A stretch of DNA of 64,000 bases from Candidatus Lindowbacteria bacterium RIFCSPLOWO2_12_FULL_62_27 (GTDB taxonomy: Bacteria > Lindowbacteria > 2-12-FULL-62-27), in contig MFPR01000028.1 in assembly GCA_001784175.1 (NCBI GenBank), positions 263,614 to 327,613 of the forward strand. Reading direction: 5' to 3'. The position numbers and the translations under genes were made by a program. The stretch's first letter is position 1; the number at the start of each line of letters is the position of its first letter. The notes beneath the pieces are model-generated. The model did not search any database. It had not been told where the DNA came from and saw nothing but the letters and a program-made list of their open reading frames with translations. This document shows, piece after piece, positions 1 to 64,000 of the stretch.

Positions 1-3000
1 AACCGAACCGGTTTCCTGAACAATCAAGGCAATAACTTTGACTATGGAAGGAACTGGTGGGGAACAACCGATGAGCTGAGAATAAGAACGTTAATTACTG
101 ATACGTCGACCGGTATCAAACTAAGCCCCTATAGATTGGGCATTGTCGACACGACATCCGGCGCCGACACGACGGCGCCGCTGCCGCCGGTGAATGTTTC
201 CGTCACCGCCGATTCGACCGGCCAAATCGCGTTGTCGTGGACGATTCCGACCGTGAATGAGGAAACAAACGGCGGCGCGGTCGGATACAGCGGCGCAAAA
301 ATCTATCGCCTGACGAACACGGCCGACACGAACAACTGGGGTAATACGGCCAACCTCGTCTGGACCGCCGGCTCCAGCGCCACCTCTTGGACCGACACCA
401 CGACGCTGGCGGGCAACACCTATTACTATCGCCTCACGTCGATCGACGGCAACGGCTTCGTCAACCAGTCGTTCTTTACGGACACCAAATGGGCCACCGC
501 CACGCGCACGGTCTGGTACGTGAACGACACGTACTCATCCGCGACCGACTCATTCACGTACATCGCAGGCTCCGACACAGGCTCCGCCGACGGCTCGCCG
601 TCCAAGCCGTACCGGAGCGTCGCGAAGGTGATGCAGTTCGCGAAGTCGTACGACACGATCTATGTAGATGCTGGCCTCTACGCTGATACGTATGTCGTCG
701 TGTCGGGTACAGAAAAGGCTGCGTTTAAGATTGACACGGACTATCTGACGCTCATCGGGAAGGACTCGAGCTCCGCAGTGATTGATCCGCCCGGATCTCT
801 TAGCGGCTCAGGTTCCACGAGACTAATCGGTATCTATGCTTCGAATCGAAAGGGTGTGGCTATACACAACATCGGAATCGTCGGAGCCGATTACGGCATA
901 TATTTCGACAATGTTGATTCGTCGTCAATTGTCTTGGATAGTGTGTCAAATAGTGTCGTCGGGTTTTTCTTGGCTAATGGTTCAGATTCAAATGTGTTTC
1001 AAGATAATTTCACTTCCTTCAACAATCAGGGCCATGAGGGAGGTGATGAAAAGGCCGGCTATGGTTATTATCTCGATGCCTCCGGCAAAAATATGCTTTT
1101 GAACAATGTTTCGAATAGTGATTCGGGTGGAATTGCGATTAGGTTTAGTTCCGGTAATTATCTTTACAAGAATAGAATTTCGAGAAATACCACCGGGTCA
1201 GGAATAGGCCTTGCTGGGTCCGCCAGTAATGTTCTAAGTGAAAATACCATCGAATCAAAGTCTGTGGGCATAAGTATGGGTGTCGGGTATGCCGGAAATT
1301 ATCGTGCTTGTTCCAGTAACATTATTGTAAGAAACAAATTGATCAATAATGACACATGTGGAATCTACTTAGTAGTCATTGATGTTGATAGTAATGCGTT
1401 TGTCCAAAATGAAATCTCAGGTGCCGAAACGGGTATTCTTATTTCTAATTATTATAGTGGCACGCCTCCTCCCAGCAATATTTTCATAAAAAATAACATA
1501 TTCGCATCAAAGGTTAGGGATGTCTATAGTACAGCACCTTCTGCGCAGTACTTCTCAAGAAACTGGTGGGGAACAACTGACGAAGTGACAATAAAATCTA
1601 AATTTCTTGATACCATTTCAACATTCATTCCCTACCGAATCGGTCTCGTTGATACAAGTATTGGCGCCGACACCACCGCTCCCGGCCTACCGGCGAGCGT
1701 GACGCTCGACACGGCCTCTCCCGGTTTGATCAAACTCACATGGACCATCCCGACCGTGGATGAGGAGACGAACGGGGGGTCGGTTGGGTATGCCGGGGCG
1801 AAGATTTATCGTCTCAAAGGCATTCCGGACACGACGCAATGGGCGAACAGCGCTCTCCTAGTGTGGACCGCCGGCTCTTCGGACACGACGTGGACGGACA
1901 CGGGGGCGAAGGAGGACACGACGTATTATTACCGGCTGACGTCGTTTGATTCGGCGACGTACGTGAACCAGTCGTTTTTTACGGACACGAAGTGGGCGAA
2001 ACCGACGAGCGCCGGGGTTGTGCGGTTTTTTGAGGACACCGGATTTACCGACGAGGTCGACACGTATCTGACGCGCGATTACATTCTGATCGAGGTGCGG
2101 GACACGGACGAGAACCGCAACTCGAGCGCGAGCGAGACCGTGACGGTCAAGGTCTACGTGGGGAACGGGACGACCGAGGGGGACTCGGCAGGGCTGGTGC
2201 TGGACACGGAGACGATTCTCTTGACCGAAGTCGGTCTTGCGTCGGGCATCTTCCAGTGTTCGCCTGTCATTGTGACCGACTCCAAGGTTCCGGCGTCGGG
2301 TGACGGAATCATCAGTTGGGGCCGCGGGGACACGGTCTACGTCATTTACACCGACTCGAACGACGCCAACGACACGGCCATCGACACCGCGCTGGCGATC
2401 GAGATCGCGTCCACATCCCGCGTTCAATTCTACGACGACACCGCCTTCACCGACGACGTCGACACCTACAAGACGCGTGATGTTTTGTACGTGGCGGTCT
2501 TCGACACGGACGAGAACCGCAACCCCCAGAGAAAAGATACGGTTTCTGTCACCGTTTACGTCGGCCTCAACACCTCCGGACTCATCACCGATACCGAGGT
2601 GATCACGCTGACCGAAAGCACAGAAACGAGCGGCATATTCCTGCTGTCGGCCGGGATCAACCTGACCGATACCGCCGCGACGACGTCGAACAACGGGTTT
2701 CTGACCTGGGCCACGAGCGACACCCTGCAGGTGGACTACCTCGACGTGACCGGCGGCACGACCGACAGCGCCTCCGACACGGCGCTGCTGGTCGACACCG
2801 ACGTCCAGTCCTATTCCGGGCCCGTCTGGTATGTGAACGACACCTCGACGACCGGCGATATTTACACCTCGGCCATCGGCTACGACACCTCCGCCGGCGT
2901 CGGGTCGGCCTCCGCGCCGTTCAGGTCCGTCTCGATGGCCCTCCGGTCAGCCAAATCCGGCGACACGATTTACATCGACGCCGGCCGGTACGGCGATACG

Positions 3001-6000
3001 GGATATGACACCTTCGCCAATTACACCGAAACGGCCGCCTTCCGGATCGACACCGACTACCTCACGATCATCGGGAAAGACTCAAACGCGACGGTGATCG
3101 ATCCTCCGGGATCGAACACGACCGTCGGTCTCTATGCCATCTATGCTGACAGCCAAATCGGACTTGTCATCAAGAACCTCGGAGTGACGGGCGCCTACGA
3201 CGGTATTCATTTCGTGAACGTCGATCTGTCAACGATCACGGGCGACAGCGCAAGCTCAAACAGCAGCAGCAGCGCCGGCGCGGGCGTCTATCTTCTGAAC
3301 GGCTGCGACACCAACACGGTGAGCAACAACACGGCCAATTCGAATTTCATCGGCATCCTGGTGGATACTGGTTCGAACAATACGATCAGCAACAACACGA
3401 CGACTTCGAATTCATGGGCCGGCATCCTTCTGGCCTGGGGTTCGAACAACACAGTGGGCAACAATACCGCCAATTCCACGACCCAGGGACACGGCATCGA
3501 TCTGGAATACACCTCCAGCAACCGGGTGAGCAACAACACGGCCAAATGGAATTCGTGGGACGGCATCGTTCTGAACGGGAGTTCGAACAATGTTGTTGTT
3601 CAAAACATGCTGGATTCCAACGCGAAGTACCAGATCTATATCGACGGACCATCCTCATCGGATACGGTTGCCAAGAACAACATCCGGACATCGCCGACGA
3701 ATCCCGACAGCGGGGTGTTCAACGGGACCAACAACGCCCTTGATTTCACCCGCAACTGGTGGGACACGACGGACGAGGTGCGGATCGGCAAGATGATTTA
3801 CGACACGGCGACGGCAGTGAAAATCACGTGGCGCCCGTATCGCCTCGGCCCGGTCGATACCGCATCCGGCGCCGACACGACCGCGCCCGGGCTGGTCGCG
3901 GGCGTGTCGCTCGATACGAGTGTCGGAAACATCGTCAAGCTCACGTGGACGATCCCGACCGTCAACGAGGAGACGAACGGGGGGACGTTCGCTTACAACG
4001 GCGCGCGGATTTACCGACTGCGCAACACGGTCGACACGAACCACTGGGGCAACCCGGCGAACCTCGCGTGGATCGCGGGCGAGTCGGACACGCAGTGGAG
4101 CGACACCGGCGTTGTGGGCGGCGAGACGTACTATTACCGCATCACGTCGCTCGACTCGGCGACATACGTCAACCAGTCGTTTTTCACCGACACCCAATTC
4201 GCGAAGGCCGATTCGGCCTACGCCGGGCCGAAGTGGTACGTGAACGATACATACTCGTCCTCGGCCGACTCGTTCACGTACGCGGGCGGGAATGACACGA
4301 GCTTGAGCGTGGGCGACGGCTCGACCTCAAAACCGTTCCGCAGTGTCGCCCGGGCCTTGCAGAAAGCCAAATCGGGCGACACGATCTACGTCGACGCCGG
4401 TCTCTACGCGGACACGTACGTGTGGGTGTCGAGCACGGAGACGGCGGCGTTCAAGATCGACACCGACTACATCACGGTCGTCGGCAAGGATTCGGCCGCC
4501 AGTGTGATCGACCCGCCGGGCGATTCGATGAACCGCCGGGTCTATGGCGTATACGCGACCGGCCGGGTGGGCCTGACGATCAAAAACCTCGGCGTGACAG
4601 GCGCCGGATACGGGATCAACTGGCTCAACGTCGACTCCTCGACCCTCTCCGGCGACGGCGTCAGTTCCTGCGGCTTTTACGGCATCGCGCTCGGAAGCGC
4701 GTCCGACTCCAACACCATCAGCGGCAACCTCACGTATTGGAACGACAGTTACGGCATTTATCTGGAATCTAACCGGAACAACTCCGTGACCAACAACCTA
4801 TCGAGCTGGAACGGCATCCAGGGCATTTTCATGAACTTGAGTTACTCCAACACCGTCTGCAGCAACACCCTGAAGGCCAACTTCTTTTCCGGCATCTACC
4901 TCGAATCCTGCACCGGCAACAGCATCTGCGGCAACACGGCGGACTCGAACAACAACTACGGCATCGCGCTGACGAACGCGTCCAAGTCGAACCAGATTTA
5001 CAGCAACCTCGTCACGTCGAACGGCGAGTACGGCATCAAGATCGATTCAAGCGCCGATAACCTCGTGCGGAACAACCTCGTGCGATCCAATTTCCGCGTC
5101 GGCGTGCAGATTCTGAACTCCGACACGAACACGGTCACGCTGAACGACATCGCCGGCAACGACACCGGCGTGCGCCTGCAGGGCGTCTCGCGGAACAACC
5201 TGATCACAAAAAATAATTTCCTGTCCCGCATCAGCGCCAACGTCTGGAACGCGTCGGCGCAGACCGACACGATCACCTTCAACTGGTGGGGCACGACGGC
5301 GGAGGATTCGATCACGGCGCTGATCGCCGACACCGCGTCCAACGCGTTCCGGCCCTACCGCATCGGCGTCATCGACACGACGCCGGGCGCCGACTCGACC
5401 GCGCCCGCGCCGCCGGTGGGGGTGGCGCTGGACACGAACACATACGCGGGCCGGATCGTGGTCACGTGGACGATCCCGACGGTGAACGAGGAGACGAACG
5501 GGGGGACGGTGAGCTGGGCGGGGGCGTATGTGTATAGGACGAATAAGACAGATACGACCCACTGGGCAAACACAGCAAATCGAGTATGGATCTCGTCGTC
5601 GACGGCGACGTCGTGGACCGACACCGGCGTCACGGCAGGCGAGACGTACTATTACCGCCTGACGTCGATCGACGGCTCCGCCGTGCCCAACCAATCGTTT
5701 TTCACCGACACCAAGTGGGCGATCCCGCAGGCCGAAACGCAGGGCCGCAAGTGGTACGTGAACGACACGTACTCGTCGTCGACCGACTCGTTCACGTACG
5801 CCGCGGGATCGGACACCAGTTACGGTGACGGCACCGTCAACAAGCCGTACCGGTCGGTCGCGAAGGCGCTGCAGGGGGCGAAGTCGGGGGATACGATCTA
5901 CGTGGACGCAGGCCTGTACGCGGACACGTACGTGCTCGTGTCGTCGTCCGAAACGGCTGCGTTCAAGATCGACACCGATTACATCACGATCATCGGCAAG

Positions 6001-9000
6001 GACTCGAACGCTACCGTGTTCGACCCGCCGGGGGCGAAAACGGTGGAGGGTCTGTTCGGCATCTACGCCGACACCCAGACGGGTCTGGTCATCCGTGACC
6101 TCGGGGTGACCGGGGCGCTGGCCGGCATCGCGTTTTTAAATGTCGACTCCTCGACGATTTCCGGCGACAGCCTGTGTTCCAATGACGTGGGCGTCTATTT
6201 CGCGAGCGGTTCGGACAGCAACACCGTGACCGGCGTGACGGCCCGTTACAATGGGATCGGGATATATCTCGATTCAAGCTCGTCCAACGCCATAAGGAAC
6301 AACATGGCTGATTCGAATTCAAATTTCGGCGTCTATCTCAAGACCAGCGCGTCCAACACGATCAGCGGCAACACGGCCGATTCGAACTCCGTCGCCGGCA
6401 TCTATCTGAATTCTTCCTGGAACAACACGCTGGAGACCAACGCCGCCCGGTTCAATGCTTCCGCCGGCATCTATCTTGCGTCATCCCGGAGCAACACGCT
6501 CTACGGCAACGCGGCCGACTCGAACGCGACCTACGGTTTTTATTTCACCGCGTCGGACACCAACACCCTGTCGGGCAACGCGGCCCATTCGAATTCGGGC
6601 TTCGGCATCCGGCTGGTGTCGAGTTCCTACAACGTTGTGACCCGCAACGCCACTGATTCGAACGCAACCGCCGGGCTATCCGTCGACACGGGAACCTACA
6701 ACACCGTGTCCGGCAACCGGTTCAGCGGCCGTTCGGCAAGCAACCAGTCCGGCATCCTGCTGGCCGGTTCGGATTCGAACGTGATCGCGCAGAACGACGT
6801 GAGCGCCAACGCCTACGGGGTTCTGCTCAACAGAACGTCCAGCGGCAATACGATCACGCGCAACAATTTCACCGGGAACACCACTTACCATGCGCTCAAT
6901 CAGGCCGGCCTGTCGCAGGCCTTCACGCGCAACTGGTGGGACACGACGGACGAGGTCACGATTTCGCAGAAATTCGCCGACACCGCCTCGGCTTTCATCC
7001 CGTACCGGCTGGGCAAGGTCGACACGACCGCCGGCGCCGACACCACCGCCCCCGGCCTGCCCGCGAGCGTGTCGGTCTCCTGCACGAGCGCCGGCTGTTC
7101 GGTGACGTGGACGATCCCGACTGTGAATGAGGAGACGAACGGGGGGACGGTGGGGTATGCGGGGGCGATCATCTATAGGACCAATACGACAGATACGTCG
7201 AATTGGGCGAATAAAGTCAACCTCGTGTGGACCGCGTCGTCGTCCGCGACGTCGTGGATCGACACGCAGGTGACGGCCGGCAACACGTACTATTACCGGC
7301 TGACCTCGTTCGATTCGCCGTCGGCGACCAGCCCGTTTTTCAATCAGTCGTTTTTCACCGACACGAAATCCGGAACTGTGTCCGCGACGGACACGACTGC
7401 GCGCGCGTGGTACGTGAACGACACGTACTCGTCTTCGACCGACTCGTTCACGTACGCGGCTGGCGCGGACACGAGCTACGGCGACGGCTCCACCTCCAAA
7501 CCCTACCGCAGCGTTGCGAAGGCGCTCCAATCGGTCAAGTCCGGTGATACGATCTTTGTGGACGCCGGGTTGTATACGGACACATACGTCATGACCTACT
7601 TGGGAGAGACGGCGGCTTTCAATATTGACACCGACTACATTTCAATCATCGGCAAGGACTCCAACTCAACGGTCATCGATCCGCCGGGGTCCGCATCGGT
7701 CTTGTTCAATAAAGTGACCCACGGAATTTTCGCCGACAGCCAAGCAGGGCTTTTGATCAAGAATCTGGGAGTCACCGGCGCGTATGACGGCATCCATTTC
7801 GAAAACGTCGACTCCTCGATCATCACCGGTGACAGCGTCAGCGGCACCGTCAACAGCGCCGTGACGCTGCAATACGGATGCGAAGGCAACACGGTCAGTT
7901 CCAATCTGATTGTTTCGAACAGCGGCGCAGGAATCTGGCTCTATACATTGAGTTCAGGAAATCTTGTGGACAACAACAGGGTTGATTCCAATCTCGGGGG
8001 TATCGCGCTGGATAGCAGTTCGAGTAATATTGTGAGTAATAACACTGTCAAATCCAACACCACAGGCATTGACCTGAAAAAATCTTCCAATCAAAATATA
8101 CTTCGGACCAACGTGATCAGTTCAAATCTGGCGGACGGCATTTCCCTGTCATCGAGTTCCGATAACTTCTTGGTTCAGAATACGCTGGATTCAAACGCCC
8201 AGTATCAGATTTACATCACGGGTTCCTCATCTTCCGATACCGTACTGAAGAACAACATCCGTACATCGACCCGCAATGCGGATAGCGGCGTGTTCAACAG
8301 CAGCGGCAACACGTTCGATTTCACCCGCAATTGGTGGGACACGACAGACGAGGTCAGGATTTCGAAGATGATCTATGACACGGGCGCGTCGACCAACATC
8401 AAGTTCAGTCCGTATCGTTTGGGCGCTGTCGACACGACCGCCGGCGCCGACAGCACGGCGCCCGGCCTGCCTGCGAACGTGACGGTTTCGTGCACGAGCG
8501 CCGGCTGTTCGATGAGCTGGACGATCCCGACCGTGAATGAGGAGACGAACGGCGGGTCGGTGGGATATGCGGGGGCGAAAATTTACCGATTGAAGAATAC
8601 AGTCGACACGACGAACTGGGGGAACCCCGCCAATCTCGTCTGGACCGCGTCGTCCTCCGCGACGTCATGGGTTGACACGCAGGTCACGGCCGGCAACACA
8701 TACTATTACCGGCTGACGTCCTTTGACGCCGCGACGTTCATGAACCAATCCTTCTTCACCGACACCAAATCCTCGACCGTCGTGTCGGGCGGCGTGACGG
8801 TCGACACCGTTACAGTCGTCAGCGGCAACCACCAGATCACGACGATCTCGTCGCGGCTGTCCTCGGCTCTCCGCGTGCGCCTGACCGATTCGACCGGCGC
8901 CGCGATCCCCTACGCGCGGGTGACGTTCGCGATCGCGTCGACGCCGTCGACGACCGGCGGGTATTTCCGCGACTCGTCCGCGCTCACGTCGAGCGATTCG

Positions 9001-10563
9001 GCTTGGACCGACTCCGACGGCTATGTTCAGGACACGTTCACGCTCGGAACGACGCGCGGCGTGTATCTGATCACGGCCACGTCCGATTCGAACACGTCCA
9101 AAAAGGCGCTGTTCTATGCCTACGCCGACGGCGTGGATATTACGGCGAGCAAGTGGAGGATGGTGGCGACGAACAAGACGGCCGCGACCACGTTTGGCAC
9201 GATCACGGCCGGGATGACGAGCCCGGTAGGATACGGCTGGAACGAGGCCGCCGGGGTGAGCGCCGGCGTTTCGGAATACTCGCAGCTTTCCAGCAGTTCG
9301 GCGATCGACACCGGGCGGTCGTACTGGGTGTACACCGCGTCGTCCGGCGGCTACGCGTACGTGTCCGGCTCGACGGCGTTGGACACCGTGCGCGTGGCGC
9401 TGACGGCCGGGTGGCACATGATCTCGTCCGGGCAGTATTTCTACGTGGACTGGGATTCGGGCGTGTGGTTCGACACGAACGGCGAGAAATATCTTCCGGC
9501 GAAGGCCGATTCGCTCGGGATCATCAAGAACACTTTGTTCTGGTACACCGGCTCCGGATACTACTGGGGTCCGGACCCGCTGACGGCGCAGGTATCGCAC
9601 GTGCAGATGAAACCGATGACGGGGTTCTGGCTCTACACGCCGGTTGCATGCACGATGTGGGTGGGTCCGTACCCGGCGAGCCCGGCGGAGACGTCGACGT
9701 ATATATTGCAGCAGGCGCCAAATTATAAATCTGAAGGGATTGTCCACGAAGGAGCACGAAGGGGCACGAAGGAATACGAAGGATCTGTCATGGCCGCGCA
9801 ATATGTGAACGGAGGAAGCGATGTTGACTGGGTGGTAAGATTGACGGCGGCCGCGGGGGATCAGGTGGATTTTCAGAATTATGTCGGCGTCAAGCCCACG
9901 GCGCAGGAGGCGGCGCGCTCCGCGGTGTTTGATCCGCCGGCCGCGGCTGGGAATTTTGTGGCGGTTGGAGTGAGAGCGGGAGAGGGAGCAGGAGGAGGGT
10001 GGTTGGCGGCGTCGTACGCTGAGCCCGTGACAACCGTGAAAACATGGGAGGTCAGTCTGGCGACGGACATGGACTCGCCCGTCGTGCTGTCGTGGGAGAA
10101 TGTCGCGAGCATTCCGCCGCAGTACGACGCGTACCTGATCGGCGCCCCGACCGGTCCGGCGAATTTGCGGCAGGTTTCATCGCTGGTATTGCAATCCGCA
10201 ATCCACAATCCGCAATCCGCAATCACATTGGCGGTAGGGTTGCCCGAATACTTGGCCGCGTTTCTGGCCGGCAACCTCGACCGGACGCAGACCTTCGCGT
10301 ACCCGAACCCCGGCCCGGACGGGGCGACGGGGAACGTGACGTTCAAGTACAATCTGCAGGCGGCGCAGGACATCACGGTGCGGATCTTCGACGTGGGCGG
10401 CAGACTCGTGCGGGAGTTGCGGCAAAGCGGCGTCCCGGGGTCCAATCTGCTCCCGTGGGATACGGCCAACCGATACGGGCAGAAACTCGGGTCGGGAGTC
10501 TACATTTACATCATTCAGTCCGGGGGAGAAAAACTGGTGGACAAGGTGGCGATCGTGAGATGA
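1..10563 (+). CDS. giant modular secreted surface protein (5'-partial): tandem Fn3-like + right-handed parallel beta-helix (NosD/pectate-lyase-like) modules, Ig-like inserts, C-terminal T9SS/Por sorting domain
   Basis: ORF track gives 136..10563 (3475 aa, TTG) but the frame is open from nt 1 and residues 1-135 (NFDYGRNWWGTTDEL..SPYRLGIVD) match the end of the internal repeat, so the gene continues 5' of the window. At least 6 copies of WTIPTVNEETNGG..YYYRLTS (Fn3-like), DTIYVDAGLYADTYV beta-helix start and RNWWDTTDEV cap. Last ~85 aa (YPNPGPDG..ITVRIFDVGGRLV..GVYIYIIQSG..) match the T9SS C-terminal domain. Confidence 0.85.
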   Translation, partial: NRTGFLNNQGNNFDYGRNWWGTTDELRIRTLITDTSTGIKLSPYRLGIVDTTSGADTTAPLPPVNVSVTADSTGQIALSWTIPTVNEETNGGAVGYSGAKIYRLTNTADTNNWGNTANLVWTAGSSATSWTDTTTLAGNTYYYRLTSIDGNGFVNQSFFTDTKWATATRTVWYVNDTYSSATDSFTYIAGSDTGSADGSPSKPYRSVAKVMQFAKSYDTIYVDAGLYADTYVVVSGTEKAAFKIDTDYLTLIGKDSSSAVIDPPGSLSGSGSTRLIGIYASNRKGVAIHNIGIVGADYGIYFDNVDSSSIVLDSVSNSVVGFFLANGSDSNVFQDNFTSFNNQGHEGGDEKAGYGYYLDASGKNMLLNNVSNSDSGGIAIRFSSGNYLYKNRISRNTTGSGIGLAGSASNVLSENTIESKSVGISMGVGYAGNYRACSSNIIVRNKLINNDTCGIYLVVIDVDSNAFVQNEISGAETGILISNYYSGTPPPSNIFIKNNIFASKVRDVYSTAPSAQYFSRNWWGTTDEVTIKSKFLDTISTFIPYRIGLVDTSIGADTTAPGLPASVTLDTASPGLIKLTWTIPTVDEETNGGSVGYAGAKIYRLKGIPDTTQWANSALLVWTAGSSDTTWTDTGAKEDTTYYYRLTSFDSATYVNQSFFTDTKWAKPTSAGVVRFFEDTGFTDEVDTYLTRDYILIEVRDTDENRNSSASETVTVKVYVGNGTTEGDSAGLVLDTETILLTEVGLASGIFQCSPVIVTDSKVPASGDGIISWGRGDTVYVIYTDSNDANDTAIDTALAIEIASTSRVQFYDDTAFTDDVDTYKTRDVLYVAVFDTDENRNPQRKDTVSVTVYVGLNTSGLITDTEVITLTESTETSGIFLLSAGINLTDTAATTSNNGFLTWATSDTLQVDYLDVTGGTTDSASDTALLVDTDVQSYSGPVWYVNDTSTTGDIYTSAIGYDTSAGVGSASAPFRSVSMALRSAKSGDTIYIDAGRYGDTGYDTFANYTETAAFRIDTDYLTIIGKDSNATVIDPPGSNTTVGLYAIYADSQIGLVIKNLGVTGAYDGIHFVNVDLSTITGDSASSNSSSSAGAGVYLLNGCDTNTVSNNTANSNFIGILVDTGSNNTISNNTTTSNSWAGILLAWGSNNTVGNNTANSTTQGHGIDLEYTSSNRVSNNTAKWNSWDGIVLNGSSNNVVVQNMLDSNAKYQIYIDGPSSSDTVAKNNIRTSPTNPDSGVFNGTNNALDFTRNWWDTTDEVRIGKMIYDTATAVKITWRPYRLGPVDTASGADTTAPGLVAGVSLDTSVGNIVKLTWTIPTVNEETNGGTFAYNGARIYRLRNTVDTNHWGNPANLAWIAGESDTQWSDTGVVGGETYYYRITSLDSATYVNQSFFTDTQFAKADSAYAGPKWYVNDTYSSSADSFTYAGGNDTSLSVGDGSTSKPFRSVARALQKAKSGDTIYVDAGLYADTYVWVSSTETAAFKIDTDYITVVGKDSAASVIDPPGDSMNRRVYGVYATGRVGLTIKNLGVTGAGYGINWLNVDSSTLSGDGVSSCGFYGIALGSASDSNTISGNLTYWNDSYGIYLESNRNNSVTNNLSSWNGIQGIFMNLSYSNTVCSNTLKANFFSGIYLESCTGNSICGNTADSNNNYGIALTNASKSNQIYSNLVTSNGEYGIKIDSSADNLVRNNLVRSNFRVGVQILNSDTNTVTLNDIAGNDTGVRLQGVSRNNLITKNNFLSRISANVWNASAQTDTITFNWWGTTAEDSITALIADTASNAFRPYRIGVIDTTPGADSTAPAPPVGVALDTNTYAGRIVVTWTIPTVNEETNGGTVSWAGAYVYRTNKTDTTHWANTANRVWISSSTATSWTDTGVTAGETYYYRLTSIDGSAVPNQSFFTDTKWAIPQAETQGRKWYVNDTYSSSTDSFTYAAGSDTSYGDGTVNKPYRSVAKALQGAKSGDTIYVDAGLYADTYVLVSSSETAAFKIDTDYITIIGKDSNATVFDPPGAKTVEGLFGIYADTQTGLVIRDLGVTGALAGIAFLNVDSSTISGDSLCSNDVGVYFASGSDSNTVTGVTARYNGIGIYLDSSSSNAIRNNMADSNSNFGVYLKTSASNTISGNTADSNSVAGIYLNSSWNNTLETNAARFNASAGIYLASSRSNTLYGNAADSNATYGFYFTASDTNTLSGNAAHSNSGFGIRLVSSSYNVVTRNATDSNATAGLSVDTGTYNTVSGNRFSGRSASNQSGILLAGSDSNVIAQNDVSANAYGVLLNRTSSGNTITRNNFTGNTTYHALNQAGLSQAFTRNWWDTTDEVTISQKFADTASAFIPYRLGKVDTTAGADTTAPGLPASVSVSCTSAGCSVTWTIPTVNEETNGGTVGYAGAIIYRTNTTDTSNWANKVNLVWTASSSATSWIDTQVTAGNTYYYRLTSFDSPSATSPFFNQSFFTDTKSGTVSATDTTARAWYVNDTYSSSTDSFTYAAGADTSYGDGSTSKPYRSVAKALQSVKSGDTIFVDAGLYTDTYVMTYLGETAAFNIDTDYISIIGKDSNSTVIDPPGSASVLFNKVTHGIFADSQAGLLIKNLGVTGAYDGIHFENVDSSIITGDSVSGTVNSAVTLQYGCEGNTVSSNLIVSNSGAGIWLYTLSSGNLVDNNRVDSNLGGIALDSSSSNIVSNNTVKSNTTGIDLKKSSNQNILRTNVISSNLADGISLSSSSDNFLVQNTLDSNAQYQIYITGSSSSDTVLKNNIRTSTRNADSGVFNSSGNTFDFTRNWWDTTDEVRISKMIYDTGASTNIKFSPYRLGAVDTTAGADSTAPGLPANVTVSCTSAGCSMSWTIPTVNEETNGGSVGYAGAKIYRLKNTVDTTNWGNPANLVWTASSSATSWVDTQVTAGNTYYYRLTSFDAATFMNQSFFTDTKSSTVVSGGVTVDTVTVVSGNHQITTISSRLSSALRVRLTDSTGAAIPYARVTFAIASTPSTTGGYFRDSSALTSSDSAWTDSDGYVQDTFTLGTTRGVYLITATSDSNTSKKALFYAYADGVDITASKWRMVATNKTAATTFGTITAGMTSPVGYGWNEAAGVSAGVSEYSQLSSSSAIDTGRSYWVYTASSGGYAYVSGSTALDTVRVALTAGWHMISSGQYFYVDWDSGVWFDTNGEKYLPAKADSLGIIKNTLFWYTGSGYYWGPDPLTAQVSHVQMKPMTGFWLYTPVACTMWVGPYPASPAETSTYILQQAPNYKSEGIVHEGARRGTKEYEGSVMAAQYVNGGSDVDWVVRLTAAAGDQVDFQNYVGVKPTAQEAARSAVFDPPAAAGNFVAVGVRAGEGAGGGWLAASYAEPVTTVKTWEVSLATDMDSPVVLSWENVASIPPQYDAYLIGAPTGPANLRQVSSLVLQSAIHNPQSAITLAVGLPEYLAAFLAGNLDRTQTFAYPNPGPDGATGNVTFKYNLQAAQDITVRIFDVGGRLVRELRQSGVPGSNLLPWDTANRYGQKLGSGVYIYIIQSGGEKLVDKVAIVR
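150..8760. repeat. tandem ~1.4-2.2 kb coding modules with stretches of near-identical nucleotide sequence (module boundaries near 150, 1650, 3850, 5370, 7020, 8430)
   Basis: e.g. tggacgatcccgacNgtgaaYgaggagacgaacggggg recurs at ~3946, 5466, 7108, 8518. aagtggtacgtgaacgacacgtactcgtc recurs at ~4230, 5748. 7051-7110 vs 8461-8520 ~90% identical. Confidence 0.8.
9745..9782. repeat. four direct CACGAAGG/TACGAAGG repeats at 10-bp phase, lying in-frame inside the giant ORF in an AT-rich intergenic-looking segment
   Basis: ccacgaagg agcacgaagg ggcacgaagg aatacgaagg read directly; same motif family as elements at 11068 and 12643. Confidence 0.8.
10192..10226. repeat. heptanucleotide tandem repeat (CAATCCG)x5 (3 perfect, 2 variant units) inside the giant ORF just upstream of the CTD-coding part
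   Basis: caatccg caatcca caatccg caatccg caatcac read directly; unit length not a multiple of 3. Confidence 0.85.
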
Positions 10564-11024
10564 CCTCTGATATCCGCGAAGAATCGGAAAGCGTGTCCGA
10601 GTCGGAGGTGGCGGACAGCACAGGCATGGATGACGCGCGGCTGGTGAAGAAACCTCTTTTATATAACGAAGAGGTCTTCGAAATTATAGGGGCTGCGATG
10701 GATGTCCATCGCGAGCTCAAGTCCGGATTTAAAGAAGAGGTCTACCAGGAAGCTCTGGAGATAGAAATGACCGACCGCGGCATCCCGCACGAGCCGCATA
10801 AGCTATTGCGGATTCGATATAAGAGTCGAACCTTGAAAAAAGAATATGCGCCCGATTTGGTCTGCCACGGCAAGATCATCGTTGAAATTAAGGCGCTCAG
10901 CAGGCTCAGCGGTACTGAAGAATCGCAGGTGTTGAATTATCTCAAGGTCTCAGGTCTAAGAGTCGGGTTGCTTGTGAACTTTGGCAGCATTGGGAGACTG
11001 GAATGGAAACGGTACATCAATTGA
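10560..11024 (+). CDS. GxxExxY family protein (PD-(D/E)xK-like)
   Basis: C-terminal 130 aa EEVFEIIGAAMDVHRELKSGFKEEVYQEALEIEM..YAPDLVCHGKIIVEIKA match the GxxExxY family. ORF-track start 10044 lies inside the giant gene. ATG at 10560 overlaps the giant-gene TGA (ATGA); alternative start ATG 10626. Confidence 0.7.
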   Translation: MTSDIREESESVSESEVADSTGMDDARLVKKPLLYNEEVFEIIGAAMDVHRELKSGFKEEVYQEALEIEMTDRGIPHEPHKLLRIRYKSRTLKKEYAPDLVCHGKIIVEIKALSRLSGTEESQVLNYLKVSGLRVGLLVNFGSIGRLEWKRYIN

Positions 11025-11067
11025 TGGAAAAACAAGAAAAAGAGATTCTTGACGGGGAATTCGTTTA

Positions 11068-11151
11068 TCCACGAAGGAGCACGAAGGAGCACGAAGGGGC
11101 AAAGGGATCAGGAGAGATGCTTCGTGTCAGCTTCGTGTCAGCTTCGTGGAT
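11068..11151. repeat. palindromic repeat-array element: 3x CACGAAGG (10-bp phase) - 22-nt spacer - 3x CTTCGTG (11-bp phase)
   Basis: tccacgaaggagcacgaaggagcacgaagg...cttcgtgtcagcttcgtgtcagcttcgtgga read directly; between GxxExxY gene and next gene. Confidence 0.85.
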
Positions 11152-12595
11152 AAAACGGTTTTCTGTTTGCCTGTCGGTTCAATTGGCTCTATGTTCGTAC
11201 CCCGCTTTTTCTCAGATGAGCCAGGAGGAACTCCGGCGCGAGCGGCAGGAGACGTATGAGGAGCTGCGGCGGACGCAGGATGTGTCCGGCGGGTCCAATT
11301 TCATCTGGCGAGGGCTGTCGAACGCGACCGGGTGGGAGGTCGATTATGGCGGGTGGTACGCGCCGCAGTACACCGGCGGGGACAACGGGACCGACCGGGA
11401 CAAGGGGACGCCCGACACGCTGGAGCACACGTGGGAGCATGACTGGCGGTTTTTCCTGCGGATCACGAGCGCCACGAAGAAGACCAATTTTTACGCGCGG
11501 CTCAAGACCACGATGACCTACAACAAGGCCAACACCCCCGCCGTCGACGCGAACGACTGGGCGCTGCCGACGTTCGACATGTTCTACATGGATTTCGTCC
11601 GGACCGGCCGGACCTTCAAGCACACGTGGACGTTCGGTCGGCAGTACGCGCAGGTCGAGCGCGGGATCGGGTTCGGCATGGTCGCGGACGGCCTCCGGTA
11701 CGAGATGGCGTCGCGGCGGAACGAGATGCAGATCTTTTTCATGCGCCAGCAGCCCGGGGACGACAACGTGGACGCGACCGCCGCCGGCTGGAGCACAGGG
11801 CGGACGAAGCGGTGGTTTTACGGGCTTGAGTGGAAGTGGAAGCTTCATCCAAAATTCCTCAACACGGGCCTGTCGGTGCTCGGCAACATCGACCAGAACT
11901 TCGAGCACGCCGACGGCGGCGGCCAGCGGCACCAGCTTGACTCGATCTATTACGGGCTGGGCCTTTCGGGGAACCTGACGGGGCGGATGAGTTACTGGAC
12001 GCAATATATTATGGAGAGCGGCAAGACCTACGAGAGCGGGACCTCGCGGAAGATCAATCTCGACGCCGATGCGCTGGACGCGGGGCTCCGGTATTTTTTC
12101 CCGACCGCGCTTGCGCCGACGCTGTACCTCGAATACGCCGCCGGCAGCGGCGACGGCGACGCTGCGGTCGGGACGTCGACCACGAACGGCAGCACAGCCG
12201 GCAAGGACGAGCGGTTCATCTCGTTCGGCGGGCTCTCGCTCGGTTATGCGATGGCGCCGCAGCTGATCAATCTGAAGGTGTGGAAATTCGGCGGGAGCGT
12301 CAAGCCGTTCGGCTGGAGCCGCAGCCGGCTGTGGCAGGAGCTGGTGGTGCAGCCGACGTATTACACATACAGCAAAGACAAGGCGGGTACCGCGGCGTTG
12401 CCGGTGCCGGTGCCGGACGTTGTGGCCACCAATCCGTCGAAGAAGCTGGGCAGCGAGCTCGACCTGACGGTTGCGTGGCGATTGGCGGGCGATCTCAAGT
12501 ACCAGTTCAAGTGGGGCCGGTTTCTGCCGGGCGCCGCGTATCCGACGCGGTCGGCGGAATCGTACGTGCGGCTGAAACTCTCGTTGGATCTGTGA
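11117..12595 (+). CDS. putative outer-membrane beta-barrel/porin-like protein (alginate-export-like?), W/Y/G-rich
   Basis: ORF 11003..12595. ATG at 11003 would translate the repeat element; ATG 11117 (GGAGAG just upstream) gives MLRVSFVSASWIKRFSVCLSVQLALCSYPAFSQ, a signal-peptide-like N-terminus. Composition with alternating aromatic/Gly residues typical of OM barrels; no specific family recognised. Confidence 0.45.
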   Translation: MLRVSFVSASWIKRFSVCLSVQLALCSYPAFSQMSQEELRRERQETYEELRRTQDVSGGSNFIWRGLSNATGWEVDYGGWYAPQYTGGDNGTDRDKGTPDTLEHTWEHDWRFFLRITSATKKTNFYARLKTTMTYNKANTPAVDANDWALPTFDMFYMDFVRTGRTFKHTWTFGRQYAQVERGIGFGMVADGLRYEMASRRNEMQIFFMRQQPGDDNVDATAAGWSTGRTKRWFYGLEWKWKLHPKFLNTGLSVLGNIDQNFEHADGGGQRHQLDSIYYGLGLSGNLTGRMSYWTQYIMESGKTYESGTSRKINLDADALDAGLRYFFPTALAPTLYLEYAAGSGDGDAAVGTSTTNGSTAGKDERFISFGGLSLGYAMAPQLINLKVWKFGGSVKPFGWSRSRLWQELVVQPTYYTYSKDKAGTAALPVPVPDVVATNPSKKLGSELDLTVAWRLAGDLKYQFKWGRFLPGAAYPTRSAESYVRLKLSLDL

Positions 12596-12642
12596 GGAGA
12601 ATATGAAGCGCAAGTGGTCAGAGCATGTGAAAAAATTATTTG

Positions 12643-12737
12643 TCCACGAAGGGACACGAAGGAACACGAAGAACCCCTTTTATAATTTATTGAATATCTT
12701 GGTACCCTTCGTGTCAGCTTCGTGTCCCTTCGTGGAT
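12643..12737. repeat. second palindromic repeat-array element: 3x CACGAAGG - 34-nt AT-rich spacer - 3x CTTCGTG
   Basis: tccacgaagggacacgaaggaacacgaag..ttttataatttattgaatatc..cttcgtgtcagcttcgtgtcccttcgtgga read directly. Confidence 0.85.
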
Positions 12738-12743
12738 AAGCGG

Positions 12744-13232
12744 ATGTGTCTAATTGTTTTTGCGTTCTGTTTCATGGCGCCCGCCGCGCATGCGCAATCG
12801 TCCATGGACTTTTACCGCGAACTTGCGCGCAAGCCTCAGGCGACGATTGGGGATGCCGTGCATGCCGTGGCGCGGGCCGAGGGGTATGCCGGGCCGGTAA
12901 ATTTGTGGGGGGAACTCGTGTGGCTGCACAAAGAGCGCGGGGTGACGTTCCGGCGGGACGTCGCGGCCCTCGAAAATGTGGCGCTCACGAAAGGCAACGC
13001 CGCGCACATGCTGATGAGCGCGCTGGGCGTGAAGGGCTGGGTGATGCAGCGGATTTTCAAGGGCAGCCAGCGATACGCGCTGCGCGAAGCCGTCTATCAG
13101 AAACTTCTGCCGGCCGAGAGCACCGTGCACCAGAAGATGTCGGGCAACGAGCTGCTCGGGTTTCTGTCGCGCGTGGTGGAGCACACAGAACGGCGCGGGA
13201 TCGCCGGGAGTTTGTTGAGGGACAGGGAGTGA
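12744..13232 (+). CDS. hypothetical secreted protein
   Basis: ORF 12603..13232. In-frame ATG 12744 directly after the repeat element gives classic signal peptide MCLIVFAFCFMAPAAHAQ. Stop TGA overlaps next start (TGATG). Confidence 0.55.
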   Translation: MCLIVFAFCFMAPAAHAQSSMDFYRELARKPQATIGDAVHAVARAEGYAGPVNLWGELVWLHKERGVTFRRDVAALENVALTKGNAAHMLMSALGVKGWVMQRIFKGSQRYALREAVYQKLLPAESTVHQKMSGNELLGFLSRVVEHTERRGIAGSLLRDRE

Positions 13233-14305
13233 TGGAGATGAGGAAGATGGACAGCGGCGGACGGATCGTCGCGGCATTGTTGTATTTGTCCATGCTCGCG
13301 CTCCGCGCCCAGAGCGCGGACATTCTGACCGGGAAGCTCGCGGACGTGGCGGGCGAGGTGGAGGTGCAGAAGCGGGGGTCAGCGTCGTGGACGCCGGCGC
13401 GCAGCGGGATGGCGGTGGGTCCGGGGGACCAGATCAACACGGGGCTGACCGGCAAGGCGAGTCTGGTGTTCACGAACAGCGTGACGGAGATCCAGCCGCT
13501 GACGCAGTTTGTGGTGGGCCGGGCGTTCGAGGACAAGTCGAGCGTGACGACCGAGCTGTTCTTGCAGGTGGGCAAGGTGGTGTCGAACGTCGATCCAAAG
13601 AGCGCGAAGGCCAACAAATTCACCGTGACGACGCCGACCGCCGTCGCCGGCGTCCGCGGCACGCGGCAGGAGTGCCGGTTCGACCGGGGTTTTGGCACGG
13701 AGGTCAAGATCAGCGAAGGCGCCGGGTACATGGCGCCGGTGCGCGCGGAGAAACTGCCGCCGGCGGTCCAGGCGATGCTGGGCATGGCGCCGGCCGGAGG
13801 CGGTCGCGAGGGCGGTGTGGGCAGGGGCGACGAGAAGGGCGGAAAGGGTGGCGAGAAGAAGGAGGCGCCGAAAACGGTGTCGGAGGCGGTCGCGGAATTC
13901 AACGCGTGGATCCAGCAGGCCGAGCAGAGCCTCGGCGCGCCGGGCGGCGGGGAAGCCGCGCCGATTTTGGACCCCCAGACGCTCGATTTTGTCGTGCCGA
14001 TCGCCGACGGCCTGTCGGCCACGATCCAGAGCGCGACGGATCCGAAGGGGATCACGGACGCGACCGCCGGGCTGGTCCAGTCGGTGGCGCCGTCGGTGTT
14101 GCCGGCGGGCACGAGCGCGGCGGAGGAGAAGGCGGCGCAGCAGAGCACGGAAGTTGTGGACGCGCCGGTGACCGTCACGGTCGTGGAGGCGAAGGAGGCG
14201 GTCAAGGCGGCGGTCAAGATACAGGAGACGACCACCCTGACGACGATCACGACGACCGTCACGCCGCCGAACCGGCCGGCGCTGGGGCAGGATCAGGGGA
14301 AGTGA
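13232..14305 (+). CDS. FecR-domain protein with signal peptide and Gly/Lys/Glu/Ala-rich C-terminal region
   Basis: In-frame ATG (MEMRKMDSGGRIVAALLYLSMLALRA) preceded by GGGAG. GEVEVQKRGSASWTPARSGMAVGPGDQINTGLTGKASLVF is FecR-like. Upstream part of ORF 12746..14305 overlaps the previous gene and is rejected. Confidence 0.7.
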   Translation: MEMRKMDSGGRIVAALLYLSMLALRAQSADILTGKLADVAGEVEVQKRGSASWTPARSGMAVGPGDQINTGLTGKASLVFTNSVTEIQPLTQFVVGRAFEDKSSVTTELFLQVGKVVSNVDPKSAKANKFTVTTPTAVAGVRGTRQECRFDRGFGTEVKISEGAGYMAPVRAEKLPPAVQAMLGMAPAGGGREGGVGRGDEKGGKGGEKKEAPKTVSEAVAEFNAWIQQAEQSLGAPGGGEAAPILDPQTLDFVVPIADGLSATIQSATDPKGITDATAGLVQSVAPSVLPAGTSAAEEKAAQQSTEVVDAPVTVTVVEAKEAVKAAVKIQETTTLTTITTTVTPPNRPALGQDQGK

Positions 14306-14396
14306 TTCATAAAAAAACATTTGCTTTTTGGGATTGCTTTTGGTACAGTTAACAAATTTGCTAGTCATTGTTTGTGAAAGGAGGTGAAGCGGTGCT

Positions 14397-14705
14397 ATGA
14401 AGAAGACAGCGATTTTCGCTATGGCAGTTGCACTGTGTTTTACGTTTACAGTTGGCGCATACGCCGCGGAGAACAACGCGATCGGCAAGCTGACGCGCGG
14501 CGTGATGAACGCCGGATTCGGCTGGGTTGAGTTTTTCGGCGCGTTGAAATCCGAGGGCGGCAGAGGGCTGGGAACCGGTATTGTCAATTCGGTGAAGCGG
14601 GAGCTGGTGGGAGCAGTCGAGATTGTGACGTTTCCGATCGGCGTTCCGAACGAGGATTTTTCTCCGTTGATCGAGCCGGAATCTCCGTTTGACTCGTGGA
14701 AGTGA
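14397..14705 (+). CDS. small secreted protein resembling the exosortase-system-associated TIGR04073 family
   Basis: RBS AAGGAGGTGA, signal peptide MKKTAIFAMAVALCFTFTVGAYA, motif GKLTRGVMNAGFGWVEF as recalled for TIGR04073 (KL-RG-xN-x3-GW-E). Confidence 0.6.
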   Translation: MKKTAIFAMAVALCFTFTVGAYAAENNAIGKLTRGVMNAGFGWVEFFGALKSEGGRGLGTGIVNSVKRELVGAVEIVTFPIGVPNEDFSPLIEPESPFDSWK

Positions 14706-14760
14706 CACAGTAGATTCGCGAATCGACTGTAATCGTCAGATCAAGATAGAACACGATCGA

Positions 14761-14790
14761 GGACACCCGATGAGGGTGTCCTTTTTTTTC
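14761..14790 (+). terminator. rho-independent terminator
   Basis: ggacaccc-gatga-gggtgtcc followed by tttttttt. Confidence 0.85.
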
Positions 14791-14797
14791 TGCTTCG

Positions 14798-15262
14798 CTA
14801 CTGCCGGAAGGCCATGCCCGGTTCTTCCTGGTGGGCAACGGCCGGGGCGGCTGCGAGTTCGGAGCGGATGCGGCGGCTCATCATGCGCAAAAGGCCCATG
14901 GAGATTTCCGGGTACTGCCCGAGGAGCGCCACGAACCGGTCGCGGTCGATCCTCAGAAACTTGCAGGGCGCCACCGCCTTGGCCGTGGCCGAGCGCGGTT
15001 CGTCATCGATGAGGGCCATTTCGCCGAAGGCCTCGAAGGTCGAGAGGGTCTTGACGGGCGTGCCGTCGGCGAGGACGATCTGGACGCCGCCTTCGATGAT
15101 CATGTACATGGAATCGCCGGGCTCGCCCTGATTGAAGACGATTTCTCCCTGATCCTCCTCCGTTTCCTCAACGATGTCGGCGATCAGCCGGAGTTCCTGG
15201 ATATTAAGCCCGGCGAAGAGGCTCACCTGTTTCAATAGTAAGATTCGTTCAAGGGTCAGCAT
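14798..15262 (-). CDS. cyclic nucleotide-binding domain protein (stand-alone cNMP effector domain, no HTH)
   Basis: IVFNQGEPGDSMYMIIEGGVQI..FGEMALIDDEPRSATAKA is the canonical cNMP-binding beta-roll/PBC. Confidence 0.85.
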   Translation of the reverse strand: MLTLERILLLKQVSLFAGLNIQELRLIADIVEETEEDQGEIVFNQGEPGDSMYMIIEGGVQIVLADGTPVKTLSTFEAFGEMALIDDEPRSATAKAVAPCKFLRIDRDRFVALLGQYPEISMGLLRMMSRRIRSELAAAPAVAHQEEPGMAFRQ

Positions 15263-18038
15263 GGGTTTTTAACCCCCCATCGGTTATTTGCACGGCCGCT
15301 GCGTGTTCGCGGACGAGCGCGGACGAGTGCGACCGCAGAGACGCGACGAGGTCGCGGCGGGCCGGGTCCGGGTTGTCCTTCCACACGTAGAGGATGGCCG
15401 AGATCATGTATTCGTAGGGCCGGGCGACGAGGTCCTCGAGGGTGCGGCCCACGTCAAAGTGGGCGTCCGGGACGTGCTTCAAAAACTCCCTGCGGGCCTC
15501 CACCATCGCGCCGTTCAGGACGGGCAGGAGGATGCCGGTCCAGGGTTTGAGGTCCCCCATATTTTCGAGCGCCTCCAGCGCGAGGGCGCGTTCGGCCGGC
15601 GCGCCGTGGACGGCGTTCCGGTAGACGCGCTGGAGGGTGAGCCGGTCGGAGAGAAATCCGAGCTCGATAAACACGAGCTTGCACGCGTCCCGCGCCTCCT
15701 GGTCGAACACGTAGTTCGTCACGTCGCGCGCGCGGTCGGTCCGGCAGAGTCCGAGAAGATGTTCGCGGAGGGTTTCGATTCGGATCCAGTGTTCGATCTC
15801 GCGTTTCAATATTCGGACCGCCTCCTCCGCCGGGAGCCTGCCGTCGATGCGCTGGGCGAGGGACACGACGCAGAGGTCGCGGATCGCAGGCTCGTCGGAA
15901 TGGATCTCCTGGAGCAGGAGGTCGGTCGGGTCCCATTTCGTATTTCGCGCGATGGCGGCGAGAAACCGGAGTTTGACGCGCCGGCGGCTCACCTCCTGCC
16001 GGTAGGCCAAAAGGATTGTGGTTCGGAGATGCTCGCCGCACGAGGCGAAATACCGCTGCACGTGTGGAAAGAGAATGTCGTCGCGGAGGGCGTCGACCAG
16101 CGCCGGGATGACGCGTTCGTCCTTGAAGGCCGTGAGGGAGCGGACGGCCGCCCGCGAGATTTTCGGATTGGCGTGTCGCGCCATCTCCAGGAGCGTGGGT
16201 AGAAAAGATTTGATGCGCAGCCGCCCGAGGATGGACGCGAGGAGTTCCAGCTCGCGGGGGTCCTCGCTTTTGGCCCAGCGCTTGAGCATCTCGGCAGTGG
16301 AAAGGATGCCGTCGAACCCGCCGATTTCCGCCTCGGTTTCGACCGCCTCCGCGACCACGCCGATGTCGGGATGCATGCGCAGAATTTCGAGCGCCATGAT
16401 CTGTTCCTCCGACCCGAGCCTCCGGAACCCCGCGAGCGCCTCGCGGACCACATCCGGGTGCGGATCGCCCAGGCGGTCCTCCAAGTGCGTCAGCATGTCG
16501 CGTCCGCCGATCTGCCCGATGGCGCGGCAGGCCATGCGCCGGACTTCGGGGTTGGCGTGTTCGAGGAGCGGCACACAGAGAGCAGCGGCGGGTTCGTATT
16601 TGATGAAAAGGAAATACTCGATCGCAAACGAGATGTCCTCCTGGTTGGCGGACTTGAGCCGCTGTTCCATTTCGCGGACCGTCGCCTCCGCGTTTTCGAT
16701 CGACAGCGCCGACAGGACGGGCACGCCGGCCTGCGGCGCGGCCTGGAGGTTGGAGACGACGGCCTTGAGATAATTCTTGCGGAGCAGGATCGTCGCGACG
16801 AACCAGACGGCGGCGAGTCCGAAGTTGCAAGCCGCGATCTGGGCCGGCTCCAGTTTCAATTCGACCAGCAGCAGCAAGGCCGCGCCGGCCAGACCCATCG
16901 AAAAGGGTTTGATGTAGCCTTCGACAAACGCCCGCGCCCGTCCGCGCTGAGCGGGCGGGATGGGGTTGAAGAGAAGCTGGTAGGCGACGTCGGTGGCCGT
17001 GTAGAGCAGCACATGATCGCCGAACTTGGTGACGCAGGCCGACGCGAACCCGAAGGAGACGATCATGCTGCCGATGGAGAAGAGGAGAAATGCGGGATGC
17101 AGCGTCATCGCCCCGGTCACACCGAGCTTGCGGATCGCCAGGGGCGTGAGGAATATCTGGAAGAGGAGGCAGCACGCGCCGGCCCAGCTTCGGAAAATTC
17201 CGAGGAAGGACGTCAGGGCGTCCTTGTCGGTCATGGCCACGCCGTTGACCTCCTTCGTGAAATTCGCGCGCGCGACTTGGCTGAACTGGTAGTCGATCAG
17301 GGTGAAGACGAGCCAGAGCGCAAGAATGAGGACGACCATGTTGACGAGGAGCGGCGTGCGCCGGACGTTCCGGAAGCCTTCGAGGAACTGCTGCCACTGG
17401 CTGAGCTTGGGCGCCTTGCGGGCCGCCTTGCCCGGCGGCGCCTTGGGGCGGTACCGCGCGAGGGCCGCGACGACGAGGAGTCCGGCGCCGAGGAGTACGG
17501 CCCACGCGATGAAGAGTTTTTCGGTGCCGAACGTTTTGACGAGCGGTTTGGCCACGAGCCCCGAGGTGATCATGCCGACGAGCCCGCCCATGCCGACGAG
17601 GGGAAAGATGCGTTTGGCCTGGACGGCGTCGAAGAAATCGGCGGCGAAGGTCCAGAACATCATGAGGGACATGAGCCACACCACCTGGATCAGCGAGTAG
17701 GTCGCCCAGTAAAACCACATCCATTCGGTCTTCAGGCCCAACACCACCGTGGCGAGCGTCGCGATGAACAGGATCAGGACCGCCCGCACGAATTTGAATC
17801 GGTCGAGCTTGTCGACAAACATCGCGTAGACCGCGGCTGACCCGATGGCGATGACGGCGTTGAGCATGTACGCGTAGGGCAGTGCGGCAAGGCCGACCTT
17901 GACGAGGAAGATCGAGTCGCGCGCGTTGCGTCCGAAGAAGATTCCGTTGACGAGGAGGAAGAAGAGGAGCGCGAGGAGGGACGTGCGCGCGAATTCGTCC
18001 TCGGAGAGTTTGAGTTTGGAGAGGAGGAAGGCTTTCAA
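15249..18038 (-). CDS. fusion protein: TLC (ATP/ADP translocase)-like/MFS-like transporter domain + C-terminal HEAT repeats
   Basis: 929 aa. N-terminus RTSLLALLFFLLVNGIFFGRNARDSIFLVKVG resembles the TLC-family signature, ~12 TM segments, C-terminal PBS-lyase/HEAT-like repeats (EVRRMACRAIGQIG.., PDVVREALAGFRRLG). Overlaps cNMP gene by 14 nt. Confidence 0.7.
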   Translation of the reverse strand: MKAFLLSKLKLSEDEFARTSLLALLFFLLVNGIFFGRNARDSIFLVKVGLAALPYAYMLNAVIAIGSAAVYAMFVDKLDRFKFVRAVLILFIATLATVVLGLKTEWMWFYWATYSLIQVVWLMSLMMFWTFAADFFDAVQAKRIFPLVGMGGLVGMITSGLVAKPLVKTFGTEKLFIAWAVLLGAGLLVVAALARYRPKAPPGKAARKAPKLSQWQQFLEGFRNVRRTPLLVNMVVLILALWLVFTLIDYQFSQVARANFTKEVNGVAMTDKDALTSFLGIFRSWAGACCLLFQIFLTPLAIRKLGVTGAMTLHPAFLLFSIGSMIVSFGFASACVTKFGDHVLLYTATDVAYQLLFNPIPPAQRGRARAFVEGYIKPFSMGLAGAALLLLVELKLEPAQIAACNFGLAAVWFVATILLRKNYLKAVVSNLQAAPQAGVPVLSALSIENAEATVREMEQRLKSANQEDISFAIEYFLFIKYEPAAALCVPLLEHANPEVRRMACRAIGQIGGRDMLTHLEDRLGDPHPDVVREALAGFRRLGSEEQIMALEILRMHPDIGVVAEAVETEAEIGGFDGILSTAEMLKRWAKSEDPRELELLASILGRLRIKSFLPTLLEMARHANPKISRAAVRSLTAFKDERVIPALVDALRDDILFPHVQRYFASCGEHLRTTILLAYRQEVSRRRVKLRFLAAIARNTKWDPTDLLLQEIHSDEPAIRDLCVVSLAQRIDGRLPAEEAVRILKREIEHWIRIETLREHLLGLCRTDRARDVTNYVFDQEARDACKLVFIELGFLSDRLTLQRVYRNAVHGAPAERALALEALENMGDLKPWTGILLPVLNGAMVEARREFLKHVPDAHFDVGRTLEDLVARPYEYMISAILYVWKDNPDPARRDLVASLRSHSSALVREHAAAVQITDGGLKTHADP

Positions 18039-18048
18039 CGCAATTGAA

Positions 18049-18876
18049 TCACCAGTAATCTTCAGTGAAGATATGTTCCGGCGCGGTCCAGCCTTGCGCA
18101 GTGATGGCGGCCTTGGCGTCCGCGATCATGTCGGGGTTGCCGCAGAGGAAGAAGGCGGTCTGTCCCTTGGGCATGCGCGCGACGAGCGCGTCGCGTGTCT
18201 GGTGGGCCGGCAGGACAGGATCGACCTTGCCCTGTTTCGGCAGGCCGAGGAGGAGCCGGAACGTATCGTTGACGCGGCCCTTGCCCATGGCCGGGCTCCA
18301 TCCGGCGTCGCCGTCGGGCCGGCTGACGGTGGGCAGGTAGACGAAATCAAGGTCGGCGTCGACTTCGCAGCCACGAAGCTCCTCCACGTATCCCATCTCC
18401 TTGCTGGTGCGGTTGCCGAACATGAGCGTGATGGTTTTTCCGCGTCCCTGCCCGGACGTCTTGAGGGTCCGGAGCATGCTGATGAAGGGCGCAAGTCCGG
18501 TGCCGGTGCACATGAACACCATGCGGGTGAGGGCTGTGCGAGAGAGAGTGAATTTGCCCTTCGGCCCCATGTACCAGACCTGCTCGCCGATTTTTTTCCG
18601 GAAGAGATGTGGCGTGAATTCGCCGCCGTCGACTTCGACGATATAGAACTCGACCGAGTCCTTGACGAGCGGCGAGGATGCGACCGAGTAGGGCCGCGGG
18701 ACGAACTTGACGCCGGCGGCCTGCTGGACGTCGTCGCCGATCGTGAGGTACTGCCCGGCCTCAAAATCGACGATGGGTCCATCGGTGGGCTTGAAATGAA
18801 AAACGGCGAGGCCCGGAAACCCGACCTCCTCCTTTTTCGTCAAGATCAGCGGCTTCATGCGGTCTTTCAGCGCCAT
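18049..18876 (-). CDS. fpr: ferredoxin-NADP+ reductase (FAD/NAD(P)-binding oxidoreductase)
   Basis: RPYSVASSP (RxYS FAD motif), MCTGTGLAPF NAD(P)-binding motif. Confidence 0.85.
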   Translation of the reverse strand: MALKDRMKPLILTKKEEVGFPGLAVFHFKPTDGPIVDFEAGQYLTIGDDVQQAAGVKFVPRPYSVASSPLVKDSVEFYIVEVDGGEFTPHLFRKKIGEQVWYMGPKGKFTLSRTALTRMVFMCTGTGLAPFISMLRTLKTSGQGRGKTITLMFGNRTSKEMGYVEELRGCEVDADLDFVYLPTVSRPDGDAGWSPAMGKGRVNDTFRLLLGLPKQGKVDPVLPAHQTRDALVARMPKGQTAFFLCGNPDMIADAKAAITAQGWTAPEHIFTEDYW

Positions 18877-18910
18877 GGATGAATTCCTTTATATGATTTC
18901 GGCGCGCAGG

Positions 18911-19597
18911 TCAACGGTCGACCGGAACGATCCGGCTGTAGGCCGGGTCGAGCCGGAGTTTCATGCGGCCGGCGCGGCGCGTTTCCGTGTCGGTGCGCCA
19001 GAGGGCGCGGCCTTCGAGGAGGATGGCGCGGGCGGCCGGGAAGAACGTGGAGTGGGCCGCCGTGGCGGAGGCGCTTTCGGTCCGGATGTCGGGCTCCACA
19101 GCGTCGATGCGGTCGAGCGAGAGGGGGCCGGCGGCGGCCGCCGCGCGGAAGGAAAGGGGCTCGCGGTCGAACCGGACGGCGTCCCGGGCGGACCAGGCGC
19201 CTTCGCCGAAGGAAATCTCCATCGACGATGCCGTAAAGCGGCCGCCGTAGTACAGGCGTCCGGAAATTTCCTTGAGAGAGATTCGGCCGGAATCAGGCGC
19301 CTCCATGCGTGCCTGGCCGGCGCGGGCGATGAGGTTCAGGAAGACCAGGTTATTCCGGTAAAACGCCACATCCACCGAATCCATGTCGACGCGGTCGCTT
19401 CCCCAGAGCGCCGCCGTTTCGCCGTGGATCTCGACAAACCGCTCCTCGCCGGTCTGGTACCGCAGGACGTACTGATGGAGGCGGGTGTGACCCGCGTCCG
19501 GCGCCGCCGGCTCGTGCCCGGGGCGACCGGGGCTCGATCCGCAGGCGGCGAGCAAGAGAAGCGGGAACAAGAGAACAACTCGATCAAGTCTCACCAT
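18911..19597 (-). CDS. hypothetical lipoprotein
   Basis: MVRLDRVVLLFPLLLLAACGSS lipobox. Confidence 0.6.
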   Translation of the reverse strand: MVRLDRVVLLFPLLLLAACGSSPGRPGHEPAAPDAGHTRLHQYVLRYQTGEERFVEIHGETAALWGSDRVDMDSVDVAFYRNNLVFLNLIARAGQARMEAPDSGRISLKEISGRLYYGGRFTASSMEISFGEGAWSARDAVRFDREPLSFRAAAAAGPLSLDRIDAVEPDIRTESASATAAHSTFFPAARAILLEGRALWRTDTETRRAGRMKLRLDPAYSRIVPVDR

Positions 19598-19641
19598 CGT
19601 GAAACAATAACCCAAAAGAATCCGTGCGGCAATGTGGGCGG

Positions 19642-21948
19642 TCAGGGAACCGTGAACGCCGCCGTCCGCGTGTTGTTGAGTTCGTTCGATTCATGGACCC
19701 AGTTGAGGGAATCGACCTCGACGGTGACCGTGTAGAACCCGGCCGGGAGTCCGGCGTTAAAGAGGAAATTTGAGTACGTTTCACTTCCGGGCGAAAAAAT
19801 CGAGTTGATGCTTTCGGACTTCTCTCCGATCTGGACACCGTCCCGGTATATCCGGCATCGGGCCGCGATGCTGGACGACGGCCCGGCGCCTTGGTTTCTG
19901 TATACCGCCCGGAGCCTGAACGCCGACCCGGCCGCCGGCGTCTGTGGATCGAGCGCAAGCGACGTCACCGTCCAGTCGGGTTTCTCCACCGCGGGAACCA
20001 CCGTAAACGCGGCTGTTCTCCGGTTGTCCGCCATGTTCGCCTCCCGGCCGATGTAGTCTCCTCCCAGAAGCAGGTCCGCTTCGAACTCGTAGTTTCCCGG
20101 CTCATGAAGGACGAGGTGAACCGCGCCCGAGGGCGGACTGATCTCGCAGGTGTCTCCCGGCGCGAGCGGCCGCATCAGGTTGTAGGAGAACGCGCTCGAC
20201 TGCAAATCCGGCTGGCCGGTCTTGCGGTACTTCCATGCGACAGACACGCCGCACGGATTGAGCGTTTCGGTCCCCACGTTCCGCATCACGATTTGGACGG
20301 CGCCGTTCTGCAGTACCTCGATCGTCGACGGCACGACCGCCAGCGTCGCAAGCGCCACGTCGGGCGGCACGAGGACGCTTCCGCCGGCGCTGGTTCGGAA
20401 TGTGCCGGACCGCGAGTTATTGGACTCGTTCGATTCCTGGACCCAGTTATCCGAATCGACCTCGACGGTGACCGTGTAGGTCCCGGCCGGGAGTCCGGCG
20501 TTGAAGAGGAAATTAGAGTACGTTTCACTGCCGGGCGAAAAAATCGAGTTGATGCTTTCGGACTTCTCTCCGACCTGGACGCCGTCCCGGTATATCCGGC
20601 ATCGGACCGCGATGCTGGACGACGGCCTTGTTCCCTGGTTTCTGTATACCGCCCGGACCCTGAACGCCGACCCGGCCGCCGGCGTCTGTGGATCGAGCGT
20701 AACCGACGTCACCGTCCAGTCAGGTTTCTCCACCGCGGGGACCACCGTAAACGCGGCAGTTCTCCGGTTGTTCGCCATGTTCACCTCCCGGCCGATGTAG
20801 TCTCCTCCCAGAAGAAGGTTCGCTTCGAACTCGTAGTTTCCGGGCTCATAGAGGAAGAGGAGGAACGCGCCTGAGGGCGGAACGATCTCGCGGGTGTCCG
20901 CCGGCGCGAGCGGTTGGAGCAGGTTGTAGGAGAAGAGGCTCGATTGCAAATCCGGCTGGCCGGTCCTTCGGTACTTCCATGCGACGGACACGCCGCACGG
21001 ATTGAGCGTCTCGATCCCCACGTTCCGCATCACGATCTTGACGGTCCCATTCTGCAGGACTTCGAGGGGCGCCGGCGTGACGGTCAGCGTCGAAAGCTCC
21101 ACGTCCGGCGGAACGAGGCGGGCAGGCGTGGGTGAATCCTGGGTTCTTGATCCTGACGTATCCTGCGCGACGATCAGATTCATCGTCCTGACGGCGTTTC
21201 TCATGTAGGCCGGCCGCGCCTTGTTCCCGATGTCGGCTTCCGCCACCAGCCGATACCGGCCCGCCGGCATGCCCGTGGGGATTTCCAAGTTCAAAGTGGC
21301 GGATGCCCCGTTGGCCAGGCGTTTCCGGACCGGTTCCTCTTTTGCGGCGACCACCCTCTGACCCTTGTACATGGACAGCCGGTTGACGACGAGATTCGGC
21401 TCAACGGCGTTCGATCTATTCACGAACAGGGCGCTGGCGGTAAAGGGCGCCGAGGCCCTCGGATTCGGCGGCGTCACCCGGATTGATTTGGCTTCGATCG
21501 AGTACTTGCCCGTGACGGTGACCTTGTCCGTTCGGGCCTCCTGGATCACGATGCGGCCACTCGGACCTCCAACGCCCTCAAGCACGATCTTGCTTGCCTC
21601 GATCTCAAAGACACCTGTCTTTGCAAACACGATCTCATCCTTACGGAACGGATATGACCGGACTTCAGAGGGTTTGAGGCTCTCGGCCGCATAGAAGGCG
21701 GCCTGCCCGGCGGCGATCCATTTGCCGCCCGCGGGCCTCACTCGCATCGAAACCTCGGCACGCACAAAAGAAACGGGCTCTTTGCCGTGGTTGGCGAGGG
21801 TCACCATGAACAGCAGTTTCTGACGCGGCTCGACGCGATCGGGTGTGACGGTGAATCGCTCGAAGTCAATGACGGGCGCGTGACTTGCGGCGGCCTGAAT
21901 CGGCGCTGCGAGGCAGGCCAGTAGTAGAATGACGGGACTTATTTTCAT
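19642..21948 (-). CDS. secreted CARDB-domain repeat protein
   Basis: Start ATG (MKISPVILLLACLAAPIQAAAS) with AGGAG RBS. Repeated N-Q-G..YRDG..GE CARDB-like units. Contains two near-identical ~250-aa halves. Confidence 0.75.
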   Translation of the reverse strand: MKISPVILLLACLAAPIQAAASHAPVIDFERFTVTPDRVEPRQKLLFMVTLANHGKEPVSFVRAEVSMRVRPAGGKWIAAGQAAFYAAESLKPSEVRSYPFRKDEIVFAKTGVFEIEASKIVLEGVGGPSGRIVIQEARTDKVTVTGKYSIEAKSIRVTPPNPRASAPFTASALFVNRSNAVEPNLVVNRLSMYKGQRVVAAKEEPVRKRLANGASATLNLEIPTGMPAGRYRLVAEADIGNKARPAYMRNAVRTMNLIVAQDTSGSRTQDSPTPARLVPPDVELSTLTVTPAPLEVLQNGTVKIVMRNVGIETLNPCGVSVAWKYRRTGQPDLQSSLFSYNLLQPLAPADTREIVPPSGAFLLFLYEPGNYEFEANLLLGGDYIGREVNMANNRRTAAFTVVPAVEKPDWTVTSVTLDPQTPAAGSAFRVRAVYRNQGTRPSSSIAVRCRIYRDGVQVGEKSESINSIFSPGSETYSNFLFNAGLPAGTYTVTVEVDSDNWVQESNESNNSRSGTFRTSAGGSVLVPPDVALATLAVVPSTIEVLQNGAVQIVMRNVGTETLNPCGVSVAWKYRKTGQPDLQSSAFSYNLMRPLAPGDTCEISPPSGAVHLVLHEPGNYEFEADLLLGGDYIGREANMADNRRTAAFTVVPAVEKPDWTVTSLALDPQTPAAGSAFRLRAVYRNQGAGPSSSIAARCRIYRDGVQIGEKSESINSIFSPGSETYSNFLFNAGLPAGFYTVTVEVDSLNWVHESNELNNTRTAAFTVP
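19690..21120. repeat. tandem duplication of ~740 bp (two copies ~90% identical at nucleotide level) within the CARDB gene
   Basis: e.g. ttcgattcatggacccagtt..gaatcgacctcgacggtgaccgtgtag..ccggccgggagtccggcgtt at ~19690 and ~20430. Confidence 0.8.
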
Positions 21949-22487
21949 CTGAGTGCTCCTCCCTCGTTTTCGTAATACAGTCCGACGGCATATCTTCCCG
22001 GCGCGCCGCCCAGCAGCCAATCACGGAAAGTCCGACAGGCGCCGAGCAGAAACATGGAATCAAACGAGCGCGAGATGACGCAAGCGCGCGCGCCGGGGAT
22101 TTCCGGCGCGGCCGGTTTTCCCGCGGTCTTTGCCTGCGCCTGCGCCGCCTGGTACCTCAGCTTCAAGGACACCTTGGATCCGGCCGGGAAATACTGCACC
22201 TGCGATGTCACGATCTTGAGCACGCCCTCCACCGGAGGATTGTCAATGCCCGGCACGGCGGTGTTCAACAAATTCAAATATCCATCCCGCGTGGCCCATG
22301 CGCCTCTTATGGCCTCGACCCGATTGTCGGGCGTCTGGACCTCGCCCCGGTAATCTTGATTGGATCCATTGAAACCATAGAGTTCCCACATATAAAGCGG
22401 CGCGGCGGTTGCCGCGGTGCCGGAAAACAGGCACAGGCAAATCACGGTTACTAACATTGCGCTCCAATCTCGCTTCTTCATTGTCAT
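21945..22487 (-). CDS. hypothetical secreted protein
   Basis: In-frame ATG giving MTMKKRDWSAMLVTVICLCLFSGTAATAAP signal peptide; stop overlaps CARDB gene start (ATGA). Confidence 0.55.
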   Translation of the reverse strand: MTMKKRDWSAMLVTVICLCLFSGTAATAAPLYMWELYGFNGSNQDYRGEVQTPDNRVEAIRGAWATRDGYLNLLNTAVPGIDNPPVEGVLKIVTSQVQYFPAGSKVSLKLRYQAAQAQAKTAGKPAAPEIPGARACVISRSFDSMFLLGACRTFRDWLLGGAPGRYAVGLYYENEGGALR

Positions 22488-22649
22488 CACCCGCTCTGCC
22501 TTCTCCCTCCTGCGAGGGTTCTTGATATGACCTACCATTCGCGCCGCGAACTGAACGGAACAGTGGCAATCGCCGTGCCAGATCGTCCGGCGCGGCTGCA
22601 TATTTTCTAAGTAGCAGAGCCGAAGTCGATTAATCATTCACACAAAGTC

Positions 22650-22665
22650 TGTGATCCAGATCACA
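22650..22665. promoter_or_regulatory. perfect CRP/FNR-type palindrome TGTGA-N6-TCACA
   Basis: tgtgatccagatcaca in the divergent intergenic region. Confidence 0.6.
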
Positions 22666-22741
22666 AAGATGTTGAACGTTATAGATTTATATACGTGGGC
22701 GGATGAATCTTCAGACGGATGCACAGTTCAAAACAAACGCA

Positions 22742-22770
22742 TTGACAACCGGCGGCCGGGCGACTAAAAT
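22742..22770 (+). promoter_or_regulatory. sigma70-like promoter TTGACA-N17-TAAAAT for mqnE (near-leaderless)
   Basis: ttgacaaccggcggccgggcgactaaaat; -10 ends 12 nt before the ATG. Confidence 0.6.
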
Positions 22771-22782
22771 GCGGTTTACTTT

Positions 22783-23889
22783 ATGCAACTACACTCACGA
22801 AGCGCCGCAGACCGGATCGAGGGGAAGATCGATCGAGGGGATCGGCTGGATTTTGAAGACGGGATGGAGATTCTGACGAACTTTGACCTCTTGCGGTACG
22901 GCCGGCTGGCAAACCGCGAGCGGGAGCGGCGGCACGGGGACCGGGCGTACTACGTCATCAATTTTCATTTGAATCCGACGAACATCTGCGTCTACCGGTG
23001 CATGTTTTGCGCGTTCCGGCGGGACGAGGGTGAGGCGGGTGCGTATTTTTTTGAGGTACCGCACGCGGTGGAGCACTGCGTGGAGGCGCACCGGCGGCTG
23101 GGGTTTACGGAGATTCACATGGTCGGCGGGATGCATCCGACGCGGCACTGGGAGTATTCGCTGGATCTTCTGAGGGCGCTGAAAGCGGCGCTTCCGCAAG
23201 TGCACCTGAAGGCGTTCACGGCGGTCGAGATCCAATTTTTCGCGCGGGTGACGGGTCTGCCTGTGGAGGCGGTGCTGGAGCGCATGGTCGACGCGGGATT
23301 GGACAGCCTGCCGGGCGGCGGCGCGGAGATTTTTGCGCCGCGCGTGCGTCGCGCGATCTGCGCGGAGAAGGCGAGCGCAGAGGAGTGGCTGAGCGTGCAC
23401 CGGCTCGCGCACCGGATGGGATTGAAATCGACGTCGACGATGCTGTACGGCCACATCGAGCGCCCGGAGGAGGTCGTCGACCACATTCTGCGGATCCGCG
23501 ACCTGCAGGACGAGACGAGCGGCTTCAACGTTTTCATTCCCCTGGCCTTTCATCCCGAAAACACGAATTTCGAATCGACGCGCCGGCCGACCACCGGCCT
23601 CCGCGATCTCAAGATGCTCGTGCTGTCGCGGCTATTGCTGGACAATGTATCGCATATCAAGGCCTACTGGATCATGCTGGGCGAGAAGCTTTCGCAGGTC
23701 GCGCTGTCCTTCGGCGTCGACGATTTTGACGGCACCGTCGGCGAGGAAAAGATCACGCACATGGCCGGCGCGACCACTCCGCAGGAGTTGCCGACCGAGC
23801 GGATCCGCCGGATCATCCGGGAGGCGGGCCGGGTTCCGGTGCAGCGGGATTCGTTGTACGATCTTCTCGAGATGGCCGGGGTGGCGTGA
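22783..23889 (+). CDS. mqnE: aminodeoxyfutalosine synthase (radical SAM, futalosine pathway)
   Basis: CVYRCMFC radical-SAM CxxxCxxC; N-terminus GDRLDFEDGMEIL..RHGDRAYYVINFHLNPTN resembles MqnE rather than MqnC. Confidence 0.7.
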   Translation: MQLHSRSAADRIEGKIDRGDRLDFEDGMEILTNFDLLRYGRLANRERERRHGDRAYYVINFHLNPTNICVYRCMFCAFRRDEGEAGAYFFEVPHAVEHCVEAHRRLGFTEIHMVGGMHPTRHWEYSLDLLRALKAALPQVHLKAFTAVEIQFFARVTGLPVEAVLERMVDAGLDSLPGGGAEIFAPRVRRAICAEKASAEEWLSVHRLAHRMGLKSTSTMLYGHIERPEEVVDHILRIRDLQDETSGFNVFIPLAFHPENTNFESTRRPTTGLRDLKMLVLSRLLLDNVSHIKAYWIMLGEKLSQVALSFGVDDFDGTVGEEKITHMAGATTPQELPTERIRRIIREAGRVPVQRDSLYDLLEMAGVA

Positions 23890-24719
23890 TGGCGCGGCTG
23901 AAAATCGGGTCGGTGCCGTATTTGAACGCGCTGCCGCTGATCGAGGGGCTGGAGGACAAGGTCAGCGTCGATCTGACCTTCGCGTCTCCGGTCCAGCTCG
24001 AAGTGGATCTGGACCGGGGCGTTCTGGACGCCGCGCTGGTGCCGGTCATCACGCTCTTCGACCGGCCGCACCTGTCGATGTTTCCGTTCGCGGGGATCGC
24101 GTGCGAAGACGAAGCCGGCAGTGTCCTGTTTTTCCGCCGGCCGGGGTCGGAGTTGAAGCGGGTGGCGTATGACCGCGGCTCGCGTTCTTCCCTGACGCTT
24201 CTGCGGGTGATCCTGGCGCATGAGGGCCTGAGGCCGCAGTGGGTCCCGATGGACGCGAATCTGGACAAGATGCTCGCCGCGGCCGACGGCGCGCTTCTGA
24301 TCGGCGATGCCGCGCTGGCCGCGCGCGGCGATCCGCGCCTCGTGTTTGATCTGGGTGGGCGGTGGCGGAAGCAGACCCACATGCCGTTCGTGTTCGCGGT
24401 CTGGGCGGCTCGGACGGACCATTTGCGTCGGACCGACCTGGGGCATCTCTTGACCGACGCGTCGGCGCAGGGCCTGAACAAGCTGGTGGCGATCTCGAAC
24501 CGGGTGGCCGGCCGGGCGGGCATGTCGGCCATGGACATTCTGGTCTATTTCACGAAAAATCTACGATACCGGCTGGGGATCATTCATCTGGACGCGCTCG
24601 ATCAGTTCCGCAAGCTGAGCGCGGCGCTGCCGCCGATGTCCGAAGTTCTCGCCAGCGAAATCCCCGCCTCCCCGGCCTCTTCCAACCCCGGCGCGCCCCG
24701 TCCGGTCAAGATTCTGTGA
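23886..24719 (+). CDS. mqnA: chorismate dehydratase (futalosine pathway)
   Basis: MARLKIGSVPYLNALPL N-terminal signature of MqnA; ATGA overlap with mqnE. Confidence 0.75.
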   Translation: MMARLKIGSVPYLNALPLIEGLEDKVSVDLTFASPVQLEVDLDRGVLDAALVPVITLFDRPHLSMFPFAGIACEDEAGSVLFFRRPGSELKRVAYDRGSRSSLTLLRVILAHEGLRPQWVPMDANLDKMLAAADGALLIGDAALAARGDPRLVFDLGGRWRKQTHMPFVFAVWAARTDHLRRTDLGHLLTDASAQGLNKLVAISNRVAGRAGMSAMDILVYFTKNLRYRLGIIHLDALDQFRKLSAALPPMSEVLASEIPASPASSNPGAPRPVKIL

Positions 24720-25765
24720 CCGCCGCCGTCGCCGTCGCTGCGCGGCTGTCGGTGGACGACGCCGTCCGGCTCCACGAGCGCGCGTCCCTGCCGGAACTCG
24801 GCGAGATGGCGTTCGCGCGTCGCCGCGAGCTGCATCCGGACGGCGTGGTGACCTACGTGATCGACCGGAACATCAATTACACAAACGTGTGCGTGACCGG
24901 TTGCAGTTTCTGCGCGTTCTTCCGATACCCGCACGAGACCGGCGGCTACGTGCTGTCGCAGGCGGAGATGGACAAAAAAATTCAAGGGACGCTGGACCTC
25001 GGCGGCACGGGGATTCTGATCCAAGGCGGGCTGAACCCGCGGCTGGGGTTGAACTATTACGTGGACCTTTTTTCAGACATCCGCGAAAGATTCCCGGAGA
25101 TCCACATTCACGGCCTGTCGGCCGAAGAGATTTTCTTCATCGCGAAGATATCCAAACAATCGTTCGAGGAAGTTTTGAGCGCACTCCAGGCCGCGGGCCT
25201 CCGGACGCTGCCGGGCGGCGGCGCGGAGATTCTGGTCGACGAGCAGCGCCGGAAGGTCCACCGGTCGCAGTGCACGGCCGACGCGTGGTTCGAGATCCAC
25301 CGGACCGCGCACCGGCTGGGCCTCCGGTCGACGTGCACGCAGGTGATCGGATTTGACGAAGCGGTCGAGCAGCGGGTCCGGCACCTGGAGCGGCTGCGGG
25401 ACCTGCAGGACGAGACCGGCGGATTTACGGCGTTCATCACGTGGACGTACCAGCCGACCGATGCGCGCGGACTGGGCGGCTCGGTGACGGGGCCGAACGC
25501 ATATCTGAAGCACCTCGCGCTGTGCCGGCTTTTTTTGGACAACGTGCCGAATCTCCAGTCGTCGTGGCCGACGCAGGGCGAGAAGATCGGCCAGCTTGCG
25601 CTTTTTTTCGGCGCGAACGACATGGGCAGCACGATGATCGAGGAGAACGTCGTCGCATCGGCCGGAACGATCTATCACATGAGCGAAAAACGGGTCCGGG
25701 AGCTGATCACCGATGCGGGATTCATGCCTAAGAAAAGGACGCACCTCTACGAGCGCCTCGAATAG
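24716..25765 (+). CDS. mqnC: cyclic dehypoxanthinyl futalosine synthase (radical SAM)
   Basis: GTG start overlapping mqnA TGA; VTYVIDRNINYTNVCVTGCSFCAF matches recalled MqnC signature. Confidence 0.7.
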   Translation: MTAAVAVAARLSVDDAVRLHERASLPELGEMAFARRRELHPDGVVTYVIDRNINYTNVCVTGCSFCAFFRYPHETGGYVLSQAEMDKKIQGTLDLGGTGILIQGGLNPRLGLNYYVDLFSDIRERFPEIHIHGLSAEEIFFIAKISKQSFEEVLSALQAAGLRTLPGGGAEILVDEQRRKVHRSQCTADAWFEIHRTAHRLGLRSTCTQVIGFDEAVEQRVRHLERLRDLQDETGGFTAFITWTYQPTDARGLGGSVTGPNAYLKHLALCRLFLDNVPNLQSSWPTQGEKIGQLALFFGANDMGSTMIEENVVASAGTIYHMSEKRVRELITDAGFMPKKRTHLYERLE

Positions 25766-25766
25766 G

Positions 25767-26174
25767 GTGCCTCGAAAAACCAAACCCAAGGCAAGTCCGA
25801 AATCCGTTACAGCCGGTCGCCGCCGTGCGCGCCCCTCCGGTCCTCCGACGCTTGAGCGGCGGATTATCGACATTCTGTCGGACTTCAAAGCCGAGAACAT
25901 CCAAACCGTCCCGCTGGAAAACCATGTCGCAGATTCGTTCGTGATCGCGACCGCCACAGGCGTGCGGCACCTGCACAGCCTGGCGGAAAATCTGCTGGAG
26001 AAGATGCAATTGCAGGGCGTGCGCGCGCACCACGTCGAGGGCTACGGCGCGTCCCCGTCGGCCCGGTGGGTCCTGGTCGACTACATGGACGTCGTCGTCC
26101 ACCTCTTCACGGAGGAGGGCCGGCGGTTTTACAATCTCGACCGACTGATGGAGGAAAGGCGCCCCGCCGCGTAG
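25767..26174 (+). CDS. rsfS: ribosomal silencing factor RsfS (Iojap-like)
   Basis: DILSDFKAENI..DSFVIATATGVRHLHSLAENL..WVLVDYMDVVVHLF; GTG start uncertain, Lys/Arg-rich N-terminal extension. Confidence 0.7.
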   Translation: MPRKTKPKASPKSVTAGRRRARPSGPPTLERRIIDILSDFKAENIQTVPLENHVADSFVIATATGVRHLHSLAENLLEKMQLQGVRAHHVEGYGASPSARWVLVDYMDVVVHLFTEEGRRFYNLDRLMEERRPAA

Positions 26175-26192
26175 CCGACCCTTAAAGGGCGG

Positions 26193-27434
26193 CTACGGAG
26201 TTTTACCAGTTTTGAGAAATATCTCGACGTGTTTCAGCGCGGATTTTCGGTTGACCGGAACAGGCCGGCTCAACTTTTCGATCGAGGTCTTGGCGGATTT
26301 CACGTCCTTCAGGCCATTTCCCGAAACAAGGCACAGAACCGACGCGGTTCTGGGGATGCAGCGGTCCCGCGCGGCTCGGCGCAGCGCCGCGGCGGCGCAG
26401 GCGGCGGCCGGTTCGGCGAAGACGCCGGCCTTGCGCGCGAGGTACGGGATCGCGGCGAGGATTTCGGCGTCGGTGACTTCAACGGCGAACCCGTCCGACC
26501 GGCGGATATAATCGACCGCGAGGTCTCCGTCGCGCGGGAGGTCGACGCTGATCGAATCGGCGACCGTTGTCGCGCGCACGGGGCGCAGCCGGCCGGTCTT
26601 GAGCGCGCGCGCGATCGCGTTGCTCCGGGTGGATTGCGCCGCGATCATGCGGGGCACGCGGCGGGTCAGTCCGAGGGTTTTCAATTCGAAGAATCCCTTT
26701 GCGACGCCTGAAATGATGTTGCCGTCGCCGGTGGCGACGATGACGTACTCAGGCACGTTCCAGCCCATCTGCTCCGCGATTTCGTATGCGCATATTTTTT
26801 TCCCTTCCCGCGTGAAAGGATTCAGTCCCGTGTTGCGGTTGTAGAGTCCGAACGTCTCCGTGGCCTTCACCGAGAGATCAAATGCGTCGTCGTAGGTGCC
26901 GTCGACGGCGAAGACGGTTGCGCCGAACACGAGGAGCTGCGCGATTTTGGCTTCCGGCGCGGCCGCCGGGACGAAAATCAGCGTGCGCACGCCCACGGCC
27001 GCCGAGAGGCACGCGAGCGACGCGGCGGCGTTGCCGGTCGACGCCGCGACTACGCGGCGGCGGTTCAGGTTCAGCGCACGCAGAATCGCGACGGAGCTGG
27101 CGCGGTCCTTGAAGGACGCCGACGGCAGCCGTCCGTCGTCCTTGACCATGACCCGGCGAAATCCGGTGTCCTTCGCGAGCGCCGCCGAATCGTACAGCGG
27201 CGTATCGCCGATCAGGAGCGGGATCGAGGGCGTGTCCGCCCGCAGGGGCAGGACATCGCGCCAGCGATCCAGGCCGCACCCGCGCCGGGCGCGGACGCGG
27301 CGGGCGAGCGGCTTCGTCAGGTCAAAAACGACTTCCAGATTTTTCCCGCAGGAAGGACACCCATACACGATCCGATCCGGCCGCGGTTCGGAAAAACCGC
27401 AAAACCGGCACGACCGGCGCCAAGCCGGATTCAA
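26193..27434 (-). CDS. thrC: threonine synthase-like PLP enzyme with N-terminal zinc ribbon
   Basis: CRFCG..CPSCG Zn ribbon; SFKDR PLP-lysine motif; fold-type II PLP layout. Confidence 0.65.
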   Translation of the reverse strand: MNPAWRRSCRFCGFSEPRPDRIVYGCPSCGKNLEVVFDLTKPLARRVRARRGCGLDRWRDVLPLRADTPSIPLLIGDTPLYDSAALAKDTGFRRVMVKDDGRLPSASFKDRASSVAILRALNLNRRRVVAASTGNAAASLACLSAAVGVRTLIFVPAAAPEAKIAQLLVFGATVFAVDGTYDDAFDLSVKATETFGLYNRNTGLNPFTREGKKICAYEIAEQMGWNVPEYVIVATGDGNIISGVAKGFFELKTLGLTRRVPRMIAAQSTRSNAIARALKTGRLRPVRATTVADSISVDLPRDGDLAVDYIRRSDGFAVEVTDAEILAAIPYLARKAGVFAEPAAACAAAALRRAARDRCIPRTASVLCLVSGNGLKDVKSAKTSIEKLSRPVPVNRKSALKHVEIFLKTGKTP

Positions 27435-27435
27435 T

Positions 27436-28611
27436 TCAATACCGCGGCACAGACGGGTCGACGTCGGTGCTCCAGGATTCGATGCCGCCTTTCATGCTTT
27501 TGATATTCTCGAACCCCTGCTCGCGGAGGAAATTGGCGGCCTTGAGGGAGCGCATGCCGCGGTGGCAGAAGGCGACGATCTCGTCCCTGGGATTGAGCAA
27601 ATTGAAGTGTGTCGGAATCTCCCCGAGCGGGATGTGCATCGCGCCGTCGATCCGGCAGATGGCGAGTTCCGAATCTTCGCGCACATCGACCATCACCAGT
27701 TTCGGATTCTTTTTGCGCAGGTCCGCGACCTCCTCCGCCGTCAGTTCCTGGACGCCGTTGGCGCCCGCGGCCGCCTCCGGCGCCGCGGCCTCGCCCCGGC
27801 CCAGTCCGCAGAACTGTTCGTAGTCGATGAGCTGGTGGATGGTGCGGTTGGCGCCGCAGACGGGGCACTCGGGATTCTGGCGGATCCTGACCTCGCGGAA
27901 CTTCATCTCCATCGCGTTGAAGAGGACCAGCCGGCCGATGAGGGGGCTGCCTTTGCCGAGAATGATCTTGATCGCCTCCGTCGCCTGGATCAGCCCGATG
28001 ATCCCGGGCAGAATTCCCAGAACGCCCCCCTCGGCGCAGCTCGGCACCGCGCCCGGCGGCGGCGGTTCGGGATAGAGACAACGGTAGCAGGGACCCTTGC
28101 CCGGATAAAACACGGTGGCCTGGCCTTCGAACCTGAAGATGGAGCCGTAGATGTTGGGTTTCCCGGAGAGGACGCAGGCGTCGTTCATCAAGTACCGCGT
28201 CGGGAAATTATCGGTGCCGTCGATGACGATGTCATGGTCGCGGATGATGTCCATGGCGTTGTCGGACGAAATTTTCGCAACGACCGTGTTGACCTTGCAG
28301 AACGGATTGATCTCGGCGATTTTCGCCTTGGCGGACTCGACCTTGAGTTTCCCGAGGTCGGACGTGAAATGGATGACCTGCCGCTGTAGGTTCGACTCGT
28401 CGACGCGGTCGAAGTCGACCAGCGTCAGCTCTCCAACGCCGGCGGCGGACAGGTACATCGCGAGCGGCGACCCGAGCCCACCGGCGCCGATGAGGAGAAT
28501 TTTCGCCTTGAGCAGTTTTTCCTGCCCCTCGACCCCGACTTCCGGCATGATGAGGTGCCGGCTGAACCGTGCGATCTGCGCTTGTGTTAACGGCATGCCG
28601 GTATTCTGCAC
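27436..28611 (-). CDS. moeZ: ThiF/MoeB-type adenylyltransferase with C-terminal rhodanese domain (MoeZ-like sulfurtransferase)
   Basis: KILLIGAGGLGSPLAMYLSAAGVGELTLVDFD; CxxC pair; C-terminal CHRGMRS rhodanese active-site loop. Confidence 0.8.
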   Translation of the reverse strand: MQNTGMPLTQAQIARFSRHLIMPEVGVEGQEKLLKAKILLIGAGGLGSPLAMYLSAAGVGELTLVDFDRVDESNLQRQVIHFTSDLGKLKVESAKAKIAEINPFCKVNTVVAKISSDNAMDIIRDHDIVIDGTDNFPTRYLMNDACVLSGKPNIYGSIFRFEGQATVFYPGKGPCYRCLYPEPPPPGAVPSCAEGGVLGILPGIIGLIQATEAIKIILGKGSPLIGRLVLFNAMEMKFREVRIRQNPECPVCGANRTIHQLIDYEQFCGLGRGEAAAPEAAAGANGVQELTAEEVADLRKKNPKLVMVDVREDSELAICRIDGAMHIPLGEIPTHFNLLNPRDEIVAFCHRGMRSLKAANFLREQGFENIKSMKGGIESWSTDVDPSVPRY

Positions 28612-29271
28612 CTATTCGATATAATTTTCAAGTTCACGGAGATTGCCGATGAGGACATCCGGCCCGGCGGCCTCGAGTTCCATGCGGTCGCCGATACCGC
28701 ACGTGACGCCGACCGTCATCATGCCCGCGTTCCGCCCGGCCACCACATCGGTCGAGCGGTCGCCGACCGCGCAGACGAGGTCCGGTGGAACGCCGAGGAA
28801 CCCGGCGGCTTTGACGAAACTTTCCGGATCGGGTTTCATCCGCCGGACCGATTCGGGCCCCCAGACGAGTTCAAACCGGCCGCTGACGCCCAAGCCCTCC
28901 AGAATTTTTCTCGTGAAGGCCCCCGGCTTGTTGGAGATCACGGCCAACTGCTTGGACGAAAACCGATCCAGCGTTTCGCGCACGCCGTCGTAGAGAACGG
29001 TCGAATCGAGGCAATGCGCGTCGTACCACGGATTGAAATCCTCCGCCGCCGCCCGGACCGCCTCCGCGTCGTCGGTCTTGAGGGCCCGGCCGAGAAGTTT
29101 GGCCAGTCCGTCGCCGACGAAGGTCCGAACAACTTCCTGGGCCACGCCCGGCCGGCCGCGTTTTTCCAGGACATGATTGACGGCGGCCGTCAGGTCAGAA
29201 ATGGAATTGACGAGGGTGCCGTCGAGGTCAAAGATAATCGCCTCAATCTGCCGCTTCGTTATTACGGACAT
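28612..29271 (-). CDS. HAD-IA hydrolase (phosphoglycolate phosphatase-like)
   Basis: IIFDLDGTL motif I, K..and GD..D motifs. Confidence 0.75.
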   Translation of the reverse strand: MSVITKRQIEAIIFDLDGTLVNSISDLTAAVNHVLEKRGRPGVAQEVVRTFVGDGLAKLLGRALKTDDAEAVRAAAEDFNPWYDAHCLDSTVLYDGVRETLDRFSSKQLAVISNKPGAFTRKILEGLGVSGRFELVWGPESVRRMKPDPESFVKAAGFLGVPPDLVCAVGDRSTDVVAGRNAGMMTVGVTCGIGDRMELEAAGPDVLIGNLRELENYIE

Positions 29272-29272
29272 C

Positions 29273-29998
29273 TCAAGCGTGCCGGAACCGGACGTCGAAG
29301 AAGAGCCGGGCGACGGTGCGGATCATGTCCGCCGTGTTTTTGATCGTGAAGGCCTTGGACCTTCCGTGGGGCCGCCGGTGCTGGCGCGCGGATATTTCGA
29401 GGGAGGAGCATCCGGCCGACGCGAGGCGGATCAGCAATTCGGCCAGAAAGGCCGTGCCGCCGCCGCGGAACGTGTGCGACGCAAGGACCGCCCGCACGGC
29501 CTTCGTCCGGTAGACCGCCGGGCCGTTGTAATATTTGAAGTTCAGCCCGAAGAGAAGGTTCAGCATTTTCGTGTAGAGGTCCGAGACGAAGCGCCGTGAG
29601 ATCGTCCGATACCCGGGATTGGCGATGTAGGAAAGAATCACGTCGGCCTCGCCCATGCGTTCGAGCATCGGCTGGAGCGACCGTTCGTCCGGGCCGTTGT
29701 TTCCGGGATACCAGAGGAGGAACTCGTGCAACGCCAGGCCGAATCCTTCCCGGAGGCTGAACCCGAGACCCATGCTCGCCGGATGATGGATGACGCGGAT
29801 CCGCCGATCGCCGGCCGCCATCCGGTCCGCGAGGGCGCCGGTCGAGTCGCGGCTGCCGTCGTCGATGATGAAGAGTTCCACGGCTTGCGCGAAGGATCCG
29901 GCGGCGTCCAGAGCGGCGCGGACGGCCAATTCGAGATTGCCGGCCTCGTCCCGGGCCGGAACGACGATCGATACGGTTCGTTTCTGATCCGACGGCAT
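29273..29998 (-). CDS. family 2 glycosyltransferase (polyprenol-phosphate sugar transferase-like)
   Basis: VSIVVPARDE..IIDDGSRDST DxD/GT-A signature. Confidence 0.75.
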   Translation of the reverse strand: MPSDQKRTVSIVVPARDEAGNLELAVRAALDAAGSFAQAVELFIIDDGSRDSTGALADRMAAGDRRIRVIHHPASMGLGFSLREGFGLALHEFLLWYPGNNGPDERSLQPMLERMGEADVILSYIANPGYRTISRRFVSDLYTKMLNLLFGLNFKYYNGPAVYRTKAVRAVLASHTFRGGGTAFLAELLIRLASAGCSSLEISARQHRRPHGRSKAFTIKNTADMIRTVARLFFDVRFRHA

Positions 29999-30046
29999 GC
30001 GAATGGCTTATAGCATCGCGTATGGGATTGTGCTACTGTTTGCGCC

Positions 30047-30778
30047 ATGACCACCCAGCGGGAAGATCGGATCGGGGGTGCTGAGGGAAAACTTCATGAG
30101 TTTCCCGATGAATGGAAGGAAGGTGTCTATCGCGCCATCTATGCCCGGCGGGACATCCGTTCGCAGTTCAAGCCGGACCCGATCGCCGAAGACGTATTGG
30201 CGCGGATTCTACGTGCCGCCCACCATGCGCCGTCGGTCGGGTTCATGCAGCCGTGGGACTTCATTCTCATCCGCGACGTTGCCATCAAACAAAAGATCCG
30301 CGAGGATTTCGAGCGCGCCACCGAGGAGGCGGCGGTGAAGTTCGCTCCGGAAAAGGAGGCGGTGTACCGCAAGCTGAAGCTGGAGGGCATCCGTGAGGCG
30401 CCGATCAACATCTGCGTGACCTGCGACCGGCGCCGGTTCGGGCCGGTCGTCATCGGCCGGACCTCCCAGCCGGTCATGGATCTGTTCAGCTCGGTCTGCG
30501 CCGTCCAGAACCTGTGGCTGGCGGCCCGGGCCGAGGGCCTGGGCGTCGGCTGGGTCAGCATTCTTCATCCGCGGGAACTCAGGCGAATTCTGGCGCTTCC
30601 GGCCGAGGTCGAGCCTATCGCATACCTATGCGTCGGCCACGTCACAGAATTTCCCGACCGGCCGGAGCTGGAGAGCGCCGGGTGGCTGCCGCGGATGCCG
30701 CTCGGGGACGTGATCCGGCTCGACGGCTGGGACACCCCGATTCAAAACAAATGGGAGGAACTGGAAGCTGAGCTGTGA
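30047..30778 (+). CDS. bluB: BluB-like nitroreductase-family protein (possible 5,6-dimethylbenzimidazole synthase)
   Basis: AIYARRDIRSQF..RAAHHAPSVGFMQPW pattern recalled for BluB. Confidence 0.55.
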   Translation: MTTQREDRIGGAEGKLHEFPDEWKEGVYRAIYARRDIRSQFKPDPIAEDVLARILRAAHHAPSVGFMQPWDFILIRDVAIKQKIREDFERATEEAAVKFAPEKEAVYRKLKLEGIREAPINICVTCDRRRFGPVVIGRTSQPVMDLFSSVCAVQNLWLAARAEGLGVGWVSILHPRELRRILALPAEVEPIAYLCVGHVTEFPDRPELESAGWLPRMPLGDVIRLDGWDTPIQNKWEELEAEL

Positions 30779-30833
30779 GCGGCTGATCCGGGCCTGCGCG
30801 CCGGCCGCGCCCGTCGCGGTCGCGGTCACACTG

Positions 30834-32582
30834 TTGATCTTCGGCGGTCCCGCAGAAGGAACCTCCGACACGGTCCCGCCGGCCTTGCAGTCTCTCTATG
30901 TTGAAGCCGATCGGGGCGATCCCGCGTCGCAGGCGAAACTGGCCGGGGCGTTCCGGCGCGGCGAGCACGTGAGGCGCGACTATCGCCGCGCGCTGGAGTT
31001 GGCGACCCGCGCGGCGGAGAGGAAACATCCGTACGGCTGGTTTGAACTTGCCGTGATGTATCGAGACGGCTTGGGTGTGGAGAAAAATTCCGAAAAGTCG
31101 ATGGAGCTTTTCAAACTTTGTGCCGGCGGAATCAAAAAAATGGCGGAAAAGGGCGACCCCTACGCCCAGGCGAACCTTGGCTGGATGCACGACCGGGGCG
31201 TTGCGGTGCGGCAGGATGGCAAGGAGGCCGCGAAGTGGGCGCGCCGCGCGGCAGACCAGGGATATGCGCGGGGGCAATTCAACCTCGGCGTGATGTACAG
31301 CCAGGGCAAGGGCGTGCCGTTGGACGATGCGGAAGCCGTGAGATGGTATCGCAAGTCGGCGGACCAGGGATTTACCCACGCGCAGCTCAATTTGGGATTC
31401 ATGTTCCAGAAAGGCCGCGGGACCCATCAGGACGACACCGAGGCGGTGTCGTGGTATCGGCGCGCGGCGGAACAGGGCATGGCGGGAGCGCAGTTCAACA
31501 TGGGAGTTCTTTGCATGAGCGGCTTGGGCGTTGCGGGAAATGACACGGAGGCGGCCGGATGGTTTCGTTTGGCCGCGGACCAGGATGAAGTGCAGGCGAT
31601 GACCGCGCTGGGTGAAATGTACGCCGCCGGCCGCGGTGTGGCCCGGAACGATACGGAATCGGCGGTCTGGTACAGGCGTGCGGCTGAAAAATATCATGTT
31701 CTTGCGCAGGCTCGGATGGGAGTGCTGTACGAACGCGGCCAAGGCGTGCCGCGGGATGACACGGAGGCCGCCCGGTGGTACCGGAGGGCGGCGGTCCAGG
31801 GCGACACGGTGGCGCGCTACAATCTGGGAGTTCTACAGGATCTCGGCCGGGGCGTTGCGCGGGACACGGCGCAGTCGGTGAAATGGTATCGGTCCGCCGC
31901 CGAGCAGGGGTATCCGCCGGCGCAGTTTCAACTTGGCGTCAAGTATCTCAAGGGCGAAGGCGTGGCTCGCGATCCGACGGAATCCGGCCGCTGGTTCCGA
32001 AAGGCGACCGCGTCGGGCGACGCGACGATCCGGTACCGGCTGGGCCTCATGTACGCGACCGGCGACGGCGTCCAGAAGGACGACGCGCAGGCGATCCGGT
32101 GGTTGTTGGATGCGGCGCAACTCGGGCATGCGGCGGCGCAATTTTCCGTGGGAAACCTCTACGCCCGTGGCATTGGCCTGCGCAAAGATCCAAACGAGGC
32201 GGTCAAATGGTATCAGCTCGCGGCCGATCAGGGATACGAGGAGGCGGCCAAGTCCCTCCGTGAGATGAGCCGGCCGGCGGACGTAGATCCGAAAAAACTC
32301 GAGGCCGAACTTGTCAAGGCGTCGAAGGCGTATCTGGCGGCGAGATCGAAGTACGAGCGGCGCGCCGGGGATCTCAAGGCCGTCCGGACCGGCGACACCG
32401 AATCGCAGTACGTGGAGCTGATGCGCTTCGCGGCCGACGAAGTTCTTCCGGCGACGACGCGATTCGGCCGTCTGATGGCCGCGTACCAGAAACAGTTCGG
32501 CCGGCCGAAGCTGGTGGATCTCGCCGCGCGGCACGGCTTCCGGGACCTCCTGGGCACGGCGGAGGGCCGGGCGGCGTTCTGA
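30834..32582 (+). CDS. Sel1-repeat protein
   Basis: many DPYAQANLGWMHDRG / AAKWYRKAADQG Sel1 units. TTG start from ORF track is doubtful; upstream in-frame segment from CTG 30783 encodes a signal-peptide-like RACAPAAPVAVAVTLLIFGGPA. Confidence 0.7.
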   Translation: MIFGGPAEGTSDTVPPALQSLYVEADRGDPASQAKLAGAFRRGEHVRRDYRRALELATRAAERKHPYGWFELAVMYRDGLGVEKNSEKSMELFKLCAGGIKKMAEKGDPYAQANLGWMHDRGVAVRQDGKEAAKWARRAADQGYARGQFNLGVMYSQGKGVPLDDAEAVRWYRKSADQGFTHAQLNLGFMFQKGRGTHQDDTEAVSWYRRAAEQGMAGAQFNMGVLCMSGLGVAGNDTEAAGWFRLAADQDEVQAMTALGEMYAAGRGVARNDTESAVWYRRAAEKYHVLAQARMGVLYERGQGVPRDDTEAARWYRRAAVQGDTVARYNLGVLQDLGRGVARDTAQSVKWYRSAAEQGYPPAQFQLGVKYLKGEGVARDPTESGRWFRKATASGDATIRYRLGLMYATGDGVQKDDAQAIRWLLDAAQLGHAAAQFSVGNLYARGIGLRKDPNEAVKWYQLAADQGYEEAAKSLREMSRPADVDPKKLEAELVKASKAYLAARSKYERRAGDLKAVRTGDTESQYVELMRFAADEVLPATTRFGRLMAAYQKQFGRPKLVDLAARHGFRDLLGTAEGRAAF

Positions 32583-32583
32583 C

Positions 32584-34287
32584 ATGCAGAATCTCGTTTC
32601 CTTCTGCGGCATGTTCGTTCTGATCTTTCTGGCCTGGCTCATTTCGGATAACCGGCGGGCGTTTCCGTGGCGCGTGGTGGTGTGGGGGATCGCGCTGCAG
32701 ATGGCGTTCGGGTTTCTGGTGCTGTGGTGGGAGCCGGGGTCCCGGTTTTTTCTCAAGCTCAACGACGTCTTTAACGCGCTCTTGGGGTTCAGCAAGGAGG
32801 GCGCCGTCTTTGTGTTCAACTCGGTTGGGTTGGCTGACCAGACCGGTGGAATCCCGCCGTCGCTCAAGGATTATCTGACGCGGCTCGGCGCCGAGTCGAA
32901 GGATCCCGTGGTGCAGCTTGCGATCCGGACCGGCACCGTGCCCGGATTTTTCTTTGCGTTCCAGGTGTTGACGACGATCATCTTTTTCAGCGCGCTGATC
33001 TCGGTGCTCTATTACCTGGGCGTCATGCAAAAAATCGTCCTCCTCTTCGCAAAGATCATGGCGCGCACGATGCGGGTGTCCGGGGCCGAGTCGCTGTCGA
33101 ACTCGGCGAACATCTTCGTCGGCCAGACCGAGGCGCCGCTCGTGGTTCGGCCGTACATCGAAAAAATGACGAAATCGGAAATCATGGCCATCATGGTCGG
33201 CGGGTTCGCCAACACCGCCGGCGGCGTGCTCGGCGCCTACGTCATGATGCTGTCCGGGTATTTTCCCAACGTCGCGGCGCACCTGATCTCGGCGTCGCTC
33301 CTGTCCGCGCCGGCCGCGTTCATCTTCGCCAAGGTCATGGTGCCGGAACGCGAGGATCCCCTGACGATGGGCGAGGTGCGGATGGATGTGCCGATCGAGG
33401 ACGCGAACCTGATCGACGCCGCCGCCAACGGCACGACGGTCGGCTGGCAACTGGCCATCAACGTTGCGGCGATGCTGATCTCCTTCGTCGCGCTGATCGC
33501 AATGGCCAACCTCGGCGTGACGTGGGTGGGCGGATTCTTCCACGATCCGGCCGGGTTCGTACACTTCAACCTGATGGCGGCCGCGGCGATCGCGGCGCTC
33601 CTGGCCGTCGAGCGCTACGGCCCGCAACGTGACCTGCACGTGTGGGTCCTCTTTGTCGCCCTCGTTCTCGCCTTCTTTTTCGGCAAGGCGCTCCTGCCGG
33701 GCGATACGGCGCGCAAGCTGGCGCTGATCGGTCTTGCTGCGTGGCTGCCGCTGTTTCTGCAGATGTACCGGAAACGGCCGTACGGCGCGTGGGGCTGGGG
33801 CAGCCTTCTGGCGATCGCCGTCGCGGCGGACCTCGTCTATTTTCTGAAAGGCCCGCTGGGGCCGGACACGAAACTTTCCCTGCAGCTCATTCTGGGATGG
33901 ATGCACTGGCCGATCGCCTTCTGCATGGGCGTGCCGGCCCAGGACTGCCTCGCGGCCGGAAAACTGCTGGGCGAGAAATTGATCCTGACCGAATTCATCG
34001 CGTATCTCGACTTGTCGAGCATGTTGGGCGCCGCGGGCCGCGGGGAGATTCCGGCGATGGACCCGAGGTCGATCGTGATCGTCTCCTACGCGCTCTGCGG
34101 GTTTTCGAATTTCGCCTCGATCGCGATCCAGATCGGCGGCATTTCGCCGCTCGCGCCCTCCCGGCGCCACGACATCGCGCGGCTGGGATTCAAGGCGATG
34201 GTGGGGGGCGCCCTCGCCACTTTCATGATCGCCTGCGTGGCCGGCACGTTCTACACGGGCCGGTCGATGCTCGGGATCATTGAATGA
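32584..34287 (+). CDS. nupC: concentrative nucleoside transporter (NupC/CNT family), unusually long
   Basis: NIFVGQTEAPLVVRPYIEKMTKSEIMAIMVGGFANTAG matches the CNT gate region. Confidence 0.75.
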   Translation: MQNLVSFCGMFVLIFLAWLISDNRRAFPWRVVVWGIALQMAFGFLVLWWEPGSRFFLKLNDVFNALLGFSKEGAVFVFNSVGLADQTGGIPPSLKDYLTRLGAESKDPVVQLAIRTGTVPGFFFAFQVLTTIIFFSALISVLYYLGVMQKIVLLFAKIMARTMRVSGAESLSNSANIFVGQTEAPLVVRPYIEKMTKSEIMAIMVGGFANTAGGVLGAYVMMLSGYFPNVAAHLISASLLSAPAAFIFAKVMVPEREDPLTMGEVRMDVPIEDANLIDAAANGTTVGWQLAINVAAMLISFVALIAMANLGVTWVGGFFHDPAGFVHFNLMAAAAIAALLAVERYGPQRDLHVWVLFVALVLAFFFGKALLPGDTARKLALIGLAAWLPLFLQMYRKRPYGAWGWGSLLAIAVAADLVYFLKGPLGPDTKLSLQLILGWMHWPIAFCMGVPAQDCLAAGKLLGEKLILTEFIAYLDLSSMLGAAGRGEIPAMDPRSIVIVSYALCGFSNFASIAIQIGGISPLAPSRRHDIARLGFKAMVGGALATFMIACVAGTFYTGRSMLGIIE

Positions 34288-35930
34288 GCCTCATCGCCAT
34301 CGGCCTGACCGGCGTCGGGCTTCTCCTGGCCGGATACTGGATTTACGGCCGGTTCATCGCCGGCGTGTTCGGCCTCGATCCGGCGCGCCGGACGCCCGCG
34401 CGGGAGATGAACGATGGCGTGGATTTCATCCCGACGCGGCCCGTGGTTCTCTTGGGCCAGCATTTCGCCGCGATCGCGGCCGTGGGGCCGATCGCCGGGC
34501 CGATTCTGGCCGGGACGAAATACGGGTGGCTGGTCAGTTTCGTGTGGATCATCTTCGGCGCGATTCTGATCGGCGCCGTCCACGATTTTTCCGCGCTCGT
34601 CGCGAGCGTCCGCCACAAGGCGCGGTCGATCGCGGAGATCGTGGGCGCCTACATGAATCCGTGGGCGCAGAAATTGTTTCAGGTCTACATCTGGCTGTCG
34701 CTCGTGTACGTGATCGTCGTTTTCACGGACCTGACGGCCGCCGCCTTTGCGACGCGGCCGGAGCAGGGCGCGGAGAATTTCGGTCCGGGCGTGGCGTCAA
34801 GCTCCTTTCTGTATTTGATTCTCGCCGTCGTCATGGGCTTTTTGATGTACCGCCGGCACGCGCCGCTGTGGGCGGTGACGGCCGGCGGCGTGCTGTTGCT
34901 CCTGGTGTTCATTCAGCTCGGCCAGTCGATTCCGGTTCATCTGAGCCGGGAATCCTGGCACATGGTGATTCTGGGGTACTGCTTCATCGCCAGCGTCATT
35001 CCGATGTGGATCCTGCTTCAGCCGCGCGGGTATCTGGGCGGATTCATTCTGTACGCGAGTCTCTTGGCGGGCCTGCTGGGTTTTATTTTTTATTCGGAGC
35101 CAGTGACGGCGCCGACGGTGTCGCCCGACACCCACTGGGAGATTTTCCCGCTCGGCGCCGGGCTCTTTCCGCTCCTCTTTACGACGATCGCCTGCGGCGC
35201 CTGTTCCGGATTTCACGGCCTCGTGTCCGCCGGCACGACCGCCCGCCAGCTCGCGGACGAACCGGACGCGCGGCTGGTCGGGTACGGCGGGATGCTCCTC
35301 GAGGGATTCGTCGCACTGGTGGCATTGTCGACCGTGATTCTCTTCGTCTCCAAGGGCTCGACCGGGCCGTCGACGCCCGACGAAATTTACGCGCGCGGAC
35401 TGGCGACCTTCCTGCAACTGGTCGGGATCCCGTTCGCGCTTGGCGTGGCGTTCGCGAAACTTGCGTTCGCGACGTTCATCTACGACACGCTCGATGTCGC
35501 CACGCGGCTGGGCCGGTACATTTTTCAGGAGCTGACCGGCTGGTCCGGCCGCGCCGGAAAATACATCGGGACGTTTCTGACCGTCGCCGTCCCCGGGTAC
35601 GTGCTTCTGACCGCACCGGCCGGCGGCGCGCCGCCGTGGAAAACATACTGGCCGCTCTTCGGCACGTCGAACCAGCTTCTCGCGTGTCTCACGCTTGCGG
35701 CGGTCACGGTGTGGCTCAAGCGCGAGGGCCGGAAGTGGTGGGTGACCGGCGTGCCGTGCGTGTTCATGGCGCTGGTGACATTGACGAGCCTCGTGGCGAT
35801 CAATCTGAAATGGATCCGGGCCGGCGAATCGGTCAGCGCCGTGAGCGTCGCCAGTGCGGCGCTCTTTGCGCTTGCGGTGGCGCTGCTCGTGACGGCGCTC
35901 CATTATTTTCGAAAGCCCGTCGCCGCCTGA
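34284..35930 (+). CDS. cstA: carbon starvation protein CstA family peptide transporter
   Basis: LGQHFAAIAAVGPIAGPILA..GAVHDFSALVASVRHKARSI signature; ATGA overlap with nupC. Confidence 0.8.
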   Translation: MSLIAIGLTGVGLLLAGYWIYGRFIAGVFGLDPARRTPAREMNDGVDFIPTRPVVLLGQHFAAIAAVGPIAGPILAGTKYGWLVSFVWIIFGAILIGAVHDFSALVASVRHKARSIAEIVGAYMNPWAQKLFQVYIWLSLVYVIVVFTDLTAAAFATRPEQGAENFGPGVASSSFLYLILAVVMGFLMYRRHAPLWAVTAGGVLLLLVFIQLGQSIPVHLSRESWHMVILGYCFIASVIPMWILLQPRGYLGGFILYASLLAGLLGFIFYSEPVTAPTVSPDTHWEIFPLGAGLFPLLFTTIACGACSGFHGLVSAGTTARQLADEPDARLVGYGGMLLEGFVALVALSTVILFVSKGSTGPSTPDEIYARGLATFLQLVGIPFALGVAFAKLAFATFIYDTLDVATRLGRYIFQELTGWSGRAGKYIGTFLTVAVPGYVLLTAPAGGAPPWKTYWPLFGTSNQLLACLTLAAVTVWLKREGRKWWVTGVPCVFMALVTLTSLVAINLKWIRAGESVSAVSVASAALFALAVALLVTALHYFRKPVAA

Positions 35931-35931
35931 C

Positions 35932-36693
35932 ATGCTGGTCCCCGACTTGAAAGGCCAGGTCGCGCTCGTGACCGGCGGCAACCGCGGGATCGGCCGGAGC
36001 GTCGCGCTGGCGCTGGCGCGGCAGGGCGCGACGGTCTGCATCACGGGCCGGAACCGCGAGACGCTGGCCTCGACCGCCGAGGAGTTGCAGGCGGCCAGCC
36101 CGGACTCGTTCTGGATGGCGTGCGACGTGCGGGACGAGAAGCAGCAGCAGGCGGTGTTTCAGGAGATCCTGAAGCGGCACCTGCGGCTGGACATCTGCGT
36201 CGCGAACGCGGGCGAGGCGGCGCTGGCGACGGCGACACGGACGACGCTGGAGGACTGGCGTCGCGACATCGACACGAACCTCACGGGCCTCTTCATCACG
36301 ACGACCGAGAGCCTCCGGATCATGATGCGCCGGAAATCCGGATACATCATCGGCATTGTCTCCAAAGCCGGCACGACCGCCTTCGTCGCCCGCGCGTCCT
36401 ATTGCGCGTCGAAATGGGGCGCGCGCGGGTTTCTGAAATGCCTGGCGATGGAAGCCGAGAAATCGAACGTCAAGGTCACCGCGCTGTGCCCGGCGTCGGT
36501 CGCGACTGATTTTCAGAAAAACAATCCCAAGGGCACGGACTGGATGATGGCGTCGGAAACCGTCGCCGACGCGGTGCTGTACCTCTTGTCGCTCGAAAAA
36601 AACGCCTACATCGACGAGTGGCTCATCTCGGTCTGGATCAAACCCGAAAAGCCGAACCCCGACCAGCCTTCTCTGATTAAACCGCCCGGCTGA
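35932..36693 (+). CDS. SDR-family oxidoreductase
   Basis: VALVTGGNRGIGRSVALALA Rossmann motif; YCASKWG YxxxK. Confidence 0.8.
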   Translation: MLVPDLKGQVALVTGGNRGIGRSVALALARQGATVCITGRNRETLASTAEELQAASPDSFWMACDVRDEKQQQAVFQEILKRHLRLDICVANAGEAALATATRTTLEDWRRDIDTNLTGLFITTTESLRIMMRRKSGYIIGIVSKAGTTAFVARASYCASKWGARGFLKCLAMEAEKSNVKVTALCPASVATDFQKNNPKGTDWMMASETVADAVLYLLSLEKNAYIDEWLISVWIKPEKPNPDQPSLIKPPG

Positions 36694-37879
36694 TTTCTTC
36701 GAGGACCGTTTTCATCCGGCGTCCGTATGTGTGCCGGGCGCGGATCATCTCCTGCATCCCGCGGATTCCTTCGGCGCGCCGCTCCGGTTGCCGGACCGCG
36801 TCGTGGATTCGCCGGACCAGTTCCTGCGCCGTGCCGTACTGCGGGACGCGCAGGCCGGGCAGGAGGTCCCGGATCGCGGGCCGGGCGTCGGTGATCAGGA
36901 ATCCGCCGCAAGCCGGCACGTCGAGCAGCCGCTGATTGCAGCCGCGGGACATTTGCGCGTGGGAAATATTCAGCGTGATGAGGGATCTCCGGTAGACCGT
37001 GCTCAGGCCCGCGTAGTACGGCACCGGGCCCTTATAGTGCGCCGTGCCGTCCAGCGCTTCCTTCCAATCCTCGAACCCGTACACGTTCACTCCGACGGTT
37101 TCGAGCGCGCGGACCAGATGCAGTTTGCACCGGATCGTCGCCAGCCGCAGGGCGGCGTGGCGCACGCGCCCGTCCGGATCGGCAATCTCGGCGCCGGCCT
37201 CGCGAAGGAAATCCTCCCACGCGAGGCAGCACCGCTCGCATCGCGCCTCCGCGTACTCGCGCGCCAGGCGGGCCGCGCCCGCGTCGAATTCAGAGAGCAT
37301 CCCATCGAAGATCGGGAGGCTTGCGAGATCGAGATTTCCGACGAACGTGACCGGCGCATCCGGCAGGTTTGGAACATCCGCGGCGCCTTCGGCCCACGCC
37401 GGGTTTACGGCGTGCGGCAGGTATACGGCGTTGCGATATCCGCGGGCTTTCAGGGACTCGACAAATGTCTCATCGACTGCAAAAAAAAAGAGCCGCTCGT
37501 AATCGCGCGCGGCTGGTCCCAGCCGCCGGTCCGCGTGCCAGGGCGCATAAGAGTTGAAGGGATCGTCGACGTACCAGAGGGCGATCGTCTTTTTCAACCG
37601 CATGAGGTCCGCCGCCATGATTCCACCGTCGTCGAGGCCGTCCCCGTTGATCGCGAAAAAAAAGTCGTACCGGCCTTCCCTCACGGCCTCCCGGAGCGCG
37701 GGTTCGGAAAAAAAAACTTGCGGATCGGCGGCGTTCCGGCGCACGGCCGGATAGCGCACGGCGCATCCGTTTTCCAGAAATCCTTCCACGCAATCGTCCA
37801 TGATCACGTAGTAGACGCCGGTCAGCGCCGTCATCGCGCGCCCGGCGCCGGCCGGATCCAAACGCCGGATCAGGTCCAA
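36677..37879 (-). CDS. CgeB-like glycosyltransferase (DUF3880 + GT1-like C-terminus), tentative
   Basis: overall similarity to spore-maturation CgeB-type proteins as recalled; weak. Confidence 0.4.
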   Translation of the reverse strand: MDLIRRLDPAGAGRAMTALTGVYYVIMDDCVEGFLENGCAVRYPAVRRNAADPQVFFSEPALREAVREGRYDFFFAINGDGLDDGGIMAADLMRLKKTIALWYVDDPFNSYAPWHADRRLGPAARDYERLFFFAVDETFVESLKARGYRNAVYLPHAVNPAWAEGAADVPNLPDAPVTFVGNLDLASLPIFDGMLSEFDAGAARLAREYAEARCERCCLAWEDFLREAGAEIADPDGRVRHAALRLATIRCKLHLVRALETVGVNVYGFEDWKEALDGTAHYKGPVPYYAGLSTVYRRSLITLNISHAQMSRGCNQRLLDVPACGGFLITDARPAIRDLLPGLRVPQYGTAQELVRRIHDAVRQPERRAEGIRGMQEMIRARHTYGRRMKTVLEEISRAV

Positions 37880-40293
37880 CGCGTTCGGAGAAACCAGAAC
37901 GCCAGCCAGCCCAGCCCGAAAATCCCGAAGACCCAGCCCAGCTTGACTTCCCGCGGGTCGTACCAGAACACAACCTGGCTTGCGCCGGGACCGATCTCGA
38001 CGCCACGGAACAGGTAGTCGGCCCGCAGGACCGGCTGTTCAACGCCGTTCACGCTGGCCCGCCAGCCGGAGCGATACCGGTCCGTCAATACGAGCACGCC
38101 GCCCGTGCGGGTTTCCGCCGCGATTTCGATCCGGCTCGATTTGTATGAAACCGGCCGGGCGGTCGGCGTGTCGGCCTCCCAGTCCGTCCGGGAGGCAGGC
38201 CGGTCGAGGACGGCCACCGACTTCACGTCCTCTCCGAGGCGTTTCAGCGCCTCCAAGCCGGCCTCGCCGGGCGCGACGACGGTTTTTTGCGCGACGAAGA
38301 TTCTGGGCAGGCGCTTTTCGTTTTCGTACAGATAGACCGTGCTCTTCTTGTCGAAAATCAGGTCCATGTAATTGACGCTCCGGTAGACGGGGTGGTCGGT
38401 GTCGCTCATGACGAGCCGGTGGCCGGGCGTGTCCACGGGCGCTTCGGTCAGGAGGTACCGGACGCCGAGCAGATTGTAAAGCGGATGGTCGATATGCCGG
38501 ATCCCCTCGATCTGGCCGATGAGTTCCTTCCGAAACGAGGCGCCCTCGATGACTTCCAGGTAATTCATGTAAATCCGCTCGTTGATCCCCATCCCGCCGT
38601 TCACGTCCTGCCAGCCGTACTTGAGGGAGGTGTCGATGGCCCACGCGCCGGCATAGCCGTTCAGCCGCTCGATGCCGATCGTGTCATTAATATATTTGTA
38701 TATACGTGAAGTGGGGAAGTAATGCTCGAGATGGCCCGGGAAAATAAATTTCCCGTTTGCGACCCAGACGTCCAGAAAGACGAGCACCGGCAGAAGGATC
38801 ACCCCGACCCGGCCGAACCGCGCGACTGAGAAGACCCATCGGAAAAACGCCAGCATGATCAGGATCGACACGCACGCGGTCGTCACCGCGCGCAGGATGG
38901 CGGAATACACGCGCGGGATATGTCCGTAATAATACTCGATCGGGTTGGCCGGGCCCCGCGCGCGCGCATAGTAATAATCGATGATCCTGACGCCGATGGG
39001 CCGCACCTGCTCGTAGATCGGGTCGCGAAACGCCCACACCACGGCGGGCGCCGCGAGACACAGGACGGCGCAGGCCCAGAGCATCCGCCGGGCCGTCCGG
39101 CCGGCCACGAGCGGTTCGGCCGCAGCTCTCTGGCGCATCATCTCCTGCCAGCCCAGCGCCGCGAGCACGCAGATAAAGAACTCGGCCACCGGGATGATTT
39201 TGTAAGTCATCCGGAACGAGGAAAAGAGCGGCAGAATTTCTCTCAGCGCCGGAAACACCGGCGTGTAGCCGCCCATGGCGAGAAGCAGATAGACGAGGGC
39301 GAAGCCGCCGAAAAACCGGGCCACGGCCATCGCCGGCCCCACGCCGCGCGCGGCCGCCCAGAGCGCTCCGAAAACCGTGGCGACGCCGAGATACGGAAAC
39401 GCGCCCCAGATGCTGCTGACCGGACCCCAGAACGTCCCGTCAAACGGCGAGCCGAACACGTCCGGAAACAAATAGAGGAAGAGGTACAGCGGATGGAGCG
39501 CGGAGGCTTTCGAGTCATAGTCGACGTCCGCGATCACGCGCGTGCTTTCATTCAGAAGCTGCCATGCCGGCATGCTCTGAGGCAGGGCCATGAGCGCGGC
39601 GGACACGCCGTAGACGGCGAGGCCTTTCGCGGCGAACCAAAACGCCTCGCGGCGGGTCCCCGCGCCTGAGCGCATCCATGAGCGGATGAGAACGTACGGC
39701 AGGAAGGCGTTGCCGAGGAAGATCGCGTACTCGGCGAATCCTGTCAGAACAGGGAGCGCGTTGAAGAGTCCGGCGAGCGCGAACCACACAAGCCTTCGGT
39801 GTCTCAGGCCGCGTTCGATCGCCCAGAAAAACCAGGGGATCCATGTCAGCGACTGAAGGACGCACGGCAGGCCGCCGACGATCCTCATCATGACGTTCCG
39901 GCCAAGCGCAAACGCCAACCCCGCCGCCAGCGCGCAGGACCGGCCGGCGCCGAGGTCGCGCGTAAACAGATAGACGCCCATCGCCGCGAGCGACAGATGG
40001 ATCAGGTAGTCGATGAGGAAATACTGCGGCCAGGGCGCGCCGAGAAAAAACGGCCAGTTGAACGGATAGTAGACGCCGGTCATGGAATGGATCCATGGCT
40101 GGCCGGCCCATTCGGCCGTCGTCCAGTACGGAAACCCGCCTTCGAGGATCAACTGCCGGGTGTGGTAGGGAAACGCGCCGAGCGAGGAGAAATCGAAAAA
40201 CGAGAAGGGCATGAGCTGGGGACTGTCGAGGACCGGGAGAAAGAAAACCGCGAGGGCCGCGAGCAGTCCCAGGAACGGCGCCGCTTTTTTCAC
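37870..40293 (-). CDS. large polytopic membrane protein, YfhO-like / GT-C-fold putative glycosyltransferase
   Basis: GTG start (VKKAAPFLGLLAALAVFF) overlapping the stop of the downstream-encoded gene (GTGA). More than 10 TM segments, large periplasmic domain, C-terminal TM. N-terminal 158 aa of ORF track (Arg-rich) rejected. Confidence 0.5.
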   Translation of the reverse strand: MKKAAPFLGLLAALAVFFLPVLDSPQLMPFSFFDFSSLGAFPYHTRQLILEGGFPYWTTAEWAGQPWIHSMTGVYYPFNWPFFLGAPWPQYFLIDYLIHLSLAAMGVYLFTRDLGAGRSCALAAGLAFALGRNVMMRIVGGLPCVLQSLTWIPWFFWAIERGLRHRRLVWFALAGLFNALPVLTGFAEYAIFLGNAFLPYVLIRSWMRSGAGTRREAFWFAAKGLAVYGVSAALMALPQSMPAWQLLNESTRVIADVDYDSKASALHPLYLFLYLFPDVFGSPFDGTFWGPVSSIWGAFPYLGVATVFGALWAAARGVGPAMAVARFFGGFALVYLLLAMGGYTPVFPALREILPLFSSFRMTYKIIPVAEFFICVLAALGWQEMMRQRAAAEPLVAGRTARRMLWACAVLCLAAPAVVWAFRDPIYEQVRPIGVRIIDYYYARARGPANPIEYYYGHIPRVYSAILRAVTTACVSILIMLAFFRWVFSVARFGRVGVILLPVLVFLDVWVANGKFIFPGHLEHYFPTSRIYKYINDTIGIERLNGYAGAWAIDTSLKYGWQDVNGGMGINERIYMNYLEVIEGASFRKELIGQIEGIRHIDHPLYNLLGVRYLLTEAPVDTPGHRLVMSDTDHPVYRSVNYMDLIFDKKSTVYLYENEKRLPRIFVAQKTVVAPGEAGLEALKRLGEDVKSVAVLDRPASRTDWEADTPTARPVSYKSSRIEIAAETRTGGVLVLTDRYRSGWRASVNGVEQPVLRADYLFRGVEIGPGASQVVFWYDPREVKLGWVFGIFGLGWLAFWFLRTRWT

Positions 40294-41276
40294 GACTGGT
40301 CCAGCCCGACGATTTTGCCGGCCTTCTGACCGACGGCCAGATCGTAGATTTTTTTTGCCAGCGCGATGTCCAGGATGGCGACGCCGGTCGAATCGAACAG
40401 CGTGACCTCCGAATCGGCGGTCCGGCCCGGTTTTTTTCCGGCCACGATCTCGCCCAGCGTCGCGTGGATCCGGTCCGGCCGGTAGAGGCCCTTTGCAATC
40501 GGCACGTTGATCTCGCCGCTGTGGGCTGCCTGCTCGCGGCTGTCCACCACGACCTTCGCGCGCGACAGGATCGCCGGCGGGAGTTCCTGTTTGCCGGGCG
40601 CATCGGCGCCGATGGCGTTGACGTGCGAGCCGGGTCGGAAGGCCTCCGCGCCGCAGACAGGCCCTTGGCCGGGTGTGGTGGTGACCACGATCGGCTCGCC
40701 GGCCGGTTCCTGCGCGGCTGCGGCCACGGTGGCGCCGGATATCCCAAGCTGCCGGGCGTACTCGCAAAAACCCTCGGCCTTTTTCCGGTCGATGTCATAC
40801 ACCTGGATGGAGCGGATCGGCCTAACGCGCATGAGGAACTTGAGCTGCTGGCGCGCCTGCGTGCCGCCGCCGATGAATCCGGCGCGTTCGGCGTTCGGCG
40901 GCGCGAGGAGTTTCGCGGCGAGCGCGCCGGCCGCCCCGGTGCGGATGGCGGTGAGCGCGCTGCCGGCGATAATCGCGAGGGGTTGGCCGTTCTGCGGATC
41001 GTTGAGGATGACCAAGGCCATCACGGTCGGCAGTCCCGCCTTTGGATTCTCCGGATGGGAATTGACGACCTTGACGCCCGCGGCGTTGAGGCTCGGCAGA
41101 TACGCCGGCATGGTTCGCAGATCGCCGTGATATTCCGAAAAGGTCAGATAGCTTTTCTCAGGCATCTGCACCTGTCCAAGCCCGTCCAGCCGGAACGCCT
41201 CTTCGACGGCCGACATGACGAGGCCTTCTTCGGCGAGCCGCCCGACCTCGGATTCGGCCAGAATCAAGACCTGCAT
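40290..41276 (-). CDS. ornithine cyclodeaminase/mu-crystallin family protein
   Basis: Rossmann GGGTQARQQL and overall OCD layout. Confidence 0.75.
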   Translation of the reverse strand: MQVLILAESEVGRLAEEGLVMSAVEEAFRLDGLGQVQMPEKSYLTFSEYHGDLRTMPAYLPSLNAAGVKVVNSHPENPKAGLPTVMALVILNDPQNGQPLAIIAGSALTAIRTGAAGALAAKLLAPPNAERAGFIGGGTQARQQLKFLMRVRPIRSIQVYDIDRKKAEGFCEYARQLGISGATVAAAAQEPAGEPIVVTTTPGQGPVCGAEAFRPGSHVNAIGADAPGKQELPPAILSRAKVVVDSREQAAHSGEINVPIAKGLYRPDRIHATLGEIVAGKKPGRTADSEVTLFDSTGVAILDIALAKKIYDLAVGQKAGKIVGLDQS

Positions 41277-41297
41277 GATTCGTTGCTCAAATGAAAA

Positions 41298-41678
41298 TCA
41301 GACTTCGCCAATGCAGACCGCGTCCAGTTCGATCCGCACCCCCTTGGGAAGGGCGGCCGCCTGGAGGACGCTCCGCGCGGGTTTGTGCGTGCCAAAAAAC
41401 GTTTCATAGAGTTGATTGAACTTCGGGAAATCGCCCAAGTCCGTCAAATACACGGTCGTCTTGATGACATCCTTCAGCGAAAACCCCGCGGACTCGACGA
41501 TGCCGCGCAGATTTTCGAGCACGCGCGCTCCCTGGTCCTCGATGGTCTTGCCGACCACTTCGGAGGTCCTGGGATCCAGCGGGATCTGCCCGGAAATGTA
41601 AAGGTGCCCGCCCCGGAGAAGCGCCTGACTGTAGGGCCCCACCGGTTTTGGCGCGCGATCTGTCGTGATGACTTCCAT
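41298..41678 (-). CDS. ridA: RidA/YjgF family reactive-intermediate deaminase
   Basis: APKPVGPYSQA..YISGQIP..TTVYLTDL..ARSVLQAAALPKGVRIEL. Confidence 0.85.
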   Translation of the reverse strand: MEVITTDRAPKPVGPYSQALLRGGHLYISGQIPLDPRTSEVVGKTIEDQGARVLENLRGIVESAGFSLKDVIKTTVYLTDLGDFPKFNQLYETFFGTHKPARSVLQAAALPKGVRIELDAVCIGEV

Positions 41679-41775
41679 CGGCGAAGAGGCTAACAGCGCG
41701 GCCATGGGCCGTCAACGGACGCGCCGCGTCTCTGCACTTTACAATCCCGGCCAATTTGAACTACTATCCGTCGCC

Positions 41776-42945
41776 ATGGATACGACAAAATCCTCGGACA
41801 TCCGGATCTGTTCGAGATGCGTGATGGATTCGAACATCCGGACGATCCGGTTCGACGATCAGGGGATCTGCAATTACTGCAAGCTCCACGACGAACTCGA
41901 GAAGGAATTTCCTCTGGACGAGCGAGGCCGGAAGGAATTGGACGGCATCATCGAGCGCATCAAGGCGGAGGGCGCCGGCCGGGAGTATGACTGCATCGTG
42001 GGCATCAGCGGAGGCCGCGACAGCACCTACACCCTGTATCTGGCCAAAAAACAGTGGGGACTGCGCCCGCTGGCAGTCCATTTCAACGACGGCTGGGGCA
42101 ACCCTGTCAGCGGCGCCAACATGAAACGCGTGACCGAGCAGTTGGGCGTCAAGATGCTGACCGTGTCGTCGGACTGGCGTGAATCGAAAGACCTCAAGAT
42201 CGCCTGTCTCCAGGCCTCCGTGCCGGAAATGGATCTCGGCACCGACATCGGATACACGGCGGCTCTCTATTCGGTGGCCGCCGCCAAGAACGTCAAAAAC
42301 ATCGTGTTCGGCCATTCATTCCGGGCCGAGGGGATCGCGCCGCTCTACTGGAATTTTCAGGAGGGCAATTATCTGAAAGAAATTCACAGGCGATTCGGTT
42401 CGCATCCGCTCAGGCCCTGGAAGGCAACGGATGCCGGATTTAACTTTCAGATGCGGCATATTTTCTATTACACGGTCATTCGCCGGATCAGATTCATCCC
42501 GGTCCTCAACTACCTCAAGTACAACCGGAATGAACTCGGCGAGTTCCTCACCAAGGAACTCGGCTGGCAGGACACGGTCGCGCGATATTTCGATGACCTC
42601 TACCACGGGTTCATGAGCAAGGTCCTCAGGGAAAAATTCAGCATCGATCTGCGGAAGCTCTCCTACGCCGCCCTTGTGCGCACGGGATACATGACACGGC
42701 AGGAGGCGCTGGACAAATTGAAGGAAATCCAGATTTCCGAGCGGCCGGATATCATCAACCTGTGCATCGACCGGCTCGGTGTCACCCAGGCACAATTGGA
42801 CGAATGGCTGAGCCGGCCGGTCAAAACGTTCAAGGATTATTCCAAGGTATACCGGTGGATGATCCTGTTGAAATGGCCCGCCTGGCTGTTCAGCCGGGTC
42901 CATCTGATCCCGGGGCATGCATACGCCAAATTTTATAAAGCTTGA
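41776..42945 (+). CDS. N-acetyl sugar amidotransferase (PP-loop ATPase, LPS/glycan modification)
   Basis: CSRCVMDS..F..QGICNYC zinc ribbon followed by SGGRDS PP-loop; start at in-frame ATG MDTTKSS. Confidence 0.7.
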   Translation: MDTTKSSDIRICSRCVMDSNIRTIRFDDQGICNYCKLHDELEKEFPLDERGRKELDGIIERIKAEGAGREYDCIVGISGGRDSTYTLYLAKKQWGLRPLAVHFNDGWGNPVSGANMKRVTEQLGVKMLTVSSDWRESKDLKIACLQASVPEMDLGTDIGYTAALYSVAAAKNVKNIVFGHSFRAEGIAPLYWNFQEGNYLKEIHRRFGSHPLRPWKATDAGFNFQMRHIFYYTVIRRIRFIPVLNYLKYNRNELGEFLTKELGWQDTVARYFDDLYHGFMSKVLREKFSIDLRKLSYAALVRTGYMTRQEALDKLKEIQISERPDIINLCIDRLGVTQAQLDEWLSRPVKTFKDYSKVYRWMILLKWPAWLFSRVHLIPGHAYAKFYKA

Positions 42946-42989
42946 CCCCGCATTGACTTTTTGCTGACTTTTAGTTTTTCTTCCACCCC

Positions 42990-45463
<2,474 letters not shown>

Positions 45464-45467
<4 letters not shown>

Positions 45468-45826
45468 GGCTCGGGCCCGTCCTGTTTGAACAGCCGCAAA
45501 ATGTCCTTCCCCTTCTGATTGACAAATTTTGAAATGGCGGAATGGATCGCGCCGTCGACGCTGTTGCCGACGCCCAACACCGGCAATCCCGTGTCGACCT
45601 CCAAGGATTCCCGGCGCTCAATCACCGCAATCTTGTTTTCACCCATAAATCGGATGAGAGATGATTTGAGGGACTCATAGCGCTCTGCCGGCTCGACGCC
45701 ATCGTCCACGATAAAAACAGACCCCTCATGCGACGCGTCCCAGATGCCCGCAACCGTTTTGCCGCGAAGTTCCTTGTTTTTTTCGCGCGCCTCCTCAATT
45801 TCGCTCCGAGGCAGGGACACCAGCAC
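45464..45826 (-). CDS. hypothetical protein
   Basis: 120-aa ORF, GTG start, no family recognised. Confidence 0.35.
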
Positions 45827-46179
45827 GTGTGACTGCCAGACTTATCCCACGGTCTTGCTTCCGGACTGTTTGGCGAATTTTTCCGTATACCAGTCGATGG
45901 CCATCATCCCGGCCAGAAACGCTCCGGACCTTAAAACGTGGATAAGTTAGCAGCCGAAGTTTGGCGAGGGGCAAATTTCGTCGACGGTGTTCAAATCAGA
46001 GAGCAAGAAAGGATCGCCGCTTGATCATGCGATCCACAACATTTGACAATATCTCGGTCGCCTCCGACACGACCCAATTTTGTTGCGGTCTTTTATTGAA
46101 CACACTGGACTTCCTTTCCCGGAATGGGAGCAGTGAAATTAAAAACACTGGAGTCAATAAGCACAAACAGGTCCAAATT

Positions 46180-46473
46180 CTATCTGGTTTTCCAGTAATC
46201 CGGATCGCGGCGCAGGTGCATGACGGCCATGACAATGACTTGGCGTGGTTTGTCTCTGAATAGGATGCCAAAGGGAAATGTCTTCGTGAGGCATCGGCGG
46301 ACGTCAATGTCTACGACAGGATATATTCGAGGATTGAGGAGGACACGATTGATGGTGTCCTGAACGGAAGCAAGAAAACGGTGACCGAGTCCCTCCTGCT
46401 GTGCCTCATAATACGCCGCCGCCGCCGCAATCATCTCGGCCGCCGCGTCAGGATGGAATTTGACCCTCTTCAC
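46180..46473 (-). CDS. type II toxin, RelE/ParE superfamily
   Basis: VKRVKFHPDAAAEM..YPVVDIDVRRCLTKTFPFGILFRDKPRQVIVMAVMHLRRDPDYW; GTG start overlapping antitoxin stop (GTGA). Confidence 0.7.
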   Translation of the reverse strand: MKRVKFHPDAAAEMIAAAAAYYEAQQEGLGHRFLASVQDTINRVLLNPRIYPVVDIDVRRCLTKTFPFGILFRDKPRQVIVMAVMHLRRDPDYWKTR

Positions 46474-46700
46474 GCAATAGCCGCACGTGCCCTGGCAAAA
46501 ACGGTGTTGGCATCGCGAAGTCTGACCATCCCCCGATCCAGTTGCGCGCAACGCCGGCGGATTTCCCGTTTCCACTTGGCTGATAATCTCGGAGACGTCG
46601 GCGCATCAAGACTCTCAATCAGTTTCTCCGCGACAAACGCCCGCAATGCCGGCGGAAGTTCCAGCGCCTCCGACACAACTTTCTCTGCTGTGCTTTTCAT
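46470..46700 (-). CDS. addiction-module antitoxin (TIGR02574-like)
   Basis: KVVSEALELPPALRAFVAEKLIESLD..RRCAQLDRGMV pattern of that family. Confidence 0.7.
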   Translation of the reverse strand: MKSTAEKVVSEALELPPALRAFVAEKLIESLDAPTSPRLSAKWKREIRRRCAQLDRGMVRLRDANTVFARARAAIA

Positions 46701-46834
46701 GCCACCATTATACTGATTTCGAACCGGATATCAACGGCGGCGGTCGCATGTTCATTCAATAAGTCTATAAGTCTATGTCCGGCACCCAAGGCCGGAAATT
46801 TGACAGAAATACAGATATATGGAAATCTGTATAC

Positions 46835-47095
46835 ATGAAAACCACCTTACAGTTGCCGGACGGGCTCTACCGGAGTCTCAAGGTGACGGCGGCGTCCGAG
46901 GGGCGGACGTTGACGGAGTTGATCCAGGAGTGTCTGAAGAAGGGGCTGGCCCTGATGCGGTCGACTTCAAAACGAAAACATGCGCCCTATCGCCTTCCGG
47001 TTATTCGCAGTAAACGGCCCGGCGCGTTAAATCTGACATCGGAGATGATGGACGCCCTTCTGTGGGACGATCCGGCCGGCGTGAAGCGCAGATGA
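46835..47095 (+). CDS. vapB: VapB-type antitoxin
   Basis: MKTTLQLPDGLYRSLKVTAASEGRTLTELIQECL; stop overlaps vapC start (ATGA). Confidence 0.7.
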   Translation: MKTTLQLPDGLYRSLKVTAASEGRTLTELIQECLKKGLALMRSTSKRKHAPYRLPVIRSKRPGALNLTSEMMDALLWDDPAGVKRR

Positions 47096-47523
47096 ATTTG
47101 CCGGACGCCAATGTCCTTCTGGCGATGTGCGCCGAGCGCCACGCCCACCATTCCGTTGCGGTGGAATGGCATCGTCTGGCGGCGGTTCGGGGAGAAGGGT
47201 GGGGCATGTGCCGGCTCACGACCTTGGCGCTTCTTCGAATGCTGACCAACCCGGCGATCATGGGTACCGATGTCCAGTCATCGGCGGCGGCCTGGAAATG
47301 CCTGGAGCAATTGGAGTCGGACCCGCTGTACCGTTTTCTTGAGGAGCCGGCCGGCTGTTGGCCGCTCTTTCAAAATCTGACGCGCACCGTGAAGGAGGGC
47401 CACCGCCATTGGACGGACGCCTATCTCGCCGCCCTCGCCGAATCCGCCGGCTGCCGTATCGTGACCTTCGACCGGAATTTCAGCGCCTGGCCCGGCGTGA
47501 CGTCTACGATTCTCAAGCCTTGA
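47092..47523 (+). CDS. vapC: PIN-domain VapC toxin
   Basis: MNLPDANVLLA..LTNP..WTDAYLAALAESAGCRIVTFDRNF. Confidence 0.8.
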   Translation: MNLPDANVLLAMCAERHAHHSVAVEWHRLAAVRGEGWGMCRLTTLALLRMLTNPAIMGTDVQSSAAAWKCLEQLESDPLYRFLEEPAGCWPLFQNLTRTVKEGHRHWTDAYLAALAESAGCRIVTFDRNFSAWPGVTSTILKP

Positions 47524-47535
47524 TTTATTTGTCCG

Positions 47536-48594
47536 CTATTCCGACCGGATCAGCGCCAGCATCAAAATAAAGTAGATCGTCATCAGTGCCAGGCCGATCG
47601 GCGCGGCGAACCTTGCCCATGCGCCGCTCTTGATGTCGAGTTTCGCCGCGCAGATGATGTTCGGGATATTGCCGGGGATCAGCATGCCGCCGGCGATCAG
47701 GAGGCCCATCAGCAGAAACTCGATGCGCGCCAGACTCATCTTCGGCGAGATTTCCGCCGCCGCCAGCGTTGCGTTGTCGAGTACGGCTGACACGCTGTTC
47801 ACCCAGTAGAGGGCGGATTTGGGCATCTCGATCAAGTAGCGGTCGGCGAACGGCTGGAAGCCGCTGCCGAGCAGGACGAGCGCCGCCACGAACACGTAGA
47901 CTTTCGCGGTCCGGCTCAGGACGTCGACCCATGTTTCCGGGCGGTCCTCTTCCAAGCCGCTCTCTGAGCTGCTGCCGGCCCGCCGGACGGCCCACACCGC
48001 CATCACGCCCAGCGACAGGATCCCGCCGATGACCCACGGCCACAGCATCCGGAACAGAAAAAAGAAACCGGCATGATGGGGTTCGCCCGACAGCTTCGCG
48101 GTCGCGATCGTCGACAGCGGCTCGCCGATCGGCGTGAGGGCCGCACCGAGGCCGATCGAATAGCAGGAGAGGATGACGACGCGCCGTTCCCGGTCCTTGT
48201 CCCACTGCAGGCCCGAGATGATCTCCGCCAGCGTGAGCGCCGCCATGATGGCGGTGATCACGCTCGACAGAAGGCCGAGGCCGACCACCAGCGCAAAAAC
48301 GAACCCGGCCGGGCCAAGCCGCCGCACCCATTGATTCACATGGTCATGGATGGCCGCGCGGGTGAGCCGGAAGATAATCCCGAAAACGAAAACGGCCGCC
48401 GTGATCTTGAGCGGCTCCGTCAGCGCCTCTCCAATCAGATGCCGGCTCCAGAGGCCGCTGATCGTCACGGCCGCCGTGCCCATGACGAGCAAAAACGCCT
48501 CCAGCTCCTCCTCGATCCGGCGGACCGTGAACGGCAGGACCAGGACGAGCGACATGACGGCGCCAAGGCCGATCAGCACATGGATGTGTTCCAT
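47536..48594 (-). CDS. polytopic membrane protein, putative cation transporter (recalled as DUF1646-like)
   Basis: 10-11 TM segments; family assignment from memory only. Confidence 0.5.
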   Translation of the reverse strand: MEHIHVLIGLGAVMSLVLVLPFTVRRIEEELEAFLLVMGTAAVTISGLWSRHLIGEALTEPLKITAAVFVFGIIFRLTRAAIHDHVNQWVRRLGPAGFVFALVVGLGLLSSVITAIMAALTLAEIISGLQWDKDRERRVVILSCYSIGLGAALTPIGEPLSTIATAKLSGEPHHAGFFFLFRMLWPWVIGGILSLGVMAVWAVRRAGSSSESGLEEDRPETWVDVLSRTAKVYVFVAALVLLGSGFQPFADRYLIEMPKSALYWVNSVSAVLDNATLAAAEISPKMSLARIEFLLMGLLIAGGMLIPGNIPNIICAAKLDIKSGAWARFAAPIGLALMTIYFILMLALIRSE

Positions 48595-48625
48595 TCTTTG
48601 GCCCCCCGTGGCCGGATTGGTTCGG

Positions 48626-48970
48626 TTACTTGGTCTGTTCGGCTGGAATGTCGGGCAGGGCGAAGGGCACGGACTTGCGAAGGCGCGTCATGTAAATGAG
48701 GCCGCCGCCCGGCCGGTCGATGTTCGCGGTTTCGTGCATGAGATCAAAGAGTTCTTCGGATTCCTCGCCCTTCACGGTCACCGTCACGATTTCCTTCTCC
48801 ACTTGTTCGGGTGATCCGCTCTTGCCGGTGGGATCGCCATAATCCGAACCCCGCGAGAAGCAAAGGTTGGTCGTGGTCACGCCCCGCTTGTGGATGGCCT
48901 CCAGAAGCGGCAAGCCGGCGCCTTTCGGCAGGATGCAGGTAATGAGTTTGCTGCCGGAATCCGCCTGCAT
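48626..48970 (-). CDS. PII-like (GlnB-superfamily) signalling protein
   Basis: KLITCILPKGAGLPLLEAIHKRGVTTTNL..GGLIYMTRL ferredoxin-like PII layout; GGGGAGG RBS. Confidence 0.7.
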   Translation of the reverse strand: MQADSGSKLITCILPKGAGLPLLEAIHKRGVTTTNLCFSRGSDYGDPTGKSGSPEQVEKEIVTVTVKGEESEELFDLMHETANIDRPGGGLIYMTRLRKSVPFALPDIPAEQTK

Positions 48971-48985
48971 GGTCGAATGCCTCCC

Positions 48986-49357
48986 CTACGCCTTGTGCGC
49001 CTTGGAAAGTTTTTCGATCAGGAACTGCGGGATGTAGGTCGCCGCCTTTTCAAGCTCGGTCATATAGATGAATCCCATGCCGGGCGTGTCGAGATTTCCC
49101 GCGAGAAACATCGCCTCGAAAATCCGGTCGGCGTCGTCCGAGCCCACGACGATGTTGATGATTTCCTTTTCCGCCTCCACCGCCACGCCGAGGATTCCAA
49201 GCCGCTCCCGAATGCCCGTGCCGCGCGCGAAAAACACCGTCGCGGCCTGCGCCCCGGCCTCCGTCGCCGCCTTCACGATCTTGTCCGCCACCCCGCGCTG
49301 GACGATGCACGTGATCAGCGTCACGTCGGTCAGCACGGTAATCTGTCGCTTGGTCAT
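48986..49357 (-). CDS. PII-like (GlnB-superfamily) signalling protein, second paralogue
   Basis: In-frame ATG (MTKRQITVLTDVTLITCIVQRGVADKIVKAATEAG) with GGGAGGAG RBS, overlapping upstream gene stop (ATGA). 105-aa N-terminal part of ORF 48986..49672 rejected. Confidence 0.7.
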   Translation of the reverse strand: MTKRQITVLTDVTLITCIVQRGVADKIVKAATEAGAQAATVFFARGTGIRERLGILGVAVEAEKEIINIVVGSDDADRIFEAMFLAGNLDTPGMGFIYMTELEKAATYIPQFLIEKLSKAHKA

Positions 49358-51132
49358 GCCACAGCTCCTCCCGCCGCCACCTGCGCTGCCTGCGCGGCCT
49401 TTTGTCGGTTTGTCCGCCATTGAACAAACAATCCCACCGCCAGCACCGAAATGATCGGACACACCGACGCCATCGCCAGAATGCCGAATCCTTCCGCGGC
49501 GCTGACCGCGTTGCCGAATCCCAATCCCATGGCGAGCACCAGGGGAACCGTCACGGGTCCCGTCGTCACGCCGGCGCTGTCCCAGCCGATGTTCACGTAT
49601 TCTTCCGAAGAGAAATGCGTCATGATCAGCAGCGGGATGTACGACCCGATCAGCATCCATGCCAGCGGCCAATTGTACAGAATCTTCAGTATGCCGATGG
49701 AAATGCCGGCGGCCACCCCGACCGCAACAGAGTACATGAGCGCCGATTTTTTAAATGCTCCGTTTGAAAGATTCTCGACCGTGAGGCCGAGGGCGTTCAG
49801 GGCCGGTTCCGCCAGCGTCGCGCCAAAGCCCAGCGCGTAGGCGAAAATCATCGCCAAGAGGACGCCGACGAAATAGGCATACAGCGGCGAGGATGGAATG
49901 GTGTCGAGCCGCATGAACGCGGCCGGAACGATCTGTCCCGACTGGTCGCCCAGCTTGGCGAGACCGTAGGTTAATCCGATATTGAAGAGAATCATCCCGA
50001 TGATGGACAGCGTGATGCCGTACGTCAGAATTCCGGTATTTCGGATTTTTTCCCGCAGGACGAAAATCAACACCATGAACAGAAACGCGATGAGCGGCAG
50101 GATGGCTCGAAGGGACATGACAATCTCAAGCCCCGGGCTGGCCTGGTACCAGGTCGGCTCGCCTGAGGCCGCCGCCGCTTCGGCGGCCGCTTTCGCGCTC
50201 GCCAGAATGGTCTCGGTCGGAACAGTGAGGTAGATGAAAATACCGAGCCCCAATACCATCAGGATCGGAAAAACGGATGCCAGCGTCACGATGCCGAATC
50301 CCGACAGGCTCCCGCCGCCCTTGCCGACGGCCGTCGCCACGCCGATGCCCAGCGCCAGCACCACCGGCACGGTGACCGGCCCGGTGGTCACGCCGCCGCA
50401 GTCCCAAGCCAGGCCGATGACGGCGCGCAAATTAGGATTGTAATTGCAGTAGGCGGTGACCGCCATGGTCGGGATCAGGGAGGAGTAGATCAGAGGTTTT
50501 AGACTCCAGCCATAGACGAATCTCAAGGTTCCCAGCGTTGCGGCGATGCCCACTCCGATCCCGACCATGACGACGGTCCACTGCGCGTAGGTGTTCAAGA
50601 GCGCATACAAAATGGGAGCGCTCTCCGGTTTGACCAGTCTCCCCGCGTACTGCAGGGCGCCGATGGCGGGTTCGGCGTAGGTGACGAGCACGCCGAGAAC
50701 AAACGCGATCAAGAGAACGACCGGCAGCGGCCGCTTGGTCGGCAGCATGTTCCCGATGACTTCGGCGAACGGCATGATCCCGAGTTTCAGGCCTTCCATG
50801 TAAAACATCAGCCCGAGGATGACCGCAAGAAGCCCGCCATTGATGACGTAGGGGTCGGCGACACCCTGCCGCAGAATGATCAACTGAAAGAGCACGAGGT
50901 ACACGCCCAGCGGCACCACAGCGCGCAACTGCTCCGCGAGCCGCGGCGTCACGTACGGCTTGAGTATCCGCGCCGTCTCCTTCGGCGTCACCTTCAGTTT
51001 CGCGGGCTTGTAGGGAATGGGCTTCCCGTCCGGCCCCTTCTGGATTTTGGGCATGAGAAGATTGTAGCTGAGCTGACTCTGCTGAACGGAGACTTCCCGT
51101 GCAAATTCTCCGAATCGAACTGCCTTTTCCAT
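49354..51132 (-). CDS. membrane protein with two homologous halves (recalled as 2x DUF1538)
   Basis: repeated motif WDCGGVTTGPVTVPVVLALGIG / WDSAGVTTGPVTVPLVLAMGLG; ~16 TM segments. Confidence 0.6.
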   Translation of the reverse strand: MEKAVRFGEFAREVSVQQSQLSYNLLMPKIQKGPDGKPIPYKPAKLKVTPKETARILKPYVTPRLAEQLRAVVPLGVYLVLFQLIILRQGVADPYVINGGLLAVILGLMFYMEGLKLGIMPFAEVIGNMLPTKRPLPVVLLIAFVLGVLVTYAEPAIGALQYAGRLVKPESAPILYALLNTYAQWTVVMVGIGVGIAATLGTLRFVYGWSLKPLIYSSLIPTMAVTAYCNYNPNLRAVIGLAWDCGGVTTGPVTVPVVLALGIGVATAVGKGGGSLSGFGIVTLASVFPILMVLGLGIFIYLTVPTETILASAKAAAEAAAASGEPTWYQASPGLEIVMSLRAILPLIAFLFMVLIFVLREKIRNTGILTYGITLSIIGMILFNIGLTYGLAKLGDQSGQIVPAAFMRLDTIPSSPLYAYFVGVLLAMIFAYALGFGATLAEPALNALGLTVENLSNGAFKKSALMYSVAVGVAAGISIGILKILYNWPLAWMLIGSYIPLLIMTHFSSEEYVNIGWDSAGVTTGPVTVPLVLAMGLGFGNAVSAAEGFGILAMASVCPIISVLAVGLFVQWRTNRQKAAQAAQVAAGGAVA

Positions 51133-51223
51133 CTTTTACACTTTCACCTGACCGGTCGTGGGCGCGCGCATGGCTGAGTAAAATCGTTACTATGCAGGCG
51201 CCGTGTTTGCAAGACCGCGATGA

Positions 51224-52267
51224 CTATTTGGCGGCGGCCTGATGAAGTACCCGCTGCGGAAACGGGATCTCGATCCCCTCGCGCCCGAAGCGCTCATGGA
51301 CGCGCTTGATGAATTCGTGCGTCGCCAGGTGCTGGTCCTCGAATGCCATCACCCGGAGCAGGATCATGAAATCGACGGATGACTCGCCGAAGGCCTGATA
51401 CCGCAGAATCGGTTCGAAGCCCGGGATCGCGCCCGGAACCTCCCTCTGCACGCCCGCCGCCACCTCCAGCGCCACGCGCTCGACGCGGGACAGATCGCTC
51501 GCGTACGAAACGCCGAGCCGCACGGGAACGGAAAACTCGCGTCGCGGGAGATTCAGATTCGTCACCACCGCCTGCGCGATTTTGGTGTTTGGGATCAGGA
51601 TGAAATTGTCCGCCCGGTCGCAGATCGTGGTCGACCGCCAGCCGATGTCCCTCACGAATCCCTCCGCGCCGCTGTCGAGTTTGATGTAATCCCCCAGGCG
51701 GATCTGGCGGTTGACGATGATGTAGATGCCCGAAAACAGATTTGACAGCGTGTCCTGCAGCGCCAGCGCGACGGCCAGGGAGCCGACGCCGAGCGCCGTG
51801 AGGAGCGGCGCGATCGAGATGTCGAGGTTGGCGAGGATGAGCAGGAGGCCCATCCCGTAGATGACGAGCCGCGTCAGGTTTTCGAGGAGCGTGGTCGTGC
51901 CGAGCGCCAGCCGCGTCGCGACGGAGTGGATCCACACGACGGCGATCCGGGCGATGGCCAGCGACACCGAGAGGACAAACAGGACCATCAGCAGGTGGTC
52001 GATGTGCCGGATCCAGAGCGGATGCAGGCCGCGCAGCGGCGACAGCCGCAGGCCGACGACGATGCCGGCCAGCGTGAACCAGAACGGAATGTGCCGCCGG
52101 CCGGCCGCGTACAGCACCTCTTTCATCTGCGGCTCGACTTTCTCGAAAAACCGCGCGAGGGGCCGAAGCAGAACGGCCGGCGCCAGAAATCCGGCGATGG
52201 CGGCGGCCAAAAAGATCAGAATGGGTTTGAGCCACGGTCCGGCCCATGCAAGCATTGGGATGTCCAT
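51224..52267 (-). CDS. mscS: small-conductance mechanosensitive channel (MscS family)
   Basis: 3 TM + conserved DTLSNLFSGIYIIVNRQIRLGDYIKL beta-domain. Confidence 0.85.
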   Translation of the reverse strand: MDIPMLAWAGPWLKPILIFLAAAIAGFLAPAVLLRPLARFFEKVEPQMKEVLYAAGRRHIPFWFTLAGIVVGLRLSPLRGLHPLWIRHIDHLLMVLFVLSVSLAIARIAVVWIHSVATRLALGTTTLLENLTRLVIYGMGLLLILANLDISIAPLLTALGVGSLAVALALQDTLSNLFSGIYIIVNRQIRLGDYIKLDSGAEGFVRDIGWRSTTICDRADNFILIPNTKIAQAVVTNLNLPRREFSVPVRLGVSYASDLSRVERVALEVAAGVQREVPGAIPGFEPILRYQAFGESSVDFMILLRVMAFEDQHLATHEFIKRVHERFGREGIEIPFPQRVLHQAAAK

Positions 52268-52310
52268 TGATTATTATTTCGTCACAAACGGGCGGAATCT
52301 TGTTGAAAAT

Positions 52311-53108
52311 TTACCGGCGGCGCCGTCTCCAGCGGGCGATCAGCCTCCTCAGAAACTCGGTCACCTCCGACGGATCCTTCAGCCGATAATTCCCGCCGGC
52401 CGGCCGGTGTCCGACGGCGATGCCGGCGCCCCGGCCGCGCACGGCGCGCAGGAGATCCGCGTCCGTGCGGTCGTCGCCGATCGCGATGCAGAAGTCGCGT
52501 TCCACCGGCCGCTCCCCGCAGAGCGCCGTCACGGCGAGTCCCTTGTGGGCTGCGACGGCCTTTGCCTCGATCGCGCCTTTCCCCCGCATCACCCGCAAGA
52601 CGCCCTTGTCTACGGGGGGCCGCAGCAGGCTCAGGAAATGCCGGCACACGGCCCGGCGCCGGCCGGGGGCGGCTCGCCGGTAGTGGAGGGACACGGCGAA
52701 TTTCTTGTCTTCGACGGAAAACGTTTCGTCCGCGACGCCTCGCATGCCTGCGAGAATCCTGCGGACGGCAGGCCGCGCTTCGGGCGCGTCGATCAGAAGC
52801 CGCACGCGGCCCATTCCCCGCGCGCACTCGGCGCCGTGCGTTCCGACGTACCACGCCCGCCGAAGCGGCATAAGGCTGCGCATGCCGCGAATCGACCGCC
52901 CCGTCACGATCGCCAGGGTGACGCCGCGCGTGCGAGCGATTCGGCGCATCAGCGCCACCAGCGCGCGTCCGGGCACGGCGTCTTCCGGCCGGGGCGCGAT
53001 GGGCTTGAGCGTGCCATCGTAGTCGAGAAACAGCACGAGCCTTCGGGCGCGCGCCATCCGCCCGGCGATGTCGCGCAGAATTTTTGCGGGTGTCGTAAAG
53101 CGCATCAT
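52311..53108 (-). CDS. otsB: trehalose-6-phosphate phosphatase (HAD-IIB)
   Basis: LFLDYDGTLKPIA motif I and overall OtsB layout. Confidence 0.75.
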   Translation of the reverse strand: MMRFTTPAKILRDIAGRMARARRLVLFLDYDGTLKPIAPRPEDAVPGRALVALMRRIARTRGVTLAIVTGRSIRGMRSLMPLRRAWYVGTHGAECARGMGRVRLLIDAPEARPAVRRILAGMRGVADETFSVEDKKFAVSLHYRRAAPGRRRAVCRHFLSLLRPPVDKGVLRVMRGKGAIEAKAVAAHKGLAVTALCGERPVERDFCIAIGDDRTDADLLRAVRGRGAGIAVGHRPAGGNYRLKDPSEVTEFLRRLIARWRRRRR

Positions 53109-53192
53109 CTGCGCGTTGTACCTGTTCGAGCCGGCCTGTCAAGCCGACGGATTGATCGACCTCCTTCGCGATGGTAATAAGATGAAGGAAAT

Positions 53193-53265
53193 GGTGGCTA
53201 TAGCTCAGCGGCAGAGCACCTGACTGTGGCTCAGGGGGTCGCGGGTTCAAATCCCGTTAGCCACC
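53193..53265 (+). tRNA. tRNA-His (anticodon GTG) with encoded G-1
   Basis: hand-folded cloverleaf: g-1 + gtggcta acceptor / tagccac + C73; anticodon loop ctGTGgc; T-loop ttcaaat; upstream TTGATC-N17-TAATAA promoter-like. Confidence 0.8.
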
Positions 53266-53324
53266 CATCTATTTGCCAACCGCGCGTTCCCATCGTCGAT
53301 GTTTCAGGATAAGCTCATCTCACC

Positions 53325-55589
53325 ATGCGCATCAGCCTTCGTCTGATTGTCTCTTTGGTGGTCGCCGTGTCCGTGGTGGCCTGTTTCTTCGCGTATGTCC
53401 AGGTCGGCCAGGAGAAGGAGCGGCACAGCGACGAACTGGACCGCCGGTCCCGGCTCCTGGCGGAAAGTCTTCAGGAAACGATTGGCCCGCTGATCGAGAA
53501 GGGACCGTCCGGCGATTTGGAACGGCTCGTGGAGAAATATGGAAACCGTGAACGGCTGGCCGGAGTGGCGGTCTACGACGCCAGGGAAAGTCCCCTCGCC
53601 GTCACGGCCAGCCTGTCCGCCGCCCTGCCCACGCCTCTGCCGATGGTGGGCGAGGCGATGCGGGGCGACGTCGATGTCGGCCGGTTTGAGACATTCGGCG
53701 GGAGGGAAATGCACGTCTATGCCATGCCCCTTCGGATTGGAGAAAGTATCGCGGGCTGCCTCCTGATCTTTCATGACGCGACGTTCATCCGGATTCAACT
53801 GTCCCGAATCTGGCGCCAGACATTTCAGCGGTTGCTGGTGCAGATGGTGCTGATCGCGATCGTGACCTTGCTGATCGTCCGCTGGAGCATCGCAGGACCG
53901 ATCGCGCGGATGGCGGACTGGATGAAAAATCTCCGCGCCGGAGACGTCGGCGAGCCGTTTTCGGCGCCCAAGGAAGACCTGTTTTCACCCATCGCCAAGG
54001 AAGCCTCCCGCTTCGCCCTGCATCTGACGATTGCGAAGCAGGCCGCGGAGGATGAGGCGCGGCTTCGTCAGGAGGCGTCGACCCTCTGGACGCCCGATCG
54101 GTTGAGAGAACATGTCCGGTCGAAATTGCAGGGCAGCCCCCTGTGTGTGGTTTCCAATCGCGAGCCTTACATGCACATTCGGCGCGGCCGCAAAGTCGAG
54201 TGCATTGTTCCCGCCGGCGGACTCGTGACCGCCTTGGAGCCTGTCCTGCGATCCTGCAGCGGCACCTGGATCGCCCATGGTTCCGGCGACGCCGACTGGG
54301 AAGGCTTGGACGAAAAAAATCGCATCAAGGTTCCGCCCGATGATCCGCTCTACACGCTGAAACGGGTGGCGCTCACCAAAGAGGAGGAGAACGGATATTA
54401 CTACGGGTTTGCCAACGAGGGACTCTGGCCGCTCTGTCATATCGCGCATACCCGGCCGGTCTTCCGGGCAGAGGACTGGGCGTATTACCAGAAAGCCAAC
54501 CGGAAATTCGCCGCCGCAGTACTGGAGGAACTGAAGGACGTGGCGTCGCCCTGCGTTTTGATCCAAGATTATCATTTCGCCCTCCTGCCCCGGATGATCA
54601 AGGACGAACGGCCGGACGCGCGCATCGCGCTCTTCTGGCACATCCCCTGGACCAACCCCGAGGCGTTCGGCATCTGCCCCTGGCAGAGGGAGCTTCTCTA
54701 CGGAATGCTGGGTGCGGATTTGATCGGCTACCACACGCAGTTCCACTGCAATAATTTCCTGGACACGGTCGACCGCGCGCTCGAATCCCGCATCGATTGG
54801 GAGCGATTCGCCGTCAAGAAAGAAGGCCATACCACCCTCGTCAAACCGTTTCCCATCAGCGTCGCCTTCCCGGAAACGTTTCAGGACACCGCCGGCGCGG
54901 ACCTGGTGGACCGCGACGCCCTTTTGAAGGAACACGGGATCAGGGCCAAGTATCTGGGGATCGGCGTTGAGCGGATGGATTACACCAAGGGCGTGCTGGA
55001 GCGGTTCCGGGCGATCGAGCGCTTTTTGGAAAAAAATCCCGCCTACCAGGGCGAGTTTGTCTTCGTCCAGATCGGCGCGCCCAGCCGCACGCACATCAAG
55101 CGGTACCAGGACTTTCTGTCGGAAGTGGAGTCCGAGGCCGACCGGATCAACTGGAGGTTTCCGCCCAAGGATTACAAACCCATTGTTTTTCTAAAGAAGC
55201 ACCACAGCCATCAGGAGATTTTGCCCTTTTACAAAGCAGCCGACCTCTGCATGGTCACGTCGCTTCATGACGGCATGAACCTCGTCGCCAAGGAATTCGT
55301 GGCGGCCCGGGATGATCAGAACGGCGCGCTGATTCTAAGCCGTTTCACAGGCGCCTCCCGGGAACTTCGCGACGCGCTCATCGTCAATCCCTACGATATC
55401 GAACAAATGGCCGAGTCCATCCGCTACGCGCTGGAGATGGATCCTGAAGAGCGGTCCGCGCGGATGGGCCGGATGCGAGAAACGGTTCGGGAACACAACG
55501 TCTACCGCTGGGCCGGCAATCTCGTCGAAGAGCTCACCAAAATCCGAATTGACGAACGGCCGGCTCCCGCCGGCGTAGGCACAAATTAG
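53325..55589 (+). CDS. otsA: trehalose-6-phosphate synthase (GT20) fused to N-terminal TM-periplasmic-TM sensor-like module
   Basis: C-terminal 480 aa has GT20 motifs (GFANEGLWPLCHI, LIQDYHFALLP, VTSLHDGMNLVAKEF). N-terminal 270 aa: TM1 (LIVSLVVAVSVVACFFAYV), ~150-aa extracytoplasmic region, TM2 (LLVQMVLIAIVTLLIV) then amphipathic HAMP-like linker. Confidence 0.8.
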   Translation: MRISLRLIVSLVVAVSVVACFFAYVQVGQEKERHSDELDRRSRLLAESLQETIGPLIEKGPSGDLERLVEKYGNRERLAGVAVYDARESPLAVTASLSAALPTPLPMVGEAMRGDVDVGRFETFGGREMHVYAMPLRIGESIAGCLLIFHDATFIRIQLSRIWRQTFQRLLVQMVLIAIVTLLIVRWSIAGPIARMADWMKNLRAGDVGEPFSAPKEDLFSPIAKEASRFALHLTIAKQAAEDEARLRQEASTLWTPDRLREHVRSKLQGSPLCVVSNREPYMHIRRGRKVECIVPAGGLVTALEPVLRSCSGTWIAHGSGDADWEGLDEKNRIKVPPDDPLYTLKRVALTKEEENGYYYGFANEGLWPLCHIAHTRPVFRAEDWAYYQKANRKFAAAVLEELKDVASPCVLIQDYHFALLPRMIKDERPDARIALFWHIPWTNPEAFGICPWQRELLYGMLGADLIGYHTQFHCNNFLDTVDRALESRIDWERFAVKKEGHTTLVKPFPISVAFPETFQDTAGADLVDRDALLKEHGIRAKYLGIGVERMDYTKGVLERFRAIERFLEKNPAYQGEFVFVQIGAPSRTHIKRYQDFLSEVESEADRINWRFPPKDYKPIVFLKKHHSHQEILPFYKAADLCMVTSLHDGMNLVAKEFVAARDDQNGALILSRFTGASRELRDALIVNPYDIEQMAESIRYALEMDPEERSARMGRMRETVREHNVYRWAGNLVEELTKIRIDERPAPAGVGTN

Positions 55590-55592
55590 AGC

Positions 55593-55640
55593 TTGACGAT
55601 CGGCGCCGATAGGGTATACTCATTGTAGACACCACAGGAG
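55593..55640 (+). promoter_or_regulatory. near-consensus sigma70 promoter (TTGACG-N16-TATACT) with palindromic operator ATCGGCGCCGAT in the spacer and AGGAGG RBS, for mazEF
   Basis: gcttgacgatcggcgccgatagggtatact read directly. Confidence 0.7.
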
Positions 55641-55648
55641 GCCTTTCA

Positions 55649-55891
55649 ATGACTACAACCGTTCAAAAATGGGGGAATAGCTTGGCTCTTAGGATACCGA
55701 GCGCTCTCGCCAAGGACGTTCATCTTCATCGGGGATCGGAAGTTGAGGTCGCAATTGTTGCAGGCGCAATGGTGATCAAGCCAAAGGGTCGGCGTAAATA
55801 TTCTTTGCGCCAATTGCTCAAGGGAGTTACGAAGGAGAATCTTCATAAGGAACAGGATTGGGGCGGTCCTGTGGGGCGGGAAATCTGGTGA
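55649..55891 (+). CDS. mazE: MazE/AbrB-fold antitoxin
   Basis: VQKWGNSLALRIPSALAKDV..GSEVEVAIVAGAMVIKP SpoVT/AbrB swapped-hairpin signature. Confidence 0.8.
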   Translation: MTTTVQKWGNSLALRIPSALAKDVHLHRGSEVEVAIVAGAMVIKPKGRRKYSLRQLLKGVTKENLHKEQDWGGPVGREIW

Positions 55892-56232
55892 CTTCCGGCC
55901 CCTATTGTCCAAAACGCGGCGATGTCGTTTGGCTCAACTTCATTCCGCGGGCCGGCCGTGAGCAGGCGGGTCGCCGACCGGCGTTGACGCTTTCGCACGA
56001 GGCATACAACCGAAAGGTTGGACTTGGGGTCTTTTGCCCGATCACGAGCCACGTAAAGGGCTACTCCTTCGAGGTGGCAATCCCGGAGGGGCACAAGGTT
56101 TCCGGGGCCATTCTTTCGGATCACGTAAAGAGCATGGATTGGTCGGCCCGCAGATCGGAGTTTTATTGCCGTGTTCCAGATGCGGTATTAACGGACGTCG
56201 TAGAAAAGCTTCAGGCACTATTTGGAGCGTAG
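55888..56232 (+). CDS. mazF: MazF/PemK-family endoribonuclease toxin
   Basis: PKRGDVVWLNFIPRAGREQAGRRPALTLS..FCPITSHVKGYSFEV; GTG start overlapping mazE TGA. Confidence 0.8.
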   Translation: MTSGPYCPKRGDVVWLNFIPRAGREQAGRRPALTLSHEAYNRKVGLGVFCPITSHVKGYSFEVAIPEGHKVSGAILSDHVKSMDWSARRSEFYCRVPDAVLTDVVEKLQALFGA

Positions 56233-56248
56233 CTGTGCCTCGCCGCGT

Positions 56249-57466
56249 TTATAAATAGACGACATCTTTGCCCGGATGATCGAGCGACAGAAACAGCATC
56301 AGGTACTCGCGCAGGTGGCGGGTCAGAAGGAAATTATCGCGGACGTGTTCCCGGCCGTTTTCGCCGAGTTTGCGGGCGAAGTCCGGGGACTGCAGGAGCT
56401 GTTTGAGCCAGTAGGCCGTGCCTTCGACGGAATGCGTAAGAATGCCGGAATGTTTGTGCGTGATCTGAAGCGGGATCCCGCCGACCGCGCCCGCGATGAC
56501 CGGTTTGCCTTTCCACAGCGCCTCCGAGACTGTGAGGCCAAACCCTTCCCGGATCGATTTTTGAACGATGATGTCGGACGCCCGCTGGATCGCGTTGATC
56601 TCGACGTGGCTGGTGGGGGGAAGACAGAGGATGAGAATGTCCGGATCGTCCGCCGCGCGGTCTCTCACTTCCGCAAGAACCTTCGCGCCCTCGGGATCGT
56701 CGTCCGCCGATCCGCCGACGAGCAAAAGCCGGCAGTCGATCCGTTCTCTCACCATGCGAAACGCCTCGATGACGCCGACCGGGTCTTTGAGGTAATCAAA
56801 CCGGGAGACCTGCGTGATGAGGGGTCTGTCCCGGGGGATCTGGAGACGGTCGCAGATGGCGGCAACTTCCTCTTGCGTCAAGTCCCTGTTCTTGTCGCTC
56901 AAGGGATCGATGGACGGCGAGATGAGCACCTGTTGGATGCTGAGGACCTGCGAAAAAGCCGGCGCCGAAAAAACGCTTGCGTCGTAGCGTTCCACGACCG
57001 GTTTCAGGGCATTCCAAACCGCCAAATCGGGCGAGGAGAGATCAATGTGGCATCGCCATATCCACCGGCCCTTGCCCGGGGTTTTTTTCACGATCAACCC
57101 GGCTGGCTGGGGATCGTGGATGAAGAGGATATCGGCGTTCAAATCCATTTGAGCGGCGTTCAGTTCCTGAGTCTGCCAGTACAGGTCCCAGTCCGACGGC
57201 GAGAATTCCTGCGTTGCGCCATGCAGGGCGTTGTGGATTTTTTTGGTAACGGCATAAAACTGTTCCCCGCCTTTGATGACATCCCACCGGGCGTCGACTC
57301 CCAGTTCCTTGCACAGCGGCACCATCCGGTTCAAAATTTCGGCGACCCCGCCTCCGACAGCGGTGGAGTTGACGTTCCGGACCACCCGGCCGGCAAGTTT
57401 TTTCGCGATCAGCCGCAGATCGTCGATGACGCCGGCGCCGACGATGGGGGCGTATTGCTCAAGCAT
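56249..57466 (-). CDS. treT: trehalose glycosyltransferring synthase-like GT4 glycosyltransferase
   Basis: VNSTAVGGGVAEIL, WRCHIDLSSP, SPSIDPLSDKN, ITQVSRFD, SIREGFGLTVSEALWKGKPVIAGAVGGI match the TreT pattern as recalled. Confidence 0.7.
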   Translation of the reverse strand: MLEQYAPIVGAGVIDDLRLIAKKLAGRVVRNVNSTAVGGGVAEILNRMVPLCKELGVDARWDVIKGGEQFYAVTKKIHNALHGATQEFSPSDWDLYWQTQELNAAQMDLNADILFIHDPQPAGLIVKKTPGKGRWIWRCHIDLSSPDLAVWNALKPVVERYDASVFSAPAFSQVLSIQQVLISPSIDPLSDKNRDLTQEEVAAICDRLQIPRDRPLITQVSRFDYLKDPVGVIEAFRMVRERIDCRLLLVGGSADDDPEGAKVLAEVRDRAADDPDILILCLPPTSHVEINAIQRASDIIVQKSIREGFGLTVSEALWKGKPVIAGAVGGIPLQITHKHSGILTHSVEGTAYWLKQLLQSPDFARKLGENGREHVRDNFLLTRHLREYLMLFLSLDHPGKDVVYL

Positions 57467-58193
57467 GGTGGGACTCCGCGGATTCGATCATCCGATTTTC
57501 CGCCAGCGTGATGAGGCGCGATCGCAGACCCTCGAGTGTGCAGGTATACGGATCGAGCTGGGCGATTTCGACGGCCAGCACCATTTCCCCAAGTTCCTCT
57601 TCCAGCCAGCGGGAAAAATCATTGACGCCGTGCTCCAGGCGGAGCCGGGCCTCGAAGACGTGGTGATAAATCGAGTGGACGGAGACTTTCCGGAGCGCCT
57701 CAGAGAATTCCCGAAGATCTCCGGCCTGATAGGGAGTGGGCAAAATAAAGCTCACCGATTTCATGAAATGGAACTCCATCCCCTCCGGCGCGTCCGCCGC
57801 CGTCTTCCGTTTCGCCATCCGGTCTTCGATGATGGCGACAATTTTTTCGCGCAGTTCCCGAAGGGTTTTGAAATTGACGGTGTCGACCGCCGCGAGCCGT
57901 TCCGCCAGCCTGGCGTCCTGCATCGCCTCCGCCGCCCACCAGGCGAAATCGTTCGGCGGCTCGGGCGAGAGATACTGATGTTGTTTGAGGAACCGGTGCG
58001 TGTGGTGATAAATCACCGAGCCGGGAACCGCCTTCAGGATGTCGGCCATCTCCCTGAGATTTCGCGCCCGGAGTCCCGTCAGTTCCGTCAGGTCGACGTG
58101 GGTGAAAAATCGGAATGAATGTTTGGCCCGTGGAAGATGGGATTGATCCATTTGCGGGCAGACTATCACCGGTCGGCGCGACGATCCAGCCAC
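57459..58193 (-). CDS. hypothetical protein with internal tandem duplication, co-transcribed with treT
   Basis: two ~100-aa repeats each with S(V/I)xYHH..NDF(A/S)xW..ENRM; 8-nt overlap with treT start. Confidence 0.5.
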   Translation of the reverse strand: MAGSSRRPVIVCPQMDQSHLPRAKHSFRFFTHVDLTELTGLRARNLREMADILKAVPGSVIYHHTHRFLKQHQYLSPEPPNDFAWWAAEAMQDARLAERLAAVDTVNFKTLRELREKIVAIIEDRMAKRKTAADAPEGMEFHFMKSVSFILPTPYQAGDLREFSEALRKVSVHSIYHHVFEARLRLEHGVNDFSRWLEEELGEMVLAVEIAQLDPYTCTLEGLRSRLITLAENRMIESAESHHA

Positions 58194-58220
58194 AAACCGG
58201 CGCCTGAGAACCGGATTTGC

Positions 58221-59966
58221 CTACCCGCCCATTACCCCAAGAATGGGCACAGAGCCTCTACCCATGAAATTCGCCCCGCGCGGATAGACGGCCATCGCCT
58301 CCTGCCGTCGTCCTTCCCGATGGAGGCTGTGCGCCAGAAGGTAATTCAACATGGAGTTGCGCGGGGAGTCGGGATATCTGTTTTGGTAATCTCTTGCCTG
58401 CGGAATGAAGGTGTCATCGTCATTCAGATAATAGAGGTTGAGGAGGCTGAAGTAATCTCTTTCTTCTGGAAAGAGAACACCGGCATGTTTTGATTGTTTC
58501 AGCGAATCGAACAACCTCTGAGCCTCGTCATAGCGGCCCACGATCTGCTTCAGGCGGACGTCTCGAAGGATCTCAAGAAACGGAGCATGGCGTTTTTTGA
58601 GAAGGCGCTGCATATCGGCGTAGTAGTAGCCTCTTAACCAAAACGGAAGCTCCCAGCCTTTGATGTAGATGTTGAACGTCGGGATCGCGACGGTGGTCGC
58701 CATTGATATCTTATGCAGGATGCTCTGGGTTGTCTGCTCAATGTCGGCCTCCGGGGCGCCCGGCTTGGCCAGGTCGGCGACGGTCTGCCGGACGGAATTC
58801 CCGATGTCAAAAAACATGAGTTGGTCCGGGATGTACATCCGGCAGATCATTTCAGCCAATTTCATCACCGGCAGGAGAGACCGGATGCCGACCGAATTCA
58901 TCATCAGGAAGGCGTTTCTAAACTTCTCGTCGGTCAGAGACAGGTCGGCCACGCTTTTCGGGTAGATGATGTTGCTGAAGGGATCGACCGCCAGCCACCG
59001 GTGGTTGACGCGGATCTGCGAGATGGTGTGGAATGAGACGAACTTCGTTCTGCCCAACGGGTCCGGTCTGTTTAAATACACAACCTGCCCGTCGAGGCCG
59101 GCATGACGGGCCAAGACCGCCAAAACAAAGGCGCTGCGATCGCAGTCGCCCATGCCTCTTAACATGAGTTCGAGCGGGTTGTCGTTCCAGTCTTTGAGGA
59201 ATTCGTTGTCAGGCGCCGCCCGCTCAAAATGGTTGGACACGTTGACAAAAACCCAGTCCATGAGCGCCTCGAGTTTCTCAACGTCCGTCCGGTGGCCGCC
59301 GCCCGCCTGCGCGCGCGCGACGTCCTGGTAGATCAGACTGCGCGTGACATGCCGAACGGCGCCGGGCGAGAGCCGATCCGCAAGGATGTCGGTTTCAGAA
59401 AATTGGAATGCCTTTTCCCTTGCCTTTTCAAAGTCGAATATCTCCTTGGAATCGGGATAGAGCGACTGCGCGGCCACGGTCATATTTTTGATGGCGGAGT
59501 CCTGATTGGGCGTATATCGGGAATAGGTCGCGAACTTCACATTGCCGGCCAGCATCCGCGCCGCCCGTTCATTTCCACCATCCGCGATGGAAAGCGTCAT
59601 GGACCCGGACGGTTCCAGCCGGGACACGATATCTATGATGTCGCCGTCTGTACGCAGTTTGACGTGATCGACAACGATGGAAACGTGGCGGGCAATCCAT
59701 TGGGCCCGGTCCTGGTGGGAGAACGCATGGAATTTTTCAGGAGGCAGAACAAACCGGATTCGATTGCCCTCGAATTCGACGTCCCCGACCCTTTGGACGG
59801 GCTCGCGGGGGCCGGTCCACTCCGCTTTTGTCTCCGTCACGGGAGGTTCCGGCCGTTTGGCGGGCCAGAGCCAGAAGAGGAACCAGACGAGAAGGCCGCC
59901 ACCCAGCAACGGCCAGAAGGACTTGAGGAGGCGATAAACGGATGCGGAAACGGTTCCGGCTCCCAT
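58221..59966 (-). CDS. transglutaminase-like domain protein with N-terminal TM anchor
   Basis: GMGDCDRSAFVLAVLARHAGL (Cys core of transglutaminase-like cysteine-protease fold). Confidence 0.65.
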   Translation of the reverse strand: MGAGTVSASVYRLLKSFWPLLGGGLLVWFLFWLWPAKRPEPPVTETKAEWTGPREPVQRVGDVEFEGNRIRFVLPPEKFHAFSHQDRAQWIARHVSIVVDHVKLRTDGDIIDIVSRLEPSGSMTLSIADGGNERAARMLAGNVKFATYSRYTPNQDSAIKNMTVAAQSLYPDSKEIFDFEKAREKAFQFSETDILADRLSPGAVRHVTRSLIYQDVARAQAGGGHRTDVEKLEALMDWVFVNVSNHFERAAPDNEFLKDWNDNPLELMLRGMGDCDRSAFVLAVLARHAGLDGQVVYLNRPDPLGRTKFVSFHTISQIRVNHRWLAVDPFSNIIYPKSVADLSLTDEKFRNAFLMMNSVGIRSLLPVMKLAEMICRMYIPDQLMFFDIGNSVRQTVADLAKPGAPEADIEQTTQSILHKISMATTVAIPTFNIYIKGWELPFWLRGYYYADMQRLLKKRHAPFLEILRDVRLKQIVGRYDEAQRLFDSLKQSKHAGVLFPEERDYFSLLNLYYLNDDDTFIPQARDYQNRYPDSPRNSMLNYLLAHSLHREGRRQEAMAVYPRGANFMGRGSVPILGVMGG

Positions 59967-60052
59967 GCGTGCATGAAATCACAAGGGGGAGGCGCGGGTC
60001 AATCCGGATGTTGCTTGTGGGGTTGAATACTGTCAAGATTGTGTATAAGTCA

Positions 60053-60613
60053 ATGACCAGAAAGCACGGGGAATCAAACTTGAAAAATACCAGCGTCATT
60101 TGTCTCGTCCTCGCATTCGGCGTTTCCTGCGCCACGCCGGTGAAACTCGCCGGCAAGGCGGCTTGGTCAGCGGTCAAACTCGGTACCGGGCTTACATGGA
60201 AGATTGTGACAGGGATCGGGAAAATCGGCGCCAAGGAAGCGCTGCATGCGGTGGATCTGACGGCGGACGTGTCGATGACGATGCTGGCCCGGCAGGAGTC
60301 TCAGGCGCTGGTCAAGGCGTTCTGGGATTACATGCGGGGCGGGACGTTTGTGTCGGCGTACGGGCTTCTGTCGGATTCCCTTAAAAAGAATTTTCGGAAA
60401 CGGGACTTTCTTGACTATGCCGGGGACTGGGCCCCCGGCATCGCCGGGGTTGAGGTTCTCGACGCCGATGTCCGGCAGTTCCATGTGGAAATCCCCGCCC
60501 GGCTTCATGTCAATAAAGAAGGTGCGGCGGCGGATGTCCGGGTGGTGATCTACGTGTCAAAAATCCGCGACCGGTGGCGCATCACGGGCTGGGAAGGCAT
60601 GCCTGACCGGTAG
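60053..60613 (+). CDS. hypothetical secreted/lipoprotein
   Basis: in-frame ATG giving signal peptide MTRKHGESNLKNTSVICLVLAFGVSC; start uncertain (ATG 60008 also possible). Confidence 0.45.
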   Translation: MTRKHGESNLKNTSVICLVLAFGVSCATPVKLAGKAAWSAVKLGTGLTWKIVTGIGKIGAKEALHAVDLTADVSMTMLARQESQALVKAFWDYMRGGTFVSAYGLLSDSLKKNFRKRDFLDYAGDWAPGIAGVEVLDADVRQFHVEIPARLHVNKEGAAADVRVVIYVSKIRDRWRITGWEGMPDR

Positions 60614-60723
60614 TCCCATTAATTTTAGTCGACCACTTTAGGCATGGTCCCTTTCTCTCGATAAGTCATAGTACCGGGAGCAGTCTCTCCCGGTCGCACT
60701 ATCATCCATGAGGAGGGTGAATC

Positions 60724-60903
60724 ATGGCAGAAGTTTTGGTTGTTACCAGCAAGATAAAAAAACTGATCAAGGAACAGGGCATGCGGACCTCGGCGGACGT
60801 CATCGAGGCGCTAAGCCAGATGGTGGAGGCCAAGGCCAAGGAAGCCGTGGAGCGGGCCAAGGCTGCGGGCAAGAAAACGGTTCAGGCGTCCGATCTGGCC
60901 TGA
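60724..60903 (+). CDS. small histone-fold protein resembling bacterial histone HBb / DUF1931 (59 aa), absent from ORF track
   Basis: perfect RBS aggagggtgaatcATG; MAEVLVVTSKIKKLIKEQGMRTSADVIEALSQMVEAKAKEAVERAKAAGKKTVQASDLA; GKKTV-x3-DL resembles histone C-terminal motif. Confidence 0.65.
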   Translation: MAEVLVVTSKIKKLIKEQGMRTSADVIEALSQMVEAKAKEAVERAKAAGKKTVQASDLA

Positions 60904-60923
60904 CCGTCCTGCCTGACTGACCG

Positions 60924-61604
60924 GTGGTTTTTTACCAGAGCCGTGAAATCTATCTGACCGTCACGTCGTTTGATCTCCTGGGCACCCTCGCCTTCGCGAT
61001 CTCGGGGGCGCTCCTTGGAAAACAGAAGCAGTACAATTTCTGGGGCGTGCTGACCCTCGCCTTCTGCGCGGCGCTCGGCGGCGGGACGCTCCGGAACATG
61101 ATGGTCAACCTCACGCCCGATGTCCTGTCGCCCGACGGCTGGATGTACATCCTGTGCGTGGTGGCCGCCTCGCTGGTGATTCATCTCGGCGCCGACATTT
61201 TCCAGTTCCGGAGCGGCGCGGTTCAGGTGTCGGCGAACCGACTGCTGGCGCGGGCGGACGCGGTGGGACTGGCGGTGTTCGTGATGATGGGCGCGACGGT
61301 GGCGATGCGGGTGGGCCTGCCGTTTTTCGCGGTACTGGCCTTTTCGGCCCTGAGCGGCGCCGGCGGCGGAGTTATCCGGGACGTGATTGCCGGAGAAAAA
61401 CCGTATGCGTTCCGCGGCGTTCACTACATCACGTGGTGCATCCTCGGCGGCACGGTCGCGGCGCTCCTGAACTTCTGGCGCCCCGCGATCGAGGCCGCGA
61501 CGGGTGTCATGGCCTACAAGGGAATCTTCGCCCTCCTGCCGTCGAGCCTGGTAGTCGTATTGAGATTCCGGGAAATCAACAAGGAATTTCCCCTGCCGGC
61601 CTGA
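60924..61604 (+). CDS. UPF0126/TRIC-like cation channel family membrane protein
   Basis: two repeats with GGGTLRN / GGGVIRD motifs; GTG start. Confidence 0.65.
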   Translation: MVFYQSREIYLTVTSFDLLGTLAFAISGALLGKQKQYNFWGVLTLAFCAALGGGTLRNMMVNLTPDVLSPDGWMYILCVVAASLVIHLGADIFQFRSGAVQVSANRLLARADAVGLAVFVMMGATVAMRVGLPFFAVLAFSALSGAGGGVIRDVIAGEKPYAFRGVHYITWCILGGTVAALLNFWRPAIEAATGVMAYKGIFALLPSSLVVVLRFREINKEFPLPA

Positions 61605-61607
61605 CGG

Positions 61608-62615
61608 TCAATCCGTCCGTCTTCCTTCCGCGTCAAACGTGTGAATCCGGTCCGCCGGAAAGCGGACATGAAGCGTCCCGGACACCGGCCGGGTCAGCGC
61701 CACGAGCGCGCGGACCTCGACTCCGTCAATGGCCAGCGTCAGCAGCTTCTGCGCGCCCAGCGGTTCAATGAGCCGCAGCGCCATCGGTCGCGTATCGGCG
61801 CCCGGTTGATCCAGAACCTGAACATCCTCCGGCCGGATGCCTGCGGTCTTCACGTGCGGATCGAACCGGCCGATACACGCGGCCTCGAGGAGGTTCATCC
61901 GCGGGCTCCCGATAAATCCGGCGACAAACTCGGTGGCGGGAGATTGATAAAGTTCCAGCGGCGCGCCCATCTGCTCAAGCCCGCCCTGCCGCAGGATCGC
62001 CACGCGGTCCGAAAGCGTCATCGCCTCGATCTGGTCATGCGTGACATAGAGGACGGTTGCCTGGAGGTCGCGAAAGAGAAGCCTGAGTTCCGCGCGCGTT
62101 CGCTCGCGCAGGACCGCGTCCAAGTTGGACAGCGGCTCGTCCAGCAAAAACGCCTTCGGCTGACGCACCAGCGCGCGTGCGAGCGCCACCCGCTGGCGTT
62201 GTCCGCCGGACAAGTGCGCGGGCCGGCGGTCCAGGAGATCCATCAGGCCCAGCCGGGCGGCGGCCGATTCCACCCGCTCGCGGATGGCCGGCGCGGAGAT
62301 ATGCCGGAGTTTCAGCGCGACGGAGATGTTCTCCCGCACGTTCATGTGCGGATAGAGCGCGTAACTCTGAAACACCATGGCGACGTCGCGGTCTTTCGGA
62401 TCGCGGTCGTTGACCGATTCGCCGCCGATCAGGATCTCTCCCGTGTCGGCGGTTTCAAGTCCGGCGATCAAGCGGAGGAGCGTGGATTTCCCGCAGCCGC
62501 TCGGGCCCAGCACCGTGAGAATCTGGCCGTCGGGAACGTCAAGGCTGACGTCCCGGACGACCGGGGTTTTGCCGTCGTAGGATTTGGAAACGTTCCGGAG
62601 CGAGACAGACGCCAT
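61608..62615 (-). CDS. sugar ABC transporter ATP-binding protein (MalK/UgpC-like)
   Basis: Walker A GPSGCGKST, LSGGQRQR, LLDEPLSNLD, C-terminal TOBE-like domain. Confidence 0.9.
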   Translation of the reverse strand: MASVSLRNVSKSYDGKTPVVRDVSLDVPDGQILTVLGPSGCGKSTLLRLIAGLETADTGEILIGGESVNDRDPKDRDVAMVFQSYALYPHMNVRENISVALKLRHISAPAIRERVESAAARLGLMDLLDRRPAHLSGGQRQRVALARALVRQPKAFLLDEPLSNLDAVLRERTRAELRLLFRDLQATVLYVTHDQIEAMTLSDRVAILRQGGLEQMGAPLELYQSPATEFVAGFIGSPRMNLLEAACIGRFDPHVKTAGIRPEDVQVLDQPGADTRPMALRLIEPLGAQKLLTLAIDGVEVRALVALTRPVSGTLHVRFPADRIHTFDAEGRRTD

Positions 62616-62618
62616 CGA

Positions 62619-63443
62619 TCAGCCCTTCACCGCGCCGGCGGTGAGTCCCTGAATGATCCGGCGCTGAAACGCGAGTACGGCCGCGACCACCGGGAACGTC
62701 GTCAGCACCACGGCGGCCGATATCTGGCCCCACGGAACTTCATAGGCCGTCGCGCCGCTGAGCATCGCGATCCCGACCGGCACGGTCCGGGTCGAGTCCC
62801 GGGTCATCAGGATGAGCGACACAACGAATTCATTCCATGAAAAAATGAACAGGAGGATCGCGGTCGCCGCCAGCGCGGGCGCCGCCAGCGGCAGGACGAT
62901 GGCGCGCAATACGCCCAGCCGCGTGTAGCCGTCGATCCGGCCGGCCTCTTCGAGTTCCACCGGAAGCTGCCGGAAAAACGCGGTGAGCATCCACACGGCG
63001 AACGGCAGATTGAGCGCGGCGTGGATGGAAGCAAGGGCGAGATAGGAATTCGACAACCCCAGCGTCCGCGCCGCCGACGTGAGCGGCGCGAGCAAAACCG
63101 CCGCCGGAATCATGGAAAAGGCCAGCATCCCGAGTTCGAACGTGCGTTTGCCCCGCATCCGGAACCGCGCGATCGCATAGGCCGCCGGCGCGGCGAGGAG
63201 CAGCGCGAGCAGCGTAGATCCGGCCGCCACGATGAGGCTGCTCCGGATGTAGAGTCCGAACGGCCGCTGCTCGAACATGCCGGAGTAATTTTCGATGGAC
63301 CATGCCGCGGGCAGGTAGGTGAGCGGCCGGGAAAAAATTTCCGCATTGGTTTTCACCGACGTGAGCAGCGTCCAGAGGGACGGGGCGAGGCTGAACAGGA
63401 TGAGAGCGCCGAGGCCGATCCCGAACGCCGCTCGTTTGATCAT
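62619..63443 (-). CDS. carbohydrate ABC transporter permease (MalG/UgpE-like)
   Basis: in-frame ATG MIKRAAFGIGLGAL; EAA-like loop EEAGRIDGYTRL; 181-aa N-terminal part of ORF 62619..63986 rejected. Confidence 0.8.
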   Translation of the reverse strand: MIKRAAFGIGLGALILFSLAPSLWTLLTSVKTNAEIFSRPLTYLPAAWSIENYSGMFEQRPFGLYIRSSLIVAAGSTLLALLLAAPAAYAIARFRMRGKRTFELGMLAFSMIPAAVLLAPLTSAARTLGLSNSYLALASIHAALNLPFAVWMLTAFFRQLPVELEEAGRIDGYTRLGVLRAIVLPLAAPALAATAILLFIFSWNEFVVSLILMTRDSTRTVPVGIAMLSGATAYEVPWGQISAAVVLTTFPVVAAVLAFQRRIIQGLTAGAVKG

Positions 63444-64000
63444 GCGCGCCGGTCCTGCATGCCCATCGACAGGACGGCCGCGAGCGCGAAAACGGACAAC
63501 ATGAACGTCACCGTGATGACCGCACCGTAACCGGGGTCCTGGTAACGGAACAGGTTGTCGTAAATGTACAGCGAGACCGTGTACGTGCGTCCCGCCGGCC
63601 CGCCGCCGGTGAGGACCCACACGAGATCGAACACGCCGAGCGCCTGGATGAGCCGGAACGTCAGCGCGAGCGCGATGGCCGGGCGGAGCATCGGCAGCGT
63701 GATCAGCCGGAACCGGCTCCATGCGCCCGCCCCGTCGATCCGGAGGGCTTCGTACAAATCCTTCGGAATCGATTGAAGCCCTGCGAGGAGAATCAGCGTC
63801 ACAAACGGCGTGGTCTTCCACACATCCGCAAGGACGATCGACGCAAACGCCGTCTCCGGGCGGCCCAGCCATGCCACCGGCGCGTCGATCAGGCCCAGCC
63901 GCAAAAGGACGTCGTTGAACACGCCGTACGTGTCGTTCAGGATCCATCGCCAGGACATCGCCATGACGGCGGTCGGCAACGCCCACGGCAGAATCACGAT
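63440..64000 (-). CDS. carbohydrate ABC transporter permease (MalF/UgpA-like), 5'-partial (start beyond window)
   Basis: YEALRIDGAGAWSRF EAA-loop; ATGA overlap with downstream permease; runs to window edge. Confidence 0.75.
   Translation of the reverse strand: MVILPWALPTAVMAMSWRWILNDTYGVFNDVLLRLGLIDAPVAWLGRPETAFASIVLADVWKTTPFVTLILLAGLQSIPKDLYEALRIDGAGAWSRFRLITLPMLRPAIALALTFRLIQALGVFDLVWVLTGGGPAGRTYTVSLYIYDNLFRYQDPGYGAVITVTFMLSVFALAAVLSMGMQDRRA

Follow-up and report, generated by a model that had tools for sequence, protein, structure and literature searches.

Phased inverted word arrays around a GxxExxY nuclease gene: a putative selfish cassette and its gene-less derivatives

The intervening sequences (IVSs) found in 23S rRNA of Coxiella burnetii and Leptospira consist of a stem of ~28-35 bp with a small ORF in its loop, lie within a transcribed host unit and are considered selfish (PMC4990558). 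In the Coxiella IVS, terminal inverted repeats pair into a 28-bp stem that RNase III cleaves, the loop contains an ORF, and the heptamer GACAGAT is repeated three times in tandem immediately ahead of the ORF start (PMC4990558). These IVSs are the closest described analogue of the array elements that we report here, which likewise combine an inverted-repeat stem, a loop ORF and word repeats 5' of that ORF. However, the array elements have units with a 9-10-nt period in both arms, their ORF encodes a PD-(D/E)XK nuclease where that of the IVS encodes the four-helix-bundle protein S23p, and they are found at mRNA operon junctions, in signal-peptide codons and in linkers rather than at helix 25 or 45. 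Membership of the IVS class was rejected for the elements in the window, by which we mean the whole 64,000-nucleotide stretch of a Candidatus Lindowbacteria MAG that was analyzed: they lie in a protein-coding operon, and a search of the window for rRNA found none.

Other repeat families share single features with the arrays. REP/REPIN sequences are short intergenic, imperfect palindromes of 20-40 nt with a GTAG head that occur in many copies per genome and are thought to be mobilized by a flanked single-copy RAYT gene encoding an HUH Y1 transposase. Our elements are also multi-copy, short palindromic repeats in gene gaps with a repeat-flanked gene, but their arms are made of three phased words, one word family spans many phyla, and with TYATCCRC termini that lack GTAG and a flanked PDDEXK_3 gene they do not belong to REP/REPIN-RAYT, as an earlier sequence-only reading of this DNA had anticipated. 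Among MITEs, gene-less copies with inverted ends far exceed gene-carrying ones, and insertions are polymorphic between related genomes. The array elements resemble MITEs in having inverted ends, in being mostly gene-less and in differing in presence between related genomes, but their ends are word arrays and not one unique terminal inverted repeat, their loops are unrelated between copies and they have no DDE-transposase parent. Classical MITE membership was rejected on the flanks, since no target-site duplication is visible in the family alignment and positions -5 to -1, rather than forming direct repeats with +1 to +5, complement them, with Y at -4 opposite R at +4, thereby extending the palindrome. 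Lastly, Rickettsia palindromic elements persist in frame in protein-coding genes and add peptide segments to their products. Our arrays are also read in frame within coding genes, but only as single arms or signal-peptide-proximal hairpins; they are an unrelated sequence family and have a partner nuclease gene.

Three CACGAAGG arrays, of which two are strong hairpins and the third is a solo arm, lie inside 3 kb of the window (Table 1). The exact word occurs 11 times against 2.5 expected, a count reached in 0 of 100 shuffles, and as a phased pair eight times against 0.39 expected; every copy falls within 9745-12739 and none in the remaining 61 kb. The 10/11-bp phasing noted in the sequence-only reading held on rereading at all three arrays. 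Array (iii), at 9745-9781, has three copies of CACGAAG and one of TACGAAG at an exact 10-nt step, with TTGTC in front. In hairpin (i), CACGAAG units begin at 11070, 11080 and 11090 and CTTCGTG units at 11120, 11131 and 11142, between TTATC and GATAA flanks. The corresponding positions in hairpin (ii) are 12645, 12655 and 12665, and 12707, 12718 and 12728, the flanks are TTGTC and GATAA, and the TTGTC/C terminus is common to hairpin (ii) and solo arm (iii). The two hairpin loops are unrelated, so the window copies are not fresh copies of each other. Both hairpins (i) and (ii) fold strongly, as RNA (-43.6 and -53.9 kcal/mol; z -6.7 and -9.5) and as DNA (-26.7 and -29.6 kcal/mol; z -8.0 and -9.1). 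They are not simple terminators, in agreement with the sequence-only reading, and an Rfam search of the window matched the arrays to no family, its sole match being a tRNA at 53194-53265.

Table 1. Coordinates of the arrays and neighboring genes in the window.
Feature	Position	Strand	Remarks
Solo left arm (iii)	9740..9784	+	TTGTC + CACGAAG-GAG-CACGAAG-GGG-CACGAAG-GAA-TACGAAG
Possible decayed left arm of GxxExxY cassette	10572..10601	+	ATC/CGCGAAG/AAT/CGGAAAG...
GxxExxY / PDDEXK_3 nuclease gene (predicted), 132 aa	10626..11024	+	intact D77...E87-x-K89 motif
Hairpin (i) left arm (L')	11065..11099	+	TTATC + 3x CACGAAG, 10-nt period
Hairpin (i) loop	11100..11119	+	contains AGGAGAG + ATG 11117 opening Alginate_exp ORF
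Hairpin (i) right arm	11120..11153	+	3x CTTCGTG, 11-nt period, + GATAA
Host Alginate_exp-type outer-membrane gene	11117..12595	+	start inside hairpin (i)
Small secreted-protein ORF	12603..13232	+	209 aa here, ~160 aa in orthologues
Hairpin (ii) left arm	12640..12671	+	TTGTC + 3x CACGAAG
Hairpin (ii) loop	12672..12706	+	AT-rich; no relation to hairpin (i) loop
Hairpin (ii) right arm	12707..12739	+	3x CTTCGTG, periods 11 and 10, + GATAA

These arrays belong to a genuine family in which the phasing of a conserved 7-8-mer at about one helical turn, in direct and inverted orientation, holds throughout, as the sequence-only reading had supposed. The unit is a 7-nt word, C-R-C-R-R-A-D (CACGAAG in the window), followed by two to three free bases, and the arms are closed by the consensus flanks T-Y-A-T-C/C on the left and G/G-A-T-R-A on the right; the window arrays show the same phased word, free spacers and closing flanks. 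At least 119 CACGAAG stretches occur across Acidobacteriota, Chloroflexota, Planctomycetota, Kiritimatiellota, Auribacterota and other phyla, and they include 79 gene-less hairpins, typically of 3+3 units with a median loop of 21 nt. Solo arms are common, numbering 156 against these 79 hairpins. Of the 586 steps measured in this family, 506 are of 10 nt, and the number of units per arm ranges from two to six with a sharp peak at three.

The gene directly 5' of hairpin (i), which the sequence-only reading overlooked, belongs to the GxxExxY / PD-(D/E)XK family and encodes a predicted nuclease. It matches TIGR04256 with 132.5 bits (cut-off 35) and PF13366 with 126.1 bits (cut-off 22; E 1e-36), and G34, E37, Y40, D77, E87 and K89 are invariant in an alignment of 53 GxxExxY sequences. 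The AF2 model of the protein has a pLDDT of 92.6, and the solved structure nearest to the predicted fold is the Cas4 protein SSO0001, followed by lambda exonuclease; the fold corresponds to the Cas4/lambda-exonuclease core. Hairpin (i) starts 43 nt past the stop codon of this gene, and ~20 nt ahead of its ATG ends a candidate left arm with one good and one partial unit, which is weak on its own because it falls below the threshold of a relaxed scan. Its position is that of the left arm in loci L042, L126 and L136 and in most metagenomic cassettes. The window would thus read, in order, decayed left arm (L), GxxExxY gene, L', loop and right arm (R), the last three being hairpin (i). This layout is clear in L136, an L-gene-LR cassette that also has the CACGAAG word, and it recurs elsewhere; under the strict criterion, the window scores as -gene-LR.

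To place this arrangement in a wider context, we surveyed 80 metagenomic GxxExxY loci. Under the strict criterion, a periodic array was found upstream of the gene in 54 of 77 loci and downstream in 55 of 74, compared to 11 of 120 control windows. A left arm made up of about three units of 9-10 nt regularly lies just 5' of the GxxExxY start codon, and the complementary right arm 3' of the stop. A word could be defined in 56 cassettes: 23 have the plain L-gene-R order, six are L-gene-LR and two are -gene-LR with an undetectable upstream arm, and most of those remaining have further arms. In L042, L125 and L126 the gene sits inside a hairpin, and in close GxxExxY homologues arms are translated as N-terminal extensions (e.g. 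IHEGHEGTRR and FFVLFVSFVD).

The host operon of the window provides evidence that these elements are insertions. In orthologous operons (L120/L121 and L123/L124), genes for a giant beta-helix/T9SS protein, an Alginate_exp protein, a ~160-aa protein and FecR follow one another with 4-nt ATGA overlaps or an 11-nt gap, the Alginate_exp start overlapping the upstream stop, and neither a hairpin nor a GxxExxY gene is present. Within the scope of this presence/absence comparison, which is between orthologues that are 55-69% identical, the hairpins and the GxxExxY gene of the window are therefore insertions. CACGAAGG copies occupy both operon junctions and a linker. At the first junction, the right arm of hairpin (i) is translated as LRVSFVSASW, the N-terminal residues of the downstream ORF; at the second, hairpin (ii) separates the MKRKW start of the small secreted-protein ORF, which stays open throughout it, from the hydrophobic core of the signal peptide. 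Both hairpins precede signal-peptide genes, in keeping with the sequence-only reading, but its placement of array (iii) directly 5' of a coding start at 9790 does not stand. This array is enclosed in frame, as VHEGARRGTKEYEG, by a continuous ORF of 3475 aa (136..10563) encoding the giant beta-helix/T9SS protein, where it falls in a variable linker, and the Met at 9790 lies within the protein and is conserved in orthologues that have no array. The same ORF contains a separate 7-nt repeat, GCAATCC x4.9, 400 nt away. Elsewhere, L125 shows a word of its own at each junction, and the same junction in L122 and L127 is occupied by hairpins of this architecture with purine-only words, GGGAGAAAG and GGAGAAG, that fall outside the C-R-C-R-R-A-D family; no GxxExxY gene was found near the L122 and L127 hairpins.

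The pattern of conservation within the arms indicates what is being maintained. Spacers of the same arm share 0.90 of 3 bases, no more than random pairs (0.98 of 3), whereas the words are identical; this points to selection on the word, independently of the spacers, as opposed to slippage. Conserved words with free spacers are the pattern that a multimeric sequence-specific binder, as envisaged in the sequence-only reading, would produce. Between opposing arms, 2.23 of 3 outer-spacer positions and 3.8 of 5 positions of the 5-nt flanks are complementary, and the arms are thus kept paired. Word position 6 is A in 63 of 63 cases, and the commonest word class is CRCAGAT. In 28 of 28 cassettes the two arms share one word, and word distance tracks protein divergence (rho -0.35, a value reached in 0 of 500 permutations), a covariation that co-inheritance alone could also produce.

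We consider it probable that a selfish cassette underlies the arrays, which would be the inverted arms around its GxxExxY nuclease gene together with gene-less hairpin and solo-arm derivatives of it. The alternative that retains the most weight, although we regard it as unlikely, is that they act like IVSs, mainly at the level of RNA. Cleavage by RNase III of a ~30-bp stem in the operon transcript would free the ORF within it or switch that ORF off, and would govern the stability or translation of flanking host genes; this is compatible with a cassette. The Coxiella GACAGAT heptamer is close to CRCAGAT, the window hairpins are intra-operonic and on the sense strand with rounded RNA folding energies of -44 and -54 kcal/mol, hairpin (i) displays AGGAGAG-ATG in its loop, and co-varying outer spacers keep the arms paired. 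However, G-U-compatible mismatches show no strand bias (78 sense versus 72 antisense), indicating symmetry at the level of DNA, and a bare stem needs neither identical 7-nt words nor a word that tracks the protein. The abundance of solo arms relative to hairpins and the lack of an Rfam match also argue against it.

Less likely still is that the hairpins are independent REP- or MITE-like elements moved by another factor, and that GxxExxY is a homing-type nuclease gene that invades them as its target. In the CACGAAG class, gene-less hairpins vastly outnumber gene-carrying ones, with a GxxExxY gene within ~4 kb of only 1 of 119 loci; the L-gene-L'-loop-R layout resembles a gene and one arm beside an intact hairpin; and the L122 and L127 hairpins exist without GxxExxY. 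Yet most cassettes have the left arm directly against the start codon and the right arm beyond the stop, and this, along with the word shared by both arms and its covariation with the protein, points to long-term co-inheritance as one unit. Moreover, a search of the loci for another recurring gene that could mobilize them found none.

The sequence-only reading had proposed that the arrays are operators for a multimeric, response-regulator-like protein, or a leader RNA, controlling secreted and T9SS genes. OmpR/PhoB-type operators do consist of a ~7-nt word repeated about every helical turn, which the direct repeats at 10-11 nt resemble, two hairpins precede signal-peptide genes, and arrays also stand at several orthologous junctions. 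Those arrays differ in word, however, and orthologous operons function without any. The arrays form hairpin-making inverted pairs with no fixed place relative to promoters or orthologous targets, and family-wide gene starts are not favored over stops, as 60 hairpin sides adjoin starts and 62 adjoin stops. Unrelated genes from many phyla flank the arrays, the steady partner being the PD-(D/E)XK gene between the arms, and the response-regulator gene of the neighborhood is also present in array-free L123/L124 and so does not track the arrays. An OmpR/PhoB-type secretion regulon was accordingly rejected, and the operator or leader reading, which we hold to be very improbable, is largely refuted. 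Neutral, microsatellite-like slippage with palindromy by chance is equally hard to credit, for although the units are short and tandem, vary from two to six in number and lie near the GCAATCC repeat, slippage would duplicate whole 10-nt units rather than words with unrelated spacers, and the peak at three units, the conserved closing flanks and the steady link with one gene family all speak against it.

Returning to the selfish cassette, we observe that arms bracket the gene in many lineages, that the word tracks the protein lineage and that the elements are absent from orthologous operons; mobility and recognition of the word by the nuclease are inferred. The GxxExxY nuclease, probably as a multimer, would recognize the words, which are in phase along one face of the duplex or of an extruded hairpin, and then cut close to the boundary, leading to the element being copied or moved. 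Gene-less hairpins could be moved in trans or be born by deletion between direct L and L' arrays, and hairpin (ii) and solo arm (iii) would be gene-less copies near the window cassette. Copies would survive only at sites of low harm, namely gene junctions, the cleavable N-terminus of signal peptides and flexible linkers; right arms encode an L/F/V/S-rich peptide that would suit a signal-peptide N-terminus, and left arms an E/K/R/G-rich one that would suit flexible linkers. The apparent association with secreted proteins would then arise because copies survive at tolerant sites, and the signal-peptide link is best explained by insertion tolerance in an operon without spacers. Overall, the GxxExxY gene and its phased inverted arms apparently constitute a widespread and so far undescribed selfish element.

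Three arrays of phased CACGAAG units lie in the window (table), and direct reading of the window bears out the positions and phasing assigned to them by the sequence-only reading. The motif is locally enriched, with 11 exact CACGAAGG matches against 2.5 expected and 8 phased CACGAAGG pairs against 0.39 expected, and a relaxed scan of the remaining 61 kb returned zero additional array copies. Hairpins (i) and (ii), the two arrays with both arms, fold far more stably than shuffled controls both as RNA (-43.6 and -53.9 kcal/mol, respectively) and as DNA (-26.7 and -29.6 kcal/mol), and the sole match of an Rfam scan of the window was a tRNA. The proposal that each array sits directly 5' of a coding start fails for array (iii), a solo left arm that lies in frame within a 3475-aa ORF (136..10563); the methionine at 9790 is internal and conserved in orthologues. 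Immediately 5' of hairpin (i), an ORF at 10626-11024 that had gone unmentioned in the earlier reading encodes a GxxExxY/PDDEXK_3 protein.

Phased-word elements in the window and at the corresponding junction of related contigs
Element	Position	Word and period	Flanks	GxxExxY gene
Array (iii)	9745-9781	four units, exact 10-nt period	TTGTC in front	
Hairpin (i)	CACGAAG at 11070, 11080, 11090; CTTCGTG at 11120, 11131, 11142		TTATC / GATAA	
Hairpin (ii)	CACGAAG at 12645, 12655, 12665; CTTCGTG at 12707, 12718, 12728		TTGTC / GATAA	
L126		CACGGAC		within loop
L125		CACACAC/CACAGAC		within loop; next junction has a second, gene-less hairpin with the same word
L122	5900-7000	GGGAGAAAG (purine-only)		none in retrieved DNA around junction
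L127	2280-2480	GGAGAAG (purine-only)		none in retrieved DNA around junction

Other short repeats also occur in the window. A GCAATCC tandem repeat (4.9 copies, 7-nt period) at 10191-10224 is in frame in the giant ORF and read as QSAIHNPQSAIT; the protein-alignment block that holds it has the same length among orthologues and in L122 is filled by CTCTCCC-type words, complementary to that contig's own GGGAGAAAG arrays 410 nt upstream. Close to the end of a cNMP-binding-like ORF, at 15308-15331, the 10-nt unit CGCGGACGAG is repeated in tandem (2.4 copies). The DnaA-box consensus is TTATCCACA, and the termini of hairpin (i), TTATCCACG (11065-11073) and CGTGGATAA (11145-11153), agree with it at 8/9 positions; cassettes with CACAGAT words, such as L142, have perfect TTATCCACA termini. 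This likeness may be a coincidence.

AlphaFold models the GxxExxY protein confidently (pLDDT 92.6), and the solved structures that best match the model are Cas4 SSO0001 (E 1e-4) and the lambda-exonuclease/RecE group, followed by weaker matches to splicing endonucleases and a Holliday-junction resolvase. Six residues (D77, E87, K89, G34, E37, and Y40) are invariant in 53 homologues. The protein has no PDB relative by sequence, no PADLOC model in a defence-system scan and no PHROG family in a phage-family scan. It belongs to a large family, a single search having returned more than 4,000 relatives at E<=1e-10, and a 2012 survey of the PD-(D/E)XK superfamily described PDDEXK_3 as of unknown function and subject to multiple transfers (PMC3424549). 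Its public name, 'NADH:ubiquinone oxidoreductase', is an annotation problem.

Among the matches listed, a GxxExxY gene is nearby at only 1 of 119 CACGAAG loci and is therefore not obligatory in cis; at this locus, L042, it sits exactly between left and right arms. Searching in the opposite direction, with an alignment of four GxxExxY proteins, recovered 569 relatives on metagenome contigs, 80 of which were kept with their flanks. Here the arrangement recurs, with a left arm of about three units just 5' of the start codon and a complementary right arm 3' of the stop, and the words include CACGAAA/G/T, CGCGAAT, CACAGAT, CGCAGAT, and CACGGAA. When three in-phase occurrences of an exact 5-mer were required, a strict criterion, an array was found upstream of the gene in 54/77 loci and downstream in 55/74, compared to 11/120 control windows. 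Among 56 cassettes with a defined word, 23 have the plain layout of left arm, gene and right arm (L-gene-R), six are L-gene-LR (e.g. L136, with the CACGAAG word), and two are -gene-LR, in which the upstream arm is undetectable; the remainder mostly have extra arms. Judged in this way, the window scores as -gene-LR because its possible left arm before the gene (10572-10601) appears to have decayed. Cassette arms have three units in 125 of 158 cases, with periods of 9-10 nt, and database proteins 61-65% identical to the window's GxxExxY protein carry N-terminal extensions that are translated arms (e.g. IHEGHEGTRR, FFVLFVSFVD). Other passengers in the long "loops" of CACGAAG arm pairs are mostly ordinary host genes between separate elements. 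TumE, DUF2442, and Zeta_toxin genes lie between same-word arrays beside GxxExxY cassettes (L145 519-1472, L157 506-1486, L188 411-1511); a generic search turned up TA-type genes so placed, too few to generalise from, and the arms may bracket other small genes as well.

CACGAAG-N3 x3 was sought in one genome per species, which gave at least 119 stretches; by chance, this collection should contain the exact 21-base pattern about 0.3 times. Among the matches listed, hosts include Acidobacteriota, Chloroflexota, Planctomycetota, Kiritimatiellota, Auribacterota, Aminicenantes, and other phyla, and the stretches resolve into 79 hairpins and 156 solo arms. A typical arm in this set has three units, a 10-nt period holds in 506 of 586 steps, the median loop is 21 nt, and the 3-nt spacers between words vary. 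Conservation extends to the closing flanks, T-Y-A-T-C|C ... G|G-A-T-R-A, where 75/79 hairpins have C at -1 and 73/79 have G at +1. Viral contigs yielded 5 arrays and 3 relatives of the gene, and phages are thus not the principal carriers. In some Chloroflexota and others (L040, L108, L111, L085), long higher-order tandem arrays of up to 16 arms in 8 kb consist of same-orientation arms with CACGAAG or CGCGGAG words alternating with a spacer that is itself conserved and measures about 22 nt.

Words do not differ within an arm, while its spacers share 0.90 of 3 bases against a random 0.98, indicating that the units are not recent slippage copies and that the seven word positions are separately constrained. 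When the two arms are compared, 2.23 of 3 outer-spacer positions and 3.8 of 5 positions in the 5-nt flank are complementary, whereas the inner spacer is near random (1.23 of 3), so pairing of the basal two-thirds is kept by covariation. The word reads C-R-C-R-R-A-D in a set of 63 cassettes, with positions 1-3 set by the search pattern itself and position 6 an A in 63/63. The same word is found in both arms in 28/28 cases, and word distance grows with protein divergence (rho -0.35, reached by 0/500 permutations).

The Alginate_exp-type protein encoded downstream of hairpin (i) has a 100% identical match in Candidatus Lindowbacteria bacterium RIFCSPLOWO2_12_FULL. Contigs encoding its homologues conserve an operon order of giant beta-helix/T9SS protein, Alginate_exp, a protein of about 160 aa, and FecR. 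In L120/L121 (69% identity) and L123/L124 (55%) this operon has no spacers, its boundaries being an ATGA overlap or an 11-nt gap, and contains neither a hairpin nor a GxxExxY gene; the window's hairpins and nuclease gene are thus insertions. Their boundaries against L121 are not definable at the nucleotide level because these orthologues are too divergent (55-69% protein identity). At this junction, other relatives have hairpins built in the same way but with different words (table), and elements sharing a word cluster locally. Independent insertions into a tolerant site are favoured by the sequence comparison: identity to the window's proteins is only 33% for the GxxExxY proteins of L125 and L126 but 67-69% for the host protein. 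L122 further shows a single left arm with two right arms, and the second junction of its operon (8380-8662) holds a different 282-nt insert with inverted ends GGGAGTTTTGCAAAT and ATTTGCAAAACTCC.

Right arms (CTTCGTG and similar) encode an L/F/V/S/C-rich peptide and left arms an H/E/G/K/R-rich one, and the hairpins leave the downstream ORFs open in the window (11003..12595 and 12603..13232), in comparison sequences P0006 and P0011, and in L125. The elements follow the basic n-region and precede the hydrophobic core of signal peptides that are cleaved later, and array (iii) falls within a linker variable in length and sequence among orthologues. In an operon of overlapping genes, an insertion would survive only where the product tolerates it, and we infer that this filter explains the association with secreted proteins noted in the sequence-only reading. 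ATG 12603 has a good GGAG Shine-Dalgarno and shares its frame, over 141 nt, with the signal-peptide core past hairpin (ii) (12603-12744); this hairpin may therefore be translated in full, extending the N terminus by 47 aa. As deposited, the Alginate_exp protein (459 aa; window ORF 11117-12595) begins after the signal peptide, another annotation problem.

We consider it probable that the arrays and the GxxExxY gene together form a selfish cassette. The nuclease would bind its arms by reading, on one face of either the duplex or an extruded hairpin, the words that lie in phase, would cut close to the conserved TYATC|C boundary and would thereby copy or move the element; gene-less hairpins would have been moved in trans or produced by deletion between direct L and L' (second left arm) arrays. 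Against this reading, no target-site duplication is visible at the hairpins among the matches listed, the loops of the window copies are unrelated to each other, and the purine-only hairpins of L122 and L127 share the architecture and have no partner gene. More tentatively, GxxExxY nucleases and phased-word arms could constitute a hitherto unrecognised, phylum-spanning class of mobile DNA, in which a minimal Cas4/lambda-exonuclease-like PD-(D/E)XK enzyme reads the three in-phase heptamers in each arm of a hairpin or cruciform and mobilises both itself and a far larger gene-less hairpin population, with ORF-bearing 23S rRNA intervening sequences (IVS) as one branch of the superfamily.

The main alternative, compatible with a selfish cassette but in our estimation unlikely, is an RNA-level, IVS-like role. 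It draws on the Coxiella 23S IVS, whose 28-bp inverted-repeat stem is cut by RNase III and has an ORF in its loop; three copies of the heptamer GACAGAT precede the ORF start (PMC4990558). G-U-compatible mismatches in 49 stems number 78 for the sense strand and 72 for the antisense strand, an absence of the asymmetry that would mark an RNA-level stem, and there is no sign that pairing is selected solely in mRNA. A homing gene that invaded pre-existing hairpins is more doubtful still. An operator of a secretion regulon is very improbable: hairpin sides among the matches listed lie beside gene starts 60 times and stops 62 times by a crude ORF model (median distances 32 and 22 nt), so the elements fill short intergenic gaps with none of the bias toward starts that the sequence-only reading had anticipated. 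Neutral slippage is equally improbable, and the spacer comparison rules out an origin by slippage only.

We found no description of these arms in a literature search covering sources other than subscription journals and database curators' notes, where earlier notice is possible, and matches to the repeat sequence itself were primers only. As apparently selfish palindromic elements, the cassettes are related in kind to IVS, REP, and MITE elements but differ from them, and are new, in detail: each of the two arms is an array of phased words, and the partner across many phyla is a PD-(D/E)XK gene. A GxxExxY gene between phased, word-specific inverted arms suggests a concrete and testable role for the family as the engine of a selfish element, and makes the arms the candidate cognate DNA substrate for every GxxExxY protein lineage. 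It would also account for very common annotation artefacts, namely wrongly placed start codons and ORFs with fused HEGHEGTRR- or FVSFVSFV-type peptides, and for the way in which closely packed operons tolerate insertions, by means of linkers and cleavable signal peptides, and it would connect mRNA-borne elements with the long-puzzling ORF-carrying intervening sequences of rRNA.

Follow-up and report, generated by a model that had tools for sequence, protein, structure and literature searches.

A conserved DUF1538-PII gene cassette in a Lindowbacteria genome and in other phyla: a putative PII-gated cation/proton antiporter

Few signal processors are as widespread in biology as the PII proteins, but of their direct targets few classes are understood. 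In a Lindowbacteria genome, within a window of 64,000 nucleotides (the whole stretch of DNA that was analyzed), two genes for small PII-like proteins lie between genes for two unrelated membrane proteins. This locus raises the question of what the PII-like proteins regulate and which of the four genes belong together. The original prediction described a single module of four genes, uncharacterised and of unknown substrate, and proposed ligand-gated transport in the manner of AmtB-GlnK or SbtA-SbtB.

The cassette and its products

The minus strand holds four open reading frames in the order DUF1538, PII-1, PII-2 and DUF1646, at the positions first described. These and the neighboring genes are as follows.

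42990..45467, plus strand: membrane pyrophosphatase (Pfam H_PPase, E 9e-177), convergent with the operon
47536-48594, minus strand: DUF1646 permease, 352 aa (Pfam PF07854), ion-transporter-superfamily-like
48626-48970, minus strand: PII-2, 114 aa, a fast-evolving PII-like paralogue
48986-49357, minus strand: PII-1, 123 aa (Pfam P-II, PF00543)
49354-51132, minus strand: fused double-DUF1538 membrane protein, 592 aa, the putative transporter core
51224..52267, minus strand: MscS-type mechanosensitive channel (Pfam MS_channel_1st/2nd/3rd), 91 nt upstream of DUF1538
52311..53108, minus strand: OtsB-like trehalose-phosphatase (Pfam Trehalose_PPase, E 2e-31), 43 nt upstream of mscS
53325..55589, plus strand: trehalose-6-phosphate synthase-like GT20 protein, otsA (Pfam Glyco_transf_20, E 9e-120, residues 274-738)

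The ATG of PII-1 overlaps the DUF1538 stop codon as ATGA (a 4-nt overlap), and gaps of 15 nt (PII-1/PII-2) and 31 nt (PII-2/DUF1646) follow, where GGGAGG/GGGGGG Shine-Dalgarno-like sequences are found. The four genes are thus tightly packed and probably co-transcribed, possibly in the same transcript as mscS. Translational coupling of all four, as first proposed, is overstated, the ATGA junction being the only one that overlaps. The GT20 protein has an N-terminal extension of about 270 aa, and its gene diverges from the otsB-mscS-DUF1538 string. The pyrophosphatase carries a GNTFKA motif, which we take to indicate the K+-independent, H+-pumping type.

The 592-aa protein matches Pfam DUF1538 (PF07556) over two stretches (E 2e-104, 347.9 bits against a cutoff of 22.6), and its halves, residues 68-300 and 340-570, form an internal repeat with 31% identity (E 5e-31). 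Both halves have an AEPA..AL motif and a WDxxGVTTGPVTVP motif, the latter in the forms WDCGGVTTGPVTVP and WDSAGVTTGPVTVP; the pattern WDxGGVTTGPVTVP originally given for both copies fits the first, whereas the second reads WDxAG. One Glu (AEPA) and one Asp (xDxGG) per repeat are invariant across the DUF1538 family. Orthologues share 55-60% identity across phyla, and the start at 51132 is backed by N-terminal residues conserved among homologues; a public gene call for the same sequence chose a later start, giving 566 aa (96% of the query). The best NCBIfam matches of the N- and C-terminal halves are UmpA (216.9 bits) and UmpB (185.6 bits), respectively, far below the equivalog cutoffs of 490 and 500 (NF041627/NF041628), so that the protein was rejected as a UmpAB equivalog and is regarded as related only.

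The 352-aa protein was assigned to DUF1646 (E 5e-108, 362 bits against a cutoff of 21.4), with weak matches to CitMHS (32.8 bits) and NhaB, and a crude hydropathy scan showed at least nine hydrophobic segments. The original prediction gave both family numbers correctly. There are no solved structures for DUF1538 or DUF1646.

That both small proteins are PII-like was borne out by profile matches and by structure prediction, the PII ferredoxin-like fold being present in both models. PII-1 matches Pfam P-II with 33.8 bits (cutoff 25); its AlphaFold model has a pLDDT of 81.1, and its top Foldseek PDB matches are all PII/GlnK proteins with a probability of 1.00. PII-2 gave no match in the Pfam search, and its family profile (980 cluster representatives at E≤1e-3) matches solved PII proteins with an E of 1.8e-6; its model (pLDDT 93.9) also retrieves GlnK/PII structures (probability 1.00, TM 0.64-0.74). 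PstA chains match this profile at an E of 0.72 only, and membership of PII-2 among the c-di-AMP receptors PstA/DarA was rejected by sequence. Alignment of the two proteins with hhalign (probability 99.8, 28% identity) identifies them as paralogues, which differ in rate of divergence: PII-1 shares 70-86% identity with sampled homologues in other phyla, and mean pairwise identity is 0.58 for PII-1 and 0.34 for PII-2. The short T-loop of PII-1 (RERLGxLG) is strongly conserved, with RERLG at 90% or more, whereas that of PII-2 is variable.

For comparison, both proteins were aligned to an E. coli GlnB reference sequence, whose ATP ligands are taken to be K90, R101 and R103. Relative to this reference, the T-loops of both proteins are five residues shorter and lack a Tyr51-type modification site (Tyr51/Ser49), K90 is replaced by F in PII-1 and by L in PII-2, and R101 and R103 are absent, with no C-terminal RxR; G87, G89 and K58 (EKE) are kept. 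The canonical ATP-phosphate ligands thus appear to be lost from both proteins, a point which we count against the reading preferred below.

Conservation of the DUF1538-PII pairing

In all 80 genome loci collected, from Nitrospinota, Gamma-, Alpha-, Beta- and Zetaproteobacteria, Bdellovibrionia, Planctomycetota and other groups, the genes after a double DUF1538 gene are PII-1 and PII-2, in that order, as far as the contig extends; 74 loci have the complete trio, and in 49 of these the first junction is a 4-nt overlap. An independent sample of metagenomes was used for distant DUF1538 genes, mostly split or shorter fused forms. Of the 75 loci with room for a further gene, 74 have a PII gene immediately after DUF1538; the script scored 67, and seven of the eight loci scored as lacking PII were reclassified by hand because an overlapping PII reading frame was present. 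The wider family is common on human-gut metagenome contigs and on Clostridia plasmids; four plasmid-borne cases are annotated as DUF1538 followed by a "P-II family nitrogen regulator". The partner of DUF1538 takes the form of one PII gene, two genes, or double- or triple-fused PII. The linkage is therefore family-wide, and no other neighboring gene is conserved around the trio in the 80 genome loci.

DUF1646 was found in none of these 80 loci. It is also absent from loci L089-L094 and from beside the closest DUF1538 homologues (73-75% identity), and is linked to the trio only in loci L001-L003, the closest relatives of the window; L001 and L002 have the same four-gene order, with a convergent membrane pyrophosphatase gene directly after DUF1646. 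The conserved unit is thus three genes rather than four. Of the module first proposed, DUF1538, PII-1 and PII-2 are co-conserved and the bracketing by a second membrane protein is not, so that DUF1646 is best read as a lineage-specific addition to the cassette, and a second putative Na+ exporter.

DUF1646 genes are a main target of Na+-I riboswitches and are predicted to encode Na+/H+ antiporters, and neither PII nor DUF1538 is mentioned in connection with them in the riboswitch paper (PMC9337991). The gene in the window is a clear member of this family, which is tied to Na+ biology, but it lacks the riboswitch and is appended to a PII-containing operon. No Rfam match to the Na+-I riboswitch (DUF1646-motif RNA) was obtained in the window at the gathering score, or between 47000 and 53400 at E≤5, and no riboswitch of any kind was found upstream of the cassette here or in 19 other loci, which we likewise count against the reading preferred below.

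As in AmtB-GlnK and SbtA-SbtB, a PII-fold gene lies immediately downstream of the transporter gene, often overlapping it, the linkage extends across phyla, and the predicted mode of action is ligand-controlled docking of a T-loop on the cytoplasmic face. The DUF1538 protein is unrelated to those transporters, forms a single pseudo-two-fold chain and not a homotrimer, and has two PII paralogues (or double and triple fusions) in place of a PII homotrimer, with a shorter T-loop and partly lost ATP/2-oxoglutarate residues. Membership in the SbtA-SbtB system was rejected, the partner being DUF1538 and not SbtA, and carbon-concentrating-mechanism genes were not recurrent among neighbors in the 80 loci. 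Since the PII proteins are dedicated partners of a membrane transporter, ligand-gated transport, as first proposed, is the right frame. No paper linking DUF1538 to PII was found in the literature, and the pairing points to a widespread, apparently undescribed switch on ion transport. A pairing so rule-like (more than 150 loci, from gut Firmicutes to marine Nitrospinota) offers a testable regulatory mechanism for a whole transporter family and would correct thousands of "nitrogen regulator" annotations.

A putative cation/proton antiporter and its alternatives

We lean towards the view that the three-gene cassette encodes a cation/proton antiporter under the control of its own PII complex, which is probably heteromeric; DUF1646 would be a second exporter particular to this lineage. 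The internally duplicated, single-chain DUF1538 secondary transporter would most likely exchange monovalent cations (Na+, perhaps Li+/K+) for protons, like its split relative UmpAB, and the two paralogous PII-like proteins would form a cytoplasmic regulator dedicated to it. PII-1 may dock on the cytoplasmic face of the transporter through its short, conserved T-loop, and transport would be opened or blocked by a small molecule bound at the PII subunit interfaces, probably an adenine or cyclic nucleotide and not the combination of MgATP and 2-oxoglutarate. In the Lindowbacteria genome the cassette, having presumably gained DUF1646, would form part of a salt/osmotic-stress island with otsB, mscS, otsA, treT and the pyrophosphatase, a possible source of the proton gradient. 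Should Na+ be the substrate, the cassette would add a layer of post-translational control to bacterial salt and pH homeostasis.

The DUF1538 pair UmpAB of Halomonas zhaodongensis is a Na+(Li+,K+)/H+ antiporter; its cloned fragment was described as ORF1-ORF4, with umpB as ORF4 (PMC5484666). This study and that of the DUF1646 riboswitches (PMC9337991) supersede the initial description of the module as uncharacterised and of unknown substrate. UmpAB is the one characterised relative of DUF1538, and we count against the antiport reading that its basis is one study of a distant split homologue (PMC5484666) and that the 592-aa protein scores far below the UmpA and UmpB cutoffs. Both systems belong to the same Pfam family, and the pseudo-heterodimer of homologous halves resembles the UmpA-UmpB heterodimer; UmpAB consists of two separate subunits and is reported without mention of a PII partner (PMC5484666), whereas here one fused chain of 592 aa is accompanied by two PII genes integral to the cassette. 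The Na+/H+ antiport reading is suggested by the activity of UmpAB, the best matches to UmpA and UmpB, the invariant Glu and Asp residues, the link of DUF1646 to Na+ riboswitches and the genomic context. In the window, the cassette lies between mscS/otsB/otsA/treT and H_PPase. Elsewhere, CPA-type Na+/H+ exchangers flank 10 of the 80 loci, as the adjacent called gene in nine (at 0-906 nt), an MscS gene lies 19 nt upstream of the trio in locus L048, and other neighbors include MscS, Na/Pi cotransporter and voltage-gated ion-channel genes. Eight of the exchangers form one cluster of about 690-850 aa, with a cNMP-binding domain (Pfam) in three of the four members scanned. Exchangers with nucleotide-sensing domains, such as KefC-KTN and the cNMP-domain NhaP-type proteins, likewise couple cation/H+ exchange to a cytoplasmic nucleotide sensor, and such exchangers adjoin the trio in several loci, but in the cassette a separate oligomer of PII fold would be the sensor, and not a fused KTN/RCK or cNMP domain.

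Part of this evidence would also fit other readings. PII-type proteins classically gate uptake systems, AmtB-GlnK and SbtA-SbtB among them, and DUF1538 could import a nutrient or an anion (e.g. bicarbonate), coupled to Na+ or H+ and gated by the PII pair according to carbon/energy status as SbtB gates SbtA, with the Na+/H+ exchangers and DUF1646 recycling Na+. We count against antiport that many hosts are marine chemolithoautotrophs, which would suit a Na+-coupled importer too, and that adjacent exchangers could equally serve the Na+ cycle of a symporter; autotrophic hosts of the trio include Nitrospina, Mariprofundaceae, Hydrogenovibrio halophilus, Thiotrichaceae, Chromatiaceae, Magnetococcales and a sulfur-oxidising symbiont. 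Yet RuBisCO, carboxysome and carbonic-anhydrase families do not recur among neighbors in the 80 loci, heterotrophs and predators carry the trio too (Halieaceae, Planktomarina, Bdellovibrionia, Chitinispirillaceae), the wider family is common in gut metagenomes and on Clostridia plasmids, and experimental evidence for the family is confined to cation/H+ antiport (PMC5484666), which leaves an importer unlikely. Somewhat less probable is transport of K+ or an osmolyte-related ion for turgor control rather than Na+ extrusion, with the PII-like proteins as c-di-AMP or cAMP receptors in the manner of PstA/DarA or SbtB. UmpAB also moves K+ (PMC5484666), mscS and trehalose genes are nearby, cNMP-binding exchangers and class III cyclases occur near the trio (adjacent in L009, and in a cluster from four loci, of which the member scanned, L042, is a CHASE2-cyclase), and triphosphate-binding residues are lost from the PII proteins. 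Against this, the PII-2 profile barely detects PstA, and cyclase and GGDEF genes are so common that their adjacency is weak evidence. Furthermore, most of the proteobacterial hosts are not known to use c-di-AMP.

A single machine of all four genes, in which the PII pair would bridge or regulate both membrane proteins, agrees with the tight packing in the window (-4, 15 and 31 nt) and with the identical order in L001 and L002. We rate it slightly lower still, as DUF1646 is missing from all 80 trio loci and from beside the closest DUF1538 homologues, and its genes are elsewhere under Na+-I riboswitches, with PII and DUF1538 unmentioned (PMC9337991). Least credible by far is that the small proteins are ordinary nitrogen regulators that happen to lie beside transporters, as source annotations ("P-II family nitrogen regulator", "nitrogen regulatory protein P-II") would have it. 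Among the called and scanned genes near the cassette there is no amtB, glnA or nif gene, and none recurs beside the trio in the 80 loci; together with the shortened T-loop, the absent Tyr51-type site, the loss of K90, R101 and R103, and a DUF1538 linkage that is invariant over more than 150 loci, this argues strongly against canonical GlnB/GlnK membership.

Proposed composition of the PII complex

Within the favored antiporter reading, PII-1 and PII-2 would probably be subunits of a single asymmetric trimer, in which one conserved subunit of the PII-1 type is joined by two divergent ones of the PII-2 type. A heteromer is suggested by their paralogy, their unequal T-loop conservation, the existence of triple-PII chains and locus L089, where PII-1 is accompanied by a fused double PII-2, making three PII domains in all; the proposed 1:2 stoichiometry is drawn from such fusions only. 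A further argument is the precedent of NifI1/NifI2, a 2:1 PII heterotrimer from two genes (bioRxiv 10.1101/2025.09.09.675011). Those proteins are likewise encoded by tandem paralogues of which one subunit type is more conserved, but their target is the nitrogenase NifDK and not a putative membrane transporter, they keep canonical ADP/ATP/2-oxoglutarate residues, and the stoichiometry proposed here, one conserved to two divergent subunits, is the opposite.

A broader proposal, to which we give a little under an even chance, is that DUF1538 joins AmtB-GlnK and SbtA-SbtB as a third widespread class of transporters gated by PII, with an intrinsically asymmetric PII trimer in which the sole functional T-loop, on the one conserved subunit, engages a single pseudo-symmetric transporter and two degenerate subunits serve as scaffold, built from two genes, 1+2 fusions or a single triple-PII chain. 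If so, only one other heteromeric PII complex is known, and this would be the first with a transporter as its target; its ligand may be a cyclic or mono-/di-phosphate nucleotide instead of ATP/2-oxoglutarate. The natural single-chain and heteromeric variants offer a means to study how a three-fold sensor couples to a transporter of two-fold pseudo-symmetry. Seven cluster representatives are single chains of three PII domains, the middle domain being most like PII-1, and one of them follows a DUF1538 gene in locus L088.

The operon and its conserved core

The minus strand between 47536 and 51132 contains four tightly packed ORFs:

49354-51132, minus strand: DUF1538x2, a fused double-DUF1538 membrane protein of 592 aa (Pfam PF07556 in two stretches, E 2e-104)
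48986-49357, minus strand: PII-1, a PII-type protein of 123 aa (Pfam P-II, 33.8 bits against a threshold of 25)
48626-48970, minus strand: PII-2, a second PII-type protein of 114 aa, without a Pfam match
47536-48594, minus strand: DUF1646 permease, 352 aa (Pfam E 5e-108; the match to CitMHS is weak)

The family numbers DUF1538 and DUF1646 given in the original prediction were right. PII-1 is 100% identical to a protein of Candidatus Lindowbacteria RIFCSPLOWO2_12_FULL_62_27, by which the window is assigned to that genome. The two halves of DUF1538x2 share 31% identity (E 5e-31), and both contain the AEPA..AL and WDxxGVTTGPVTVP motifs. The start codon of PII-1 overlaps the DUF1538 stop as ATGA, and the PII-1/PII-2 and PII-2/DUF1646 junctions are gaps of 15 and 31 nt, respectively, with G-rich Shine-Dalgarno-like sequences ahead. 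Because of these gaps, overlap coupling is limited to the DUF1538/PII-1 pair; the proposal that all four genes are translationally coupled goes too far. In the window and in 19 further loci, Rfam matches were limited to tRNAs, with no cis-acting RNA (Na+ riboswitch or other) upstream of the operon or of DUF1538 genes elsewhere. Scans of the region for sigma-70 promoters and terminators were uninformative for the operon; they gave two promoter-like sites where 1.3 would be expected by chance, and neither is placed to drive it.

A search with a fused-DUF1538 profile gave 80 genome loci, taken as best-scoring matches, not random draws, from Nitrospinota, Gamma-, Alpha-, Beta- and Zetaproteobacteria, Bdellovibrionia, Planctomycetota, Chitinispirillaceae, Thermoanaerobaculia, and others. 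As far as the contig permits, the order DUF1538x2, PII-1, PII-2 occurred in all 80. Cultured carriers include Hydrogenovibrio halophilus DSM 15072 (L076) and Magnetococcus massalia MO-1 (protein P0195). The 74 complete trios show a median PII-1/PII-2 gap of 5.5 nt, and 49 of them have the 4-nt DUF1538/PII-1 overlap. DUF1646 was found in none of the 80 trio loci (0/80). Its occurrence after the trio is confined to L001-L003, the nearest relatives of the window, where the convergent pyrophosphatase gene is also kept; the trio lacks it in L089-L091, whose DUF1538 proteins are 73-75% identical to the window protein, and likewise in the more distant L092-L094. Co-conservation of the four genes, and with it their reading as a single machine, is contradicted by this pattern. 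The conserved unit therefore comprises the trio, with DUF1646 rejected as a member; DUF1646 is a recent, lineage-specific addition.

Directly upstream of its trio and DUF1646 operon, L001, the closest relative, has another fused DUF1538 gene (3-2027), more divergent and paired with a single PII gene of its own; two PII-linked DUF1538 systems therefore stand in tandem there. In L027, L041, L049, L078, and L083, PII-2 is followed on the same strand by a protein of about 243 aa without a Pfam match, starting MN/SE...KNRRRIFDA..., which may be a clade-specific fourth component. Its cluster comprises 7 loci, those with a named taxon being assigned to Burkholderiales, Oxalobacteraceae, Betaproteobacteria or "Bordetella".

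PII linkage extends to distant, plasmid-borne DUF1538 genes: the gene after each of them bears the annotation "P-II family nitrogen regulator". Plasmids of Methylocystis and Chelativorans carry a split DUF1538 pair and a single PII; those of Peptoclostridium and Vescimonas carry a shorter fused DUF1538 followed by a double PII of 222-224 aa. A metagenome scan seeded with a split-type DUF1538 gave 80 loci, also best-scoring matches and not random draws. In 75 of them the contig leaves room beyond the transporter gene, and PII lay directly downstream of DUF1538 in 74 of these. Automated scoring gave 67/75; for seven of the eight loci flagged as lacking PII, the flag was an ORF-overlap artefact with the PII ORF present, leaving L108 as the only locus truly without PII. 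Split pairs mostly have one PII of about 113 aa, and fused forms of about 510-530 aa, many of them from human-gut metagenome contigs, have a double PII of about 224-234 aa. No recurring partner other than PII was found in the 80 genome loci or in the distant DUF1538 metagenome sample. The constant PII linkage, together with this lack of any other recurring neighbour, thus defines DUF1538 plus PII as a self-contained module, with a constancy of linkage comparable to that of amtB-glnK.

The PII proteins and their proposed assembly

A PII-2 profile built from 111 relatives, taken from an exhaustive search yielding 980 cluster representatives, matches solved PII proteins (E 1.8e-6) and aligns with the PII-1 profile in hhalign (probability 99.8, 28% identity). 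AlphaFold models of PII-2 (pLDDT 93.9) and PII-1 (pLDDT 81.1) have the double beta-alpha-beta fold, and all top Foldseek PDB matches of both are GlnK/GlnB-type PII proteins (probability 1.00). Along with the Pfam match of PII-1, these results confirm that both small proteins belong to the PII family, as had been predicted.

The window PII proteins and DUF1538-linked PII proteins of other phyla were aligned with E. coli GlnB. Against this reference, the DUF1538-linked clade has a T-loop five residues shorter and lacks a Tyr51-type modification site; it retains the RGxG T-loop base, the EKE lysine (K58 equivalent) and glycines G87/G89, whereas K90 is replaced by F, L or I and R101/R103 are absent. 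The nucleotide pocket is thus partly preserved and the triphosphate ligands are gone. Judged by these residues, the window PII proteins are not canonical. Their reading as ordinary nitrogen regulators, the function under which DUF1538 partners are publicly annotated ("P-II family nitrogen regulator"), is contradicted by the conservation pattern and the residues, and a canonical regulator is ruled out by the residues and gene context.

The two PII proteins differ in conservation. Over the 74 trios, mean pairwise identity reaches 0.62 in the transporter and 0.58 in PII-1, against 0.34 in PII-2; most positions of the PII-1 T-loop, ARGxGxRERLGxLG, are at least 90% conserved, and the PII-2 T-loop varies except for RG. 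In L089 the transporter is accompanied by PII-1 and a 243-aa fusion of two PII-2 domains, three domains in total. Seven cluster representatives (P0293, P0298, P0343, P0367-P0369, and P0387; 357-400 aa) are single chains of three PII domains, the middle one most similar to PII-1, and are thus natural "single-chain PII trimers". P0293, the only such chain whose contigs were looked up, is encoded in L088 (region 4093-7128), where its gene overlaps the end of a DUF1538 gene. The simplest reading is that each transporter would be served by one PII trimer of one conserved and two degenerate subunits. One T-loop would suffice, the target being one pseudo-two-fold chain, unlike the homotrimers AmtB and SbtA. 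By analogy, NifI1/NifI2, a two-gene PII heterotrimer (2:1) acting on nitrogenase, offers a precedent for such an asymmetric complex. PDB entry 9p1x, which has two PII chains, is nitrogenase-NifI1/NifI2 and was ruled out as a transporter-PII complex.

Gating of an adjacent transporter by a PII protein is a known kind of arrangement. DUF1538 as a PII-linked family of transporters, the dedicated PII clade with the short T-loop, and the heteromeric or fused architectures of that clade appear undescribed: no published link between DUF1538, PF07556 or the split DUF1538 relative UmpAB and PII was found in the literature searched, no DUF1538-PII connection occurred among the matches listed for "PII-like" with "antiporter", and the UmpAB paper makes no mention of a PII gene (PMC5484666).

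Probable transport function and genomic surroundings

UmpAB from Halomonas zhaodongensis, a DUF1538 heterodimer, rescues E. coli KNabc and, when assayed with everted vesicles, exhibits Na+(Li+,K+)/H+ antiport (PMC5484666). It is the sole characterised DUF1538 relative and a distant homologue, the antiport precedent being a single study. The best NCBIfam matches of the window DUF1538x2 halves are UmpA and UmpB, far under the equivalog cutoffs, indicating relatedness but not orthology. Throughout the DUF1538 family, each repeat has an invariant Glu (AEPA) and an invariant Asp (DxGG), as would be expected for a cation site. No solved structures were found for DUF1538 or DUF1646. The DUF1646 family occurs under Na+-I riboswitches and is predicted to be a Na+/H+ antiporter (PMC9337991).

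CPA-type Na+/H+ exchangers flank the trio in 10 of the 80 genome loci, in 9 as the adjacent called gene. This is several-fold over a rough expectation for such genes, with four of the loci belonging to Nitrospinota and not independent. The main exchanger cluster, a family of about 690-850 aa, adjoins the trio in L004, L013, L015, L016, L021, L023, L029, and L056, from several phyla; three of its four Pfam-scanned members have a C-terminal cNMP-binding domain. The trio has a class III cyclase as its immediate neighbour in L009 and one a few kb away in L042, a member of a four-locus cluster. Together, the exchangers and cyclases hint that cyclic nucleotides may control ion homeostasis and may be a PII ligand. 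Further neighbours include a KefB-like exchanger, a Na/Pi cotransporter, Ion_trans channels, and MscS; ion-homeostasis genes recur around the trio though the neighbours vary.

In the window, two genes precede DUF1538x2 on the same strand:

52311-53108, minus strand: otsB
51224-52267, minus strand: mscS

The one-strand string otsB, mscS, DUF1538x2, PII-1, PII-2, DUF1646 (otsB-mscS gap 43 nt; mscS-DUF1538x2 gap 91 nt) is divergent from an OtsA-like gene, near treT/DUF5752, and convergent with a membrane pyrophosphatase gene. The GNTFKA motif of the pyrophosphatase presumably marks a K+-independent, proton-pumping type.

The UmpAB activity, the invariant Glu and Asp, the ion-related neighbours, the window context, and the DUF1646 family together favour a PII-gated cation/proton antiporter in a salt and osmotic-stress island. 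A Na+-coupled nutrient importer, e.g. of bicarbonate, of the SbtA/SbtB kind, also fits the many autotrophic hosts among the trio loci and the adjacent Na+/H+ exchangers; against it, no carbon-concentrating neighbour recurs in the 80 genome loci, on which ground that link was rejected, and the DUF1538 family is common in heterotrophs and human-gut metagenome contigs. A role in K+ or turgor control with a cyclic-nucleotide ligand is a tentative possibility, to which the nearby cyclases and cNMP-binding exchangers and the loss of triphosphate ligands in the PII proteins point weakly. The PII-gated antiporter is the reading preferred here.

The OtsA-like GT20 protein (53325-55589) has an N-terminal extension of about 270 aa that begins with a hydrophobic stretch and lacks a Pfam match, and a trehalose synthase of the TreT type and a DUF5752 protein are encoded nearby at 56249-58193, so the region encodes two trehalose routes. 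A tRNA-His (GTG anticodon) occupies 53194-53266 in the divergent otsB/otsA-like intergenic region. About 2 kb of small genes (45464-47523) separate DUF1646 from the pyrophosphatase gene:

46775-47523, plus strand: RHH antitoxin and PIN toxin
46180-46700, minus strand: ParE toxin and antitoxin
45464-45826: 120-aa ORF without a Pfam match

At 0.577, the GC content of this segment ranks with the lowest in the window; the distance between DUF1646 and the pyrophosphatase gene is just 6 nt in L001, and the segment looks like an insertion of toxin-antitoxin cassettes. Elsewhere in the window, an ORF of more than 3520 aa (1-10563) extends beyond the 5' end, and a 929-aa protein of unusual architecture (15249-18038), with a weak MFS-like membrane region and HEAT repeats, is followed by a 154-aa ORF.
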